From Micromonosporaceae bacterium (lineage in GTDB: Bacteria; Actinomycetota; Actinomycetes; Mycobacteriales; Micromonosporaceae), in contig DASVMV010000331.1 in the NCBI GenBank assembly GCA_036384155.1, positions 1 to 52,334 on the forward strand: DNA of 52,334 nucleotides. Reading direction: 5' to 3'. Position 1 is the first letter of the stretch. Each line of letters starts with the position of its first letter. The translations under genes were made by a program, and so were the position numbers. Below the pieces are notes generated by a model that was given only the letters and a program-made list of their open reading frames with translations, made no database searches and was not told the origin of the DNA. Shown in pieces: positions 1 through 52,334 of this stretch.

Positions 1-1
1 C

Positions 2-166
2 GTCGACCAGGTGGCCCGGCGCAGCGGGTTCGGCACCGCGGCCGCGCTACGCCAGCAGTTGCAGGCGCGGATCGGCGTCTCACCGATCGCCTACCGGCGC
101 ACCTTCCGCCGCCCCATCCGGCACGACGACTCGGTGGCCGCGGGGACCGGCCAAGTCGCGATCTGA
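2..166 (+). CDS. AraC-family transcriptional regulator, C-terminal HTH fragment (5' end lies outside the window)
   Basis: Frame 2 reads VDQVARRSGFGTAAALRQQLQARIGVSPIAYRRTFRRP..., the second helix-turn-helix of AraC/GlxA-type regulators. TGA at 164-166. Confidence 0.6.
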   Translation, partial: VDQVARRSGFGTAAALRQQLQARIGVSPIAYRRTFRRPIRHDDSVAAGTGQVAI

Positions 167-256
167 ATGGCGCAGTCGCATCGGTGACTCGACTTTCGCG
201 ATTGTGTCCGAACAGACGTTCGGTTGTGATCGGCTCTGGGTGCGCCGCTCGCCCGC

Positions 257-1066
257 TTGATCGTTTCGCCGCGGGCTTGTCGGGTCTCGGTTGGTCGAGT
301 CGCACTGCGAGCAGTTACCACGTGGGTGGAACTGGTAGACCTCGATAGGGTCGATGGCGTGGGTCCAGCTCGGTACGACGCGGTCGCGGACTTCTATGAT
401 GCGGGATTCTCTGACCCCGCCGATCCGGCGGTTGCCGCCTTGCTGGAGCTGCTCGGCCCACCGGCTGGCCTGAACGTCCTCGACATTGCCTGCGGCCACG
501 GGCGCGTCAGCCGGGAACTGGCTCGCCGCGGCGCCACGGTTACCGGCGTTGACCTGTCCCGGGCCTTGCTAGACAAGGCCGAAGCGATCGAGGCCGCCGA
601 CCCGCTGGAAGTCCGATACCTGCACGCGGACGTGGCTGATGTCCCCGCGGTGCCTGACGCGGCAGTCGATGTGGTGGTGTGTAATCACGGCTTGGCCGAC
701 ATCGACGACCTCGACGGCGCCCTTGCCACTGTGCACCGTGTGCTGCGCTCGGGCGGCTCGTTTGTCTTCTCGATTCTTCACCCCTGCTTCCCTGGTGCAG
801 GGCCGGTATCGGGTGCGTGGCCGAGTGGTGGCCGATACCACGATGAGGGCTTCTGGATCGCCGATGGGGCAGCCTCCACGCTGCGCCGCCAGGTCGGTGC
901 CAACCATCGCATGCTGTCCAGCTACGTCAACAGCCTGGCGCGGCACGGGCTGCCGGTGACCCGGATGAGCGAACCAGTGCCGCCAGTCGAATGGAATGGG
1001 ACTGACCGACACGAGGCCGCTCGGTTCCCGGTTTTCCTCGTGGTCCGGTGCACCAAAGCCACATAG
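257..1066 (+). CDS. Class I SAM-dependent methyltransferase
   Basis: Motif I VLDIACGHGRVSRELARRGATVTGVDLS and the post-I/II pattern VVVCNHGLADIDD...LRSGGSFVFS. The true start is probably an internal GTG (326 or 359), because the first ~25 codons look non-coding. Confidence 0.8.
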   Translation: MIVSPRACRVSVGRVALRAVTTWVELVDLDRVDGVGPARYDAVADFYDAGFSDPADPAVAALLELLGPPAGLNVLDIACGHGRVSRELARRGATVTGVDLSRALLDKAEAIEAADPLEVRYLHADVADVPAVPDAAVDVVVCNHGLADIDDLDGALATVHRVLRSGGSFVFSILHPCFPGAGPVSGAWPSGGRYHDEGFWIADGAASTLRRQVGANHRMLSSYVNSLARHGLPVTRMSEPVPPVEWNGTDRHEAARFPVFLVVRCTKAT

Positions 1067-1085
1067 CTCTGACGCTGTGTCGCAA

Positions 1086-1548
1086 CGCGCCCGCCCGGTG
1101 CGAGTGCTGGTCATCGCCGAACCCGGTAAGCCCAGCCTCGCCCTGGTCACCACCGACCTGGCCACCCCGGCCGCGACGATCGTGGAACGCTACGCCGCCC
1201 GCTGGGCCATCGAGGTCGCCTTCGAAGACGCCAAACAGATCACCGGCGTCGGCGAGGCCCGCAACCGCAGCCGCAGGGCCGTCGAACGGACCGTGCCGTT
1301 CGGGCTTTACACCCAAAGCATCGTGGTCGTCTGGTACCACCTCACCGGCCACCACCCGAACGTCGTCCGCGACCGCCGTAACCGTGCGCCCTGGTTACAC
1401 CACCAAGAGACACCCGTCCTACCTCGACATGATCGTCAAGCTACGGAGGGTCCTGATCGCCGCCCAATATCAAGCCGAAGTACCTGGCCAGCCGACCGCC
1501 GACGACATCCGGGCCGTCCAACTGGCCTGGGCGCAGGCAGCCGCGTAA
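1086..1548 (+). pseudogene. DDE transposase remnant (IS701/IS4-like C-terminal part), 5'-truncated and frameshifted
   Basis: Frame 3 reads VLVIAEPGKPSLALVTTDLATPAATIVERYAARWAIEVAFEDAKQITGVGEARNRS...RNRAPW. The reading then continues in frame 1 (YTTKRHPSYLDMIVKLRRVLIAAQ...AAA stop), which implies a 1-nt insertion near 1393-1396 (tggTtac). No N-terminal half is present. A lower-GC tail follows at 1549-1611. Confidence 0.65.
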
Positions 1549-1611
1549 CCGCGAAACCCGACTCGGTGATCATAGCGCCATTTTGTCGTACGGCTGTTCT
1601 AATCTGCGGGT

Positions 1612-2859
1612 ATGCGGGCGGATCTGGCGCGGGTGCATGAGGCGGTCGACGCCTGCGTTGCCGTGCCGGCGTGGAGCCTGCGCGGGCAGGATCTGGTCGA
1701 CGCGCTGGACGCCGCGGTCGCGGTGCAGCAGAAGGTGGCCGCACTGGTGCTGGGCCTCGTGCGTGAGGTCGACGGCTCCGGCCTGGCCCGGGAGCAGGGG
1801 GCGACGGGCACGGCGGCGTGGCTGCGCAACCGTCTGCGCCTCTCACCCGGCGCAGCCCGGCTGCTGGTGGGCGACGCGCACCGGTTGGACGCTGGGCCGG
1901 AAGCGGTGCGGGAGGCGGTCGCCGCCGGCGCGGTGAGCGTGGAGCAGGCCCGGGTCATCGCTACGGCGGTGGAGACGGTGCACCGGGAGGCGGGTGCGGC
2001 GGCGGCGGACAAGGCGGTCGGGCTGCTGCTGGACTGGGCCGGCGAGTTCGATCCGGACGGCCTGCGCAGGCTGAGCCATCGAATCCTGGACCACGTGGCA
2101 CCGCAGATCGCCGACGACGCTCAGCGGCGCGCGCTGGAGGCGGCGGAGAAACGCGACCACCGGGACCGTTACCTCAACCTCTCCACACAGGACGGACGGG
2201 TACGACTGACCGGTCTCCTCGACGTCGAAACCAGCGCTCTCCTGCGCACCGTGCTCGACCCACTCACCAGGCCGCACGGGCAGGACGACGACCGCACACC
2301 CGGTCAGCGCCGGCACGACGCCTTGGCCGACGTCTGCCGCCTCGCGTTGCGCACCGGCGACCTGCCGGACAATGGCAGCGAGGCCACCCAGGTGGTGGTC
2401 ACGACCAGCTTCGACGCACTGGTGGGGCAGCTCGACGCCGGCATCCTTGACGCCGGTCAGGCGCTGTCCGCCGAGACCGTACGCCGGCTCGCGTGCGACG
2501 CGCAGATCCTGCCCGCCGTGCTCGGCGGCACCGGCCAGGTGCTGGACGTCGGCCGGCAGCGACGGCTGTTCACCGGACCGATTCGGCGCGCCCTCGTCCT
2601 CCGGGACGGAGGCTGCGCCTTCCCCGGCTGTGACCGGCCGCCAAGGTGGTGCGCGGGACATCATGTGACTCACTGGTCAGCCGGCGGCAGGACCGCCGTC
2701 GAGAACGGTGTGCTCTTGTGCGCGCGCCACCACCGGGTCGTCCACCACGACGGCTGGCAGGTCCGTATCGCCGCTGACGGGCACCCCGAGTTCGTGCCAC
2801 CGGCGTGGATAGACCCGCGACAACAGGCCCGCCGCAGCACCTACCACCGACGATGCTGA
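1612..2859 (+). CDS. DUF222-type HNH endonuclease family protein
   Basis: 415-aa ORF with an ATG start. The C-terminal HNH motif is RDGGCAFPGCDRPPRWCAGHHVTHWSAGGRTAVENGVLLCARHHRVVHH. The N-terminal Ala/Leu-rich region is typical of actinobacterial DUF222 (13E12-repeat-like) proteins. Confidence 0.85.
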   Translation: MRADLARVHEAVDACVAVPAWSLRGQDLVDALDAAVAVQQKVAALVLGLVREVDGSGLAREQGATGTAAWLRNRLRLSPGAARLLVGDAHRLDAGPEAVREAVAAGAVSVEQARVIATAVETVHREAGAAAADKAVGLLLDWAGEFDPDGLRRLSHRILDHVAPQIADDAQRRALEAAEKRDHRDRYLNLSTQDGRVRLTGLLDVETSALLRTVLDPLTRPHGQDDDRTPGQRRHDALADVCRLALRTGDLPDNGSEATQVVVTTSFDALVGQLDAGILDAGQALSAETVRRLACDAQILPAVLGGTGQVLDVGRQRRLFTGPIRRALVLRDGGCAFPGCDRPPRWCAGHHVTHWSAGGRTAVENGVLLCARHHRVVHHDGWQVRIAADGHPEFVPPAWIDPRQQARRSTYHRRC

Positions 2860-2918
2860 TCCCGACCAGGGCCTTCCGGCCGGACCGAAGATTACTCGAC
2901 GCAGACCATCGGCATGGA

Positions 2919-3401
2919 TCAGCCGGAGGGCGCGGCGCCGGCGGGTCGCAGGGCGCGTAGCTGCGCGGTGTGCCGGGGTAGGTGCACCCGGCCGTGGATG
3001 TCGATGGTCCGGCCCCACGGCAGCGGCTCGTTGACGACGATCTCGTCGCCGTCGCGGATGTTCGTGTCGACCGCCGTCGCGCTGCGCCCGCCGAGCCGGC
3101 CGACGACGTCGCACACCCGGGCGCTGCTATCCCGCACCCGCGCCACCAGCTCGGCCATCCCGCCGCACTCGGCAACCAGCGCGTCGAGCTGCGGGCGGTG
3201 GATCGAGTTGTGGTCGTAGCAGACGTACGGCGAGCCGGCGATTACCGCCTCAGTCGTCTCGATCAGCAATTCATCGTTGGCCGCGATGTGTGCCATGACC
3301 TGGTCGGCGGTCCACTCCCCCTCAGGCGGCGGCCCGAACCCGCCCGCCTCGGCCTCGGACAGCAGCACGTCGTACGCCCCGCGGAGCTCAGCCGCATCCA
3401 T
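2919..3401 (-). CDS. Hypothetical protein, possibly DinB/MDMPI-like
   Basis: 160-aa ORF with high GC3. The N-terminal segment ...EWTADQVMAHIAANDELLIETTEAV... resembles DinB-fold proteins. The functional assignment is weak. Confidence 0.45.
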   Translation of the reverse strand: MDAAELRGAYDVLLSEAEAGGFGPPPEGEWTADQVMAHIAANDELLIETTEAVIAGSPYVCYDHNSIHRPQLDALVAECGGMAELVARVRDSSARVCDVVGRLGGRSATAVDTNIRDGDEIVVNEPLPWGRTIDIHGRVHLPRHTAQLRALRPAGAAPSG

Positions 3402-3466
3402 GCCGCGAGTTTACGAGCCGCGATCAGCGAAACGCGGCCCTTCAGCGCCCGAGCCCTCAGCGAAAC

Positions 3467-3514
3467 GCGAGCCTCAGCGAGCGCGAGCCTCAGCGAGCGC
3501 GAGCCTCAGCGAGC
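3467..3514. repeat. Tandem repeat, 3 x 16 bp (gcgagcctcagcgagc), with a degenerate copy just upstream
   Basis: Perfect copies at 3467-3482, 3483-3498 and 3499-3514. The array spans the stop codon (3506-3508) of the VWA gene and lies upstream of the 2919-3401 gene. Confidence 0.9.
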
Positions 3515-5497
3515 GCGGCGGCCGCGGCGGGCGCGCAGGTAGTCCGCCACGACGTACCGGCTCAGGTCTGCGGGGTCGGGGGTGAACACGCGACCGCCGC
3601 AGCGCCGGGCCACCGCGTCAACGAACCGCCGCAGGCCCGGATCCTCGCCGAGCATGAACACGTTGATCGTGGCGCCGTAGCGAGTGAGGTGGTCCACCTC
3701 GACCACGGTGGCCTCGATCGTCTCCCGCAGCGGGGGCCAGTGGAAGAACGGCTGGCCGTCGTCGGGATCAAGGTGAGCGGTCGGCTCCCCGTCGGTCACC
3801 ACCAGCACTACCGGCTCGGCGTCCGAGTGCCGGCGCAGATGCCGCCCGGCCAGCCGCAGCGCGTGCTGCAGGTTGGTGCCCTGCACCAGGTCGGGCTCGA
3901 TGGCCGCCAGTTCGTGCTGCGACAGCGGCATGGCGGTCTGGCCGAAGCCGATAATCTGCAGGGCGTCCTGCGGAAACTGGGTGGCCACCAGGTGCGAGAG
4001 GGCCAGCGCGGTCTGCTTCATGGGGCCCCACCGCCCCTCGGAGATCATCGAGAACGACAGGTCGACACAGAGCGCGATGGCGGCCGACGCCCGCCGCTCG
4101 GTTTCCACCACCTCGAAGTCCTCGACCGCCAGCTCCACCGGAACCCGGGGACCGGTACGCCCTGCCGTTCGCGCCACCGCCCGGGCCACCGTACGGACGA
4201 CGTCGAGCGGCTGCTCGTCGCCGTACTCCCAGGGCCGGGACGCCCCGGTGATCTCACCGGCGGCGCCGGCGGAATGCAGGTCGTGCTGGCCCCGCCGGCC
4301 GCCGGCCAGGTCGCCGAACACCCGGCGCAGCGCCGTACCGGCCAGCCGGCGCAGCGCCTTCGGGCTCAGCGTCAGCCCGTCCGCGCCGCGCGTCACCCAG
4401 CCCTGGCGACGCAACTCGCGCTCCAGTTCCTGCAACCGCCGTACGTCGTCGGCGGCCGCCCGACCGAGCGTCCGCTGCACCGCCTCCACATCGACGTCGT
4501 CGAGCGTCGCCCCGGGATGCTCCTGGCCCAGCTGGTCGAGCAGGTCGTCCAGCTCCGCGATCTCCTCCAGCGCGCCGGCCGCCTCGCCGTAGCCGAGCGG
4601 CTGCTCCCCGCGTACCCGGTCGCGCCGCTGCCAGGGCAGGTCCGGCCGCAGCGCCCGCAGGCTTTCGGTGAGCGCGGCCATTTCGCCGGCGAGGCCCCCG
4701 TTGCCGAGCGCCTGCGCGATCAGCTGGGACAGTTCCTCACGCTGCTGCGGCGACAGCGAGTTCATCAGCCGCTGGCCCGCCGCTGCCCGCCGGGCCAGCG
4801 TGTCGACCAGTTCGTCGACCGAGCCGGGCTTTTCCGGGAAGAACTCGCCATGCCGGCGCATGAACTCGGCGAACTGGTCGGTCGTGTCCTCGCCGCGGGC
4901 GTGCCGGGCCAGCAGGTCGTTGAGGTCGCGCAGCATCTCGGCGATCCGCTGCTGTGCCGCCGGGTCGTTGGCGGCCGCGGTCAATGCTTGTCGCATGCCG
5001 GCGAACCGCTGGTCCAGGACGTCGCGCCGCAGCCCGTCGAGGATCTGCTGGTAGAGCTGCCGCGCCTCGGGGCTGGCCCAGTCGTACTCGGACAGCTCCT
5101 CCACCGCCCGGGCGCTCGACCGGGGCAGGCTGTCGAGCGTCGCCTCCGCGAACCGGGCCGCCTCGTCATCGCGGCCGCGCAGCTCGTCGCGTTCGGCGGC
5201 GAGCGCCTGGTCGAGCAGGGCCTGCGCGCGGGTCACCGCGCCGTCGAGCTCGCCGCGGCGCATCGCCTCCCGGCGCAGCCGCCGGGCCCGCGCGGACAGG
5301 TCGTCCAGGCCGCGCCGGCCGTCCGGGCCGCGGCGCAGCAGGTTCCGCAGCGCCGCGCGCAGGCTCCCCCCGGCCAACACCTCCGCGCCGACCGAGTCGA
5401 CCGCGGCCCGTACGTCGTACGGCGGCGCCAGCGGGTCCGGTCCGTCCCGCCACGCACCGTACCTGAAATGGTTGCCGAACCGGTTGCCGCCGGGCAC
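3506..5497 (-). CDS. VWA domain-containing protein (partner of the upstream AAA+ ATPase)
   Basis: C-terminal MIDAS-type VWA motifs CVDLSFSMISEGRWGPMKQTALAL and VVLVVTDGEPTAH. The GTG start (5495-5497) lies 2 nt after the ATPase stop. A long Arg/Glu/Leu-rich helical middle region is present. Confidence 0.85.
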   Translation of the reverse strand: MPGGNRFGNHFRYGAWRDGPDPLAPPYDVRAAVDSVGAEVLAGGSLRAALRNLLRRGPDGRRGLDDLSARARRLRREAMRRGELDGAVTRAQALLDQALAAERDELRGRDDEAARFAEATLDSLPRSSARAVEELSEYDWASPEARQLYQQILDGLRRDVLDQRFAGMRQALTAAANDPAAQQRIAEMLRDLNDLLARHARGEDTTDQFAEFMRRHGEFFPEKPGSVDELVDTLARRAAAGQRLMNSLSPQQREELSQLIAQALGNGGLAGEMAALTESLRALRPDLPWQRRDRVRGEQPLGYGEAAGALEEIAELDDLLDQLGQEHPGATLDDVDVEAVQRTLGRAAADDVRRLQELERELRRQGWVTRGADGLTLSPKALRRLAGTALRRVFGDLAGGRRGQHDLHSAGAAGEITGASRPWEYGDEQPLDVVRTVARAVARTAGRTGPRVPVELAVEDFEVVETERRASAAIALCVDLSFSMISEGRWGPMKQTALALSHLVATQFPQDALQIIGFGQTAMPLSQHELAAIEPDLVQGTNLQHALRLAGRHLRRHSDAEPVVLVVTDGEPTAHLDPDDGQPFFHWPPLRETIEATVVEVDHLTRYGATINVFMLGEDPGLRRFVDAVARRCGGRVFTPDPADLSRYVVADYLRARRGRRAR

Positions 5498-5499
5498 GG

Positions 5500-7032
5500 T
5501 CAGCGCCCGCCGCCGGGCTCGCGGCCGGCATCGCGGCCGGCATCGCGGCCGGTATCGCGGCCGCCGTACCGGATACGGCCGTCGTCGGTGGTGTCCTTGG
5601 CCAACCGGCGGGTCAGGTGCAGGCCTTCGAGGACGAATTCCACGCCGGCGGCCGCCTCGGCCGGCGTCGGCGCGTCGCCCAGGCCCAGCCGATCGAGGGC
5701 CTTCGCCAGGCCGGGCACCGTGCCCACCTGGCGCAGCAGGTCGGCCGAGCCGACCAGCTCACCGGTCTCGATCACGGCCCCGTCGGCGACCAGCGCAGTG
5801 AAACCGGACAGATCCAGCCCCGCCAGGCGGGCGCGGAAGGCGTCGGCGGTGGCCGTACGCAGCAGGTGGGCGAGGATCTCGATCTCGCGCCCCTCCTCGC
5901 CGCTCTCGAACTCGACCTTGCCGCGCAGCGTGCTGGTAACCGACACCGCGTCGCCGACCCGGGCCACCGGGTCGCGCTCGTCACCGCCCTCGCTTCCGCC
6001 CTGGCCGACCAGCGCGGCCCGGCGGAGCGCCGCGGCGGCCACGGTCTCCGCGGCGGCGATGGCGAAGCGGGCCGAAACACCCGACCGCGCGTCGACCGCC
6101 GGCGACTCGCGCACCGCCCGGGCGAACCGGGCCAGCACCTCGAGCACGTGGTCCGGGACGGTGGCCGCGAGCGCCGCCTCCTGCCGGATCAGATCGAGCT
6201 CCAGGTCGAGGTCGAGCGGATAATGCGTGCGGATCTCGGCACCGAACCGGTCCTTGAGTGGGGTGATGATCCGGCCCCGGTTGGTGTAGTCCTCCGGGTT
6301 TGCGCTGGCCACCAGCAGCAGGTCCAGCGGCAGCCGCAGCTGGTACCCGCGCACCTGGATGTCCCGTTCCTCCAGCACGTTGAGCAACGCCACCTGGATC
6401 CGCTCGGCCAGGTCGGGCAGCTCGTTGACCGCGAAGATCCCCCGGTTGGTCCGCGGCACCAAGCCGAAATGAATGGTCTCCGGATCGCCGAGGGTGCGGC
6501 CCTGGGCCACCCGGATCGGATCGACGTCGCCGATCAGATCGCCAACGCTGGTGTCCGGCGTCGCCAGCTTCTCGCCGTACCGCATCGAGCGGTGCAGCCA
6601 GGCCACCGGCAGGTCGTCGCCGGCCTCGGCGACGGTGCGGCGGGACGCCGGTGTGATCGGGTGCATCGGGTGCTCGTTGAGCTCCGATCCGGCGATCACC
6701 GGTGTCCACTCGTCGAGCAGTTGGCCCAGCGCCCGGATGAGTCGGGTCTTGCCCTGGCCGCGCTCGCCGAGCAGCACCATGTCGTGCCCGGCGAGCAGCG
6801 CCCGCTCGACCTCCGGCAGCACGGTGTCGTCGTAGCCGACGATGCCGGGAAACCGCTCCTCGCCGGAGCGCATCCGCGCCACCAGGTTGTCGCGCAGCTC
6901 CCGCTTGACCGTCCGGTACCTGGCCGCGGGGTAACGGTGCTCGGCGGCGCGCAACTCACCGAGCGTCGTGGGGAGGTCAGCCGGGCGTTCGGGGAAGGTC
7001 TGCGTCACCTGACACACGCTAGCTCGCGGCAC
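5500..7032 (-). CDS. AAA+ ATPase, ChlI/MoxR-like (magnesium-chelatase-type)
   Basis: Walker A is LLGERGQGKTRLIRAL, and FAVNELPDL plus following motifs are typical of ChlI-type AAA+. The C-terminal tail GRDTGRDAGRDAGRE is encoded by 12-bp tandem repeats around 5517-5560. An alternative GTG start exists at 7008. Confidence 0.85.
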   Translation of the reverse strand: MPRASVCQVTQTFPERPADLPTTLGELRAAEHRYPAARYRTVKRELRDNLVARMRSGEERFPGIVGYDDTVLPEVERALLAGHDMVLLGERGQGKTRLIRALGQLLDEWTPVIAGSELNEHPMHPITPASRRTVAEAGDDLPVAWLHRSMRYGEKLATPDTSVGDLIGDVDPIRVAQGRTLGDPETIHFGLVPRTNRGIFAVNELPDLAERIQVALLNVLEERDIQVRGYQLRLPLDLLLVASANPEDYTNRGRIITPLKDRFGAEIRTHYPLDLDLELDLIRQEAALAATVPDHVLEVLARFARAVRESPAVDARSGVSARFAIAAAETVAAAALRRAALVGQGGSEGGDERDPVARVGDAVSVTSTLRGKVEFESGEEGREIEILAHLLRTATADAFRARLAGLDLSGFTALVADGAVIETGELVGSADLLRQVGTVPGLAKALDRLGLGDAPTPAEAAAGVEFVLEGLHLTRRLAKDTTDDGRIRYGGRDTGRDAGRDAGREPGGGR

Positions 7033-7127
7033 CTTCGAGTGCCCGAACCTCGGCGGCAGGAGCAGCTGTTCGCCCGGATCGCCCCGCTGCCCAAACGAGC
7101 TGCCTAAAGGCCTGTCAAGCTAGACGG

Positions 7128-7424
7128 GTGCCGAGACAAGAGCTGCCGGTCCTGAACGATGCGGCATGCTGCACGCCGATGATCACCGAGGAATTGGCCG
7201 AGGAGTCGGCCGCCAGCCTCGCGCGTGACTTCAAGGCCCTCGGAGACCCGGTACGACTGCGGCTGCTCTCGCTGATCGCCGCCCGCGCCGGTGGGGAGGC
7301 CTGCGTCTGCGACTTGGCCGACGCGTTCACCCTGACCGAGCCGACGATCTCCCACCACCTGCGGGTGCTGCGCGAGGCCGGCCTGGTGGCCTGCCAGCGG
7401 CGCGAGGAGCCGGTACATCGATGA
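7128..7424 (+). CDS. ArsR/SmtB-family transcriptional regulator (short C-terminus)
   Basis: LGDPVRLRLLSLIAARAGGEACVCDLADAFTLTEPTISHHLRVLREAGLV is a winged HTH with the Cys-x-Cys metalloid site. The stop overlaps the next start (ATGA at 7421-7424). Confidence 0.8.
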   Translation: MPRQELPVLNDAACCTPMITEELAEESAASLARDFKALGDPVRLRLLSLIAARAGGEACVCDLADAFTLTEPTISHHLRVLREAGLVACQRREEPVHR

Positions 7425-7954
7425 GCAGGTCGAGACGTACGCCGACGCCGCCCGTTGCCAACGGCATCGCCCTCGCGTCCATGACCGACCAGCACGCCGA
7501 GGCGGTACTGGAGATCTACCGCCTGGGCATCGCCACCGGCCAGGCCACCTTCGAGACCGCGCCGCCCAGCTGGGCGCAGTTCGCCGCCAGCCGGCTGCCC
7601 GAGCACCGATTCGTCGCCGTCGACCCAGCGGACCGGGTGATCGGCTGGGTGGCCTGCAGCGCGGTCTCCGACCGGTGCGTATACGCCGGGGTGGTCGAGC
7701 ACTCGGTCTACGTGCACCCGGATGCCCAGGGACACGGCGTCGGCCGGGCCCTCCTCGAGGCCCTGGTCACGTCCACCGAGAACGCCGGGATCTGGACGAT
7801 TCAGTCCGGAGTCTTCCCGGAGAACACAGCCAGTCTCGCGCTGCATGCCGCGTGCGGTTTCCGGATCGTCGGCACGCGGCGGCACATCGGCCGGCATCAC
7901 GGCGTCTGGCGCGACGTCGTGCTCATCGAGCGGCGCAGCCCCACCATCACCTGA
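7421..7954 (+). CDS. GNAT N-acetyltransferase of the phosphinothricin-acetyltransferase (PAT/ArsN1-like) type
   Basis: EIYRLGIATGQATFETAPPSW...GWVACSAVSDRCVYAGVVEHSVYVHPDAQGHGVGRALLEAL...GFRIVGTRRHIGRHHGVWRDVVLIERR matches the PAT family pattern. The gene is translationally coupled to ArsR. Confidence 0.8.
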   Translation: MSRSRRTPTPPVANGIALASMTDQHAEAVLEIYRLGIATGQATFETAPPSWAQFAASRLPEHRFVAVDPADRVIGWVACSAVSDRCVYAGVVEHSVYVHPDAQGHGVGRALLEALVTSTENAGIWTIQSGVFPENTASLALHAACGFRIVGTRRHIGRHHGVWRDVVLIERRSPTIT

Positions 7955-7957
7955 TCC

Positions 7958-8027
7958 GGGAGCCAACACACGGGGGAGCCAACACACGGGGAACCAATAC
8001 ACCGGGAACCAATACACCGGGGAGCCA
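7958..8027. repeat. Tandem repeat, about 4.5 copies of a 14-16 bp unit (gggRagccaaYacac)
   Basis: Units at 7958-7971, 7972-7987, 7988-8003 and 8004-8018, plus a partial copy at 8019-8027. The array starts immediately after the GNAT stop codon. Confidence 0.85.
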
Positions 8028-8056
8028 GCCATGACCGACAGACCCACCGCTACGAA

Positions 8057-8176
8057 GACTGGACGCTCACCGACCCGGCCGGGCAGCCGCTCGAGGTCGT
8101 ACGCACCGTGCGCGACGAAATCCGCCCCCGCGTCGAGAAGCTGCTCGCCGACTGGCCCGACCGAACTCACAGCTGA
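8057..8176 (+). pseudogene. arsC: Remnant of a thiol-coupled (LMW-PTPase-type) arsenate reductase, C-terminal ~40 codons only
   Basis: The frame reads (RY)EDWTLTDPAGQPLEVVRTVRDEIRPRVEKLLADWPDRTHS stop. This matches the C-terminal HW/DW-x-x-x-DPA ... VR-x-x-RDEI-x-x-R pattern of ArsC. No upstream catalytic CX5R part is present. Confidence 0.5.
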
Positions 8177-8227
8177 CGCATAGGAAGGACCAAGCGGCTA
8201 CCGATCCGCGGTGGCAAGCATGGGGCC

Positions 8228-9682
8228 ATGACGACGACAGGCGCATTGCCGACCGCCATGCCTCCGACCGCCATGCCTCCGACCGCCCAGCCGCGCACTA
8301 CACCCGCGCACCGGCCGGTTCGCCGGCCGGCGGCCACACCTCGGTGGTGGGCGGACGCGGCCGGCTTCGGCGCGGGGCTGAGCCTGGTCGTCGTCACGGC
8401 ACTGTGGGTCGGCAACGGCGGAGTCCAGCAAAGCGTCGCGGCCGGCTGGACCGCCGTTTCGGCCATCGGCCGGCTGAGCGGTCTGTGGGCCGCCGACCTC
8501 ATGCTGCTCCAGGTGCTGCTGCTGGCCCGGGTCCCGCTCGTGGAACGGGCCTTCGGCCAGGACCGGCTCGCCCGCTGGCACCGGTGGGTCGGGTTCACGT
8601 CGTTCCACCTCATGCTGGCCCACATTCTGCTGATCACGATGGGCTATGCCGGCCCGACGCGAACACATGTGCTGGTCCAGTTCTGGGACCTCGTCGTGTC
8701 GTACCCCGGCATGCTGCTGGCCGCCGCCGCCTCCGTGCTGCTGGTGATGGTCGTGGTCACCTCGCTCCGGGCGGCGCGCCGGCGACTCCGGTACGAGTCG
8801 TGGCACCTGCTGCACCTGTACGCCTACCTCGGCGTCGGCCTGGCCCTGCCCCACCAGCTGTGGACCGGAGCGGACTTCATCGGCTCGCCGCTCGCGCGGG
8901 CGTACTGGATGACGCTGTACGTGGTCTGCGCTGGCGCCGTGCTCGTGTACCGGCTGGCCCTGCCGGCCTGGCGCAGCTGGCGGCACCGCCTCCAGGTCGC
9001 CTCCGTCGTACCGGAGGGGCCGGGCCTCACCTCGATCTACCTGCGCGGGCGGCGCCTGGACCGGCTCCCGGCGCGGGCCGGCCAGTTCTTCCATTGGCGC
9101 TTCCTCGACGGCCCGGGCTGGTCGCGCGCCAACCCGTACTCGCTGTCCGGGCCGCCCCGCGCGGACCTGCTGCGGATCACCGTGAAGGACCTCGGTGACG
9201 GCAGCGGCCGGGTCGCCGGGCTGCGACCCGGTACGCCGGTGCTCCTCGAGGGACCGTACGGCCGGATGACCGCCGAGGCGTACCGCGGTGGGCCGGTGAC
9301 CATGCTCGCCTGCGGCATCGGGATCACGCCGCTGCTGGCCCTGCTGTGGGACCTGCCGTACCGGTACGGCGACGCGACGCTCGTCTACCGGGCGCGCAGC
9401 GAGACGGAGATCGCGTTCAGCTCGGAGCTGGACTGGTTGGCGAGACACCGGGGCGTCCGGGTCGTCTACCTCCTGGGACCCCGCGCGGAGCGGCCCTCGT
9501 GGCTGCCCCGTCAGGCCGCCGAACTGAGCGATGTGGACGGGCTCCGACGGATCGTGCCCGGAATCGCCCGCCACCACCTGTACCTCTGCGGACCCGACCC
9601 GTGGACCGAGGCCGTTCGGACCGCGGCTCGCGCGGCCGGCGTACCCGCCGACCGGATCCACTCCGAACACTTCGCCTGGTAA
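8228..9682 (+). CDS. Ferric-reductase-like transmembrane protein fused to a FAD/NAD(P)-binding domain
   Basis: N-terminal multi-TM region with conserved His pairs (HRWVGFTSFHLMLAHI, HLLHLYAYLG), then ANPYSLSG (RxYS-type FAD motif) and MLACGIGITP (NAD(P) motif). The N-terminus contains a duplicated PTAMP unit. Confidence 0.85.
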   Translation: MTTTGALPTAMPPTAMPPTAQPRTTPAHRPVRRPAATPRWWADAAGFGAGLSLVVVTALWVGNGGVQQSVAAGWTAVSAIGRLSGLWAADLMLLQVLLLARVPLVERAFGQDRLARWHRWVGFTSFHLMLAHILLITMGYAGPTRTHVLVQFWDLVVSYPGMLLAAAASVLLVMVVVTSLRAARRRLRYESWHLLHLYAYLGVGLALPHQLWTGADFIGSPLARAYWMTLYVVCAGAVLVYRLALPAWRSWRHRLQVASVVPEGPGLTSIYLRGRRLDRLPARAGQFFHWRFLDGPGWSRANPYSLSGPPRADLLRITVKDLGDGSGRVAGLRPGTPVLLEGPYGRMTAEAYRGGPVTMLACGIGITPLLALLWDLPYRYGDATLVYRARSETEIAFSSELDWLARHRGVRVVYLLGPRAERPSWLPRQAAELSDVDGLRRIVPGIARHHLYLCGPDPWTEAVRTAARAAGVPADRIHSEHFAW

Positions 9683-9708
9683 CGCTCGTAACCCGGAGGA
9701 CTACCGAG

Positions 9709-10188
9709 ATGCGACGAATCACCCTGTGGCTCCTGTCGACCGTGGCCGCACTGGTGCTGCTGTTCAGCTACCACACCAGCACGATGGGCACCGGCGGAAC
9801 CGAGTCCTCGCCGGTCGCGGGGGCGGTGCCGCGCCCCGCCGTCACCGGCGGCCCCTCCGGCGACGACGGTGCCGGTTCCGTCGGCGGCGGGACCACCGGC
9901 CAGCAGGGCAACGGGACGTACCGCGGCTCGGTCGTGCGGACCAGGTGGGGGCCGATCCAGGTCACCATCACGGTGGCCAGCCGCAAGATCACGAACGTGG
10001 CCGTGCCCATCTATCCGAACGGCAACCCGCGGGACGAGGAGATCAACTCGTACGCCCTGCCGATCCTGCGGCAGGCAACCCTCGACGCGCAGAGCGCCGA
10101 TATAGACACCGTCTCCGGCGCCACCGTCACCAGCGACGGTTACCACGAGTCGCTGCAGGCGGCCATCGACGCGGCGCACTTGTCATGA
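9709..10188 (+). CDS. Secreted/anchored FMN-binding domain protein
   Basis: ATG preceded by GGAGGA. Hydrophobic anchor LWLLSTVAALVLLF. The C-terminal DTVSGATVTSDG is the ApbE flavinylation motif of FMN_bind domains. Confidence 0.8.
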   Translation: MRRITLWLLSTVAALVLLFSYHTSTMGTGGTESSPVAGAVPRPAVTGGPSGDDGAGSVGGGTTGQQGNGTYRGSVVRTRWGPIQVTITVASRKITNVAVPIYPNGNPRDEEINSYALPILRQATLDAQSADIDTVSGATVTSDGYHESLQAAIDAAHLS

Positions 10189-11012
10189 CCAGGCCTGTCA
10201 TGACCGGGCCTATCATGAGCACCCGCATGCCGGAAACGGCCGCCATACCCCGACGGGCGTGGGTCGAGCAGATCATGGGCCTGCCGGTCAGCATCCACCT
10301 ACGCGGTGCCGCTCTCGGATCGTCGCGGGTCGAGCGACAGATCGCCGCGGTCTTCGCCGACCTCCGGCACGCCGACCGGGTGTTCAGCACCTATCGGGAG
10401 GACAGCGACCTCTCGCGCTGGGAGCGCGGCGCCCTGCCGCTGGCGGACGCGGACCCGACGCTTGCCGTCGTCATGGAACTCTGCGAGCAGGCGCGGCTGC
10501 GTACCGAGGGTTGGTTCGACGCCCGCCGCCTGCCTGACCGGCGCGGCGACCGGCTCCGCTACGACCCGTCGGGCCTCGTGAAGGGCTGGGCCGTGAAACG
10601 CGCCGCCCGACATCTGACCGGCCTCGTCGAAACCAGCTGGTGCATCAACGCCGGCGGTGACGTCTTGGTCTACGCGCCGGCCGGGCAACCGCCCTGGCGC
10701 GTCGGGATCGAAGACCCCGCCAACCCCGCACGGGTGCTGCGAATCATCGCCCGCGCGGGCGGCGCCGTCGCCACCTCCGGCGCGACCCACCGCGGGGCCC
10801 ACATCATCGATCCGTACGCCGGACGGGCCGCCACGGCCGTACGGGCCGTCACCGTCGTCGGCCCCGACCTGATGTGGGCGGACGTGTACGCCACCGCGGC
10901 CGTCGCGCGGGGGCCGCAGGCACTGACCTGGTTGGCCGATGTCGACGGCTACGAGGCACTGCTGGTCGACCGGCTCGGCGCGGTGCACTCGACCCCCGGC
11001 TGGCCGGGCTGA
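10185..11012 (+). CDS. apbE: FAD:protein FMN transferase (ApbE family)
   Basis: ATGA overlap with the upstream gene. Motifs DPSGLVKGWAV, AVATSGATHRG..HIIDPYAG and VVGPDLMWADVYATA are typical of ApbE. Confidence 0.8.
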   Translation: MTRPVMTGPIMSTRMPETAAIPRRAWVEQIMGLPVSIHLRGAALGSSRVERQIAAVFADLRHADRVFSTYREDSDLSRWERGALPLADADPTLAVVMELCEQARLRTEGWFDARRLPDRRGDRLRYDPSGLVKGWAVKRAARHLTGLVETSWCINAGGDVLVYAPAGQPPWRVGIEDPANPARVLRIIARAGGAVATSGATHRGAHIIDPYAGRAATAVRAVTVVGPDLMWADVYATAAVARGPQALTWLADVDGYEALLVDRLGAVHSTPGWPG

Positions 11013-11037
11013 CCAGTATGGCCAGGGCCGGGCAGGC

Positions 11038-12090
11038 TCAGCTTCGGCCGGGGAAGCCGCCACGGCGGCGCAGGTAGTAGGCGAACGTCGCCGTGCCCAG
11101 CGCCACGGCCCACAGCGGCCAGAGCATCAGCGGTAGGGCAGCGGCATTCAGGTCGCCGGCGAGATCCAGGAACTTCGGCGAGCTCACCGCCGAGACCCCC
11201 GCCGCGGCGACCGCGATCGTCACGAAGGTCGCCGGTACGACCGCCAGCAGGACCGGCACCGGCCGCCCGGCCAACCCGACCATCCAACGTGGAAACACCT
11301 CGCCCCAGCGCTGGATGAGGCCCAAGGTCAGGACCGCACCGACGACCGCGAACGCGCCCAGCCCCGCCCCGGCCCAGACTGCGTCGCTGTCCCGCAGGTC
11401 GCGGAGCGTCTCCTTGGACAGGCCCAGGGCGATGCCGGCGACCCAGGCGAACCGGGTCAGCGCGTACACCACAGGGATCGCCGCGGCCACGTACGTCGCC
11501 CGCCGGCCCCACCGGACCCACCGGGCGGCCGCCGCGGCCAAGGCCGCCGAGCCCGCGGTGCGACGTTGCCAACCGAGGACCGTGACCGCGATGAGTACGC
11601 CGCCGAGCACGGCCAGGCCCTTGTTGATCAGGCTCCAATCGAATACCTGCGCGTAGTCGACGTCCGGCCACCCGAACGGGGCACCGATGATCAGTATCGG
11701 GGCGTACCCGGCCAGCGCCAGGATCTCCATGTCCGGCACGACGATAAGCAGGGCGGCCGCTACCAGCCAGCCGTACGCGAGCAGGGCCGCCCTGGGAATC
11801 CCGCGAAGCAACACCGCCTGCTTGCCGGCCATCGCCAGCGTCACCACGGCGCCGGTCAGCAGGACCGCGGCGAACAGCGGCGCGCCGATGTCGACGGGCA
11901 GCAGGCGCAGCAGCGTGTCCATGCGCTGGTCGTCGTTCGGCCCGAAGGGATAGCCGTCGCCGGTCGCCGTCCAGACCAGCGCCAGCACCCCGTACAGGGC
12001 GGCCCACGTGGCGGCCAGATAGCCAATGCGGTCCCACCGCCGGCTTCCTTCGACCGGGGCCACCTCTGGTGGGTTGATTGTCGTACTCAT
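11038..12090 (-). CDS. Integral membrane protein, function unknown
   Basis: 350-aa hydrophobic protein starting MSTTINPPEVAP with a GAGGAG-like RBS upstream. The longer 730-aa ORF in the track is an artefactual upstream extension. Confidence 0.7.
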   Translation of the reverse strand: MSTTINPPEVAPVEGSRRWDRIGYLAATWAALYGVLALVWTATGDGYPFGPNDDQRMDTLLRLLPVDIGAPLFAAVLLTGAVVTLAMAGKQAVLLRGIPRAALLAYGWLVAAALLIVVPDMEILALAGYAPILIIGAPFGWPDVDYAQVFDWSLINKGLAVLGGVLIAVTVLGWQRRTAGSAALAAAAARWVRWGRRATYVAAAIPVVYALTRFAWVAGIALGLSKETLRDLRDSDAVWAGAGLGAFAVVGAVLTLGLIQRWGEVFPRWMVGLAGRPVPVLLAVVPATFVTIAVAAAGVSAVSSPKFLDLAGDLNAAALPLMLWPLWAVALGTATFAYYLRRRGGFPGRS

Positions 12091-12212
12091 GATGATCGCT
12101 CCTCGTCGATCCGGCGGTTGTCCTACCGCCACGATCGCGAGCGGGCGCGGCATTGACCTCCCGCGCCGGGGCGAACCATCTCCCCCGCCGGAGGGAACTC
12201 CCGTCTCCCCGG

Positions 12213-13202
12213 TCACAGCCAGCCGCGCTCGCGCGCCTGCCAGCCCAACTGCATGCGCGACCGCGAACCGGTGCGTTCCATCAGGTACTGCACGCGCCGT
12301 ACGACGGTGCGCCGGCTGACCCCGAGCCGGGCTGCGGCCGCCTCGTCGGTAAGGCCCGCGACCAGCAGCGACAACAGGTGCCGGTCTTCGGCGGAGATCG
12401 CCGGTTCCGCGGACGGTCCGGCCGCGTCGGTCATCGCTATGGCGGTCATAGCCATCGGCGTGGACTGGGCCCAGACGGTCTCGAAGAGCGCGACGAGCGC
12501 GTCCAGCAGGCCGCATGGATGTACGAGGAGCGCCGCGTCGTGCGCCGACGGGGTCCAGGCCAACGGCAGCAGAGCCAGTTCCCGGTCGGCAACCGCGAGC
12601 TTGGTCGGCAGCGACCTGGCGAGCCGGGCGTGCTCGCCCGAGCGGACATGGGTCGTCAGATTGCGCGCGATCGCCGGGTCGTCCAGCGCGATGAAGTCGT
12701 ACACGGCACGGTAGGTCACGCCCGCGGCCTCCCGGTCCAACTGGGTGCGGTTGACGACCGCGGGGTCCGCGTACGGTGGCGCCACCAAGACCCGCACCTC
12801 CCGGCGGGCCGTACGCTGCACCCGGTCGAACGCCCGGCCGACGGCGGACCGGCCGGACACGATCTCGATCAGCTCCTCGGTCCGCCGGTTGCTCGACCGG
12901 TTGTGTGCCTCGGTGGCCAGCCGGTGTGCCGCCTCCCGGGTCCGCTCCAGCTCTTCCTGCCGGCGCCGGATCAGCTGCTCGACCGCCAACTCGGGCGGCA
13001 CCGGCACGATCCGCTCCTGCGGCGGTGGTGTGCGGTGGACAAAACCTTCGCGTTCGAGGGCCGTGACGGCGCGGCGCACCTGAGCCACCGACAGGTTCGT
13101 CCGGTCGGCGAGCTGGGCAACCGACGCTGTGCCCTGCCGGACGAGAGCGAGGTAGGTCGCTTCCTCCGCCGGGCGCAGGCCGGCCGACCTCAGCACGGAC
13201 AT
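12213..13202 (-). CDS. Transcriptional regulator with a TrmB-like N-terminal HTH and a LuxR/GerE C-terminal HTH
   Basis: N-terminus: EATYLALVRQGTASVAQLADRTNLSVAQVRRAVTALEREGFV. C-terminus: EDRHLLSLLVAGLTDEAAAARLGVSRRTVVRRVQYLMERTG. The ATG at 13200-13202 is directly preceded by AGGAGG. Confidence 0.75.
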   Translation of the reverse strand: MSVLRSAGLRPAEEATYLALVRQGTASVAQLADRTNLSVAQVRRAVTALEREGFVHRTPPPQERIVPVPPELAVEQLIRRRQEELERTREAAHRLATEAHNRSSNRRTEELIEIVSGRSAVGRAFDRVQRTARREVRVLVAPPYADPAVVNRTQLDREAAGVTYRAVYDFIALDDPAIARNLTTHVRSGEHARLARSLPTKLAVADRELALLPLAWTPSAHDAALLVHPCGLLDALVALFETVWAQSTPMAMTAIAMTDAAGPSAEPAISAEDRHLLSLLVAGLTDEAAAARLGVSRRTVVRRVQYLMERTGSRSRMQLGWQARERGWL

Positions 13203-13206
13203 CCTC

Positions 13207-13268
13207 CTGGCGCATCTGAATCTGGCGCATCTGAATCTGGCGCGCCTCTGAATCTGGCGCATTTGAGT
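13207..13268. repeat. Tandem repeat, 4 x ~15 bp (ctggcgcatctgaat) in a divergent intergenic region
   Basis: Units at 13207-13221 and 13222-13236 (both perfect), 13237-13253 (17 nt variant) and 13254-13268 (variant). The array abuts the RBS of the regulator and lies about 95-155 nt upstream of the S8 peptidase start. Confidence 0.9.
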
Positions 13269-13360
13269 CATGGCGCAGCTGCGCTGGCCCTAGATCCTTT
13301 ACCGCACCGCAGCCGGATGTGACGCTGCCTCCTGCCGGACCGGCACGTCAAGGGAGATCC

Positions 13361-16300
13361 GTGATCAGGTCGCTTCGCCGCATTCTCGCCGCCGCCGTTT
13401 CCGTCGCCGTTTCCGTCACCGTTTCCGTCGCCGTGGTGGCAGCCGCCAGCCCACCCGCGACCGCCGCTCAGCAGTGGCCCGCCGCGGCCACGCCACCCCG
13501 GTCTGGCGGCCCGGCGGCCGTACACACCGTCACGCTGGTCACCGGCGACGTGATCCAACTCTCCGAGTTCGCCGACGGGCGGCAGGTGGCCGCCGTGGAC
13601 TACAGCCGTACGCCAAGCCGGCACGGCTTCCAGATGTCCGAGCGCGACGGGGACGTCTACGTGGTGCCCAACGAGGCCCTGCCGTACGTAGCGTCCGGCA
13701 AGGTCGACAAGGCCCTGTTCAACATCACCGACCTGGTGGCGGGCGGCTATTCCGACGGCGTCCGATCGACCCTGCCGCTGCTGATCACCGGCGAGCCGGC
13801 CGGGTCGAAAGCGCAGCCGGGAGCCCAGCCGAAAGCGCGGGCAGGAACCCGGGTCGCGGCTCCACCGACCCCGCCCGGAGCCAGCCGCAAGCGCGAACTG
13901 CGCAGCATCGGCGCGGTCGCCGTGGCCGAGGACAAGTCCCGCGCCCACGACTTCTGGGACGCCGTCACCGCCGGTCCCCGCACCCTTTCCGGCGGCGTGG
14001 GGAAGATCTGGCTGGACCGCCGGGTGCGGGCCGACCTGACCGACAGCGTTCCGCAGATCGGCGCGCCCGCGGCCTGGCACGCCGGTTACGACGGCACCGG
14101 CGTCAAGGTGGCGGTGCTGGACACCGGGTACGACCCCACCCATCCCGACCTCGCCGGCCGGATCGCGGGCGCGGCCAACTTCACCCCCGAATCCGACCCG
14201 GTCGACCGGTTCGGCCACGGCACGCACGTTGCCGCGACCATCGCGGGCAGCGGCACCGCCGGGCGTCCCGGCGGCAAGGGCGTCGCGCCCGGCGCGGACC
14301 TGCTGGTCGGCAAGGTGCTCGACACGAGCGGCTCGGGCGACCTGTCCTGGGTCATCGCGGGCATGGAGTGGGCGGTCGGCCAAGGGGCCCGGGTGGTCAA
14401 CGTCAGCCTGGGCGCGCAGGCATACGAGGGCCCGGACCCGGTCGCCGAGGCGGTCGACGCATTGACCGCGAGTTCGGGGGCGCTGTTCGTGGTCAGCGCG
14501 GGCAACTCCGGCCCCGACGTGCAGACCATCGGCACGCCCGGTACGGCGAGCAGCGCCCTCACCGTGGGCGCGGTGTCCAAACAGGACGAGTTGGCCGACT
14601 TTTCGAGCCGGGGACCACGGCTCGGCGACGGCATGGTCAAGCCGGAGATCACTGCGCCCGGCGTCGGCATCGTCGCCGCCCGCGCCGCCGGTCCCAGCCT
14701 GGGCGAAGTCGTCGACGCGTCGTACACCTCGTTGTCGGGCACGTCGATGGCCGCACCGCACGTGTCCGGCGCGGCGGCGCTACTCGCGCAGAAGCACCCG
14801 GACTGGCGAGCCGACCGGCTGAAGGCGGCGCTGGTGAGCGGCGCCGACCCCCAAGACGTCCCGGTATGGGAGCAGGGCGCCGGCCGGGTTGACGTGCCGA
14901 CGGCGCTCGACCAACGGGTCAGCGTGGACCAGGCGACGATCTCGTTCGGCAAGCTGACGGCCCACTCACCCGATCGCACCGCCACCATCACGTACCACAA
15001 CACCGGCAAGCGACCGGTCGCGCTCGCTCTCGACGCGCAGGCGCACGACGTCGGCGCGACCGGCAAGCCGGCGGTGCTTACCGTCACTCCGAACCAGCTG
15101 ACCGTTCCGGCCGGTGGCAGTGCGCAGGCCACCGTCCGACTGGATGCGACGGCAACTCCGGCCAACCTGTACGCCGGCATCCTGACCGCCCGGGGCGAGC
15201 ACCTGCAGGTGCGTACCCCGATCGGGTTCAACGTGACGGCGCCGACGCACACTCTCACGATCGAGGCGGTCGACCGCGACGGCGTCGCGGCGCACGGCTT
15301 CGACAGCCGGGCGGAGTTGTGGAACCTGGACACCGGCGAGAGCTACTACGGCTTCTTCTTCGGTGGCACTCCGGCCACCGTCGAACTGCCGGCCGGCCGG
15401 TACGCGTTGATGAACTACATCTCCAGCGTCGACGTCGCCGACTGGCCGAAGGACGCCACGGCGATCGGCGACCCGGAGCTGACCATCGACGGCGATCGCA
15501 CCGTGCACTTCGACGCCCGTACCGCCAGCGAACTGGTCGTCGACACGCCCGATCCGACCACGATGAGCCGGCTCGGGCTGGCCTGGCAGCGAACCACCGC
15601 GACCCGTTCGTTGCTGACCGGCATCTCGTACAACCCGGAAATGGTCCGGCACACCTACGCGACGCCGACCCGGCCGGTGTCGGTCGGCACGTTCGACTTC
15701 TTCACCCGCTGGGAACTGAACGCGCCACCACTGACCGCCCGGGTCGACGGCGCCGACGGCGCCGCCCTGCATGACCCGCGGCTGCTCGACGGCGCGCCGG
15801 CGCTGGACGGCACGCACACCATGCCGTTGGTCGACGGCGGCGGCGGCACAGCCGGGGAGTTGGCGGCGGCCGGCGCCCGGGACGCGGCGGTACTCATCCG
15901 CTACACCGGGTGGGACGCGGTAGAGGGCCAGCTGCGGGCGGCTGGGACAGCGGGCGCCCGGGTAGTCCTCCTAGCCGCCGACCAACCCGGCTTTGTCCTC
16001 GCCGTCGGGCCCTGGGCCGCCATGCCGTCGTACGCGATCGGGTACGAGGACGGCCAGCGCCTGCGAACGCGGCTGGCCACCGGTCCGGCGACGATCACAC
16101 TGACCGGGATCGCCCGCTCGCCTTACCGCTACGACCTGCTGTTCACCGAACGCGGCGCGATCCCGGCCGACCTGCACTACCAGGCGGAGGACCTGAAGCT
16201 GGCCACCTTGGACACCGAGTACCACCGGTACGGCCCGCGCATGCAGGCGATAGACAACCGCGCCGGCTTCCCGGACGGCGTGAACGTCGCCTTCTCCTTC

Positions 16301-17167
16301 CTGCATATGGTCACCGAACCGCACCGACGCACGGACCACGTCAGCACCGATGGCGTCGCGTGGCAGACCAGCGTGGTGGTCGACGCGGTGGGGCCGACCC
16401 AGGGCACCGGCTCGATGTTCGGCCCGCCGCGCACGCTGCGGCCCGGTCAACGGGCCCGTGAGGTGTGGTTCCCGGCGCTGACCCGCCCGGCCACACCGAA
16501 CACCCTGCCCAGCTACGCCTACGGCGTGCCGGCGAACCGGGCACACGACGCGATCCGGGTCGCCATCCCGCAGTACGCCAACGGCGACGCCACCCAGTAC
16601 GGCTGGGTGGATCGGCGGTTCGATCGCGCGGAACTGACGCTGCGCCAGGGGGCGACGGTCATCGGGCGCAGTGAAGACTCGTCAACCCAGTTCACCGTGC
16701 CCGAGCACAAGGCCGAGTACCAGCTGACCCTGGACGTCGCCCGCATCGCCTCCGACGACCAGGCCGGACGCAGCACCTCCACCGCCACGTCCACGACATG
16801 GACGTTCCGCTCGAAGCGCCCCGCACACGAGGCGCCGGTGGTGCTTCCGCTGCCGCAGATCGGGTACGACGTCGCGACCGACCTGGCCAACGCGGTGCGG
16901 GCCGACCGGCCGTACCCGCTGGTCCTGCGCCCGGGCTATCAGCCCGGAGCGACCGGCCCGGGACGGTTCGACGTCGACGTGGCGGTATCGTACGACGACG
17001 GGGCGCACTGGCAACCGGCCGCCACCACCGGCGGACCAGTGGTCACCGCCACCGTTCCGGCCGCGCCCGCCGGCGCGAGCTTCGCCACCATCCGGGTCAC
17101 CGCCCGCGACGCCGCGGGTAACGCGATCGAACAGACCATCTCGCGGGCGTGGAAGGTGATTCGCTGA
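13361..17167 (+). CDS. Large secreted S8 (subtilisin-like) serine peptidase
   Basis: GTG at 13361 after AGGGAG. Signal-like IRSLRRILAAAVSVAVSVTVSVAVVAAA. Catalytic motifs VAVLDTGYD, HGTHVAATIAG and SGTSMAAPHVSGAAALL, followed by about 800 aa of C-terminal extension. Confidence 0.85.
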   Translation: MIRSLRRILAAAVSVAVSVTVSVAVVAAASPPATAAQQWPAAATPPRSGGPAAVHTVTLVTGDVIQLSEFADGRQVAAVDYSRTPSRHGFQMSERDGDVYVVPNEALPYVASGKVDKALFNITDLVAGGYSDGVRSTLPLLITGEPAGSKAQPGAQPKARAGTRVAAPPTPPGASRKRELRSIGAVAVAEDKSRAHDFWDAVTAGPRTLSGGVGKIWLDRRVRADLTDSVPQIGAPAAWHAGYDGTGVKVAVLDTGYDPTHPDLAGRIAGAANFTPESDPVDRFGHGTHVAATIAGSGTAGRPGGKGVAPGADLLVGKVLDTSGSGDLSWVIAGMEWAVGQGARVVNVSLGAQAYEGPDPVAEAVDALTASSGALFVVSAGNSGPDVQTIGTPGTASSALTVGAVSKQDELADFSSRGPRLGDGMVKPEITAPGVGIVAARAAGPSLGEVVDASYTSLSGTSMAAPHVSGAAALLAQKHPDWRADRLKAALVSGADPQDVPVWEQGAGRVDVPTALDQRVSVDQATISFGKLTAHSPDRTATITYHNTGKRPVALALDAQAHDVGATGKPAVLTVTPNQLTVPAGGSAQATVRLDATATPANLYAGILTARGEHLQVRTPIGFNVTAPTHTLTIEAVDRDGVAAHGFDSRAELWNLDTGESYYGFFFGGTPATVELPAGRYALMNYISSVDVADWPKDATAIGDPELTIDGDRTVHFDARTASELVVDTPDPTTMSRLGLAWQRTTATRSLLTGISYNPEMVRHTYATPTRPVSVGTFDFFTRWELNAPPLTARVDGADGAALHDPRLLDGAPALDGTHTMPLVDGGGGTAGELAAAGARDAAVLIRYTGWDAVEGQLRAAGTAGARVVLLAADQPGFVLAVGPWAAMPSYAIGYEDGQRLRTRLATGPATITLTGIARSPYRYDLLFTERGAIPADLHYQAEDLKLATLDTEYHRYGPRMQAIDNRAGFPDGVNVAFSFLHMVTEPHRRTDHVSTDGVAWQTSVVVDAVGPTQGTGSMFGPPRTLRPGQRAREVWFPALTRPATPNTLPSYAYGVPANRAHDAIRVAIPQYANGDATQYGWVDRRFDRAELTLRQGATVIGRSEDSSTQFTVPEHKAEYQLTLDVARIASDDQAGRSTSTATSTTWTFRSKRPAHEAPVVLPLPQIGYDVATDLANAVRADRPYPLVLRPGYQPGATGPGRFDVDVAVSYDDGAHWQPAATTGGPVVTATVPAAPAGASFATIRVTARDAAGNAIEQTISRAWKVIR

Positions 17168-17206
17168 CGGCCCGGGGCCGGTCGGTGAAAGGTGGGGTCC
17201 GCCCGA

Positions 17207-17860
17207 TCAGCCCGTGGGCGTGATGAAACCCGACTCGTACGCCGCGATCACGGCCTGGGTGCGGTCCCGCGCGCCGAGCTTGCCCAGCACGTTCCCCACG
17301 TGCGTCTTCACCGTCTCGACACCCACGACGAGTTCCGCCGCTATCTCCACGTTGGACAACCCGGCCGCCATCAGCCGCAGCACCTCGGCTTCGCGATCGG
17401 TCAACCGGGCCGCGCGCAGGCGGTCGCCGTTGCCACCGCGCCCATGGGCGGCCACCAGCCGCCGGACCGCGGCCGGAAACAGCAGCGAATCGCCCTGGGC
17501 GACCAGCCGGATCGCCGCCACCACGTCGGCCGGACGGGCCCGCTTGAGCAGGAATCCACTCGCCCCGGCGAGCAGCGCCTCGTACACGTACTCGTCGTTC
17601 TCGAAGGTCGTGATGACCAGGACCCGGGGCGGCCGCGCGGCCGTGGCCAGCAGGTGCCGGGTGGCCTGGATGCCGTCGATGGCCGGCATCCGCACGTCCA
17701 TCAACACCACGTCCGGCCGCAGCCGCGCCACCAGCGGCGGCACCTCGGCTCCGTCGGCGGCCTCGCCCACCACCTGCAGGTCGGGTTGCGCGTCCACGAT
17801 CGCGCGGAGCCCCACCCGGATCAGCTCGTCGTCGTCCACGATCAGGACGCTGGTGCTCAT
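17207..17860 (-). CDS. NarL/FixJ-family response regulator
   Basis: Receiver domain VLIVDDDELIRVGL...VVLMDVRMP. LuxR HTH LTDREAEVLRLMAAGLSNVEIAAELVVGVETVKTHV. ATGA overlap with the kinase gene. Confidence 0.9.
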   Translation of the reverse strand: MSTSVLIVDDDELIRVGLRAIVDAQPDLQVVGEAADGAEVPPLVARLRPDVVLMDVRMPAIDGIQATRHLLATAARPPRVLVITTFENDEYVYEALLAGASGFLLKRARPADVVAAIRLVAQGDSLLFPAAVRRLVAAHGRGGNGDRLRAARLTDREAEVLRLMAAGLSNVEIAAELVVGVETVKTHVGNVLGKLGARDRTQAVIAAYESGFITPTG

Positions 17861-19149
17861 GCCCGCGTCTCCGCCCCGATTGGCAGCCGGACCGACACCC
17901 GCCAGCGGCCGTCTTCGGCGCCGACGGCACTCACCCGGCCGCCGAGGGTGGTCACCCGCTCCCGCATGCCGGCGAGCCCGCGGCCGACCCGACCCGGCGC
18001 CGCGCCGCGTCCCGGTCCGTCCCCCGCCGCCGGGTCGACCACCTCGTTGACCACCTCGATGTCCAGGACCCCTTCCGATACGTGGACGCGCACGCTCACC
18101 GGTTGCCGTGGCGCGTGCCGCACCGCATTGGTCAGTCCCTCCTGCACGATCCGGTAGCCCTCGCGGGACAGCGTCGGCGACAGGTCGACGACGCCGGGGC
18201 CAACCTCGACGGTGACCGGCTGACCGGTCGCCCTGACCTCGGCGACCAGCCCGTCGAGGTCGGCGAGGGTCGGCCGGGGAGACCGGGGAGACCGGGGTCG
18301 GTCGCCGGCATCGCCCTCCGGCTCGCGCAGCAGGCCGAGCATGTGGTCGAGTTCCGCCATGGCGGCCCGGCCGGTCTCCGCGATGGCGCGCAACGCCCCC
18401 CGGACGAACTCCCGGTCGGCGTCGAGCAGTTCCCCGGCGGCTCCGGCCTGGACCGTCACGACGGTCAGCGCATGCCCCACCGAGTCGTGCAACTCTCGGG
18501 CGAGGCGGTTGCGCTCGGCGAGGCGCCCGGCCCGTTCCTCCAGAGCCGCGATGCGCTCGGCCTGGGACGGGCCGAGCAGGACCGGCGCCATCGAGCGGGC
18601 CAGCGCGCCCAACCCGGCGATCGCGTAGCCCAGGGCGACCAGCGTCACCAGTCCGGCCAGCGCCAGCCACCCGCGGTCGTCCTGGTCGAAGGGCCCGATC
18701 CGCAGGACGGGTAAGGCGTCCGCGCCCAGCCCCAACCGCTGGATCACGAAGACCAGCGCCATCGGGAAGGCGCTGATGAGCGCGAACATGACCAAGCCCC
18801 CGGTCACCAGGTGCACCGCGATCCACAGGGCGGACCGCAGCCGGGTCTCCTGGTCGAGTCGGTGGCCGGGCACCGGATCTGGCAGCCGCACGTCGAGGAG
18901 CGTCCGCACGGCGGCGATCTCCAGCGCCCGGCTGCCGCCGAGGAAGACCGGCACCACCGCGATCACCGCGGCGGCGGCCAGCAGACCCACGACAATGGGA
19001 CGCGGGGTGACGGCGTCCCGCAGCATGCTGCCGAAGATCTCACCGAGGAGGAGGTACGGCAGCAGCAGCACCCCGCCCAGCAGAAGGAACACCGCACGCC
19101 GGTAGGTGCTGGCGCTGATCAGCGGAGCCAGGACGGCGCGGACGCTCAC
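17857..19149 (-). CDS. Sensor histidine kinase (HisKA_3 type)
   Basis: N-terminal TM segments, H-box ARELHDSVGHALTVV and ATP-lid GRGLAGMRERV. I chose the GTG start at 19147-19149 because the upstream part of the track ORF overlaps a recognisable gene. Confidence 0.85.
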   Translation of the reverse strand: MSVRAVLAPLISASTYRRAVFLLLGGVLLLPYLLLGEIFGSMLRDAVTPRPIVVGLLAAAAVIAVVPVFLGGSRALEIAAVRTLLDVRLPDPVPGHRLDQETRLRSALWIAVHLVTGGLVMFALISAFPMALVFVIQRLGLGADALPVLRIGPFDQDDRGWLALAGLVTLVALGYAIAGLGALARSMAPVLLGPSQAERIAALEERAGRLAERNRLARELHDSVGHALTVVTVQAGAAGELLDADREFVRGALRAIAETGRAAMAELDHMLGLLREPEGDAGDRPRSPRSPRPTLADLDGLVAEVRATGQPVTVEVGPGVVDLSPTLSREGYRIVQEGLTNAVRHAPRQPVSVRVHVSEGVLDIEVVNEVVDPAAGDGPGRGAAPGRVGRGLAGMRERVTTLGGRVSAVGAEDGRWRVSVRLPIGAETRA

Positions 19150-19186
19150 GCCACCATTGTCGCCCAGCGCCGGCGGTGCCTGGATA

Positions 19187-19609
19187 TCAAGGGGCTCCGG
19201 GCCGCGGTCGGCGGCGGTGTGGCGACTCCTCCAGGTACTGCCGCGCCATGCGCTTCGGCACCTGAGCCAGCCAGGCCTCGACCAGAAGTTCCTCGAGTTC
19301 CGACACGGAGATGCGCTCGAGCCGGACCAGGATCGCCGGGTAGCCGTTGAAGTGCGGCGTCGTGAAGTAGACGGCCGGATCGTCCGCCAGCAGCGCCTCT
19401 TTCGCGCCGAGGTCGGGAACCCGCGCCGCCAGGATCGGCCCATCGGGCGCCGCATCGCCCAGCGCCTCGAGGTCCGAGCGCCGCAGCGGCCGCTCCCAGG
19501 CGAGCGGCTTGTTCCTGACCCGCCAGGCGAGCATCCCGTCCCGCCCGGACTGCTCAATGGTCTCCGGCAGGTCCAGCACGATCCGGCTCACGTCATCCCA
19601 AGTGGCCAT
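19187..19609 (-). CDS. MmcQ/YjbR-family protein
   Basis: MATWDDVSRIVLDLPETIEQSGRDGMLAWRVRNKPLAWERPL...YFTTPHFNGYPAILVRL matches the family pattern as I recognise it. Confidence 0.7.
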   Translation of the reverse strand: MATWDDVSRIVLDLPETIEQSGRDGMLAWRVRNKPLAWERPLRRSDLEALGDAAPDGPILAARVPDLGAKEALLADDPAVYFTTPHFNGYPAILVRLERISVSELEELLVEAWLAQVPKRMARQYLEESPHRRRPRPGAP

Positions 19610-19622
19610 GGGTCCGGGCGTT

Positions 19623-21953
19623 CTACGAGGCGGGAGCGGGGAATTCGTACACGTCGACGCCCGGTGCCTGATATCGCAGCTTGGCGTACGGCTCCAGCGT
19701 TTTGGCGTACGGGCGGGTGTGGTCGACGAAGATCCACCGGACCCCCCGGTTCTGCAACTCGCGAGCCGCTTCCGCGGTGGGCTCGGCGATGAACCCGTCG
19801 TTCAGTCGCAGCAGGTCGGGCTGCCAGTAACTCACGGTGAGGGAGTCCCGACCGTGCGGCCCGAGCTTCGCGGACATCGGCGTGTAGGCCCAGCCTTCCA
19901 GCAGCACCTGCCGCTCGCTGAACGCGGCGACGACGAACCGGCGGCTTTCACAGTTGGCCGGCTCGGCCGGCGTGGTGCAGTGCCGGTTCGTCATGACCAG
20001 GTCGTTGACGTCTGAGTGGTCGCGGATCCAGCGCGCGGCGTCAACCTGACCGCGCGACGTTGCCCCTGCGCGGTCAAGAGGAACGGTCGGTGCCGGCGTA
20101 TCCGGGGGCCGCTTGGGAAGCTCCCAGGCCGTCGCGATGGCGCCACCGGCCAGGATGGTCAGCACCATGGCCGCGCCGGCCAGCCGGAATCGCTCGGCCG
20201 GTGAACGCCCGGCAAGCAAGCCGATGAGGCCGGCCGCAACCACGACCAGCACCGCTATGGCGATCATGCCAAGGGCCCGAGCCCAGCCGCCCCGGACCAG
20301 GGGGCCGGCGATGGCCGGCCCCAACCAGACCATCGCCGGGCCGGTCAGCGCCGCCAACGCGACGAGCCGGACGAGTCTGGACGGTCTGATCGCCGCCACG
20401 AGAGCGACCAGCCCCACCGCGGACCCGAGGGCGAGCAAGGGAATCGCCGTCCGGGCGAAGTACCACTGGCCCGCACCTGGATGAGTGAACAGCGCAACCG
20501 CTCCGGCACCTGCCAGGCCGGCGCCGCCGAGAAACCACGGCAGAGGGCTTCGTCGCGCGGTGCGGCTGAACGGAAGCACGAGGGCCCCCGTACCGCGGGC
20601 CAGAATCCCGACGACCGCCACCGCCAGAACCAGCACCACCTTGCCCCCGGTGTCCGGCGTTCCAAGCCCCACAAAGGTCTGCTGGGCAGCGTCCCACGGG
20701 TCCAGTTGAAGGCCGGACCCCGTGCCGTGGAACACCACGATGATTGCCAACGCCAGGCAGCTGAGGACGATCAGTAGGTCGAGGATCACGTGGCGGATTC
20801 GAGACCGGTCGAAGACGAGCATGGCGACAAGGGCCAGGCCGAGCCCGGCGACGACGAGCGGCACGGTCGAACCCTTGGTGCCCGCCGCGCCCATGCAGAG
20901 GACGGGCAGTAGCACCACACCAGCGGGATGCATCGACCTGTTCCACCGCAGCGCCAGCACGCTGACGATGCCAACCATCATGGGAGCGGCCAGCCCGAGA
21001 CTTGGTGACAGCGGCGCGATCGGCAGCGCCACCGCCGGCTTGCCGAGGACGTTGAGGTCGCCGCCGGCCATGGCCAGGGCTCCCGCGACGGGACCGGCCC
21101 AGGGGCGGTTGGTCAGGCGCACCGCGGCGGTTGCGACGGCGAGCACCACGACGACCGGCATGAGCGCCGGCATGAACCGGAACAAAACCTCGTCGAGCCC
21201 GGCGCCGGATGCGCCCGAGACCTGCGCGACCCAGGCGTGACTGAACCAGTGGTACGCCAGCGGTTCGCTTTCCACATAAGGGAAGGTCGTGGGCCCGCGG
21301 TGAGCGAGCTGGGCAGCGAGGGCGAGATGGTCGTACGCGTCGACGTGCGGCGCGCGCGCCCCCGCCTCCCAGTGCAGGGGCACCGACCGGAAGTACCAGG
21401 GGAGCTGGAAAATCGGGATGAGGAAGAGCCCGGCCACCGAAGGCCCCCACCACCAGGGCAGCGGGCGCGTCTCGGCCGACCGGATCCTTGCTCGCGTGAC
21501 CGGCACCAGGAGCAGAACCACCGCCACCGCCAGCGGGCCGAAGGCGAGCCAGGGCTGCTCGGCAAGCCCGGCAACGACCTGCGCCCCGATGGCCAGGGCG
21601 GAGCCGATCGCGAAGCCCATCGCGACGTCCTCGAGAACCCACCCATGTCGGGGGCGGACCGCCCGCCAGGCCACGGCCCCCGGCAGGATCTGGGTCACCA
21701 GCACGGCGACGGTGGCCTGGAGCGCATGCATTGCCGGCATCCCACCCCGGACGGAGAACGCCAGCATGGCCGCCGTGGCGACGACCGTCGCGCCCATGGC
21801 AGCCAGCCGCACGAGCGGCCTGGCATCGGCCGCCTTCCGGGCCTCCGGCGGCCGGCCGGGGACACCGACTTCCGGTACTGTCTGTACCACGCATGCTCCA
21901 CGTGCTCGATCGGCCCAGGTGCTGCAGGGTGCTGCGGGCCCGGCGGAATTCAC
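19623..21953 (-). CDS. Large polytopic membrane protein, GT-C-fold glycosyltransferase-like, with a soluble C-terminal domain
   Basis: Many hydrophobic segments. The early loop motif HVDAYDHLALAAQLAH...PLAYHWFSHAW resembles GT-C/PMT-ArnT-like enzymes. There is a C-terminal ~170 aa non-membrane domain. The start is uncertain (several candidates between about 21800 and 21953). Confidence 0.55.
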   Translation of the reverse strand: MNSAGPAAPCSTWADRARGACVVQTVPEVGVPGRPPEARKAADARPLVRLAAMGATVVATAAMLAFSVRGGMPAMHALQATVAVLVTQILPGAVAWRAVRPRHGWVLEDVAMGFAIGSALAIGAQVVAGLAEQPWLAFGPLAVAVVLLLVPVTRARIRSAETRPLPWWWGPSVAGLFLIPIFQLPWYFRSVPLHWEAGARAPHVDAYDHLALAAQLAHRGPTTFPYVESEPLAYHWFSHAWVAQVSGASGAGLDEVLFRFMPALMPVVVVLAVATAAVRLTNRPWAGPVAGALAMAGGDLNVLGKPAVALPIAPLSPSLGLAAPMMVGIVSVLALRWNRSMHPAGVVLLPVLCMGAAGTKGSTVPLVVAGLGLALVAMLVFDRSRIRHVILDLLIVLSCLALAIIVVFHGTGSGLQLDPWDAAQQTFVGLGTPDTGGKVVLVLAVAVVGILARGTGALVLPFSRTARRSPLPWFLGGAGLAGAGAVALFTHPGAGQWYFARTAIPLLALGSAVGLVALVAAIRPSRLVRLVALAALTGPAMVWLGPAIAGPLVRGGWARALGMIAIAVLVVVAAGLIGLLAGRSPAERFRLAGAAMVLTILAGGAIATAWELPKRPPDTPAPTVPLDRAGATSRGQVDAARWIRDHSDVNDLVMTNRHCTTPAEPANCESRRFVVAAFSERQVLLEGWAYTPMSAKLGPHGRDSLTVSYWQPDLLRLNDGFIAEPTAEAARELQNRGVRWIFVDHTRPYAKTLEPYAKLRYQAPGVDVYEFPAPAS

Positions 21954-22010
21954 GGGCAGTTTAGGCCGTCGAGCAGTTACTCAGGAGACCACTGCTGACC
22001 GCCGGCCTGC

Positions 22011-23126
22011 CTACCGGGCGGGCGACGGCAGGCCGCTCGGCGGAGCCCGTCGGCCGTCGAGTTGGACGGCGACGCGGCGCAGCACCTCGTCAACAACGCG
22101 TTCCCGGCCTTTCGCGTCCACTGCGGACCACGCCTGCCCGGCCAGGCGCTCCCGCCGGTCGGGTTCGACGAGCAGCGCCCGCAATGCCCCGAGTGCCTCG
22201 TCGGCCGGTGCGCCGCCCGCCGCGATGTCTTCGAGTCGGCCGAGCCCCACCGCCAGACCGCGGGCGACCACCCGATCGAACCCCAGTTGCTGGTTGTCGA
22301 CCACCCAGATCAGCGCGGCGCTCGCGCCGAGGCAGAGCAGCTCCCAGGTCGACGTGCCCGAGGCGCTGACCACCACGTCCGTCCGGGCGATCAGGTCGGG
22401 AAGATCATCGGTCGGACCGATCACCCGCAACTCCTGACCGGGGCCGGTCTTCAGGGCGGCCAGCGCGGCCCGCAGATGCGGCCGAGCCGCCACCACGGTC
22501 GCGTCGAACGGCGCTCCGGTCGCGATCAGCAGCCGGGTCAGGACCGGCGCCGCCTCGAACGCGTCCGTGCCGCCGAAGAACAGGAGGACCCGCGGCACCG
22601 CGCCGGACCGGGACCGCCCCGGGCGTCCCGGACTGGACGGCCGGCGCCGGCGGACCGAGTCGCGCAGCAGGGCGTACCGCAGACCGGCGAGCCGTACCGC
22701 GCCGTCGGGTAGCGCCGGCTTGAGCAGCTCGGCGTCGAGATTCTGGTCGATGTAGATGTCCGCCACCTGCCCGCGCAGGTCGCCGTCGACGATCGACACG
22801 ACGACCAGCCCGGCCGCCCGGCAGGCGGCGGTGTGGTCGGGGGGCAGCTCGTACGAGTCGGCTACCACCGCATCCAGGCCCAGCCGCCGCGCCAGCGCGA
22901 CGAGCTCGCCCGGGGTTTCCGGGGCCGGCAGCAATGGCAGGCTGCGGCTGGACAACTGCATTCGGGCCCAGGGCAGATCCTCGCTCATGTCACCGAGGAA
23001 GGTCACCTCGACGTTCCTGGCCCGGAACTCCTCGGCGAGCGCCACACAGCGGATCAGGTGGCCAACTCCCGTCGCCGGCCGGGCATCACACCGGATGCCC
23101 ACCCGCGCCGGTCCCCAGGCGCTCAC
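22011..23126 (-). CDS. pseG: UDP-2,4-diacetamido-2,4,6-trideoxy-beta-L-altropyranose hydrolase
   Basis: RVGIRCDARPATGVGHLIRCVALAEEFRARNVEVTFLG is the PseG N-terminal signature, in a GT-B-like two-domain layout. GTGA overlap with the upstream gene. Confidence 0.8.
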   Translation of the reverse strand: MSAWGPARVGIRCDARPATGVGHLIRCVALAEEFRARNVEVTFLGDMSEDLPWARMQLSSRSLPLLPAPETPGELVALARRLGLDAVVADSYELPPDHTAACRAAGLVVVSIVDGDLRGQVADIYIDQNLDAELLKPALPDGAVRLAGLRYALLRDSVRRRRPSSPGRPGRSRSGAVPRVLLFFGGTDAFEAAPVLTRLLIATGAPFDATVVAARPHLRAALAALKTGPGQELRVIGPTDDLPDLIARTDVVVSASGTSTWELLCLGASAALIWVVDNQQLGFDRVVARGLAVGLGRLEDIAAGGAPADEALGALRALLVEPDRRERLAGQAWSAVDAKGRERVVDEVLRRVAVQLDGRRAPPSGLPSPAR

Positions 23127-23851
23127 GCGTCGGTCAGCGCCTTCTGCTTGACGTTGGCGTTCAACTGCCGGATCTCCGGGTTGGCTACCAGCCACTCGGC
23201 CAGCTTGCGTACGGATGCGCTGGTGTCGCCGAAGTGGGCGACCGCGGCTTCGACCAGCCGCCAGTCGTCCGGCGTGTCCACTGTGACCCGGAGGTCGGAC
23301 AGGTTCGGCGGCATGGTCAGGCCGAGGATCCGGAACTGCTGGGGGTGGGTGTAGATGTACGAGGTGACATGCGTGCGGTGGTGCGCGGTCGCCAGCGAGT
23401 CGATCATGCGGAGCGTCCCGGCCCGGACGATCTCCACGTCCATGCCCAGCGGCAGCGACCGGGAGATGGCGGTGCTCAGGTAATCCAGTTCACCGACCGC
23501 TCGCCAGACCGTTGCGGCCGTCCCGATGATGTCCGGGTCGAGCAGAGGATTGTCCGCGCTGAACCGCATGACCGCGTCGGCCGGGTGCTCGTCGAGCGCG
23601 CCAAGGAAGCGGGTCAACACATCATCGGCCGAGCCGCGGTAGGTCGACACGCCGAGCCGCTGCGCCTCGCCGACCACCGCGTCGTCGACCTCGTCGGACG
23701 TGGTGGCCACCACCAGGTCGTCGAGCCCGGCGCTCTCCTGCGCCGCACGGACCACCCGGCCCAGTACGGTGCGGCCGGCGAGCTGGCGCAGGACCTTGCC
23801 CTCCAGCCGGGTAGACCCCATCCGCGCCTGGATGATGCCGACGATGCGCAT
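23123..23851 (-). CDS. pseF: Cytidylyltransferase (SpsF/COG1861-like), inferred CMP-pseudaminic acid synthetase
   Basis: MRIVGIIQARMGSTRLEGKVLRQLAGRTVLGRVV...VVATT...RGS..DVL is a cytidylyltransferase fold signature. An in-frame ATG at 23947 would add 32 residues encoded by the 17-bp repeat array. Confidence 0.75.
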   Translation of the reverse strand: MRIVGIIQARMGSTRLEGKVLRQLAGRTVLGRVVRAAQESAGLDDLVVATTSDEVDDAVVGEAQRLGVSTYRGSADDVLTRFLGALDEHPADAVMRFSADNPLLDPDIIGTAATVWRAVGELDYLSTAISRSLPLGMDVEIVRAGTLRMIDSLATAHHRTHVTSYIYTHPQQFRILGLTMPPNLSDLRVTVDTPDDWRLVEAAVAHFGDTSASVRKLAEWLVANPEIRQLNANVKQKALTDA

Positions 23852-23865
23852 GCTCCTGGCTCTCC

Positions 23866-23950
23866 TCTGGCTCAGTCCTGCCGATGGCTCGGTCATGCTG
23901 ATGGCTCGGTCATGCTGATGGCTCGGTTGTGCTGATGGCTCGGCCATGCC
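23866..23950. repeat. Tandem repeat, 4 good copies plus 1 degenerate copy of a 17-bp unit (gatggctcggtcatgct)
   Basis: Units at 23883-23899, 23900-23916, 23917-23933 and 23934-23950, with a degenerate copy at 23866-23882. The array lies between the pseC stop and the pseF start on the transcribed strand. Confidence 0.9.
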
Positions 23951-23982
23951 GACCGGACGAGCTTACGCTCGGCCGGCCGGGA

Positions 23983-25116
23983 TCATGGGGCGAGGATGCC
24001 CCGGAGCGCGTCGACCACCCGATCCTGGTCGGCGTCGGTGAGGTCCGGGAACAGCGGCAGCGACAACTCCTCGGCGTAGAATGCTTCGGCGACAGGGCAC
24101 ATGCCGCGCCGGTAGCCGAGATCCTCGAAGACCGGATGCCAGTACACCGGGATGTAGTTGACCTGCACGCCGATGCCCTGCGCCCGCAGCCGGTCGTAGA
24201 CCTCGCGCCGGCGCCCGTCGAGCACCCGGACGGGGTAGAGGTGCCGGACGGGATCGACCCACTCGCGTTGGATCGGCAGCCGCAGGCCCGGAATGTCGGC
24301 GAGCAGCGTGTTGTAGCGGGCCACCAACTCGGCGCGGCGGTTCATGAAGGCCGGGAGCCGCCGCAGCTGACTGCGACCCAGCGCGCACAGTACGTCGGGC
24401 AGCCGGTAGTTCAGCCCAAACTCGGGCACCTCCTGGTGCCAGCCACCCTCGTCCGGATAGCGCTGCTGTGCCTTGTCGCGGACCAGGCCGATGTTGCGGA
24501 ACCGCCGGGCCCGCTCGAGCAGCTCGGGTGTCGTCGCCGCCACCGCCCCGCCCTCGGCGGTGGTCAGGTTCTTGGTGGGAAAGAACGAGAACGTGGTCAG
24601 GTCGGCGAGCGAGCCCACCGGCGTGCCCCGGTAGGTCGAGCCGATCGCGTGCGCCGCGTCGGCCAGCAGCAGCGCACCGGACCGCTCGGTGACCTTGCGC
24701 AGCTCGTCGTACTCGGCCGGGTGTCCGGCGTAGTCGATGGCTGCGACAACCCTGGTGCGGCTCGTCACCGCCGCGTCGGCGGCGGCGGGGTCCAGGTTCG
24801 CCGTGGCGTCGTCGACGTCCGCGAAGGCCACCCGGGCGCCCAGCGCGATCGCCGTCGACGCCGTGGCCACGAACGTCATCGGCGAGGTAACCACCTCGTC
24901 GCCGGCGCCGATGCCGGCTGCGGCGTACGCCGTGTGCAGGGCGGCGGTGCCGTTGCTGACCGCCACGCACGGCACCCCGCCGGTCCAGCCAGCGAGGTCC
25001 GCCTCGAACGCGTCGACCTGCGGTCCGGTCGTCAGCCAGTCACTGCGCAGCGCGGCGACGACGGCCTCAATATCGGAGTCGTCGACGGACTGTCGGCCGT
25101 ACGGAAGCATCCCCAC
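23983..25116 (-). CDS. pseC: UDP-4-amino-4,6-dideoxy-N-acetyl-beta-L-altrosamine transaminase (DegT/DnrJ/EryC1 family)
   Basis: MLPYGRQSVDDSDIEAVVAALRSDWLTTGPQVDAFE is the PseC-type N-terminus. The PLP-lysine region is FSFFPTKNLTTAEGG. Confidence 0.9.
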   Translation of the reverse strand: MGMLPYGRQSVDDSDIEAVVAALRSDWLTTGPQVDAFEADLAGWTGGVPCVAVSNGTAALHTAYAAAGIGAGDEVVTSPMTFVATASTAIALGARVAFADVDDATANLDPAAADAAVTSRTRVVAAIDYAGHPAEYDELRKVTERSGALLLADAAHAIGSTYRGTPVGSLADLTTFSFFPTKNLTTAEGGAVAATTPELLERARRFRNIGLVRDKAQQRYPDEGGWHQEVPEFGLNYRLPDVLCALGRSQLRRLPAFMNRRAELVARYNTLLADIPGLRLPIQREWVDPVRHLYPVRVLDGRRREVYDRLRAQGIGVQVNYIPVYWHPVFEDLGYRRGMCPVAEAFYAEELSLPLFPDLTDADQDRVVDALRGILAP

Positions 25117-25122
25117 CGCCCC

Positions 25123-26103
25123 TTATGCGATGCCGAGCAGCTGCCGCAGCTCTGCCGGGGTGAGCCACTGGTCGTTGGAGTCCGACCGGTAGGTGAACCC
25201 GTCCGGCACCTCCTCGCCGCCGGTTGGCGGGGTGTAGCCCCAGGTGGCGATCGTCGGCTGGACGACGTAGCGGTCCTTGAACCGCAGAGTGCGCCGGCTG
25301 TCGTCGGGGGCGATCATCTCCTCGTGGAGCTTCTCGCCCGGCCGGATGCCGATCTCGTACGTCGGGCTGTTCGGCGCGACGGCCTCGACCAGGTCGAGGA
25401 TCCGCATGCTGGGGATACGGGGAACGTAGAGCTCCCCGCCGTTCATGATCTCGAACGAGTCGACGACGAACTTGACCGCCTGCTCGAGGGTGATCCAGAA
25501 GCGGGTCATCCGCTTGTCGGTGATCGGCAGGCTCTTGCCCTCGGCGGCGAGCCGGCGGAACAGCGGCACCACCGAGCCACGGCTGCCCATGACGTTGCCG
25601 TAGCGGACCACGGCGAACCGGGCCGGGTGGTGCGCCGCGTAGTGGTTTGCCGACACGAAGAGCTTGTCGGCCACCAGCTTGGTCGCCCCGTACAGGTTGA
25701 TCGGGCTGGACGCCTTGTCGGTGGAGAGCGCCACGACCTTCTTCACGCCCGAGTCGATCGCCGCCTCGACGACGTTCTGCGAACCCGTGACATTGGTCTG
25801 GACGTACTCGAAGGGGTTGTATTCGGCGGTGTCCACCTGCTTGAGCGCCGCGGCGTGGACGACATAGTCGATGCCGTGCATCGCCCGGGTGAGCCGGAAG
25901 CGGTCGCGCACGTCCCCGATGAACCAGCGCAGCCGGGGGTCGTCGCCGAACATCTGCTTGACCTCGTACTGCTTGAGCTCGTCCCGGGAGAAGATGACCA
26001 CCCGCTGCGGGTCGAGGTCGGTGAGCACGTGCTTCAGGAACGCCTTGCCGAAGGAGCCCGTGCCGCCGGTGATCAAGATGGACGACCCACCCAGGATGCT
26101 CAC
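25123..26103 (-). CDS. pseB: UDP-N-acetylglucosamine 4,6-dehydratase (inverting)
   Basis: ILITGGTGSFGKAFLKHVL, DVRD, and YGATKLVADKLF (YxxxK). At 326 aa it is the short PseB/FlaA1 type. Confidence 0.9.
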   Translation of the reverse strand: MSILGGSSILITGGTGSFGKAFLKHVLTDLDPQRVVIFSRDELKQYEVKQMFGDDPRLRWFIGDVRDRFRLTRAMHGIDYVVHAAALKQVDTAEYNPFEYVQTNVTGSQNVVEAAIDSGVKKVVALSTDKASSPINLYGATKLVADKLFVSANHYAAHHPARFAVVRYGNVMGSRGSVVPLFRRLAAEGKSLPITDKRMTRFWITLEQAVKFVVDSFEIMNGGELYVPRIPSMRILDLVEAVAPNSPTYEIGIRPGEKLHEEMIAPDDSRRTLRFKDRYVVQPTIATWGYTPPTGGEEVPDGFTYRSDSNDQWLTPAELRQLLGIA

Positions 26104-26252
26104 GCGCTAACTCCCCACACTCTTTCGACTCAGGCGGCATGCGACTCAGGCGGCACCGCTCGCCATGGCTGCGAGCCAGCAGCATATCCTGCCTGTCCGG
26201 AAACGCCACCTGACGGCCATCCGGCCCAGGTGGGCGGCAGTGCAGGGCAGCG

Positions 26253-26765
26253 CTACCTGCGCCGGCGGTCGGCGCGTTTCAGCGAGATGGGGATCACGGT
26301 GATCCGCCGCCCGTCGATCTCCCGCTGCTCGGGTTCGCCCTCGACGAACCGGAAGCGACGGTTCATCTGGCGGATGACCGCGTTGTGCTCCAGCACCTCG
26401 CCGTCGAGCCGATCGAGCTGGAGCCGGTCGAACGCGTAGTCGGCGGCCTCCCGCATCACCTCGAGCCAGGCCGGCAGGGTCGCCCGGCGCTCGTCGAGTC
26501 CCGCGGCGTCCAGAAAGAACCCCCACGAGCCGGTCTTGACCTCGCCGTCCAGGTCGAGGTCGAAGAAGTTGACCACGCCCGACGGCACCCCGTCGCGCTC
26601 GTAGATGAGAACCTGCCGGGTGCGGTCGGCCCGGGTCCGGGACCACCAGGCCGCGTGCTCGTCCGGTGTGATCTCGTGGCTGTGGATGCTCACCTCGCGG
26701 TTGGGCGCCTGGTTGCGCCACTGCCGCATGTCGTCCAGATCACTGTCGGTCGCCGGTCGCAGCAT
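26253..26765 (-). CDS. pseH: UDP-4-amino-4,6-dideoxy-N-acetyl-beta-L-altrosamine N-acetyltransferase (GNAT)
   Basis: MLRPATDSDLDDMRQWRNQAPNREVS...EHAAWW...VVNFFDLD...LEVLEHNAVIRQMNRRFRFVEGE fits the PseH GNAT pattern, and the gene sits in pse context. Confidence 0.8.
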   Translation of the reverse strand: MLRPATDSDLDDMRQWRNQAPNREVSIHSHEITPDEHAAWWSRTRADRTRQVLIYERDGVPSGVVNFFDLDLDGEVKTGSWGFFLDAAGLDERRATLPAWLEVMREAADYAFDRLQLDRLDGEVLEHNAVIRQMNRRFRFVEGEPEQREIDGRRITVIPISLKRADRRRR

Positions 26766-26805
26766 TCTCGGTCACCTTTCGGACGGACGGCGGGGCGGCC
26801 CGAAC

Positions 26806-26860
26806 GCTACAAGAACGGGGCGCGCTACCAGAACGGGGCCGCGCTGCGAAATCGGGGCGC
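26806..26860. promoter_or_regulatory. Three imperfect ~18-bp direct repeats (gctacNagaacggggcNgc) in the pseH / ACP divergent promoter region
   Basis: Copies at 26806-26823, 26824-26842 and 26843-26860. They lie between the pseH start (26765, minus strand) and the ACP start (26890, plus strand). Confidence 0.5.
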
Positions 26861-26889
26861 AACTAGCCGCCCGGGTATGCTCTCGCATC

Positions 26890-27141
26890 ATGAATCGGCT
26901 GAGTCGGTCCCAGGTTCGCGACCTGATGGGGCAAGTTATGAAGAACCAGGGCAAAGTTCTGCCTGACGACGACAGCGCAGATCTCCGTGAGATTGGCTTC
27001 CGGTCCCTCGACTTCTCCGAACTCGCCCTCCGCGTCGAAGACGAGATCGGCGAGGAGCTGAACTTCGACGCGCCCGGCCTGCGGCAGATCGCCACGGTCG
27101 GCGACGTCCTCGACTTCATCGTGCAGCTGCAGTCGGAGTGA
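26890..27141 (+). CDS. Acyl carrier protein
   Basis: 83 aa. LREIGFRSLDFSELALRVEDEIGEEL places a Ser in the carrier-protein SLD context, and the protein is acidic. GTGA overlap with the ligase gene. Confidence 0.8.
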   Translation: MNRLSRSQVRDLMGQVMKNQGKVLPDDDSADLREIGFRSLDFSELALRVEDEIGEELNFDAPGLRQIATVGDVLDFIVQLQSE

Positions 27142-28433
27142 CTGTGCCGGACGCGCCCGACGCCCGCTCGCCCCAACCGGCCCGGGCCGGCGATGACAAC
27201 CAGCCGGCCCTGGCCGGCGATGACAACCAGATCGTCGCCGGTGGCGCGACGTTGACCTGGCGGACGCTTCCCGCGGTCGATCTTCCCTCGCCGGTGGCGG
27301 TCCTCGCGGCCTCGGGCACCGATGCGCTGGCCGCCGCGCGGCAGCACGCCGTTTCCGGCACCGAACTGGTCCTCAGCACGCCGTCCCGGGTCGATCCGGC
27401 GCTGCGCGACGAGCTGACCGACGCCGGCTTCGCGGTCGCGCTGCTGGACGGCGGCGAGGTCACCATGCTGGCCAAGGGCCAACACCGGGCACCGGATCCC
27501 GGCCGCCTCTGGCTGCTCACCTCGGGCTCCACCGGGCGGCCCAAACGGGTCGGCCACACCCTGGACTCGCTCACCACCGTCCGCGCGCCGCAGGACCGGC
27601 GCACCTGGCTCTGCCCGTACTCGCCCGGCACGTACGCCTGGTGGCAGGTGGTGACGCTGTCGCTGACCCAGCCCGGGCAGGACCTGGTCGTGATCGAGCC
27701 CGCCGAGCTGGACCGGTGGCCCCAGATCGCGACCGAGCACGGGGTGACCGCCGCGTCCGGGACCCCCACGTTCTGGCGGCAGGCGCTCCACCGGGACGGC
27801 CCGGCCCTCGCCCAGGTGCCGCTGCGCCAGGTCACCCTCGGCGGCGAGCCGGTGGATCAGGCGATCCTCGACCAGCTGCGCGAGATCTTCCCCGCTGCGC
27901 GGATCTCGTGGATCTACGCGTCGTCCGAGGTGGGGGCCTCGATCGTCGTACACGACGGACGGGCCGGATTCCCCCAGGAGTGGCTCGACCGGCCCGCCCC
28001 GGACCGGCCCACCATCTCGGTGTCCGGCGACGAACTGGTGATCACCTCGCCGTACCACGGCGACGGGCTGGCCGGAGCGGTCCGCACGGGCGACCGCGTC
28101 GAGATCGTCGACGGCCGGGTGCACATCGTGGGCCGCCTCAACTCCGACGAGATCAATGTCGGCGGCTCCAAGGTTTCGGCCGGGCTCGTCCGCAACGTCC
28201 TCACGGCGCACCCCGCCGTGGCCTGGGCCCGGGTGAGCGGCCGGAAGGCTCCGCTGGTCGGGCGCGTCGTGGCGGCGGAGGTAGTGCTGGCTCCCGGAGC
28301 CGACCGCGCCGACGCCGACGAGGCGGCCCTCGTACAGTGGTGCACCGAGCGGTTGCCCGACTACGGCGTGCCACGCCGGATCCGCTACCTCGATGAGATC
28401 CCGTTCAAGGAGACCCTGAAAAGCGATGTCTGA
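27138..28433 (+). CDS. AMP-dependent (adenylate-forming) acyl-ACP/CoA ligase, short form
   Basis: LLTSGSTGRPKRVGHT core motif, YASSEVG, and GDRVEIVDGRVHIVGRLNSDEINVGGSKV. The N-terminus contains a duplicated AGDDNQ unit. Confidence 0.8.
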   Translation: MTVPDAPDARSPQPARAGDDNQPALAGDDNQIVAGGATLTWRTLPAVDLPSPVAVLAASGTDALAAARQHAVSGTELVLSTPSRVDPALRDELTDAGFAVALLDGGEVTMLAKGQHRAPDPGRLWLLTSGSTGRPKRVGHTLDSLTTVRAPQDRRTWLCPYSPGTYAWWQVVTLSLTQPGQDLVVIEPAELDRWPQIATEHGVTAASGTPTFWRQALHRDGPALAQVPLRQVTLGGEPVDQAILDQLREIFPAARISWIYASSEVGASIVVHDGRAGFPQEWLDRPAPDRPTISVSGDELVITSPYHGDGLAGAVRTGDRVEIVDGRVHIVGRLNSDEINVGGSKVSAGLVRNVLTAHPAVAWARVSGRKAPLVGRVVAAEVVLAPGADRADADEAALVQWCTERLPDYGVPRRIRYLDEIPFKETLKSDV

Positions 28434-29196
28434 CAGCGCCGGCCCGAGCTCCGCAGGCACCAGCGTGATTGCCCCCTCGACGGTCGTACTCGTCTCCGGC
28501 GGGTCGCGCGGGCTGGGCCTGGCGATCGTCGCCGACCTCCTCGCGCAGGGGTTGAAGGTGGCCGCATTCGCCCGGACGGTGACGCCGGAGCTGCAGGACC
28601 TGGCCGCCAAGTACGAGGGCCGCAGCCACGTCGGCTCCGTCGACATCACCGATGTCTCGGCGTGCCAGCGCTTTGTGAAGGAGACCGAGGCCCGCCTCGG
28701 TCCGATCGACGGTCTGGTCAACAACGCCGCGGTCGGCCAGGACTCGCTGCACGTCCACACGTCCGTCGACCAGATCGAGAAGATCGTCAACACCAACCTG
28801 ACCGCGCCACTGGTCCTCACCCGCCTGGTCCTGCGGCGGATGCTCGCGCAGGGCCTGCGCGGCCGGGTGGTCAACGTCACCTCCATCTGCGCCCAGCGCG
28901 GCTACGCCGGCCTCGTGGCGTACTCGGCCACCAAGGGGGGCATGGACGCCGCCACCCGCACCATCGCCCGGGAACTGAGCGGCCGGGTGCTGGCCAACGC
29001 CGTCGCGCCGGGCTTCTTCGCCTCCGAGATGTCGGCCGTGCTCGGCCAGACGCAGCTCGACCAGATCACCCGGCGTACGCCCACCGGGCACCTCACGGAG
29101 CCCGAGGAGGTCGTACCCGTCATCCGCATGCTGCTCTGCGACCACACCAACATCAACGGGCAGGTCATCGAGGTCGACGGTGGCGCATCGATCTAA
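28426..29196 (+). CDS. SDR-family oxidoreductase (3-oxoacyl-ACP reductase-like)
   Basis: VSGGSRGLGLAI (TGxxxGxG), NNAAV, and YSATKGGMDA (YxxxK). 8-nt overlap with the ligase gene. Confidence 0.9.
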   Translation: MSDSAGPSSAGTSVIAPSTVVLVSGGSRGLGLAIVADLLAQGLKVAAFARTVTPELQDLAAKYEGRSHVGSVDITDVSACQRFVKETEARLGPIDGLVNNAAVGQDSLHVHTSVDQIEKIVNTNLTAPLVLTRLVLRRMLAQGLRGRVVNVTSICAQRGYAGLVAYSATKGGMDAATRTIARELSGRVLANAVAPGFFASEMSAVLGQTQLDQITRRTPTGHLTEPEEVVPVIRMLLCDHTNINGQVIEVDGGASI

Positions 29197-29635
29197 CCGG
29201 CGACTCGCCGATTCGGCGCTGGTCCAGGCGGTGCTCGATCAGGCCGAGGCCAGGCTGGACGTGACCGGCGGCAGCGCCGGAGGCGGGGCCGCCGCCGGCG
29301 CACTGACCCGATCCCACACCTCGGACTTCCGCACCGTCGGGTGGTATGGCATCCCGCCGCCCGGCTGGCGCCTCGCGATCGACGCCGAGGTGAGCGACGC
29401 ACCCGTGCCGCCCGCCCTCGCGGCCCGCTTCGGCCCGGCGTCGTTCTGGAGCCGGTGGACCCGGGCCGAGAGCATGTGCAAGGTGTTCGGCGTGCCGATC
29501 GCGGTCTGGCTGCGCCGGCACGGTCTCGGCGTGCCGGCGCGGTTTCCCGGTGCGTGGCGCACGCTGGCGCTGGCCGACCTGACCATCTCGGTGGCCTGCG
29601 TGCCCGCCGCGGTGGTCGACCGAGGCGCGGGCTGA
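29180..29635 (+). CDS. Divergent, short 4'-phosphopantetheinyl-transferase-like protein (tentative)
   Basis: The 151-aa ORF has very high GC3. LAIDAEV resembles the GxDxE motif and FWSRWTRAESMCKVFG resembles the W-x-x-KEA-x-x-K motif of PPTases. The spacing is shorter than in canonical enzymes. Confidence 0.4.
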   Translation: MAHRSNRRLADSALVQAVLDQAEARLDVTGGSAGGGAAAGALTRSHTSDFRTVGWYGIPPPGWRLAIDAEVSDAPVPPALAARFGPASFWSRWTRAESMCKVFGVPIAVWLRRHGLGVPARFPGAWRTLALADLTISVACVPAAVVDRGAG

Positions 29636-29637
29636 GC

Positions 29638-30477
29638 ATGCATCACGCGAACTACTACTACGGGCACGCGCACCTGCTCGCCCGCTACTGCCGGCTCAGC
29701 GAGCCGATGCACCCGCCGCGGATCCTGGGCTACTACCAGCACGGCTGGAACATCGGTGACAGCCAGGCGGCCGGTGTCCCCTTGGTCTTCGGCAGCAAGC
29801 TCTTCGTGTGGTCCGAGCAGACCCGGCGGCGCGCCTGGTCGCAGGGGCGGCGCAACGCGATCGTGACCGGGGCGCCGTTCGCGTACCTGCTGCAGATGGA
29901 ACCCGAACCGCCGGACCTGCGCCGCGAGGGCACGCTGTTCTATCCGTTCCACGGGTGGGAAGGGCAACGGGTGCTGGGCGACCACGCCCGCATGATCGAC
30001 GAGGTCAAGTCGGTCGAGACCGGCCCCATCACCGCGTGCCTCTACTGGAGCGAGTACCGGAACAGGCGCATTCGCCGACAGTACGAGAAGGCCGGCGTGA
30101 GGGTGATCTGCCACGGCTATCGCGGCTTCTGGTGGCGCGATCACGACCGGACGTTCCTCGACCGCCAGATGGCCGAGCTCCGCCAGCACAAGCGGGTGGT
30201 CTCCAACCGGTTGTCCAGCGCGATCTGGTACGGGCTGCTCGCCGGCTGCGACGCGGCCGTGTACGGCGACCCGATGCAGCTGGAGGACGCGGACCCGCTG
30301 TTCGGCGGCGAGCCGCGGATCCGGCGGCAGTGGTCGGAGCTGTACGGCTACGAGGTCGACCGGTCCGTCGCGTACGCCATGGCCCGGGAGGAACTGGGCG
30401 CCGACCTCCTGGCCTCCCCGGAAGAGCTCCGGCTTCACCTCGGCTGGGCCGAATCTCAGGACGGTGGACATGTCTGA
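29638..30477 (+). CDS. Uncharacterised protein, family A, copy 1
   Basis: 279 aa starting MHHANYYYGHAHLLARYC. It is a paralogue of 34140-34970, sharing long blocks such as QHGWNIG, FVWS, GRRN, FHGWEG, GDHAR-IDE, HKRV--NRLS-AI and AVYGDPMQLE---PLFGG. I recognise no family. Confidence 0.75.
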   Translation: MHHANYYYGHAHLLARYCRLSEPMHPPRILGYYQHGWNIGDSQAAGVPLVFGSKLFVWSEQTRRRAWSQGRRNAIVTGAPFAYLLQMEPEPPDLRREGTLFYPFHGWEGQRVLGDHARMIDEVKSVETGPITACLYWSEYRNRRIRRQYEKAGVRVICHGYRGFWWRDHDRTFLDRQMAELRQHKRVVSNRLSSAIWYGLLAGCDAAVYGDPMQLEDADPLFGGEPRIRRQWSELYGYEVDRSVAYAMAREELGADLLASPEELRLHLGWAESQDGGHV

Positions 30478-32260
30478 CCCGGACCCGGTACGTCGCGTCG
30501 GCGGCGAGATGTTCGCCTGGAGCGACTGGGATCCCGCTCGGGGTCCCCGAGTTCCCCGCGGCAACACGCTGTTCCACCTGCTGTCGGAGCTCGCGTCGGG
30601 GAGTCGTACGGTCCTCGTCGCCGGGCCGCACGAGGACGAGATCCTCACCCGCTTGGCGGCCCGGGGCGCGGCCGTGTCCTGCGTGGTCCGCTCGCTGGCC
30701 GACGCCGAACGGATCGCCGGCGCCTACCCGGACGTCACGGTCTACTGCGGCAGCCTAGGCAAGATCGATCAGCCGGATGGCTTCGACCTGATCGTCGCCG
30801 CCGACGGCATGGAGCGGCTGGCCTCGGCCGAAGGCGGTCAGGAGAGCCCGGACGATCTGCTGCAGAGCCTGACCCACCTGCTGAGCTCGCGCGGCGTGCT
30901 GGCCCTGATGCACGCGAACATCTGCGGCGTACAGCATCTCGTCGAGCTGGAGCCGGGCCGCCACTACCGCTCGGACACGGCGTGGTACCCGGTCACCGAG
31001 CACGACGAGCTACGCCCCGCGTCCGTGCCCCAGTTGCACGATCGGCTGCGCGCCCACGGCCTCGACGTGTCGTGGGACTACGCCGTCTTCCCCACCTCCC
31101 ACCTGCCGACCGTCTTCGTCGCGCACGACATCGCCCGCGACGTCGACTCACCCCTGCGCGGCCCGCTCGGGTCAGTGCTCTTCGCCGCGCTGACCGAGGC
31201 GTACGCCGACACGCCGGTGGTCCGGGATCCCCGAGCGATCATGGAGCGCGCCGTGCGCACCGGCACCGCCGCGTCGTTGGCCCCAGCCTGGCTGACCCTG
31301 GCCCGGCGGGCCGATGCCACCGGCATGGCCGTGCCGCACCACGATCTGGTCGTCGGCGGCACCGACTCGTTCGTGTACGAATTCAGCGTTGCCGGCTCGG
31401 ACATCCGGCGATCGGTGCTGGCGCCCGCGACGGGAGAGGACCAGAGCGCGGGCCTGCGCCGGGTCGCCGACCCCGGGTCCGCGCTGCACCGGGCGGGTCG
31501 CCTGTTCGAAGACCACCTTCTGCAGCTGTGTGGCCGCCACGATCTGGTCGGCCTGCGGGCGGCGCTCGGCCGCTACGTCGCCTGGGTGCAGGAGCAGTCG
31601 TCCGACGGCGCGGTCGCCGGCGCCGCCGCACTCGCCGGCACCTACGACCTCATCTTCACCGAGACCGACTTCTGGCCCGTCCCCTCCAGGTGGGCCCCGG
31701 TCGAGCCGGTGCCGGCAGGCGTGGTCGTCGCCCGGACGCTGTGGGGATTCGCGGTACGACTGATCACGTTCAACCGCCCGCACCCGTGGCATCTGACCGC
31801 GAGCGCGGCGGAGCTCACCGCGATCCTCGCGGCGACCGCCGGCCAATCACTCAACCAGGGCGATCTCGATGCGGCAATCGATCTGGAAGCCGGCCAGCGG
31901 GCTGCTGACCGGGATCTCCCGCCGGAGCGGACGGCCGAACTCCGCGCCGCGCTCGCCGGCGTCCGGGCCGACACTGCGGGCGTCGACATCCAGGGCTACC
32001 GCGAGATGGCCGACGCCCTGTGGCGGCAGGAATACCAGCTGCAGCAGATGCACGCCCTGGTCGCCTGGACCGAAAAGATCATCCGGGACCGGGACCGCGC
32101 CCTCAGTGCGCTCGACCAGGAGGTCCGGCTGTACCAGGGCACCAGGACCGAAAAGGTGTTCACGTTCCTCAAGATGGCCTACCGCAAGCTGCGCTTCAGC
32201 GCCGGCCGGCTGAAGCGCAAGCTCCGGCGCAACCGCCGGGACGCGACCGAAATGCAGTAG
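30464..32260 (+). CDS. Uncharacterised protein, family B, copy 1 (Rossmann/methyltransferase-like N-domain, coiled-coil and basic tail)
   Basis: 598 aa. The N-domain TVLVAGPHEDEIL...FDLIVAADGMERL resembles a class I MTase fold but lacks the GxGxG loop. The C-terminus LWRQEYQLQQMHALVAWTEKIIRDRDRALSALDQEVRLYQGTR is followed by KVFTFLKMAYRKLRFSAGRLKRKLRRNRR. The GTG start overlaps gene A by 14 nt. Confidence 0.75.
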   Translation: MDMSDPDPVRRVGGEMFAWSDWDPARGPRVPRGNTLFHLLSELASGSRTVLVAGPHEDEILTRLAARGAAVSCVVRSLADAERIAGAYPDVTVYCGSLGKIDQPDGFDLIVAADGMERLASAEGGQESPDDLLQSLTHLLSSRGVLALMHANICGVQHLVELEPGRHYRSDTAWYPVTEHDELRPASVPQLHDRLRAHGLDVSWDYAVFPTSHLPTVFVAHDIARDVDSPLRGPLGSVLFAALTEAYADTPVVRDPRAIMERAVRTGTAASLAPAWLTLARRADATGMAVPHHDLVVGGTDSFVYEFSVAGSDIRRSVLAPATGEDQSAGLRRVADPGSALHRAGRLFEDHLLQLCGRHDLVGLRAALGRYVAWVQEQSSDGAVAGAAALAGTYDLIFTETDFWPVPSRWAPVEPVPAGVVVARTLWGFAVRLITFNRPHPWHLTASAAELTAILAATAGQSLNQGDLDAAIDLEAGQRAADRDLPPERTAELRAALAGVRADTAGVDIQGYREMADALWRQEYQLQQMHALVAWTEKIIRDRDRALSALDQEVRLYQGTRTEKVFTFLKMAYRKLRFSAGRLKRKLRRNRRDATEMQ

Positions 32261-32395
32261 CGCGCCCAGCAGCGAAAGGCCCCCCGGCACATCGGCAAGG
32301 GTCCTCGGGGATGGGCCTACCACGCCCGGCTCCGGGCGGTCAGGCTTGATCCCTCCGCCTGGCGCCGCGGGCCCATCTTTCCGGCCTTTCTCAGG

Positions 32396-34153
32396 TCACC
32401 GGCGCAGCACCCGGACCAGGCGCCGCTTCACCCCCCGTGCGAACCGCCGCGGTTGCCGGACCGTGCCGGCCTTGCGAATGATCTCGGCCAGCTTGGCCGC
32501 CCGGGAACCCTGGATCGTCCGCAGGTCCGACCGGAGCCCGCGCAGCCGGCTCTCGCGTACCCGCAGCTGCTGGTCGCGGAACCGGATGGTGCGCTCCAGC
32601 CCGAAGATGTGCCCGGCGAGCTCCTCGGCCCTGACCCGGGCGGCCTCCGCGTCGGCGAGCGCGGTACGCAGGTCGGCCTCCGGGTCGCCGCCGGAGTCGG
32701 AACCGCTCGCGGCCGCAACGGCGTCGGCGATCTCCCGTCCGCGCTTGACCGTCGCCGCCGTAGCCTCGTCCCCGGCCTCCTCCCCGCACATCGCGAGCCA
32801 TGCCGTCACGAGCTCGTCGCCGACCATCCACGGCGGCCACGGGTGCCGGCGATGTCCGCGCAGCAGGCGGTCCTGGAAGCGTTGCCAGGCCGCCGCCAGC
32901 AGCTCCGATGTGGACGCCGGCGGGGTGGTCACCCAGCCGAACACCCCGCGGGCGAAGGATTCCCCGTCCACGCACAGGTCGTCGAAGCAGATGACGACGT
33001 CAGCATCCTCCTCGGTGCGGCCCCGCGCCCACTCGCCGATCTGCGCAGCCACCCGGCGGAAACCCGGTACGTCCTCCGCGGCCGCCAGCCGGAGGAGGAC
33101 ACGTTCGACCGACTCGGTGTCGGGGACCACGCCCGGTACCGCGGCCGGGGAAAAGGCGATGCCGGCAGACGCGCCGCTCTCGGCGATCTCGCCGCTCTCG
33201 GCGCTCTCGGCGCTGGAGACCCGTACCCGCCAGCCCTGCTCGTCAAGGTTGGCGGTCAGCACGCTCGCCGCGTCTGCGGCCTCGGCGTAGACGGTACGGG
33301 CGGTGGCGCCGCACACCGCGAGCCAGCACGGTGACACGGCGTCGAGCAGCCCGGCCCGAGCGGCGGCGTCGGCGCTGTCCGCCACCGGGGCCAGCAGCGG
33401 GGTGCTGACCGTCGAGGCCTCCAACGCGCGGACGGCGAGCCGCGCGGCGAGCCGCCCCGGTCGGGTCGCGGCCGCGGCGGCCCGGTCCAGCATCGTGTGC
33501 GGGACGCCCGCGACGTCGACCATCGCGTACAGGCCCTCTACCGCGAGACCGACCCCGGCGAGGGCGTTGACCAGCTGGTCCGGCGACGTCGGCCGGTACG
33601 GGTCGTCGTGCAGCGGCCGCCATTCATCGTCGCCGTGCCGGTTGTCGACCGGTCGCCGGTCGAGCAGCCCGGTCAGCGCGAACTCGTTGTCGCACCCGAG
33701 GACGACCACGGCCTGCGGTGCGGCTGTCCGGGCCAGTGCGGACGCCCGCTCCGGCCACGTCATCGCCGGGGAATCCGTGCCGAGCACCCGGTCGAGGCCG
33801 TCGGCGGCCACGACCACGTCGAACCGCTCGTCGGCCCGGTCGGCAAATCCGTCGAGCGCCCCGGTGACGACCTTCACGTTGGTCGCCTGGACCGCCGCCT
33901 CCAGCGTCGTGGCGTCACCGACCGACCGCAGCAGTACCGTGACGCTCTCACTGCTGGCGGCCACGAGTTCGATGACGTCACGGGCGTGCGGGCCGACCAC
34001 GAGCGCCCGCGCCGCCTGCGGGAGCACGTCCTGCAGCAGGGCCTGCAGAACCGCGCCGCCGGTTGGCTTGCGGTGGCCCTCGTAGTCGCTCCACGGCTGC
34101 ATCTCGCCCCGGACGACGTCGACGGTGATCGAGCCGTTCTCAGTCACGTTCAT
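32396..34153 (-). CDS. Uncharacterised protein, family B, copy 2
   Basis: 585 aa with the same architecture as 30464-32260: ALVVGPHARDVI...FDVVVAADGLDRV, a C-terminal LERTIRFRDQQLRVRESRLRGLRSDLRTIQGSR, then AAKLAEIIRKAGTVRQPRRFARGVKRRLVRVLRR. The ATG overlaps gene A copy 2 by 14 nt. Confidence 0.75.
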   Translation of the reverse strand: MNVTENGSITVDVVRGEMQPWSDYEGHRKPTGGAVLQALLQDVLPQAARALVVGPHARDVIELVAASSESVTVLLRSVGDATTLEAAVQATNVKVVTGALDGFADRADERFDVVVAADGLDRVLGTDSPAMTWPERASALARTAAPQAVVVLGCDNEFALTGLLDRRPVDNRHGDDEWRPLHDDPYRPTSPDQLVNALAGVGLAVEGLYAMVDVAGVPHTMLDRAAAAATRPGRLAARLAVRALEASTVSTPLLAPVADSADAAARAGLLDAVSPCWLAVCGATARTVYAEAADAASVLTANLDEQGWRVRVSSAESAESGEIAESGASAGIAFSPAAVPGVVPDTESVERVLLRLAAAEDVPGFRRVAAQIGEWARGRTEEDADVVICFDDLCVDGESFARGVFGWVTTPPASTSELLAAAWQRFQDRLLRGHRRHPWPPWMVGDELVTAWLAMCGEEAGDEATAATVKRGREIADAVAAASGSDSGGDPEADLRTALADAEAARVRAEELAGHIFGLERTIRFRDQQLRVRESRLRGLRSDLRTIQGSRAAKLAEIIRKAGTVRQPRRFARGVKRRLVRVLRR

Positions 34154-34970
34154 TCCAATCGAAGAGCATCCGCATCTCGGCGGGCGACATCATCCACGGC
34201 CGGCCGAGTTCGTAGTCGGTCACTTCCCGGGCTACCTTGACGTCGATGTCCTTACCCAACATCTCCGGCCAGAGGCGGGCGACCCGCGCGGTTCCCCCGA
34301 ACAACGGGTTCTCGCCCTCCAGCTGCATCGGATCGCCGTAAACGGCGGGTTCGCAGCCGGCGGCGACGCCAAAAAAGATCGCCGTGGACAACCTGTTCGC
34401 GGCCACCCGCTTGTGCCGGCGCAGGGCCTCGAGCTGCTTGTACAGGAACCGCCGGTCCGTGCCCTCGTAGTTCCAACCCCGGCGGCCGAAGCAGACCACC
34501 TCGAAGCCGGCCTCTTCGTAGTAGCGGCGGATCTCCGGCCGCTCGTACTCGGTGTAGTAGAGGCTGAACGTCACCGGGCCGGGTTCGGTCTCCCGGATCT
34601 CGTCGATCAAACGGGCGTGATCGCCCTGGATCTTGCCGCCCTCCCAGCCGTGGAAGAGGAACCAGAGGGTGCCGCTGCGGCTTTCGTCGGGCACCCGACC
34701 CAGATCCGGCTCGAGGTCCATCAGGTAGAGCCACGGCGCGCCCACCACGTGGTAGTTGCGCCGGCCCAGCGAGTGGCCCCGCCGCCGGGGCGCGTCGCTC
34801 CACACGAAACGCCACGCGCCGTCGAAGAACTCGTGCACCGGATTCCAGCCGCAGCCGATGTTCCAGCCGTGCTGCAGGTATCCGCGGAGGCGGGGCGGAT
34901 GGACGTCGTCGAGACCGCAGTGGCGAGCAAGGATGTGGGTCTGGCCGTAGTAGTGATTGTGGTGATGCAT
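34140..34970 (-). CDS. Uncharacterised protein, family A, copy 2
   Basis: The protein starts MHHHNHYYGQTHILARHC at ATG 34968-34970, homologous to the start of copy 1; the track uses a TTG two codons upstream at 34976. By eye it is about half identical to copy 1. Confidence 0.75.
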   Translation of the reverse strand: MHHHNHYYGQTHILARHCGLDDVHPPRLRGYLQHGWNIGCGWNPVHEFFDGAWRFVWSDAPRRRGHSLGRRNYHVVGAPWLYLMDLEPDLGRVPDESRSGTLWFLFHGWEGGKIQGDHARLIDEIRETEPGPVTFSLYYTEYERPEIRRYYEEAGFEVVCFGRRGWNYEGTDRRFLYKQLEALRRHKRVAANRLSTAIFFGVAAGCEPAVYGDPMQLEGENPLFGGTARVARLWPEMLGKDIDVKVAREVTDYELGRPWMMSPAEMRMLFDWNERD

Positions 34971-34972
34971 AG

Positions 34973-37333
34973 TCAACGTACCTCTAGGTGCAACGTGCCG
35001 ACACGAGGCTGGAGGAGGATGCGCCGGTCATCGAGTTCCAGCTCCACCGGAAGCCGGCCGAGCAGGAACATCTCGGTCTGCACCGCGTACGGGGACTCGT
35101 CACCCTCCGGTGCCCAGAACAGCGTCCAGTCGGCCAGGCTGGTTAGCGGATCGGCGGACTGGCGGGAAACCACCGTCGGCGGCGGCAGCAGGTCCGCCAC
35201 GGCGACCCCGGCCGACCAGCGTCCGTCGTCGATCGCCACCTGGCAGCGCACGTCGACGTAGTCGTCGGAGTTCTCCAGGAAGCGGCGCCATACGAACGTG
35301 CCGCCGGCAACGTCGTCCCACTGGTGGCCGTGCGCCACCAGCCGCGGGCCACCGATACCCGTGTCGACGTCGATCGTGTCGGCGGTGAGGCGGATCGGGC
35401 CTTCGTGCAGATTGACGTAGTTGCCCGGCGATCGGGTGAGGGTGAGCATCCGCCCCTCGTAGGTCGTAGACACCGCCCGGTCGAGGCTGCTGGCTAGCAG
35501 GAACCGGCTGTCTTCCCCGTCGCCGATGGTGGGCACCCGGGTGGTGCGCTGGGTGAACGGGTCGTCCGGATTCGCGGCGTCGACGATCGTGGCCAGCGGG
35601 AGCCGGGCCCGGAAGGTGGTTCCGGTGGCGTCGGTGCCGGTCTCCATCCGCACGAGCGCGTCGCTCGCCGACCGGGTCAGCCGAAGCGCCGGTGCCGCCG
35701 CCTGGCCGGGCAGCCGTCCGGACAGAACGAACGCGTCGTCATCGACCTCGGCGGAGGTCAGCTGGAACGGCCGTACGAGCTGCTGAAGAAGCAGCCGGCC
35801 GTCGCTGGCTCGGCTCGGCTGGATCCAGACCTCGTCGGTGACCCAGGCGCCCGGCGCGGACTGCGGGTGGCCGGCCCGCAGGTTGCGTAGCATCCCCCGG
35901 CGGAAGAGCAGGCCGTTGCGCAGGTCAAGCAGGAAGAAGGCGGATTTGCCCTCGGGTCGGAAGGCGGCCAGGAGGCTTCGCGGTACGCGCACCTCGAAGC
36001 CGACCATCGCCAGGTCGCCGTGCGAGTCGAGGGTGCGGAACCGCTCCACCCGCAGCGGCGTCTTGCGGCCCGCGAAGACCAGCGTGACGTGCAGCGACGA
36101 TTTGCCGTCGGTCGGCAGATGGCGGATCTCGGCGGTACCCCGCACGATCAGGTCGCCGTCGTCCCAGGCGATCCCGGAAACGGTGCTGTGCAGATACATC
36201 GCCTGCCGCGGCAGCCGGTAGAGCTTACGCGGCACCGGCCGTGGGTGGTCGTCGATACCCGGGTACCGGTTCTCGAACCGCCACGGCATCGCGGGCCGGC
36301 GGCGCGCCCGGGCACCACCGTGCAGCCCCCCGTCGAGCCGGAACTGGGCCAGCCGCTGCAGCAGGTCGACGTTGCCGGCCTCCAACACCTGGTACTGCAA
36401 CCGGTCGTACGACGAGGCGCTTTCCAGCACCTTGTTGTCCAGGCGCCGGGTGAGTCTCCGTCCGAGCTCCACCAACGCGTCCTGCTCGTGCTCAGGCACC
36501 GAGCCGAACGCCTGCACCAGTGCCGCGAGATCGATCTGGGCGAACTGCCGGTGCACCTGGCCGCGCAGTTCCGGTGCGCTCGCGTCGAGCAGGTCCATGA
36601 CCATCTCGGCCGAGACGACCCGGTCGTACAGGTTGGAGTACTCGAACTTCTGTTGGGTGATCGACTCGCCGGATTCCCGCTCACGCCAGTAGTAGACCGG
36701 AGCCGCGAGACAGTCCACGGTCACCGCATCGATGTGCGCCTTGAGGGTGACCGGGTAATCCTCGTACCTGATCGGCGGGAACTCATAGCCGAATTCGTCC
36801 CAGAAGGACCGGCGGTAGACCTTGTTCCACACCATCCGGTCGAGCGCCAGCGGGGGGAACTCGAACACATGCGTGGCCTGGCGGTCGCGGGCGAACGGAA
36901 CCCGGTGCAACCACGACTCGCGTACGCCCGAACTGTTGTTGAACCGCCGGGCGTCTCCGGCGACGAACGATGAGCCGGTGTCGTCGAGCGAGCGGACCAT
37001 CGTCTCGTAGGCGTGGCGGGTCACGAGATCGTCGCTGTCGACGAAGGTGATGTACTCCCCTTCGGCGTGCCGAGTACCGGTGTTCCGCGCCGGGCCGAGG
37101 CCCTGGTTCTCCTGCGCCACCACGCGGAACCGGGCATCGCGCTCGCAGAAAGCCTTCGCGATCTGAGCGCTGCCGTCGCGCGATCCGTCGTCGACCAGGA
37201 CCACTTCGAAGTCGTCGAACGTCTGCCGAGCCAGCGAGTCCAGGCAGTCGCCGATGTAGTCCTCGACGTTGTAGAACGGCACGACGACGCTAAGCCGGGG
37301 TGCCACACTGCCTCCTGCGGGGTTCAGCTTCAT
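34973..37333 (-). CDS. GT2-family glycosyltransferase with a long (~550 aa) uncharacterised C-terminal region
   Basis: N-terminus LSVVVPFYNVEDYIGDCLDSLARQTFDDFEVVLVDDGSRDGS...FVDSDD is a GT-A/GT2 signature. The remainder is beta-rich-looking and unrecognised. An alternative GTG start at 37306 follows AGGAGG. Confidence 0.85.
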   Translation of the reverse strand: MKLNPAGGSVAPRLSVVVPFYNVEDYIGDCLDSLARQTFDDFEVVLVDDGSRDGSAQIAKAFCERDARFRVVAQENQGLGPARNTGTRHAEGEYITFVDSDDLVTRHAYETMVRSLDDTGSSFVAGDARRFNNSSGVRESWLHRVPFARDRQATHVFEFPPLALDRMVWNKVYRRSFWDEFGYEFPPIRYEDYPVTLKAHIDAVTVDCLAAPVYYWRERESGESITQQKFEYSNLYDRVVSAEMVMDLLDASAPELRGQVHRQFAQIDLAALVQAFGSVPEHEQDALVELGRRLTRRLDNKVLESASSYDRLQYQVLEAGNVDLLQRLAQFRLDGGLHGGARARRRPAMPWRFENRYPGIDDHPRPVPRKLYRLPRQAMYLHSTVSGIAWDDGDLIVRGTAEIRHLPTDGKSSLHVTLVFAGRKTPLRVERFRTLDSHGDLAMVGFEVRVPRSLLAAFRPEGKSAFFLLDLRNGLLFRRGMLRNLRAGHPQSAPGAWVTDEVWIQPSRASDGRLLLQQLVRPFQLTSAEVDDDAFVLSGRLPGQAAAPALRLTRSASDALVRMETGTDATGTTFRARLPLATIVDAANPDDPFTQRTTRVPTIGDGEDSRFLLASSLDRAVSTTYEGRMLTLTRSPGNYVNLHEGPIRLTADTIDVDTGIGGPRLVAHGHQWDDVAGGTFVWRRFLENSDDYVDVRCQVAIDDGRWSAGVAVADLLPPPTVVSRQSADPLTSLADWTLFWAPEGDESPYAVQTEMFLLGRLPVELELDDRRILLQPRVGTLHLEVR

Positions 37334-37363
37334 GGGGTCGCGGGGGTTGCCGAGGGGTGAGCG

Positions 37364-38422
37364 TCAAACAAGGTCCCAGCTCAGCGGGGTGCCTTTGGCG
37401 ACATCACGGCGAAACGTGCGTCCGATCACCTTGCTGATCTCGTCCGGGGCAAGACCTCCGGCGGGACGGATGGAGCGCACGTTGGCGGCGGTGACCGGGT
37501 CACCGGCGCGCACATCCTCGGTGACGAACAGGGAGCGCCGGAACCGCAGCCCTTCCTGCTCGGCGTCGGATGGCCCGATGTACGTCGTGCCCAGGGCCTG
37601 CCAGGCCCGTTCGCTCTCGGTGACCAGCGCGGCCAACTCGGTGGGTTCCAACGAGAACGCGGAATCCACGCCGCCGTCGTCGCGGGCCAGCGTCACGTGC
37701 TTCTCGATCACCCGGGCGCCCAGCGCGACGGAGGCGACCGCAACGCCGATCCCCATCGTGTGGTCGGACAGGCCGACCACCGCGTCGAACGCCTCAGCCA
37801 GGACCGGTAGCCGCCGCAGGTTGCTGTGCTCGGCGGGGGCCGGATACGACACGGTGCAGGCCAGCAGGATCAGGTCGGCGCAGCCGGCGCCCCGGGCCGC
37901 CTCCGCCGCGGCGGCGACCTCGCCCAAGGTCGCCATGCCGGTGGAGATGATCAGCGGCTTGCCGGTGCTCGCGACCAGGCGGATCAGCGGCAGGTCGACG
38001 ATCTCCGACGAGGCAATTTTGTAGAGCGGCGCCCCTAGATCTTCGAGCAGGTCGACTGCCGTCGCGTCGAACGGCGAGGAGAACGCGATCATGCCGTGTT
38101 CCTGAGCCCGCTCGAAGATCGGCCGATGCCACTCCCACGGAGTGTGCGCCTGCTCGTACAGCTGGTAGAGGTTCCGCCCACCCCACAGGTCGTGGCCGTC
38201 GGAGATCTTGAAGGCAGGCGCATCCACGTCAATGGTCATCGTGTCGGCGCGATAGGTCTGCAGTTTCAGCGCCTGGGCCCCGCTGGCGGCCACCGAATCG
38301 ACGATGGCCAGCGCCCTCGACAGGTCACCATTGTGGTTCCCGGACATCTCGGCGACGATGAACGGCCGGTGATCCGGCCCGACGCTGTGCGCGCCGCACT
38401 TGATGGACTCACGTCGGCTCAT
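37364..38422 (-). CDS. pseI: Pseudaminic acid synthase (NeuB family)
   Basis: FIVAEMSGNHNGDLSRALAIVDSVAASGAQALKLQTY is a NeuB TIM-barrel signature. There is a C-terminal SAF-like domain (...VRSIRPAGGLAP...GTPLSWDLV). The gene sits in pse context. Confidence 0.88.
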   Translation of the reverse strand: MSRRESIKCGAHSVGPDHRPFIVAEMSGNHNGDLSRALAIVDSVAASGAQALKLQTYRADTMTIDVDAPAFKISDGHDLWGGRNLYQLYEQAHTPWEWHRPIFERAQEHGMIAFSSPFDATAVDLLEDLGAPLYKIASSEIVDLPLIRLVASTGKPLIISTGMATLGEVAAAAEAARGAGCADLILLACTVSYPAPAEHSNLRRLPVLAEAFDAVVGLSDHTMGIGVAVASVALGARVIEKHVTLARDDGGVDSAFSLEPTELAALVTESERAWQALGTTYIGPSDAEQEGLRFRRSLFVTEDVRAGDPVTAANVRSIRPAGGLAPDEISKVIGRTFRRDVAKGTPLSWDLV

Positions 38423-38729
38423 CGACTACCTCGCTATCCTGCTCGAGCCCGCCCTAACGGCGATCCACCGTTCTGGCCGCCAACTACATTACGTGCCGCT
38501 GCCCATCGCCCCGGCGCGGGTGTATCCGCCCCCGACCCGGACGTCGGGCCACAACGGCGGCGACATCGAGCATCGTCAGACGACCAACCCGGACGCGCCG
38601 TGCCGTCGTCGGCGAACACAGGGTACCTGCTCGACTCGTCGGGACCGTGACCGGAGGCAACCGGTGGGGTGAGCGCGGTGTCCGTCTTCGAGAACGGCAC
38701 GGACAGGAGCGGACCGGCCCGCGGCGGGT

Positions 38730-39722
38730 TTATCCGAGACGAGCCCCGACCGGGTCCGCTGGCGATATCTCGTCGGCCGGGGCGTCGGACCCGTCGTAGG
38801 CGGAGTCGGACCCGATGTAATAGGCGGGCCGGCCCTGCACCGCCGCATAGATGCGCCCGACGTACTCGCCCACCAGCCCGACGCAGATCAACTGGACGCC
38901 GCCCAGGAAGGTAACCGCGACGAACAGCGACGTCCACCCGGGAACCGTCGTTCCCTTCAGGTACGCGCCCACGCCGCCGAGGAACATCAGCAGGCAGACG
39001 GCGAAGCTGACCAGCCCGAGCCAGGTGGCCAGGCGCAGTGGCGCCGCCGAGAAGTTGGCGATGCTGTCGAAGGCCAGGCGGACCATCTTGCCGAGCGGGT
39101 ACTTCGTTTTGCCGGCGGCCCGCTCCGCCCGAACGTAGGTCACCACGCCGCTCGGGAAGCCCAGCGACGGAACGAGGAGCCGGTACACGGGTCGCTGCTC
39201 GGGCAGCGCGATCAACGCGTCGACGGCGCGCCGGCTGAGGAGGCGGAAGTCACCGGCATGGCGGGGTACCCAGGAACCGATCGTTCGGCGCATGATCAGG
39301 TAGTAGGCGGCTGCGGTGGTGCGCTTGAAGAAGGTGTCGGTCGTCCGGTCGACGCGGACGCCGTACACGACATCGAGGTTGTCCCGCTGAGCGAGCGCCA
39401 GCATATCGACGATCTTCTCGGGGGGATCCTGCAGGTCCGCGTCGATGCTGACAACGTACGTCCCATGGGCGCGGTGGAGTCCGGCCGTGAGGGCGGCCTG
39501 GTGGCCGGCGTTGCGGCGCAGCCCGACGACCCGCAGCTGCGGCCAGACGTGCCGGAACTCGCCCAGCAGCCGGGCCGTGTCGTCCGTGCTGCCGTCGTCA
39601 ACCGCAACCACCTCGTAGGGCGCCGCCAGCCCGTCGAGCACGGGCCGTAGTCGATCAACGAGCAGGGCCAGCGCGTCTTCCTCGTTGTACATCGGAATGA
39701 CAACAGACAGCTGCGGCATCAT
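38730..39722 (-). CDS. Polyprenyl-phosphate glycosyltransferase (GT2, GtrB/DPM1/ArnC-like)
   Basis: LSVVIPMYNEE, VVAVDDGSTDDT and IDADLQDPPE, plus two C-terminal TM helices (LATWLGLVSFAVCLLMFLGGVGAYL and LFVAVTFLGGVQLICVGLVGEYV). I prefer the start at the MM codons (39722 or 39719, after GAGGAC) over 39764. Confidence 0.85.
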   Translation of the reverse strand: MMPQLSVVIPMYNEEDALALLVDRLRPVLDGLAAPYEVVAVDDGSTDDTARLLGEFRHVWPQLRVVGLRRNAGHQAALTAGLHRAHGTYVVSIDADLQDPPEKIVDMLALAQRDNLDVVYGVRVDRTTDTFFKRTTAAAYYLIMRRTIGSWVPRHAGDFRLLSRRAVDALIALPEQRPVYRLLVPSLGFPSGVVTYVRAERAAGKTKYPLGKMVRLAFDSIANFSAAPLRLATWLGLVSFAVCLLMFLGGVGAYLKGTTVPGWTSLFVAVTFLGGVQLICVGLVGEYVGRIYAAVQGRPAYYIGSDSAYDGSDAPADEISPADPVGARLG

Positions 39723-39887
39723 CGGAGCGTCCTCAACAAGAGACCATCGTCGCGAAGGGTTCATGATGGCACGGGCGATGGGGTTCGTGCCCGCGCCCCG
39801 TCTGACGCGCCACAGGCTAGCGCCGGCGGTTCCAGCGGCACAAGGCCAGGTCCTCGCGCGCGTCAGTTACGAGGCGTTGTGCGCCAA

Positions 39888-41057
39888 CTACGGTGAGACG
39901 TCGTCAGGTTGGTCCCGTGCGGCATGCTCGACCAGCTCGCCGGTGGACCGCGGCGCTACCCGCGGAAGCGGAATGCCGTCCAGCCGGCTCGCTGTGCTGC
40001 TGCTCTTCGGCTGTCGTGCCGGCAGGCCGGACAGTCGGCCGACGAGAAGATAGGCGGCCCGCAGGAGCGCGTAGAGCCAGTACGCATCCATTCGCACCAG
40101 CGCGTGCTTGAGCCCGCGGATGCCCGGCGGCCGGCGATATCCCTCGGCCGGCAGGTAGCGCCGGTACTGCTCGGCGATCCGATGAAAGAAGGCGCGGCGC
40201 TGGTCTCCGGGTACCCGGCCCCGGTTGCCGGCGATCACGAGCAGGTGGCTGATCATCATGCTGAACAGCTGCGGCTTGAACCGGCGGTATTCCGAACCCC
40301 AGCTGTCGACCAGCGCGAAGAGCCGGTCGTACTGCTCGAAGGCCTCGAAATGCCGGGCGCTGACGGTGCGGGTGATTCCACTGCCGTCGTGCTGGCGGTA
40401 GAGGTAGCAGACGCGGGGCAGAACGGCGATGCGCTCCGCGGCCATGAGGACCGGATGGCTGAACAGATAGTCCTCGTACCACCCAGGGACGAACCGCACG
40501 CCGATCCGCTCCAGGAACGCCCGCCGGACGACCTTGTTGCACGCGATGTGCTGGAGCGAGAACAGGTCCGGCCGGTCGTCAAGACTGCTCACGGGGGGTG
40601 CGGAGGCGTCGTACAGCTGGCGGACGGACGGGTCGACGTCCGCGGTGCGCCCGTCGGGGAAGGCCTTCAGGTGGTCGACCAGGAGCACGTCCGGGCGCAG
40701 TTCACGCAACCGGGCGACGACCGCATGCAGGGCGCCCGGTGTGATCGCGTCGTCGCCGTCGACGAACCAGACGTATTCGCCGCTCGCCGCATCAAGGCCG
40801 GCGTTGCGCGCCCGCCCCAGCCCGACATTCTCGGTGAGATGGAGAACGCGTACCCGCGGGTCGGCGGCAGCGTACTGGTCGAGGATCGCGCCACACGAGT
40901 CCGGTGAGCGGTCGTCGACGGCCACCACTTCGAGTTCGGGCGTGGGGTCGGCGAGAACCGAGTCGAGGCAGCCGCGGATATACTCCTCGATCCCGTACAC
41001 CGGCACCACGACGGTGATCAGCGGCGCGCCCGCCGGTCCCGGCTCGACGATGCCCAT
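39888..41057 (-). CDS. GT2-family glycosyltransferase
   Basis: The ATG at 41055-41057 follows GGAGG. Motifs ITVVVPVYGIEEYIRGCLDSVL, VVAVDDRSPD and WFVDGDD. Confidence 0.85.
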   Translation of the reverse strand: MGIVEPGPAGAPLITVVVPVYGIEEYIRGCLDSVLADPTPELEVVAVDDRSPDSCGAILDQYAAADPRVRVLHLTENVGLGRARNAGLDAASGEYVWFVDGDDAITPGALHAVVARLRELRPDVLLVDHLKAFPDGRTADVDPSVRQLYDASAPPVSSLDDRPDLFSLQHIACNKVVRRAFLERIGVRFVPGWYEDYLFSHPVLMAAERIAVLPRVCYLYRQHDGSGITRTVSARHFEAFEQYDRLFALVDSWGSEYRRFKPQLFSMMISHLLVIAGNRGRVPGDQRRAFFHRIAEQYRRYLPAEGYRRPPGIRGLKHALVRMDAYWLYALLRAAYLLVGRLSGLPARQPKSSSTASRLDGIPLPRVAPRSTGELVEHAARDQPDDVSP

Positions 41058-41171
41058 GGTCACCTCCCCTCGGGTCCCGGTTTCCGCAGGCGATGCTAGC
41101 CGGTGCAGAGCCGTCCACCGATGCCGCGCCCCCCGCGTCGACCGGGTGTTTCCGTTGTCTTCCTGAACCGC

Positions 41172-41232
41172 TTGACGGATCAGCGTCGCCGATCGCATAA
41201 TCAACCCATCGGTTAATCAACCAGATAGTTGA
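41172..41232 (+). promoter_or_regulatory. Candidate promoter and operator of the ArsR-SRPBCC operon
   Basis: TTGACG (41172-41177), an 18-nt spacer, then CATAAT (41196-41201). The 9-bp direct repeat TAATCAACC occurs at 41198-41206 and 41214-41222. The inverted repeat TCAAC-N6-GTTGA lies at 41217-41232. The segment is locally AT-rich and sits just upstream of the GTG at 41237. Confidence 0.4.
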
Positions 41233-41236
41233 ACAG

Positions 41237-41581
41237 GTGGAGACGGTGACAGATCACCTGAGCAGGGTCTTTGCGGCCCTCGCCGATCCGACGCGGCGGG
41301 CGATCCTCGCCCGGCTCGCCGACGGCAATGCAACGGTGAACGAACTGGCCGCGCCGTTCTCGATCAGCCTTCAAGCGGTGTCGAAACACCTGAAGGTGCT
41401 GGAAGCGGCGGGGCTGATCACGCGGGGTCGGGACGCCCAGTGGCGGCCGTGCCGGCTGGAACCGGAGCCGCTCCGCCAGGTCGCCGAGTGGGCCGAGCAG
41501 TACCGCCGGCACTGGGACGAGCGCTTCGAACACCTGGACAGCTATCTCCGGGAACTCACCAAGGAGCGAGGAAATGACTGA
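41237..41581 (+). CDS. ArsR/SmtB-family transcriptional regulator
   Basis: FAALADPTRRAILARLADGNATVNELAAPFSISLQAVSKHLKVLEAAGLI. 8-nt overlap with the next gene. Confidence 0.85.
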   Translation: METVTDHLSRVFAALADPTRRAILARLADGNATVNELAAPFSISLQAVSKHLKVLEAAGLITRGRDAQWRPCRLEPEPLRQVAEWAEQYRRHWDERFEHLDSYLRELTKERGND

Positions 41582-42047
41582 CCGCCGCGCCACGACGACT
41601 CTGCCCTCCGACACCGAGATCACGCTGTCGCGCGTCTTCGACGCCCCACGGCGTCTCGTCTGGGAGGCGATGACCCAGCCGCAACACATCAAGCGCTGGT
41701 GGGGCCGGGGCAACGACCTCGAAGTCACCCTGGATTTCCGGCCCGGCGGCAGCTACCGGTACGTCGAGCATGCCGAAGACGGCACCGACTACGCCTTCCG
41801 CGGCGAGATCCGCGAGATCGTGCCCCAGGAGCGGGTGGTGCAGACGTTCGAGTTCGAGGGGATGCCGGGCCACATCGCCGTCGAGACGATGACCCTGGAG
41901 GACCAGGACGGCAAGACCCTGGTCGTCATTCGGTCGTCGTTCAGCTCAACGGAGGATCGGGACGGCATGCTCAGCTCGGGCATGGAGGACGGCGCGAACG
42001 CCTCGTACGACGCGCTCGACGCACTGCTGGCCGAGCTGCAGCGGTAG
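41574..42047 (+). CDS. SRPBCC-family (Aha1/AHSA1-like) protein
   Basis: SRVFDAPRRLVWEAMTQPQHIKRWWG...YRYV...GEIREIVPQERVVQTFEFEG. This is the classic ArsR-SRPBCC pairing. Confidence 0.85.
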   Translation: MTDRRATTTLPSDTEITLSRVFDAPRRLVWEAMTQPQHIKRWWGRGNDLEVTLDFRPGGSYRYVEHAEDGTDYAFRGEIREIVPQERVVQTFEFEGMPGHIAVETMTLEDQDGKTLVVIRSSFSSTEDRDGMLSSGMEDGANASYDALDALLAELQR

Positions 42048-42133
42048 CCCTGGCGATCGTGCCCCGCGGCCCGCCAGGGCGGCGGCGCACGATCGCGTAC
42101 GTGGGCCGCAGGAGACGACCGCCCGGGCAACGC

Positions 42134-42421
42134 CTACGCCCGGTACACGTCCCGCCGGTGGTCCACGTCCACGACCGTCACCGTATGCGCCTCGTCATCG
42201 ATGCGGTAGATGACCCGATACGTGCCACGTCGGGCGCTGTACCGATCAGCCAACGGCGGAAGCAGGCGCTTGCCCACCCGGTACGGCTCCCGGACCAACG
42301 GGCCCGTCATGAACTCGTACGCCGCGACGGCGACTGCCTCCGGCAACCGCTCCGCAAGCGCCCGCCTGACGGTCGGCGTGGTGCGCAGGGCATAGGGCTC
42401 CCCCGACTTGTTCCGGCTCAC
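42134..42421 (-). CDS. Type II toxin, RelE/ParE family
   Basis: ...YSARRGTYRVIYRIDDEAHTVTVVDVDHRRDVYR is the RelE C-terminal pattern. GTGA overlap with the antitoxin gene. Confidence 0.85.
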   Translation of the reverse strand: MSRNKSGEPYALRTTPTVRRALAERLPEAVAVAAYEFMTGPLVREPYRVGKRLLPPLADRYSARRGTYRVIYRIDDEAHTVTVVDVDHRRDVYRA

Positions 42422-42702
42422 GCCGCGGAGTTACGGCGGGCGCGGATCGTCTCGGCGAGTTGGTCGCCTGTTACCTCTTCACCGCGCGCAAGCTCGGCGT
42501 CGGACTCGGCGAGCCGGCGGAGAGTGGCCGGATCGCCGAGGACGGCCACGGTTTCCTCAAGCCGCTCGAGATCCTCCACCGAAACAAGAACCGCAGAAGG
42601 CCGGCCGTGCACGGTGACTGTCACGCGCTCATGGTGGTCGTGTACCCGGCCGACGAGTTCCGACAGATGAGCTTTTACTTCGCCCAACGGCAGCGTAGTC
42701 AT
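42418..42702 (-). CDS. Type II antitoxin, Phd/YefM family
   Basis: MTTLPLGEVKAHLSELVGRVHDHHERVTVTVHGRPSAVLVSVEDLERLEETVAVL is the typical Phd/YefM N-domain. Confidence 0.85.
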   Translation of the reverse strand: MTTLPLGEVKAHLSELVGRVHDHHERVTVTVHGRPSAVLVSVEDLERLEETVAVLGDPATLRRLAESDAELARGEEVTGDQLAETIRARRNSAA

Positions 42703-42712
42703 AGTCAGAATT

Positions 42713-43732
42713 ATGACCAAAACCCGGTGCGCTGTCGACCGTATCCGGCGCCTTGAATGGTCCGACGGGGATAACGACTGTCGCGGATGGTCGGGGCTCA
42801 CTACCGTTCCGGCCGTGGACGACACGCGATGGCGCGATCCCGAGTGGTTGGCCGGGGTGTACGACTGGGTCGACCGCCGGCTCGACCAGGCGGGCCTTGT
42901 CCGCACCGGTTCGACCGAGCAGCCGCACGTCTATCCCTGGTCGACGGTGCTGCGCGTCCCGACGGACCGGGGCAGTGTCTGGTTCAAGGCCAACGCTGAC
43001 CACCTGCGGCACGAGGCCGCCCTCGTCGAGCGGATCGCCGCCCGCCGCCCCAATGCGGTGCCGCCGCTGCTGGCCGCCGACACCACCACCGGTTGGATGC
43101 TCATGGCCGATGCCGGAGAGTCGTTGCGCGCGATCGCGCCGCGCGAGCAGAGCCTCGACCGTTGGTACGACGTCCTGCCGCTTTACGCCACCGTCCAGCT
43201 CGATCTCGCCGACGACGTGGGCGAACTGCTGGCACTCGGCGTACCCGATATGCGGCTTGCCACCCTGCCCAAGGCCTACGAACGGCTCATGACCGAGATC
43301 GGTGCGGACCAACGCTTCCGCGCCGCGGCACCCATGGTGTCCGACCTGTGCGACGAGCTCGCGGCGTACGGGTTACCCGAGTTGCTGCAGCACGACGACC
43401 TGCACGATGGCCAGGTATTCGTGCGCGACGGCCGATACCTGCTGATGGACTGGGCGGACGCCTGCATCTCGCACCCGTTCTTCACGCTGTCCGTGACGCT
43501 CGAGGGCGGGTTGGCCTGGGGCCTGGACGACGTCGAGAACTCCGTCGACACCGCGCCGTTCCGCGACGCCTACCTCGCGCCGTATGCGGAGCGGTTCGAC
43601 TACGACCTGGTGGCCGCGACCACGGTGGCGCTGCGCTTGGGCTGGGCCTGTCGCGCGGTCAACGGCCACGTGCCCGGCGACGACCAGCGCACGCTCGCCC
43701 GGTTGCGGATGTTCCTCGACGGGCGGCCGTGA
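42713..43732 (+). CDS. Phosphotransferase-family (APH-like kinase) protein
   Basis: LQHDDLHDGQVFVRDGRYLLMDWADACISHPFF gives the catalytic loop and DxD region of the APH/choline-kinase fold. The start is uncertain. Confidence 0.7.
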   Translation: MTKTRCAVDRIRRLEWSDGDNDCRGWSGLTTVPAVDDTRWRDPEWLAGVYDWVDRRLDQAGLVRTGSTEQPHVYPWSTVLRVPTDRGSVWFKANADHLRHEAALVERIAARRPNAVPPLLAADTTTGWMLMADAGESLRAIAPREQSLDRWYDVLPLYATVQLDLADDVGELLALGVPDMRLATLPKAYERLMTEIGADQRFRAAAPMVSDLCDELAAYGLPELLQHDDLHDGQVFVRDGRYLLMDWADACISHPFFTLSVTLEGGLAWGLDDVENSVDTAPFRDAYLAPYAERFDYDLVAATTVALRLGWACRAVNGHVPGDDQRTLARLRMFLDGRP

Positions 43733-43757
43733 CGGCGCTTCCTTGCTCGGTCGGTGT

Positions 43758-44573
43758 TCATGCGCTGGTGGTATGCCGGTACCGGATCACCGCCGCCGGG
43801 ACGGCGACCGCGAGCAGCCCGCCGATCCACGCCACGGCCTGCCACACCTCGGTGGCGGTGGGCCCGCCGAGGCACAGCACACGCAGGGCGTCGACGGTCG
43901 CGGTGATCGGGTTGACGTGGGCGAACGCTTGCAGCCAGCCAGGGAAGGTGGCGACCGGCACGAACGTGGAACTGGTGAAGACGAGGGGGATCACGGCGAG
44001 TAGGCCGCCGATGCCGGCCGACTCCGAGTCACGCACCAGCAGCCCGAGCAGCGCGAAGATCCACGAGAACGCCACCCCGGTCAGCATGGCCAGCCCGATT
44101 GCGGCCAGCGCGGCGGCCAGGCCGGCGTGGAACCGGAAGCCGATCGCGTACGCCACCGCGGTCATCAAGGCCAGGACGAACAGGTTGCGTGCCGCGTCGC
44201 CAGCGGTGCGGCCGGCCAACACGGCCGAGCGGGCCATGGGCAGCGCCCGGAACCGGTCGATCATCCCGGTGGACAGATCGTCGGCGATCGCAACCCCGGT
44301 TTGGGAGGCGCCGAACGCGATCGCCAGGACCCAGATTCCCGGCAGGGCATAGTCGATGTAGCGGTCCACACCGGGCGGGTGGACCGCTCCGCCCCAGGCG
44401 TAGGTGAACAACAGCACGAACATGATCGGCTGGGCAGTGGCGAACGCAATCAACGTCGGTACCCGCACCAGGCGGTGCAGATTGCGACCGGTCACGGTGG
44501 CCACATTGGACAGCCACCAGCCCGGTCCGGTCATCGGCGACCGGTCAAACGGCATAACCCTGGTGGTGGTCAT
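43758..44573 (-). CDS. ABC-2 type transporter permease
   Basis: 271-aa polytopic protein (…FATAQPIMFVLLFTYAWGG…) with an ATGA overlap with the ATPase gene. Confidence 0.85.
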   Translation of the reverse strand: MTTTRVMPFDRSPMTGPGWWLSNVATVTGRNLHRLVRVPTLIAFATAQPIMFVLLFTYAWGGAVHPPGVDRYIDYALPGIWVLAIAFGASQTGVAIADDLSTGMIDRFRALPMARSAVLAGRTAGDAARNLFVLALMTAVAYAIGFRFHAGLAAALAAIGLAMLTGVAFSWIFALLGLLVRDSESAGIGGLLAVIPLVFTSSTFVPVATFPGWLQAFAHVNPITATVDALRVLCLGGPTATEVWQAVAWIGGLLAVAVPAAVIRYRHTTSA

Positions 44574-45553
44574 CGCCGACTCCCCATGGTCGTAACGTCG
44601 CCTGGAGACGGTGTGGCGGACTGACCGGTCAGGGTGAGGAACACGTCGTCGAGGCTGGGGCGGCGCACTGCCAGGTCCGTGACGCGCAGGCCGGTGCTGG
44701 CGAGTCGCGCCGCGAGCTCGGGCAGCACCCCTGGCCCGTCGGCAACCGGGAGCACCACGCTCAGCTCGTCGGGGCGGATAGCGGGTTCGCCGGTGCCGAG
44801 GCCGGCCAGTGCGGCTGCCAGCATTCGGGGGTCCGTGTCCGGCGCCGGCCGTAGTTCCAGCCGGTCGCCGCCGACCTGGGTCTTGAGCTGCTCGGCGGTG
44901 CCGGCCGCGATCACCCGGCCATGGTCGAGCACGACGATGGCGTCGGCGAGCCGGTCGGCTTCCTCCAGATACTGGGTGGTGAGCAGCACAGTCGTGCCTT
45001 CGTCGGTGAGCTGGGCGATCAGCCGCCACAGCCCCCGCCGGCCGCGCGGGTCGAGGCCGGTGGTGGGCTCGTCGAGGAACAACACCGCCGGCTGGGTGAC
45101 CAGGCTCGCGGCCACGTCCAGCCGGCGGCGCATTCCGCCGGAGTAGGTACGCGCGGTGCGGTCGGCTGCCGCCGTCAGGTCGAACTCGTCCAGCAGCTGG
45201 TCGGCCCTTCGCCGCGCCGCCCGGCGGTCAAGACCCGACAGCCGCCCGATCATGCGCAGGTTTTCCCGGCCGGTCAGGTAACCATCGACGGCGGCGTACT
45301 GTCCGGATAGGCCGATCACCCGCCGCACCGCGGCCGACTGCGTGGCCACGTCTCGCCCGAGCACGCTCGCCCGGCCACCGTCCGGCGGCAGCAACGTCGC
45401 CAGGATCCGCACCATGGTGGTCTTCCCGGCGCCGTTGGGGCCCAGCAGCCCCAACACGGTGCCCGCCGGAACCGCGACATCCACGCCGGCCAGCGCGGTC
45501 ACGGCGCCGAAGCGTTTGACCAGCGCATCGACCACGATCGCCGGCACGTCCAC
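44570..45553 (-). CDS. ABC transporter ATP-binding protein (DrrA-like)
   Basis: Walker A GPNGAGKTT, signature YSGGMRRRL and Walker B LFLDEPTTGLD, with a C-terminal extension. Confidence 0.9.
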   Translation of the reverse strand: MDVPAIVVDALVKRFGAVTALAGVDVAVPAGTVLGLLGPNGAGKTTMVRILATLLPPDGGRASVLGRDVATQSAAVRRVIGLSGQYAAVDGYLTGRENLRMIGRLSGLDRRAARRRADQLLDEFDLTAAADRTARTYSGGMRRRLDVAASLVTQPAVLFLDEPTTGLDPRGRRGLWRLIAQLTDEGTTVLLTTQYLEEADRLADAIVVLDHGRVIAAGTAEQLKTQVGGDRLELRPAPDTDPRMLAAALAGLGTGEPAIRPDELSVVLPVADGPGVLPELAARLASTGLRVTDLAVRRPSLDDVFLTLTGQSATPSPGDVTTMGSRR

Positions 45554-45577
45554 CGGGACCTCCCAGATAGCTAGGAT

Positions 45578-45612
45578 TCCTACGTATGGTTCCGGACAGT
45601 AGCATACCTACC
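45578..45612. promoter_or_regulatory. Candidate PadR operator in the divergent ABC/PadR intergenic region
   Basis: The imperfect inverted repeat cctacGTATGg-N14-gCATACctac lies in a locally AT-richer segment between 45553 (ABC ATPase start) and 45637 (padR start). Confidence 0.3.
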
Positions 45613-45636
45613 CATGGAAGCGATAGGCTGTGGCTC

Positions 45637-45981
45637 ATGAAGGCCGAGGCTCAGGCGCTCAAAGGTCACCTCGACGGGCTGCTGCTGGCCACCCTGGAGG
45701 ACGGGCCCCGGCACGGCTACGCGGTCAAGGAAGCCCTACGCGACGGTAGCGGAGGCCGGTTCGACCTGCCCACCGGGACGATCTACCCGGCCCTGCACCG
45801 CCTCGAAGACTCCGGCCTGATCGCCGGATCATGGTCCACGGTGGACGGCCGGCGGCGACGCACCTACCGTCTCACCGCCGAAGGGCTCCGGCGGCTGCAC
45901 GCCGACCGCAGCAATTGGCACGCTTTCGCCGCCGCCATCACCGCCCTGCTGGAGCGCCGGCCATGGCCAGCCACCCGCTGA
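45637..45981 (+). CDS. PadR-family transcriptional regulator
   Basis: LLLATLEDGPRHGYAVKEAL...GTIYPALHRLEDSGLI...RRRTYRLT. Confidence 0.85.
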   Translation: MKAEAQALKGHLDGLLLATLEDGPRHGYAVKEALRDGSGGRFDLPTGTIYPALHRLEDSGLIAGSWSTVDGRRRRTYRLTAEGLRRLHADRSNWHAFAAAITALLERRPWPATR

Positions 45982-46538
45982 TCGACTCCTACCTCGCCGG
46001 CCTGGCCACCCGGTTGCCCGCCGACTCCGTCGACGAGCTCGCCGACGGCCTGATCGAAACCTGGCAGCACCACCTCGCGCGCGGTCTCACGCCCACTGCC
46101 GCGGCCCGGACGGCCATCGCCGAGTTCGGCACCCCCCACCGCATCGTCGACGAGTTCGTCGCCCAAGCACCTGGCCGCCGAACCGCCCGGCTCCTGCTGG
46201 CCACCGGCCCGGTGGTAGGCGGCTGCTGGGGCGCCAGCCTCATCGCCGGCAAAGTGTGGACCTGGCCGATCCAGCCGCTGCTCGCGGCCGCCTACGCGCT
46301 GGCGCTCCTCGCCGTCGTTCTCACGCTCTTGGCCGCCGGAACCACCCGGCACAGCTATCGCCGTACCCGCCTCGGCACGATTGGCGCACTCACCCTCGTC
46401 GTTCTCGACGCCGCCATGATCACCGCCGTTGCGGTACTGACACCGCTGTTCGCGTGGCCGATGGCCGTGGCGATCCCGGCCAGCCTCGCCCGCATCGGCC
46501 TGACCATTCAGGCGCTGCCGAAGCCGCGCACCGGCTGA
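45963..46538 (+). CDS. Membrane protein commonly paired with PadR regulators
   Basis: The N-terminus LIDSYLAGLATRLPADSVDELADGLIETWQHHL is followed by several TM helices. It overlaps padR by 19 nt. Confidence 0.65.
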   Translation: MASHPLIDSYLAGLATRLPADSVDELADGLIETWQHHLARGLTPTAAARTAIAEFGTPHRIVDEFVAQAPGRRTARLLLATGPVVGGCWGASLIAGKVWTWPIQPLLAAAYALALLAVVLTLLAAGTTRHSYRRTRLGTIGALTLVVLDAAMITAVAVLTPLFAWPMAVAIPASLARIGLTIQALPKPRTG

Positions 46539-46567
46539 CCGCACCGGCACGTCGAAAGCCGTCCGCG

Positions 46568-46736
46568 GCGATCACCGCCAACTGCGCCACGGAGCCCGGG
46601 CGTGTTCTCCCGCAGCTTCCGTGCCGCCTTTGGCGAGACGCCTTGCAGCTACCTGATGACCCGCCGGATCGAGCGTGCCAAGGCACTGCTGCGTCGGGGC
46701 GAGATGACGGCCGCCGTGCGGCGTATGCGGAGCTGA
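46568..46736 (+). pseudogene. AraC-family HTH fragment (frameshifted remnant)
   Basis: ...VFSRSFRAAFGETPCSYLMTRRIERAKALLRRGEMTAAV... runs to a TGA at 46734-46736. The preceding AAITANCATEPG segment is in a different frame. No sensor domain or start codon is present. Confidence 0.45.
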
Positions 46737-46766
46737 TCCGGGAGCACAAGCAGGCTCGGTGATCGG

Positions 46767-47630
46767 TCATCCGGTGCGCGGCGCACGTCCCGGGTCGTCG
46801 ATCGCCTCCCGCCACGAGTGTTGGGGCACCCAGTCGAGTTCCTCCCGGGCCCGGTCGATGGCGAGCAGCGTGCCGAACTCACCGACGTCGCGGATGAGTT
46901 CGACACCGGGGAACTGGTCGCGAAGCAGCTCGGCCGATGGTTGCGGCATCACCGTGTCGGCCGCCGCGATGATGTACGCCCGGGCGCCCGTTACCTGGGC
47001 ATCGAGCGCGTGTCGGCACGCGGTCGCGACGTCGCGGACGTCGATATAGCCCCACAGGTTCCAGCGCCGCTCGGCCACATCATTCCAGGCGGCGGAGGGC
47101 AGGAGGGCGTACTCCTCCGTCATGAAGATGTTGGAGAACCGCAGGGCCACGAACGGTATGCCCGACCACTCCGAGATGTGACCGGCCATTGTCTCACCGA
47201 CCACCTTGGACAGAGCGTACGTCGACGTCGGCACCGGGTAGTGGTCCTCGTCCACCGGCGCGTACCGGGGTGGTGTCTCGAAGGGCAGGCCCAGCGTGGT
47301 CTCGCTGGACGCCCAGACCACGCGCCACAGCCCGAGCTGGGCGGCGGCGAGGAAGACGTTCGAGTTCATCGCGGTGTTGGCGGTCAGGGTGACCGCGGGC
47401 GTGCGCAGCCCCGGTGCGGGGATGTTCGCGAGGTGCACGACGGCGTCGACCCCGTGCAGCACCTCGACGGTCTGCCCGTAGTCGGTCAGGTCCGCCTGCA
47501 GCAGCGGCACACCGAGATCCGCCGGCGCGGGCGCCACATCGGTTGCCCGCACGTCGTAGCCGTGGGCCAGCAGGTCGGCAACCGTGGCGCGGCCGGCGGT
47601 GCCGCTCGCGCCGGTGACGCAGATTCGCAT
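46767..47630 (-). CDS. NAD-dependent epimerase/dehydratase family protein
   Basis: MRICVTGASGTAGRA (GxxGxxG), YALSKVVGE (YxxxK), 287 aa. Confidence 0.85.
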   Translation of the reverse strand: MRICVTGASGTAGRATVADLLAHGYDVRATDVAPAPADLGVPLLQADLTDYGQTVEVLHGVDAVVHLANIPAPGLRTPAVTLTANTAMNSNVFLAAAQLGLWRVVWASSETTLGLPFETPPRYAPVDEDHYPVPTSTYALSKVVGETMAGHISEWSGIPFVALRFSNIFMTEEYALLPSAAWNDVAERRWNLWGYIDVRDVATACRHALDAQVTGARAYIIAAADTVMPQPSAELLRDQFPGVELIRDVGEFGTLLAIDRAREELDWVPQHSWREAIDDPGRAPRTG

Positions 47631-48111
47631 GCTCTTACCTCGCAGACGTTCGTACGGGATGGTCGAGGAGTTCCAGCGCCAGCCGGGACAGCTGTCGCGG
47701 CTGGGGTTATGGCGTCATCAGGTCCGCGTTGGCGCTAGCCACACAGGCGAGCATCACGGCAGCAGAGAGGTCTCCGGAGATCTGCTCGTACTCATTTCCC
47801 CATTCACCGGCATCACGGTAGCGCAGTTAGGGGACAGTCAGGACAAGCGGAATCTTGGCGAGCCGCAGGGGGAACTCGCCGGCCCACCGGGCGCCGTGAG
47901 CTCGCCGAACGGCGCGGGAGACCACCACCTGCGCCCAGCGCCCCTCCCCGGGCAGCGGCGCGAACACGTCGCGGCGGACGGCGACGGCGCCTCGGACGCG
48001 GGCCAGTCGGCATACCGCCGACGGTAGGACGCAAGCCGACCGCGGGAGGCGGGAAACCGCGCCCTGCGCGGCGCTGCCCACGGCGCTCCGGCTGCACTGA
48101 ATCACCTCCGC

Positions 48112-48309
48112 GTGCCGGCCCTGGCCTCCGGACTGCTGTTCCTGGTCTTCCTGCCCGGCATCCTGCGGCAGGGCCGAGCCACGTATCTGGCCACGGCCGG
48201 CCAGGACCAGCAGCCGTACCTCGGGCGATGGCTCGCGATCAGCGTCGCGTTCTTCGTCGCCAGCGGAGTGGCGTACGCCGCCAGGATCATTCTGCGCCGG
48301 CACACCTGA
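48112..48309 (+). CDS. Small hydrophobic protein (two predicted TM segments), hypothetical
   Basis: 65 codons with strongly GC-biased third positions: LASGLLFLVFLPGIL ... WLAISVAFFVASGVAYAARIIL. GTG start. No recognisable family. Confidence 0.4.
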   Translation: MPALASGLLFLVFLPGILRQGRATYLATAGQDQQPYLGRWLAISVAFFVASGVAYAARIILRRHT

Positions 48310-48473
48310 GGCGGAACGCTCATCCGGCCCCTTTAGGCTATTGCGCCGACCGGCAGTGAACGCAATGGTTCTCCCAATGATCCATGCCGCCCGGGGTTCG
48401 CGACAACTGTGCCGTTCTCTCCCGGCGCGCATCGAAGCTCGCCGAGCTCGCCGAGAAGGAATGGAGAGCCCCC

Positions 48474-50270
48474 ATGCCGCTCAGTAGGAGAGCCGTACTC
48501 GCGGGAATGCTCGGCGGCGCCACGACCGCCGCCCTCGGGGCGACCCAGTTCCCGTCCCGCCGGGCTTTTGCACTGCCCGCACCGTCCAGCGCCGGCACCA
48601 CGCTCGAGCAGACGATCGTGCGCGGTACGCCAGGCTCCGGCGGCTACGCGACACTGCGGCTCGCCGAAGGCGAGTCGTTCCTCGTCCGTGCCGACCTCGG
48701 CGGGATTCCGCGGCAGCGGGCGGGCTTCACCGGCCGGGTGTTGACCTGCTTTGCGCAACTGACCGACGTGCACGTGCTGGACGCCCAGTCGCCCGGCCGG
48801 TTCGAGTTCTTCGACAGGTACGGCAGCCTGCCCGGTCTGAGCGACCTGGGCAGCGCGTACCGCCCGCAGGAGTTGTTCAGCGCCCAGGTGGGCGACGCCA
48901 TGATCCGGCAGGTGCGCCAGGTGCACGCCGGTCCGTTCACCGGCGCGCCGGTGCGGTTTGCGGTCGTCACCGGTGACAACACGGACAACTGCCAGCACAA
49001 CGAGCTGCGCTGGTACATCGACCTGCTCGACGGTGCTGTGATCCGGCCCGACTCCGGCGACCCGACTCGTTACGAGGGCGTGGCCGACGATGTCGCGCCG
49101 GATCCGTACTACTGGCACCCCGAGACCGGGTTCGGCCAGGCAACCTCGGCTTACGGGTTTCCGGTCGTACCCGGCCTGCTCGACGCGGCGCGCGCTCAGT
49201 TCCAGGCGGCCGGGATCGGCCTGCCGTGGTATTCCGTCTACGGCAACCACGACGGCCTGGTCCAGGGCAACGTGCCGGCGACGCCGCTGCTGCAACAACT
49301 GGCCACCGGTCCGCTGAAGCTGACCAGCCTGCCGCTGTCGATCCTCGCGGCGCCGATCCCGGCGCAGATCCAGTTCATCGTCGGGCTGCTCGCCCAGGAC
49401 CCGGCCGCGGTTGCCCTGATGCTCTCCTCCGGCGGGCGCCGTTTCGTCACCCCCGACCCCGATCGGCGGATCGTCGACCGGGCCACCACCGTGGCCGAGC
49501 ACTTCACCACGACCGGCACGCCGGTCGGGCACGGCTTCACCCAGAAGAACGTCGCGAACGCGACCGCGTACTACACCTTCGACGCCGGGTTGGTGCGCGG
49601 CATCGTCCTGGACACGGTGAACAGCGCGGGCGGCCCCAACGGGTCGCTGGATCCGGTGCAGTACGCGTGGCTGGAGGAGCAGCTCCAGGCGGCGAGCAGC
49701 CGCTGGCTCGCTCCGTCCGGTGAGGTGGTGACCCGGCCCGGCCGCGCCGACAAATACGTGGCGATCTTCAGTCACCACACGATCGGCAGCATGGACAACG
49801 TGCCGGCAGGTAGTGACCGGGTCCGGGGCGAGGAGCTGCGCGAGCTGCTGCTGCGGTACCCCAACGTCATTCTCTGGGTCAACGGGCACACCCACCGGAA
49901 CCAGATACTCCCCCACGCGCGCCCGGCGGGTGCCGCCGTCAGCGGCGGCTTCTGGGAGGTCAACACCGCCGCCCACATCGACTGGCCCGAACAGTCCCGC
50001 ATCATCGAACTGGTCGACAACCTCGACGGCACACTCTCCGCGTTCTGCACCGTCGTCGACCACGCCGGCCCGGTCGCCGCAGGCGGGCTCTCGGGCACCA
50101 CCGCACTCGCCGCGCTCTCCCGGGAGCTGTCCGCCAACGACTGGCAGGGCCGGGGTGACTTCCGGCGCGGTGCGGTGTCCGACCGGAACGTCGAGCTGCT
50201 CATCCCGTCGCCGCTCCAGCCCGTCAATGCCGGGCTAGCTGTGGCCAGCGGGTCGCTCGTGCGAGCCTGA
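48474..50270 (+). CDS. Tat-signal metallophosphoesterase (actinobacterial TIGR03767-like)
   Basis: The ATG at 48474 follows GGAG. Twin-arginine-type signal [22 protein letters not shown]. Metallophosphoesterase motifs [15 protein letters not shown] and NGHTHRN. Confidence 0.8.
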
Positions 50271-50405
50271 GGAGGGTTCGCCCGACGCGGGAGTCCCCTG
50301 CGGCCATGAAACTGACGCTCACCCTGAGGCTCAGCGAGACCGGGCCGCATTCTTCTCGTCGCTGTAATCGATGACCCGCAACCGCTCGCCGCGACCACCG
50401 GCAGC

Positions 50406-50444
50406 CGATGCCCATGCTGGGACGAGGACCCAGCATGGGCATCG
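50406..50444. terminator. Perfect 16-bp stem / 7-nt loop hairpin between convergent genes
   Basis: CGATGCCCATGCTGGG (50406-50421), loop acgagga, then CCCAGCATGGGCATCG (50429-50444). It ends 6 nt before the permease stop codon (50451-50453). There is no U-tract. Confidence 0.5.
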
Positions 50445-50450
50445 CCGATC

Positions 50451-51287
50451 TCAGATCGAGCGCTGGTAGGTCCGGAAGGCGCGGGTGGCGAGGAACGACA
50501 GGACCGCGGCCACCGCGACCAGCAGCCCGAGCCGACTGCCGAGAACACCCCAGTCCGGACTACCGCTCAGCGCCTCGCGGCTGGCCACCACGGCCCAGTC
50601 CACCGGGTTGAACCTCGCGACCTGCCGTACCCAGGCCGGCGAGAGCCGGGTGTCCATAATTCCCGAGGACAGGAACTGCAGCGGCAGGACGATGAACTGG
50701 CTGATCCCGATCAGCGCCTCCTGCTGGCGGACCAGCAGGGCAACCGCGTTGGAGAACGACGCGATGATGATTGCGATCAGCGCGGCGGCAAGCAGCGTGG
50801 TCGCGATGCCGAGGCCGGCGCCGGCGAAGCGCGCCCCGGCGGCGTACGCGATTCCGAAGATCACCAGCGTCTGCAGCACCGTGGTGATCGCCTGGTAGGT
50901 GAGCGTCCCGGCGATCATGGAACCGCGGCGGACGGGAGAGGCGAGCAGCCGGTCCATCACCCCGCGGTTCATGTCCTCGATGTAGACCGTGCCGGACCAG
51001 CCGCTGTTGAACAGCGCGGTCATGACGATCACTCCGGGGGTGATGAACTCCAGGTACGAGCCGGTCGGCGCGAACCCGGGGATGTGGACCACGTTCTTGA
51101 ACAGCTGACCGAAGAGCAGCAGCCAGATGACCGGCTGGATCAGCAGGAACCCGAAGTACGCCGGCTGCCGGCTCAGCGTGCGCAGCAGACGCGCGGTCAG
51201 GAAGCCGGAGTGAGTGAATGCCCGAGCGAAGGCCGGAGCGCCCGTGGCGCGGGGGCCCGAGCGAAGCGGCAGGCTCTGCGTGGTCAC
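50451..51287 (-). CDS. ABC-2 type transporter permease
   Basis: 278-aa polytopic protein with a 4-nt overlap with the ATPase gene. Confidence 0.85.
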   Translation of the reverse strand: MTTQSLPLRSGPRATGAPAFARAFTHSGFLTARLLRTLSRQPAYFGFLLIQPVIWLLLFGQLFKNVVHIPGFAPTGSYLEFITPGVIVMTALFNSGWSGTVYIEDMNRGVMDRLLASPVRRGSMIAGTLTYQAITTVLQTLVIFGIAYAAGARFAGAGLGIATTLLAAALIAIIIASFSNAVALLVRQQEALIGISQFIVLPLQFLSSGIMDTRLSPAWVRQVARFNPVDWAVVASREALSGSPDWGVLGSRLGLLVAVAAVLSFLATRAFRTYQRSI

Positions 51288-52309
51288 TTGTCGTCCTCCT
51301 TGAAGGTGCGGCCGACGTGGCTGAGGTAGACGTCGTCGAGGGACGGACGGGCGACCGTTACCGAAGCCACGGGCACGCCGGCGTCGTCGAGTGCCGCGAG
51401 CACGGCAGGCACCGCGGCAGCGCCATGCTGGGCGCGGGCGATGAGACTTGGGCCCTCGACCGTCGGGTACGAGAGGCCGTCAAGGTTGCCAACCAGCGGC
51501 GCGGCCCGGCCGGCATCGCCCTTCTCCGCAAGCTCGACGTGCACCCGGTCGCCGCGCAGCGCGCTCTTCAGCTCGTCGGGTGACCCCTCGACGACGACCC
51601 GGCCGCGGTCGACGATCGCGAGTCGGTCGGCGAGGCGGTCGGCCTCTTCGAGGTAGTGCGTGGTGAGCAGTACCGTGGTTTGCTCACCGGTGCCTTCCCC
51701 GGACGCGAGCCGCTCGATCTCGATCCACATTTCGGCGCGCGCCTCCGGGTCCAGGCCGGTAGTGGGCTCGTCCAGGAAGAGCACGGCCGGTCGGTGCATC
51801 AGCCCGATCGCCACATCGAGCTTCCGCGCCATGCCGCCCGAGTAGGTACGGGCGAGCCGGTCACCGGCCTCCGCCAGCCGGAACCGCTCAAGCAGCTCGG
51901 CGGCGCGCTTGCGGGCATTCCGGCCGGACATGCCGTGCAGCCGGCCCGCCAGCACGAGGTTCTCCCGGCCGGTCGCCATCGGGTCGCTCGACGACTTCTG
52001 CGACACCAGGCCGATCGCGCGGCGTACCTGCTCCGCGCGGCGCGCGACGTCCAGCTCGGCGACTTCGGCGGTGCCCGAGTCGGGGCGGGACAGGGTGGTA
52101 AAGATCTTCACTGTCGTGGACTTGCCGGCCCCGTTCGGGCCGAGGAGGCCGAAGACGGTGCCCGAGGCGACCTCGACGGAGAGCCCGTCGAGCGCGCGGA
52201 CCGGCGGCTTGCCGGGGTACGTCTTGACCAGGTCGACGGCGCGTAACGCCACGGTAGTTGACAGCGCTCTCCGGACCGGAGAGCGCCACTCACGTGCGGT
52301 GGTGGACAT
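51284..52309 (-). CDS. ABC transporter ATP-binding protein (DrrA-like, with C-terminal domain)
   Basis: Walker A GPNGAGKST, signature YSGGMARKL, Walker B LFLDEPTTGLD. Confidence 0.9.
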   Translation of the reverse strand: MSTTAREWRSPVRRALSTTVALRAVDLVKTYPGKPPVRALDGLSVEVASGTVFGLLGPNGAGKSTTVKIFTTLSRPDSGTAEVAELDVARRAEQVRRAIGLVSQKSSSDPMATGRENLVLAGRLHGMSGRNARKRAAELLERFRLAEAGDRLARTYSGGMARKLDVAIGLMHRPAVLFLDEPTTGLDPEARAEMWIEIERLASGEGTGEQTTVLLTTHYLEEADRLADRLAIVDRGRVVVEGSPDELKSALRGDRVHVELAEKGDAGRAAPLVGNLDGLSYPTVEGPSLIARAQHGAAAVPAVLAALDDAGVPVASVTVARPSLDDVYLSHVGRTFKEDDK

Positions 52310-52334
52310 GGATCGACTCCCTTGTGATGAGGAA

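Follow-up and report, generated by a model that had tools for sequence, protein, structure and literature searches.

Why should a locus for pseudaminic acid (Pse) biosynthesis carry its own carrier protein (ACP), adenylating ligase, reductase and phosphopantetheinyl transferase (PPTase)-like protein? The N-acyl groups that nonulosonic acids and other aminosugars carry vary, and this variation shapes bacterial surface identity in features such as serotype, recognition by phages and lectins, and wall-polymer chemistry. We analysed a stretch of 52,334 nucleotides from a Micromonosporaceae bacterium, an actinomycete from soil (DASVMV010000331.1:1-52334; hereafter the window), in which four such genes lie divergent from pseH. 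A sequence-only reading of the window had proposed that they provide a hydroxyacyl-ACP for non-acetyl N-acylation of Pse; taken as a whole, this interpretation is partly supported. We consider it moderately probable that the four genes and the divergent PseH-clade GNAT form a unit that replaces the N7-acetyl group of Pse by a short hydroxy-acyl group. The module offers a concrete four-enzyme hypothesis in which a 'priming cassette' of the kind known from polyketide biosynthesis serves to decorate a glycan. The model is built on the structure and synteny of the genes, on their co-inheritance and on the families and folds of their products; from these data we infer every step of the chemistry, including the identity of the acyl group.

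Gene organization

The cassette consists of an 83-residue ACP (26890–27141), a short ANL adenylating ligase of about 405–431 residues (27138–28433), a MupS-type SDR reductase of 256 residues (28426–29196) and ORF4, a 151-residue protein with a predicted Sfp-like PPTase fold (29180–29635). All four are encoded on the plus strand in frames with high third-position GC and are genuine genes. The PseH-clade GNAT, which matches GNAT Pfam families, is encoded on the minus strand (26253–26765), and the 124 bp intergenic region read from the DNA (26766–26889) is common to pseH and the cassette operon. In Micromonosporaceae loci, the gap between the pseH and ACP genes measures 79–128 bp. Overlaps were read from the DNA at all three junctions: GTGA between the ACP and ligase genes (27138–27141), ATGTCTGA between the ligase and SDR genes (28426–28433) and 17 nt between the SDR gene and ORF4 (29180–29196). 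These overlaps are the ones given in the sequence-only reading, and the coordinates, coding frames and intergenic gap agree with its description of four overlapping genes divergent from pseH. Gene A starts with an ATG at 29638, and the ORF4 stop codon precedes it by 2 nt. That the cassette runs straight into genes A and B, as the reading also stated, is specific to the window and the relative closest to it; elsewhere A and B mostly follow pseC.

Linkage to the pse genes

We compared 80 related loci (Micromonospora, Actinoplanes, Plantactinospora, Kribbella and others), which, as loci of related organisms, are not independent samples. Every one of the 80 has the ACP–ligase–SDR order, and a recurrence of this kind makes the architecture more than chance. 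In 79 of these loci, representing two orders, the divergent neighbour is a GNAT of the PseH type; ORF4 is found in 75 and PseI is encoded within 10 kb in 71. Among 150 sampled Micromonosporaceae genomes, ten contain ligase orthologues and all ten encode PseI (within 8 kb of the ligase in nine), while about 25 further genomes have PseI and no ligase. The cassette-linked PseH proteins form one clade (SH-aLRT 98, branch length 0.45) apart from cassette-less PseH. Mapped onto the PseI tree, presence of the cassette requires five changes, at least three of which are forced. The single PseH clade, set against at least three gains or losses on the PseI tree, indicates that the GNAT and the cassette travel as one unit between pse loci.

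Synteny, co-occurrence with PseI and the PseH clade all show the linkage that had been proposed between the cassette and the pse genes, and the comparison of homologues with nonulosonic-acid loci that the reading had recommended comes out in its favour. Phylogenetic independence of the cassette from these genes, which it had named as an argument against itself, was not seen, the PseH clade being co-inherited with the cassette.

The same data bear on whether the cassette primes an unrelated secondary-metabolite pathway and owes its place next to the pse genes only to chance or to shared regulation. Its characterised relatives MacpD, MupQ and MupS do prime the polyketide-linked fatty acid of mupirocin (PMC10098928), and in Nocardia terpenica an ACP–ligase–SDR trio without sugar genes is located next to a terpene synthase. 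However, no ketosynthase, PKS or NRPS gene is present in the window locus or in the examined actinobacterial cassette loci, in which the constant neighbour is a GNAT and not a ketosynthase (a relative in Azospirillum does have a KAS III). With adjacency to pseH extending over two orders, we regard a secondary-metabolite role as very improbable.

Carrier protein and ligase

The ACP scores 23.7 bits against PF00550 (cut-off 20.8 bits) and its Ser39, located in the motif GFRSLDFSE, is invariant, in agreement with the earlier identification of an 83-residue carrier protein. The motif is kept at 37–61% identity across phyla and has an Arg in place of the Asp that usually precedes the attachment serine.

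The assignment of the second gene as a short AMP-forming ligase also stands, with matches to PF00501 (66.3 bits) and PF13193 (45.1 bits). The protein has 431 residues when counted from the first GTG; the exact start is uncertain because the orthologues align only from about residue 9–27. In a 40-sequence alignment the P-loop, TGD and GR motifs and the C-terminal Lys428 are kept; S129, G130, G133, D319 and R333 are invariant, and T128, K136 and K428 are nearly so. At E < 1e-30, relatives of the ligase comprise 777 cluster representatives, mostly with lengths of 380–475 residues.

The SDR is of the MupS type

The third protein, which matches adh_short at 4e-44, contains the catalytic motif YxxxK and a signature that probably binds NADPH. 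It had been described as a FabG-like SDR, a label that has to be given up. By far the closest relative of solved structure is MupS (PDB entry 4yxf), to which the SDR is about half identical and which scores 172.8 bits compared with 122.7 bits for the best FabG, the next match. A profile of the module SDRs gives 258.3 bits for MupS and 193.6 bits for the next match; for the SDR and the whole module family, MupS is 50–65 bits above any FabG or acetoacetyl-CoA reductase. The score against the FabG model TIGR01830 (175.5 bits) is under the curated cut-off of 297.75 bits. On this comparison of sequences the SDR is classified as MupS-type. No SDR match at 1e-40 was found in the plasmid collection. 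By analogy with MupS, the more likely reaction is reduction of the CoA thioester on a dicarboxylyl-ACP to give an ω-hydroxyacyl-ACP, and ketoreduction to 3-hydroxybutanoyl-ACP is less likely.

Ketoreduction would nevertheless leave the unit and its target unchanged: the ligase would load a β-keto acid (for example acetoacetate), the SDR would form 3-hydroxybutanoyl-ACP and the product would be Pse5Ac7(3-hydroxybutanoyl). This N-acyl variant of Pse is documented in the literature (PMC6586298), and the SDR does match FabG models at 1e-51. In one distant module the genes directly after the cassette encode methylcrotonyl-CoA carboxylase, enoyl-CoA hydratase and HMG-CoA lyase, enzymes of leucine catabolism, a pathway that releases free acetoacetate; that neighbourhood is a single case, however, and may be a separate operon. 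Given also the bit-score advantage of MupS and the sub-threshold FabG score, we consider the acetoacetate route unlikely and favour thioester reduction within the hydroxyacylation unit.

ORF4 has a predicted PPTase fold

The proposal that the small ORF is PPTase-like agrees with its predicted fold and with its motif and fails at the level of sequence models. ORF4 has no match in Pfam or NCBIfam even at an E value of 10, its profile retrieves no PPTase from the PDB sequences and a genome scan with PF01648 misses its orthologue (in genome G005). Alignment to seven actinobacterial AcpS proteins with hhalign gives a probability of 1.3%, though with the E/K motif aligned in register. The AF2 model (pLDDT 89.7), in contrast, resembles Sfp- and AcpS-type PPTases: the first 20 Foldseek matches in the PDB are all PPTases (best E value 5e-4), as are nearly all of the structural matches listed, and the VIA comparison gives a Z score of 7.2 for Sfp (115 residues aligned) and of 5.3 for AcpS, so that the family is consistent while the Z scores are middling. 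Among 15 sequences drawn from several phyla, residues D68, E70, W93, E97 and K101 never vary; they make up a D-x-E motif on a strand and a W-x-x-x-E-x-x-x-K motif on a long helix. In Sfp, these positions are occupied by the residues that bind Mg and by the catalytic Lys. The Lys of the usual K–E pair is replaced by Ala. ORF4 differs from Sfp in its length (151 residues compared with about 225) and in a reduced N-terminal half, and its motif-to-motif spacing is shorter than in the Sfp and AcpS enzymes.

Judged from the model, ORF4 appears to have a trimmed Sfp-type phosphopantetheinyl transferase fold with the metal-binding motif, and we propose that it may act as a dedicated activator of the ACP, which would make it unusually small for an enzyme of this class. 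It is not indispensable, because it is missing by tblastn from four Kribbella and four Micromonosporaceae loci.

The PseH-clade GNAT and the transfer step

The GNAT domain gene is located in a locus that also encodes PseB, PseC, PseF, PseG and PseI, and four near-complete genomes with the cassette (G005, G141, G148 and G071) have no PseH-family match other than the GNAT next to it. Its score against the PseH model TIGR03585 (63.2 bits) is under the curated cut-off of 93.1 bits, a shortfall that is largely a lineage effect because cassette-less actinobacterial PseH proteins (72–93 bits) overlap in score with the cassette-linked copies (62–81 bits). A low score against the PseH model was ruled out as a mark of cassette-linked GNATs owing to the same overlap.

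The sequence-only reading had left acyl transfer to PseH or to protein A or B. The PseH-clade GNAT is the best assignment for this step, and the other half of the suggestion does not hold, as both A and B are present in cassette-less pse loci and the fold of A is GT-B-like, similar to those of TarL/TagF, UDP-GlcNAc 2-epimerase and Kdo transferase. We infer that the GNAT takes its acyl group from the ACP; a complex prediction for the two proteins gave a score of 0.46 compared with 0.35 for the control, which counts neither way. To our knowledge, the GNAT sugar N-acyltransferases characterised so far, such as FdhC, use acyl-CoA.

Alternatively, the acyl group could go elsewhere (to the polymer as an O-ester, to a different sugar or to a primer of the lipid or linker type), leaving the GNAT as an ordinary acetyl-CoA-dependent PseH. 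Such a scheme would fit the general PseH signature that the GNAT retains, would offer a place for several uncharacterised proteins of the locus (B, B' and a membrane protein of 776 residues) and would not need the putative use of acyl-ACP by the GNAT. It would not account for a GNAT clade that is co-inherited with the cassette when PseI is not, nor for other phyla placing an N-acyltransferase of a different fold beside the ACP, mostly just upstream, and the candidates A and B are not confined to cassette-bearing loci. We rate a different destination as quite unlikely and retain N-acylation of the Pse precursor by the GNAT.

Comparison with known systems

In mupirocin biosynthesis, MupQ, MupS and MacpD convert malonyl-CoA to 3-hydroxypropionyl-ACP, and their genes are in the order macpD–mupQ–mupS (PMC10098928). 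The window cassette resembles this Pseudomonas fluorescens system, and the thiomarinol proteins TmlQ, TmlS and TacpD, in having a stand-alone ACP, an adenylating enzyme and a homologous SDR in the same order. It differs in the absence of a downstream ketosynthase, the acyl-ACP being proposed to serve a sugar N-acyltransferase and not chain extension, and in the addition of its own miniature PPTase-like gene. [quoted passage not shown]

In the group II flagellin glycosylation islands of Aeromonas, the genes downstream of pseH include those for an ACP, an AMP-dependent synthetase and a 3-oxoacyl-ACP reductase (PMC7874193). Compared by gene content, the three protein types thus adjoin pseH in a pse locus there as well; however, the order is ACP–SDR–ligase followed by luxE/luxC, the genes are co-directional with pseH, the target is flagellin and a small PPTase-like ORF is not part of the published description. 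In Acinetobacter baumannii, replacement of psaD/E (the PseG and PseH equivalents) by psaG/H goes with Pse5Ac7(3-hydroxybutanoyl); in the K42 and K93 capsules a swap of the PseH-step acyltransferase module alters the N7 acyl group from acetyl to hydroxy-acyl (PMC6586298). A distinct PseH clade likewise marks the variant, cassette-bearing loci in our comparison. The A. baumannii system differs in that its listed psa module (psaABCGHF) is without a carrier-protein cassette, its acyl donor is presumably a CoA thioester and its PseG equivalent is swapped too. Pseudoalteromonas has an aminosugar with a 4-hydroxybutyramido group (PMC3210612). Our literature search found no characterised ACP-dependent sugar N-acylation.

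RfbK–RfbO of Vibrio cholerae O1 are responsible for the tetronate N-acylation of perosamine. This glycan locus, like that of the window, has an ACP and a ligase of its own, there serving to provide a hydroxy acid as N-acyl group; its other enzymes differ, with LuxC/E-like proteins and an iron alcohol dehydrogenase among them. FdhC and AntD are hydroxyacyl-CoA sugar N-acyltransferases, which resemble the proposed transfer in that GNAT or LbH enzymes move hydroxy-acyl groups to aminosugars and differ in using CoA thioesters. We know of no established route to N-acyl groups like 4-hydroxybutanoyl or 3-hydroxypropanoyl. Teichulosonic acids of Kribbella and Actinoplanes, studied by Shashkov, Tul'skaya and co-workers, reportedly carry dihydroxybutanoyl on N7 of Pse; the full-text literature searched gave nothing usable on Pse from these genera or on dihydroxybutanoyl.

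Proposed pathway

In the proposed pathway, ORF4 would convert apo-ACP to holo-ACP at Ser39, and the ligase would adenylate a carboxylate and load it onto the holo-ACP; by analogy with MupQ, its substrate may be the free carboxylate of a dicarboxylyl-CoA, for example malonyl- or succinyl-CoA. The SDR would reduce the acyl chain with NADPH, by analogy converting the distal CoA thioester to an alcohol, to give 3-hydroxypropanoyl-, 4-hydroxybutanoyl- or a related hydroxyacyl-ACP. The GNAT would acylate UDP-4-amino-4,6-dideoxy-β-L-AltNAc at its 4-amino group with this hydroxyacyl chain, replacing the acetyl group from acetyl-CoA, and PseG, PseI and PseF would complete CMP-Pse5Ac7(hydroxyacyl). The GT-B-like protein A and GT2 enzymes might then incorporate the sugar into a wall glycopolymer (teichulosonic acid).

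Relatives in other phyla and outside sugar loci

Distant modules from other phyla, with ligases of 32–47% identity, consist of an LbH acyltransferase, an ACP, a ligase, an SDR and a small ORF homologous to ORF4, the acyltransferase and ACP being in swapped order in one locus (L121). Their clusters contain DegT aminotransferases, 4,6-dehydratases, FdtA, glycosyltransferases or flagellin. An aminosugar N-acyltransferase always adjoins these modules, mostly just upstream of the ACP, and this constant neighbour fits a role of the acyl-ACP as donor for N-acylation. To that extent the original idea of an acyl-ACP donor survives; the ketoreductase step that it included is less likely, the SDR being MupS-like. 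An Azospirillum plasmid, on which pseI is followed by genes for a glycosyltransferase, a carrier protein, a hydrolase, the ACP, the ligase, the SDR, KAS III and flagellin, is an independent link to Pse.

More speculatively, and with less confidence than we place in the Pse-specific unit, these loci may all represent a widespread, uncharacterised module of five genes that attaches N-hydroxyacyl groups to aminosugars. It would comprise a GNAT or LbH N-acyltransferase, a GFRSLDFSE-type ACP, a short ligase resembling MupQ, a thioester reductase resembling MupS and a miniature PPTase not recognised before. The GNAT of the pse version would then be the first sugar N-acyltransferase of its fold with an ACP donor, and the terminal hydroxyl of the acyl chain could serve as a point of glycosylation or polymerisation in actinomycete teichulosonic acids. 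The combination of the ligase, the MupS-type SDR and the PseH subclade would be a marker by which to predict non-acetyl Pse from genomes, and Kribbella, Micromonospora, Actinoplanes and Plantactinospora include culturable carriers of the cassette in which chemistry and genetics can be matched. Strains with the cassette include Kribbella caucasensis VKM Ac-2527, Paractinoplanes globisporus DSM 43857 and Plantactinospora siamensis TBRC 2205. In Streptomyces acidiscabies, a relative of the ligase stands alone.

Gene organization

The window derives from a Micromonosporaceae metagenome-assembled genome (68% complete; contig C331, ~71% G+C) and its coding frames were identified by third-position GC. 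The cassette consists of four genes on the plus strand: an 83-residue acyl carrier protein (ACP; 26890–27141), a short ANL ligase (27138–28433), an SDR (28426–29196) and the 151-residue ORF4 (29180–29635). The overlaps (GTGA, ATGTCTGA and 17 nt), read from the DNA, match those described in the sequence-only reading, and its four overlapping genes are real. Two nucleotides separate the end of ORF4 from the ATG of gene A (29638–30477, plus strand), which is followed by gene B (30464–32260, plus strand). Divergent from the ACP, across a gap of 124 bp, the minus strand encodes a PseH-like GNAT (26253–26765), PseB (25123–26103), PseC (23983–25116), PseF (23123–23947) and PseG (22011–23195). PseI (37364–38422) and two GT2 glycosyltransferases lie to the right of the cassette, also on the minus strand.

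The start of the ligase is uncertain, as orthologues begin to align only at about residues 9–27 of the window ORF. A near-perfect tandem duplication of ~27 bp (27170–27232) in this N-terminal extension encodes AGDDNQ twice; the stretch is absent in orthologues, so either the duplication is recent and sits in a variable leader, or the true start lies further downstream.

Association with pseudaminic acid loci

Among 150 other Micromonosporaceae genomes checked for ligase and PseI orthologues, ten encode the ligase (61–81% identity). All ten also encode PseI, on the same contig and less than 8 kb away in nine of them. PseI occurs without the ligase in ~25 further genomes of this sample, so only a minority of pse loci carry the cassette, as an accessory. 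Scanning species genomes gave 80 close loci in Micromonospora, Actinoplanes, Paractinoplanes, Plantactinospora, Verrucosispora and Kribbella. The ACP, ligase and SDR are present in all 80, ORF4 in 75 and PseI within 10 kb in 71; a PseH-type GNAT lies upstream on the opposite strand in 79, the exception having just 1.8 kb of upstream DNA. The GNAT–ACP gap is 79–128 bp in Micromonosporaceae and 1.5–8.4 kb in Kribbellaceae, mostly with an inserted membrane-protein gene. The arrangement is thus real and strongly non-random.

In many pse loci without the cassette (L096, L099, L101, L102, L106, L107 and L109), a different SDR, 26–34% identical to that of the cassette, adjoins pseB and is mostly divergent from it. 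Plantactinospora siamensis has a second pse locus (L093; contig C26 of genome G110) with PseI, PseB, PseC, PseF and PseG; no PseH gene was found near this locus, and the sole strong PseH match of the genome is the cassette-linked copy.

Distantly related modules

Short ANL enzymes related to the ligase form a large family (777 cluster representatives at E < 1e-30); most have 380–475 residues, and all catalytic motifs are kept. Gene neighborhoods were looked up for 13 diverse relatives (32–53% identity). Nine of these, in eight distinct arrangements, are accompanied by a hexapeptide-repeat (LbH) acyltransferase, an ACP, an SDR and an ORF of 92–170 residues for which no Pfam match was found; the order of acyltransferase and ACP is reversed in one (L121). 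The ACPs share the motif GFRSLDFSE around an invariant serine, with 37–61% identity across phyla. Cluster partners of the nine modules include DegT aminotransferases, 4,6-dehydratases, FdtA or GFO/IDH/MocA oxidoreductases, glycosyltransferases or flagellin genes. Such a combination, an aminosugar N-acyltransferase of GNAT or LbH fold with one and the same kind of ACP, ligase and SDR, is the makeup to be expected of a system for N-acylation from acyl-ACP.

A Burkholderia sola relative retains the ACP–ligase–SDR trio at a contig end. Two counter-examples are the trio of Nocardia terpenica, which adjoins a terpene synthase, and the ligase of Streptomyces acidiscabies, which stands alone. In Azospirillum ramasamyi (plasmid NZ_CP029830.1, 218973–237968), the genes run in the order pseI, a glycosyltransferase, a PP-binding protein, an alpha/beta hydrolase, the ACP, a ligase 39% identical to that of the window, the SDR, a KAS III and flagellin, which puts the trio between pseI and flagellin; here the starter could be extended before flagellin is decorated. 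One distant module (on the contig of P0140) comprises dehydratase, FdtA, DegT, GT2, LbH, ACP, ligase, SDR and small-ORF genes. Methylcrotonyl-CoA carboxylase, enoyl-CoA hydratase and HMG-CoA lyase genes follow directly and could supply acetoacetate or a branched hydroxy acid.

The reductase and the predicted acyl group

FabG models do match the SDR, which had been called FabG-like, but with scores below their cut-offs; by sequence it is assigned to the MupS type. Its best match among solved structures is MupS (4yxf; 172.8 bits versus 122.7 bits for the best FabG); by eye, roughly half of the aligned residues are identical, and a profile of ten module SDRs scores 258 bits against MupS and 194 bits against the best FabG. 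In the mupirocin priming cassette, MacpD, MupQ and MupS produce 3-hydroxypropionyl-MacpD from malonyl-CoA, and the gene order macpD–mupQ–mupS is that of the window ACP, ligase and SDR (PMC10098928). By analogy, the ligase would use the free carboxylate of a dicarboxylyl-CoA to attach it to the ACP, after which the SDR would convert the CoA thioester into an alcohol by reduction, yielding an ω-hydroxyacyl-ACP. Thiomarinol homologues make 4-hydroxybutyryl-ACP from succinyl-CoA. Candidate acyl groups are 3-hydroxypropanoyl, 4-hydroxybutanoyl, dihydroxybutanoyl (from malyl-CoA) and, by ordinary ketoreduction, 3-hydroxybutanoyl, the last weakly hinted at by the leucine-to-acetoacetate genes that follow the P0140 module. 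A 4-hydroxybutyramido aminosugar has been described in Pseudoalteromonas (PMC3210612).

A carrier-protein route to non-acetyl N-acyl pseudaminic acid, the core of the sequence-only reading, is best supported, and we consider it somewhat better than an even chance with the chemistry predicted here; taken jointly with the variant in which the SDR performs FabG chemistry, the route is quite probable. The cassette is a variant of two known kinds of system, the priming cassette and the acyl variants that arise by exchange of PseH. In Acinetobacter baumannii, psaG/H in place of psaD/E goes with Pse5Ac7(3-hydroxybutanoyl) (PMC6586298). In Aeromonas, group II flagellin glycosylation islands have genes for an ACP, a 3-oxoacyl-ACP reductase and an AMP-dependent synthetase 3′ of pseH, with luxE and luxC after them; the authors guessed a putative 'liposugar' role (PMC7874193). 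Our full-text literature search found no module of this type in which ACP-dependent sugar N-acylation had been characterized biochemically. Teichulosonic acid is present in Kribbella walls (PMC6113628). Two of the VKM strains from the research group behind that chemistry (L067 and L077) contain the cassette. Kribbella and Actinoplanes polymers reportedly include pseudaminic acid with an N-dihydroxybutanoyl group, which we treat as a lead and not as evidence.

The PseH-clade GNAT

The likely acyl transferase is the PseH-clade GNAT, rather than A or B as had also been proposed. Cassette-linked copies are 48–81% identical to the window GNAT; in cassette-less loci the PseH gene adjoins pseI and identity is 37–51%. 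In a PseH tree of 58 sequences, the 43 cassette-linked copies form one side of a branch (SH-aLRT 98, length 0.45). On the PseI tree the cassette label requires five changes, at least three of them forced by well-supported branches; PseI of Actinoplanes and Paractinoplanes, for instance, groups with a cassette-less relative. The GNAT and cassette therefore behave as a single unit that pse loci have acquired, lost or swapped. Scores against the PseH model fail to distinguish the two clades. Since the cassette-linked GNAT is the sole PseH-family match in four near-complete cassette-bearing genomes, it must carry out the 4-N-acylation of the pathway. N7 of pseudaminic acid derives from the amine acylated in the PseH step, so the predicted product is Pse5Ac7(acyl).

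A second PseH-like GNAT (46% identical; ~7025–7513 in L010) lies close to the cassette in a Micromonosporaceae MAG (L010/L075). It groups, on a long branch, with the cassette-less copies and adjoins a DegT aminotransferase just 27% identical to PseC.

ORF4

No sequence model searched detects ORF4 as a phosphopantetheinyl transferase (PPTase). Its confident AlphaFold model (pLDDT 89.7, pTM 0.84) gave PPTases as all of the first 20 Foldseek matches in the PDB (Sfp, E 5e-4). A second structural alignment gave middling scores: Z was 7.2 for Sfp, over 115 residues drawn from both halves, and reached 5.3 for AcpS with residues 60–143. Asp68, Glu70, Phe89, Trp93, Glu97, Lys101 and Pro106 are invariant in an alignment of ORF4 orthologues with the small ORFs of the distant modules. 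The D-x-E motif lies on strand 63–71, and Glu97 and Lys101 on the long helix 89–103, at positions occupied in Sfp by the Mg ligands and the catalytic lysine. Fold and motif thus support the earlier description of ORF4 as PPTase-like, with membership of the PPTase family and the activity itself putative. An ordinary AcpS is also encoded elsewhere in the genome; an unusual arginine precedes the attachment serine of the ACP and could explain the need for a dedicated activator. tblastn found no ORF4 in four Kribbella loci (L062, L077, L088 and L090) and four Micromonosporaceae loci (L004 and L007–L009) with downstream DNA present, so the gene is dispensable or replaced in some lineages.

Genes A and B

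The A–B pair usually lies 3′ of pseC and not of the cassette, and it is also found in cassette-less pse loci, which assigns both genes to the pse locus and not to the cassette. Most actinobacterial pse loci include such pairs. Neither A nor its paralogue A′ (34140–34976, minus strand) has a Pfam match. The confident model of A (pLDDT 85.5) resembles GT-B enzymes, namely TarL/TagF teichoic-acid polymerases, UDP-GlcNAc 2-epimerases and Kdo transferases; this GT-B-like fold argues against an acyltransferase, and that role for A or B was set aside. A and A′ may be pseudaminic acid transferases or polymerases of a wall polymer.

Follow-up and report, generated by a model that had tools for sequence, protein, structure and literature searches.

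A conserved, translationally coupled gene pair in the pseudaminic acid locus of a Micromonosporaceae bacterium as candidate machinery for pseudaminic acid attachment to a cell-wall polymer

Enzymes that transfer pseudaminic acid (Pse) are scarce. The known Pse transferases are Maf and FlmG, which act on flagellins, the transferases of T. forsythia, and KpsS1 of Acinetobacter, and to our knowledge none has been described for the Pse-containing wall polymers of actinomycetes. The module described here, a pair of genes termed A and B, is a candidate for that role.

Several characterised systems provide a background for comparison. The Pse/Leg transferases Tanf_01245 and TFUB4_00887 of T. forsythia are TagB/GT-B-like, and nonulosonic-acid transferases of the bacterial sialyltransferase type carry conserved HP and D/E-D/E-G motifs (PMC5420450). 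The chain terminator WbdD from E. coli O9a and K. pneumoniae O3 carries a C-terminal coiled coil (PMC3482155). [quoted passage not shown]

Organization and history of the two gene pairs

The analysed stretch of 52,334 nucleotides, hereafter the window, was reported in a preliminary description to contain two gene pairs, A-B and A'-B', facing each other tail-to-tail within a Pse locus. All four ORFs are present (Table 1), and the reported junction details, namely 2-nt gaps after a TGA ahead of both A genes, 14-nt overlaps with 10 of 14 identical positions and a 135-bp spacer, can be read directly from the sequence. The gap ahead of A, which follows the 151-aa ORF, reads TGA-gc-ATGCATCAC, and that ahead of A', which follows the gene of the 786-aa GT2 protein, reads TGA-ct-ATGCATCAC; the overlapping letters are GTGGACATGTCTGA for A/B and ATGAACGTGACTGA for A'/B'. 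The B start may be ATG 30470 rather than GTG 30464, giving an 8-nt overlap and the 596 aa of the database gene call. For A', ATG 34970 is the correct start because homologues begin with MHH (M1, H2 and H3 are nearly invariant), and TTG 34976, an option in the ORF listing, was rejected on the same ground. No consensus terminator was found in the spacer, which folds no better than shuffled sequence (z -0.79).

Table 1. Features of the two gene pairs and of the surrounding Pse locus
Feature	Position	Strand	Remarks
PseG	22011-23195, start uncertain	-	TIGR03590 E 2e-36
PseF	23123-23962	-	Pfam
PseC	23983-25122	-	Pfam
PseB	25123-26106	-	Pfam
PseH-type GNAT	26253-26771	-	TIGR03585 PseH E 2e-17
ACP	about 26890-27141	+	profile matches; first gene of the operon ahead of A-B
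AMP-dependent ligase	27138-28433	+	profile matches; operon ahead of A-B
FabG-like SDR	28426-29196	+	profile matches; operon ahead of A-B
151-aa ORF	29180-29635	+	without Pfam match; ends 2 nt ahead of A
A	29638-30477	+	279 aa, soluble; predicted GT-B-like fold; candidate transferase; ORF and homologue-supported MHH start
B	30464-32260	+	596/598 aa; start overlaps A stop; predicted class-I methyltransferase-fold N-domain
Spacer	32261-32395	none	135 bp; B and B' converge on it with their stop codons
B'	32396-34153	-	585 aa; B paralogue, 24% identity, collinear; same invariant VxGPH and LLRS motifs as B, basic tail
A'	34140-34970	-	276 aa; A paralogue, 51% identity; stop overlaps B' start by 14 nt
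GT2 protein preceding A'	34973-37333	-	786 aa; N-terminal GT2 domain, Pfam E 1e-39
PseI/NeuB	37364-38422	-	upstream gene, A'-B' operon
PgfS/ArnC-like GT2	38730-39866	-	two C-terminal TM helices; upstream, A'-B' operon
GT2	39888-41216	-	upstream gene, A'-B' operon

Each pair appears to close its own operon, ACP-ligase-SDR-orf-A-B on one side and GT2-GT2-PseI-GT2-A'-B' on the other. The canonical CMP-Pse pathway (PseB/C/H/G/I/F) is complete in the window without counting A or B, which argues that A lies outside the sugar pathway itself. The other glycosyltransferases recognised, both in the window and in the Micromonospora-type loci examined, belong to GT2, and we know of no GT2 enzyme that uses CMP-sugars. 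The approximately 570 residues that follow the GT2 domain of the 786-aa protein have no family match (C-terminal 575 aa against Pfam). In the window, no ABC transporter of the Wzt type, with its carbohydrate-binding module, was identified, and the nearest ABC-2 pair lies about 9 kb away.

The proposed paralogy of the two arms is clear at the protein level. A and A' share 140 of 275 residues (51%, E 4e-98), while B and B' are, as reported, more diverged with the same domain order (24% identity, collinear across residues 12-572, E 2e-24, far beyond chance). At the DNA level the likeness between the arms is confined to 216 nt at 72%, a residual coding similarity. Orthologues from Actinoplanes are 76-80% identical for A', 72-74% for A and 50-52% for B'. 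In the closest genome, that of Plantactinospora siamensis, A-B and A'-B' share one strand, with GT2 and PseI between them. Since A and A' have separate orthologues of their own in other genera and the pairs are co-directional in P. siamensis, sequence comparison indicates that the pair duplication is ancient and that the tail-to-tail arrangement arose by rearrangement. The old paralogy rules out a recent or local mirror duplication, the mirror layout being specific to this window. Thus, the suggested duplication of a translationally coupled unit stands with respect to paralogy and coupling, and falls with respect to a local, recent mirror event.

Conservation of the pair and distribution of the A family

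The neighbourhood survey covered 80 related loci with 89 A-type genes. A gene for B follows A in 65 of these 89 cases, and its start overlaps or abuts the A stop in 64 of the 65 junctions (-11, -8, -4 or -1 nt). As the preliminary description had anticipated, the pairs usually lie beside pse genes, which were found within 10 kb in 54 of the 65 loci with B, representing at least three actinobacterial orders. The PseB-PseC-A-B-PseF(-PseG) order is kept across Micromonospora and Catellatospora; in Micromonospora, PseF is located directly downstream of B and the loci also contain PseG. The PseB-PseC-A-B order also occurs in Streptosporangium, where the B homologue is recognised by hhalign at 100% probability, and in one further contig. 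In Flexivirga, PseB-PseC-A faces B'-A'-GT2-NeuB, and its B' homologue has an hhalign probability of 99.7%. The GT2-A'-B' trio is kept in the Actinoplanes loci and in Flexivirga, GT2 being a conserved upstream partner.

Two other configurations were observed. In 22 Actinoplanes loci an orphan A gene is followed by a GAF-HATPase kinase in place of B, and a few isolated A-B pairs (L040 and L012) have non-glycan neighbours, namely LysR, helicase or transporter genes.

Actinomycetota is the only phylum in which B was found. The A family, which is large and unannotated, comprises about 1,519 clusters at E<=1e-3 from several phyla, and its members from other phyla occur without B, still adjoining cytidylyltransferase genes. 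All ten sampled contexts of distant members are in or beside polysaccharide genes, and a CTP_transf_3 cytidylyltransferase gene was present in the flank in seven of them. Low-GC distant members lie between aminotransferase and cytidylyltransferase genes, and no NeuB is visible in their loci. Fusion partners of the A domain include GT2 domains and a hexapeptide acyltransferase. The nonulosonic-acid link of A is strong in Actinomycetota but not universal in the wider family.

Predicted folds and conserved residues

All four proteins lack a strong match to characterised families, in agreement with the view that they could not be assigned by motif. For A and A', neither Pfam nor NCBIfam gave a match, PDB sequence profile searches returned nothing significant, and none of 53 A-family members matched a GT family of Pfam or NCBIfam even at E<=1; no sequence link of A to any GT family emerged from these three sources. 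Similarly, hhalign comparisons of A with the TagF-like domain, pyruvyltransferase, PseG and GT137 gave probabilities of at most 0.4%, and that of a broad A profile with a GT2+Glyphos_transf protein gave 0.36%. B and B' themselves have no match in Pfam or NCBIfam and nothing significant among PDB sequence profiles. What can be assigned is the predicted fold, GT-B-like for A and methyltransferase-like for B, so that the description of the proteins as unassignable holds for sequence families and not at the level of fold.

In the AF2 model of A (pLDDT 85.8, pTM 0.87), the C-lobe has five strands and the N-lobe is reduced to about three. Every one of the top 50 Foldseek matches in the PDB is a GT-B-type enzyme, at best with E 1.6e-4 and with listed probabilities of 0.77-1.0; among them are UDP-GlcNAc 2-epimerases, which match best, SenB, TagF (3l7l), TarM and CalG. 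The superpositions reach TM of only 0.28-0.38, with rmsd of 8-15 A. The model thereby suggests a place for A in the GT-B glycosyltransferase superfamily, at the fold level only. Residues G9, H35, G78, Y83, H105 and L253 are invariant across the family; conservation further includes P-x-H right after C-lobe strand 1 and SN-R-x-S/T-S/T-A at strand 4 and helix 4, positions which we take to be the donor-phosphate sites in cytidine-donor GT-B enzymes. The sialyltransferase HP and D/E-D/E-G motifs are absent as such from A, the nearest counterpart being P103-x-H105-G-W-E-G. No TM helix is predicted in A.

Three specific identities found no support. A has no Pfam match to the CDP-glycerol glycerophosphotransferase TagF (PF04464) and resembles 3l7l at the fold level only. 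Neither A nor A' matches the PseG model TIGR03590, and hhalign gives A a probability of 0.25% against the PseG of the window; the presence of that canonical PseG likewise indicates that A is not PseG. A Maf or KpsS type was dismissed for A, A', B, B' and their homologues, which do not match MAF_flag10 (PF01973) or Capsule_synth (PF05159).

The predicted structure of B consists of an N-domain (residues 1-215), a beta-rich beta-meander domain (216-345), a helical region (346-500), long helices at 511-556 and 559-595, and a basic tail. Its N-domain is predicted to have the class-I methyltransferase fold (Foldseek E 3e-8 to 2o57); B has 398 PDB matches at E<=1e-3, and all 50 of the matches listed are class-I methyltransferase-fold proteins. 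Pfam Methyltransf_23 is touched by 14 of 42 B homologues (best E 1.7e-5), and some homologues are named 'class I SAM-dependent methyltransferase' by NCBI. On the model, B has the fold that defines that family. However, none of the 42 aligned sequences has the SAM motif I (E/D-x-G-x-G-x-G) or the acidic residue of beta2; they read V/L-x-(A/V)-G-P-H in place of motif I and end beta2 with (L/V/A)-R-S/A (for B, VLVAGPH and LLRS, respectively). Conservation is nevertheless densest in the N-domain, where 48 of 215 columns are conserved at >=90%. When the alignment was read, no conserved kinase catalytic motifs stood out in the middle region. No TM helix is predicted in B; the last 40 residues have a net charge of +11 in B and +13 in B'. 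The putative coiled coil of B is a helical hairpin predicted by AF2 for the monomer.

Taken together, the lack of profile matches, the usual position of the pairs beside nonulosonic-acid genes and the persistence of paralogy and overlap all favour the preliminary reading of A and B as nonulosonic-acid transferase or polymer-assembly candidates. The folds fit this reading, and so do the pse genes near 54 of the 65 B loci; among the parts that did not hold is the generality of the link in the wider A family.

Proposed role and comparison with known systems

A and B are the best candidates for the machinery attaching pseudaminic acid to a cell-wall polymer. The best reading, albeit unproven, is a module recruited to the membrane that serves a wall glycopolymer by Pse transfer or chain control. 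We tentatively favour, at somewhat below an even chance, a conserved, translationally coupled module that assembles a Pse-containing cell-wall glycopolymer at the cytoplasmic membrane face, with A as the transferase and B as its partner. A would likely be the catalytic transferase: small, GT-B-like, from a family not described before, and probably using CMP-Pse as the donor; the family-invariant His35 (QHGW) and His105 (P-x-H), the latter immediately following strand 1 of the C-terminal Rossmann domain, may lie at the donor site. B, whose methyltransferase-fold domain lacks canonical SAM motifs and seems to keep a highly conserved pocket, may anchor the complex at the membrane and possibly sets chain length or termination, like the coiled-coil proteins WbdD, WbbB and GT137 in ABC-transporter-dependent O-antigen assembly. 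The two ancient paralogous modules presumably serve different acceptors or linkages.

The opposite division of labour, with B rather than A as a CMP-Pse-dependent, GT137-like coiled-coil terminator and A as a second transferase or accessory subunit, seems unlikely. B does show the element order of GT137 (methyltransferase-like module, helical bundle, coiled coil), the conservation of an N-domain devoid of SAM motifs is expected if it binds another ligand, and PseF directly follows B in Micromonospora. However, a beta-meander takes the place of a second beta/alpha/beta domain in B, B was found in Actinomycetota alone, and the A family persists without B beside cytidylyltransferase genes in other phyla. 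Moreover, hhalign against the E. coli twin of ORF7-O4, retrieved via a published cloning primer, gave 0.06% for the B profile and 0.2% for A, the single-sequence target limiting the sensitivity of this comparison.

Still less probable is a role in tailoring the sugar, e.g., with B as a non-canonical methyltransferase and with a Pse precursor or CMP-Pse as the substrate of A, which would be a nucleotide-sugar hydrolase or epimerase. The genes do lie inside a biosynthetic operon, between PseC and PseF, but the pathway is already complete, bona fide PseG included; UDP-GlcNAc 2-epimerases are the best structural matches of A and its low-GC members adjoin aminotransferase and cytidylyltransferase genes, whereas the A-GT2 fusions point to action on a polymer. 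The fold of B and the NCBI names are countered by the absence of both SAM motif I and the acidic residue of beta2 from 42 of 42 sequences, and long C-terminal helices with a basic tail are foreign to soluble tailoring enzymes. A locus with two paralogous pairs, one of which always follows a large GT2, fits acceptor-specific transfer better than the tailoring of a precursor. Finally, incidental hitch-hiking of a pair unrelated to glycans is very improbable: isolated pairs beside LysR, helicase or transporter genes and orphan A genes next to GAF histidine kinases would suit it, yet pse genes accompany 54 of 65 B loci in at least three orders, the junctions overlap or abut inside pse operons, and the predicted folds fall in classes of sugar and transferase enzymes.

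As the A family is large and unannotated, a single biochemical assignment would name more than 1,000 protein clusters. If B is a tether or ruler, control of chain length by molecular rulers would no longer be confined to Gram-negative O-antigens and would include Gram-positive wall glycopolymers. B would, in addition, be a second instance, with GT137 the first, in which the assembly of ulosonic-acid glycans has taken up a methyltransferase-type fold.

Among the known systems, A resembles the cytidine-donor GT-B enzymes (TagF/TagB, GT38/52/80 and those of T. forsythia) in its two predicted Rossmann-like lobes. A is far smaller, however, at about 279 aa, its N-lobe is reduced, it has no sequence-profile relationship to them and no HP or D/E-D/E-G motifs as such, and it has a dedicated B partner. 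With PseG it shares the size (about 275 aa), a predicted GT-B-type fold and a place inside pse operons, but not the TIGR03590 match, and a true PseG is present separately.

In its predicted order of elements, an N-terminal class-I methyltransferase fold, a middle domain and a long C-terminal helical/coiled-coil region, B recalls WbdD, and Foldseek aligns 504 columns with WbdD (PDB 4azs) at low TM (0.22/0.29). WbdD is a peripheral membrane protein, as B would be if tethered, and it partners and recruits the separate soluble glycosyltransferase WbdA, just as B is paired with A. In contrast to WbdD, B has no GxGxG SAM motif, acidic beta2 residue or conserved kinase motifs; methyl-phosphate chemistry is not implied for it, its host is a Gram-positive actinomycete, and its partner is a small new-family protein rather than a GT4 polymerase.

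GT137 shares with the predicted structure of B the methyltransferase-like topology, the helical bundle after it and the coiled coil at the C-terminus, and with the module as proposed a CMP-activated ulosonic acid donor; it was likewise without database annotation before its characterisation. It is, however, a single 705-aa polypeptide as opposed to a two-gene pair, and its second domain is beta/alpha/beta, unlike that of B. A bolder and rather doubtful extension is that A-B is the Gram-positive counterpart, split in two, of the coiled-coil chain terminators of ABC-transporter-dependent O-antigen assembly, in which B binds the CMP-nonulosonic acid or the chain and acts as tether and ruler, while A founds a new GT family capping or extending wall polymers with Pse. 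On this reading the approximately 1,500 clusters of the A family would amount to a new CAZy family in several phyla, and B would be a methyltransferase-fold protein put to a new use, either convergent with GT137 or a very remote relative of it.

Two coupled gene pairs in a pseudaminic acid locus

The window (~70% GC) has its best protein matches in Micromonosporaceae, with Plantactinospora siamensis as the closest named genome. It contains the four ORFs reported in the preliminary description, namely the small paralogous proteins A and A' and their larger partners B and B'. On reading the sequence, A and A' both start with ATGCATCAC, two bases past the TGA of the preceding gene, and the stop of each lies within the start of its partner; the overlaps, GTGGACATGTCTGA for A/B and ATGAACGTGACTGA for A'/B', share 10 of 14 bases. 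The B and B' stops are convergent and separated by 135 bp, a spacer in which a terminator was sought and rejected, as a consensus site is missing and its folding does not surpass that of shuffled sequence. The start spacing, overlaps and gap had thus been described correctly, and the underlying observation is confirmed, far beyond what chance would give.

Features of the window discussed in the text
Feature	Position	Strand	Length	Remarks
Polytopic membrane protein	19623-21953	-	776 aa	~12 or more hydrophobic segments; no family match
PseG	22011-23195	-		NCBIfam TIGR03590, E 2e-36, below the model's own cutoff
ACP / AMP-ligase / FabG-like SDR / small-ORF cassette	26890-29635	+		
Small ORF of the cassette	29180-29635	+	151 aa	no Pfam family match
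A	29638-30477	+	279 aa	
B	30464 or 30470 to 32260	+	598 or 596 aa	
B'	32396-34153	-	585 aa	
A'	34140-34970	-	276 aa	
GT2 protein	38730-39866	-		resembles polyprenyl-phosphate sugar synthases PgfS (E 4e-57) and ArnC (2e-49); two C-terminal TM helices
ABC-2 permease/ATPase pair	43758-45607			

The CMP-pseudaminic acid (CMP-Pse) pathway is complete in the window, comprising PseB, PseC, a PseH-type GNAT, PseF, PseI/NeuB and PseG. For PseG, TIGR03590 was the sole match, with no Pfam match at E<=1e-3; its ORF overlaps that of PseF by ~70 nt, so the true start probably lies downstream of the first GTG. Each pair comes last in its operon: A-B follows ACP, AMP-ligase, FabG-like SDR and the 151-aa ORF on the plus strand, and A'-B' follows GT2, the PgfS/ArnC-like GT2, PseI and a 786-aa GT2 protein on the minus strand.

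The ACP-containing cassette is present in only some of the compared pse loci (L047-L080, L001, L083 and L084). The PseH-type GNATs are 64–81% identical to that of the window in loci with the cassette and 41–49% in loci without it, a split that suggests an N-acyl Pse variant (e.g., hydroxybutyryl) whose acyl group would be drawn from ACP by way of the cassette. The 151-aa ORF keeps its place after the SDR (in Flexivirga it has 141 aa); its W-x-x-A-E-S-x-x-K-like motif had made it a candidate phosphopantetheinyl transferase, which was rejected as Pfam gave no match. Relatives of the 776-aa membrane protein recur near A-B in Actinoplanes loci (28–32% identity), and this protein and the PgfS/ArnC-like GT2 together have the look of components of an extracytoplasmic, GT-C-type branch that glycosylates the same polymer.

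Age and distribution of the pairs

A and A' share 51% identity over 275 aa (E 4e-98), and B and B' share 24%, collinear across ~560 aa (E 2e-24). At the DNA level the two arms are no more alike than their proteins would lead one to expect, the best match being 216 nt at 72%. Among eight Actinoplanes/Paractinoplanes loci, orthologues of A' and B' are 76–80% and 50–52% identical to their counterparts, respectively, whereas the A orthologues of the same loci are 70–73% identical to A and only ~48–52% to A', indicating that the A-B and A'-B' pairs separated before these genera did. Other gene orders are also found. In P. siamensis (L001), A-B is followed by GT2 and PseI on the opposite strand and then by a second A-B co-directional with the first; in Flexivirga (order Micrococcales), PseB-PseC-A faces B'-A'-GT2-NeuB-GNAT. 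The tail-to-tail layout of the window is therefore one of several for two old modules, and the orthologue identities and other gene orders rule out a recent local inverted duplication. The interpretation offered in the preliminary description survived its own tests of refutation, except that its framing as a mirror duplication does not suit old pairs whose arms retain only residual DNA similarity. B diverges at about twice the rate of A; the pairing is nonetheless kept, A going with B and A' with B'.

Scanning one genome for each GTDB species yielded at least 576 loci encoding an A relative, from which the best-scoring 80, biased to Micromonosporaceae, were kept with flanks limited to 10 kb. 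Within this set a B-type gene directly follows the A-type gene in 65 of 89 cases, its start overlapping or abutting the A stop (-11, -8, -4 or -1 nt) in 64 of the 65 pairs. PseI, PseB, PseC or PseF lies within 10 kb in 56 of the 80 loci and in 54 of the 65 with B. The order GT2-PseH-PseI-PseB-PseC-A-B-PseF-PseG is essentially fixed in Micromonospora and Catellatospora, and PseB-PseC-A-B also occurs in Streptosporangium canum (hhalign 100% for B) and on one further contig.

In 22 Actinoplanes-type loci, a GAF-HATPase kinase gene takes the place of B behind an orphan A. These orphan genes from Actinoplanes and Paractinoplanes (loci L002, L004-L007, L009-L011, L013, L015, L017, L018, L020, L022-L029 and L031) are located at ~10001-10813 of their loci and are 70–74% identical to the A of the window; the kinase combines GAF and HATPase_c domains. 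Eight of the orphan genes lie opposite a convergent B'-A'-GT2 trio and have no pse genes within 10 kb. Locus L013 also carries, upstream of an intact B, A-like fragments at 5050-5423 (43% over 84 aa, 38% over 39 aa) that may represent a decayed A, the intact A being 4.5 kb away.

Predicted folds of A and B

Protein A had no Pfam, NCBIfam or PDB sequence match, either with 53 homologues or with a broad 43-sequence profile. Its AF2 model (pLDDT 85.8, pTM 0.87, from a shallow alignment) is an alpha/beta fold with a C-terminal Rossmann lobe of five strands and a reduced N-lobe. All listed Foldseek matches in PDB are GT-B-type, including UDP-GlcNAc 2-epimerases, SenB, TagF, TarM and CalG, with a best E of 1.6e-4 and a TM of only ~0.35; the model supports a resemblance to the GT-B superfamily but does not place A in a family. 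When 1.84 billion representative proteins were searched exhaustively by HMM, 1,519 clusters were retrieved at E<=1e-3, 757 of them at E<=1e-10. They extend the family to low-GC organisms, and a profile of these distant members matches the actinobacterial one with 100% probability; every named member found carries the label 'hypothetical'. Residues invariant across the family are G9 (YGH), H35 (QHGW), G78 and Y83 (GAPxxY), H105 (P-x-H) and L253. Some of the conserved motifs of A may correspond to donor-binding positions of GT-B enzymes.

In the 10 contexts sampled, distant A members were in or beside polysaccharide genes, with a CTP_transf_3 cytidylyltransferase gene flanking A in seven. L082, L085 and contig qEX91sQE, all low-GC metagenome bins, share an array of PseB-like, DegT, methyltransferase, aldo-keto reductase, class-III aminotransferase, A and CTP_transf_3 genes, followed by an unknown gene, GFO_IDH_MocA, DegT, ABC exporter, HAD phosphatase and SIS isomerase. 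No NeuB is visible in these arrays, and the activated sugar there may thus not be a nonulosonic acid. The A domain is fused to two GT2 domains in P0174 (1085 aa), to one in P0211 (595 aa) and to a hexapeptide-repeat acyltransferase in P0184 (589 aa). An apparent A-B fusion, P0194, was left out of the evidence because its junction looks like a frameshift artefact.

Several assignments of A were rejected. It is not a non-orthologous PseG, since a true PseG is present and A has no similarity to it. A polysaccharide pyruvyltransferase, as one UniRef name has it, is contradicted by an hhalign probability of 0.33% against the PS_pyruv_trans protein of a Micromonospora locus. A also lacks profile similarity to the TagF-like domain of the GT2 and Glyphos_transf protein of locus L084. 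Literature searches on Pse in Actinoplanes or Micromonospora and on teichulosonic acid genes yielded no mention of A or B.

The AF2 model of B (pLDDT 85.4, again from a shallow alignment) can be divided into four: a class-I methyltransferase-fold domain at residues 1-215, a beta-rich part at 216-345, a helical one at 346-500 and a pair of long helices, 511-556 and 559-595. Foldseek retrieved methyltransferases down to E 3e-8 and aligned WbdD (4azs) over 504 columns, and 14 of 42 B homologues have a weak Pfam Methyltransf_23 match. However, motif I is invariantly VLVAGPH in place of E/DxGxGxG and beta2 ends in LLRS, lacking the acidic residue, which makes canonical SAM binding unlikely; a functional SAM methyltransferase was rejected, since the SAM motifs are absent from all 42 homologues. 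The N-domain is the most conserved part (48 of 215 columns at >=90%), and this density argues for a real ligand pocket. Neither B nor B' has a TM helix, and the net charge of their last 40 residues, +11 and +13, respectively, fits a peripheral membrane anchor. Relatives of B were found in Actinomycetota only. The uncharacterised proteins beside the distant low-GC A members do not qualify as B homologues (hhalign <0.1%), and one shows a weak likeness to Wzx.

Candidate roles and comparison with known systems

We tentatively favour a reading in which A would belong to a new GT-B-like family and transfer Pse from CMP-Pse, while B would be its membrane-tethering partner and possibly set chain length or termination, with the two paralogous modules serving different acceptors or linkages. 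All of this is inferred, from the donor and the catalytic residues to A-B contact, binding to the membrane and action as a ruler. A large GT2 protein always precedes one of the two modules. It is unlikely that B is instead the catalytic subunit, a GT137-like transferase: its methyltransferase-like fold and conserved N-domain would suit this role, and the profile comparison given below shows no sequence-level link of B to GT137. Tailoring of the sugar by the pair, rather than its transfer, appears somewhat less likely still; the fusions of A to GT2 domains point to action on the polymer. A function unrelated to glycans is very improbable given the frequent proximity of pse genes, even with three A-B pairs away from them, two in non-glycan neighbourhoods.

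Known Pse transferases include Maf, FlmG and KpsS1. In neither A nor B did Pfam detect a Maf (MAF_flag10), Capsule_synth (KpsS-type) or TagB/Glyphos_transf domain. The Pse transferases of T. forsythia are TagB/GT-B-like enzymes (PMC5420450).

The layout of B parallels those of WbdD, a methyltransferase-kinase-coiled-coil protein (PMC3482155), and of GT137, whose founder, the K. pneumoniae O4 terminator ORF7, is a CMP-Kdo-dependent transferase with a catalytic module of methyltransferase-like sheet topology, after which come a helical bundle and a coiled coil (PMC11231755). An E. coli twin of ORF7-O4, obtained via a published cloning primer, was used for profile comparison, and GT137 membership was rejected for both B (hhalign 0.06%) and A (0.2%), hhalign being insensitive against such single-sequence targets. 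The E. coli locus (L087, NZ_CP033401.1 3596083-3614115) is a copy of the K. pneumoniae O4-type cluster, with GT4, wzm, wzt, the GT137 gene, a WsaF-like GT and one more gene, in an IS-flanked island adjoining tRNA-Sec and an integrase gene. Its GT137 gene is still annotated as 'hypothetical protein', and the first 33 nt of this gene have an exact match in 187 of 5,426 complete E. coli genomes. The resemblance of B to WbdD and GT137 is thus architectural only, without sequence-level membership. The A-B pair credibly points to a family of transferases not yet described and to a coiled-coil partner in Gram-positive glycopolymer assembly.
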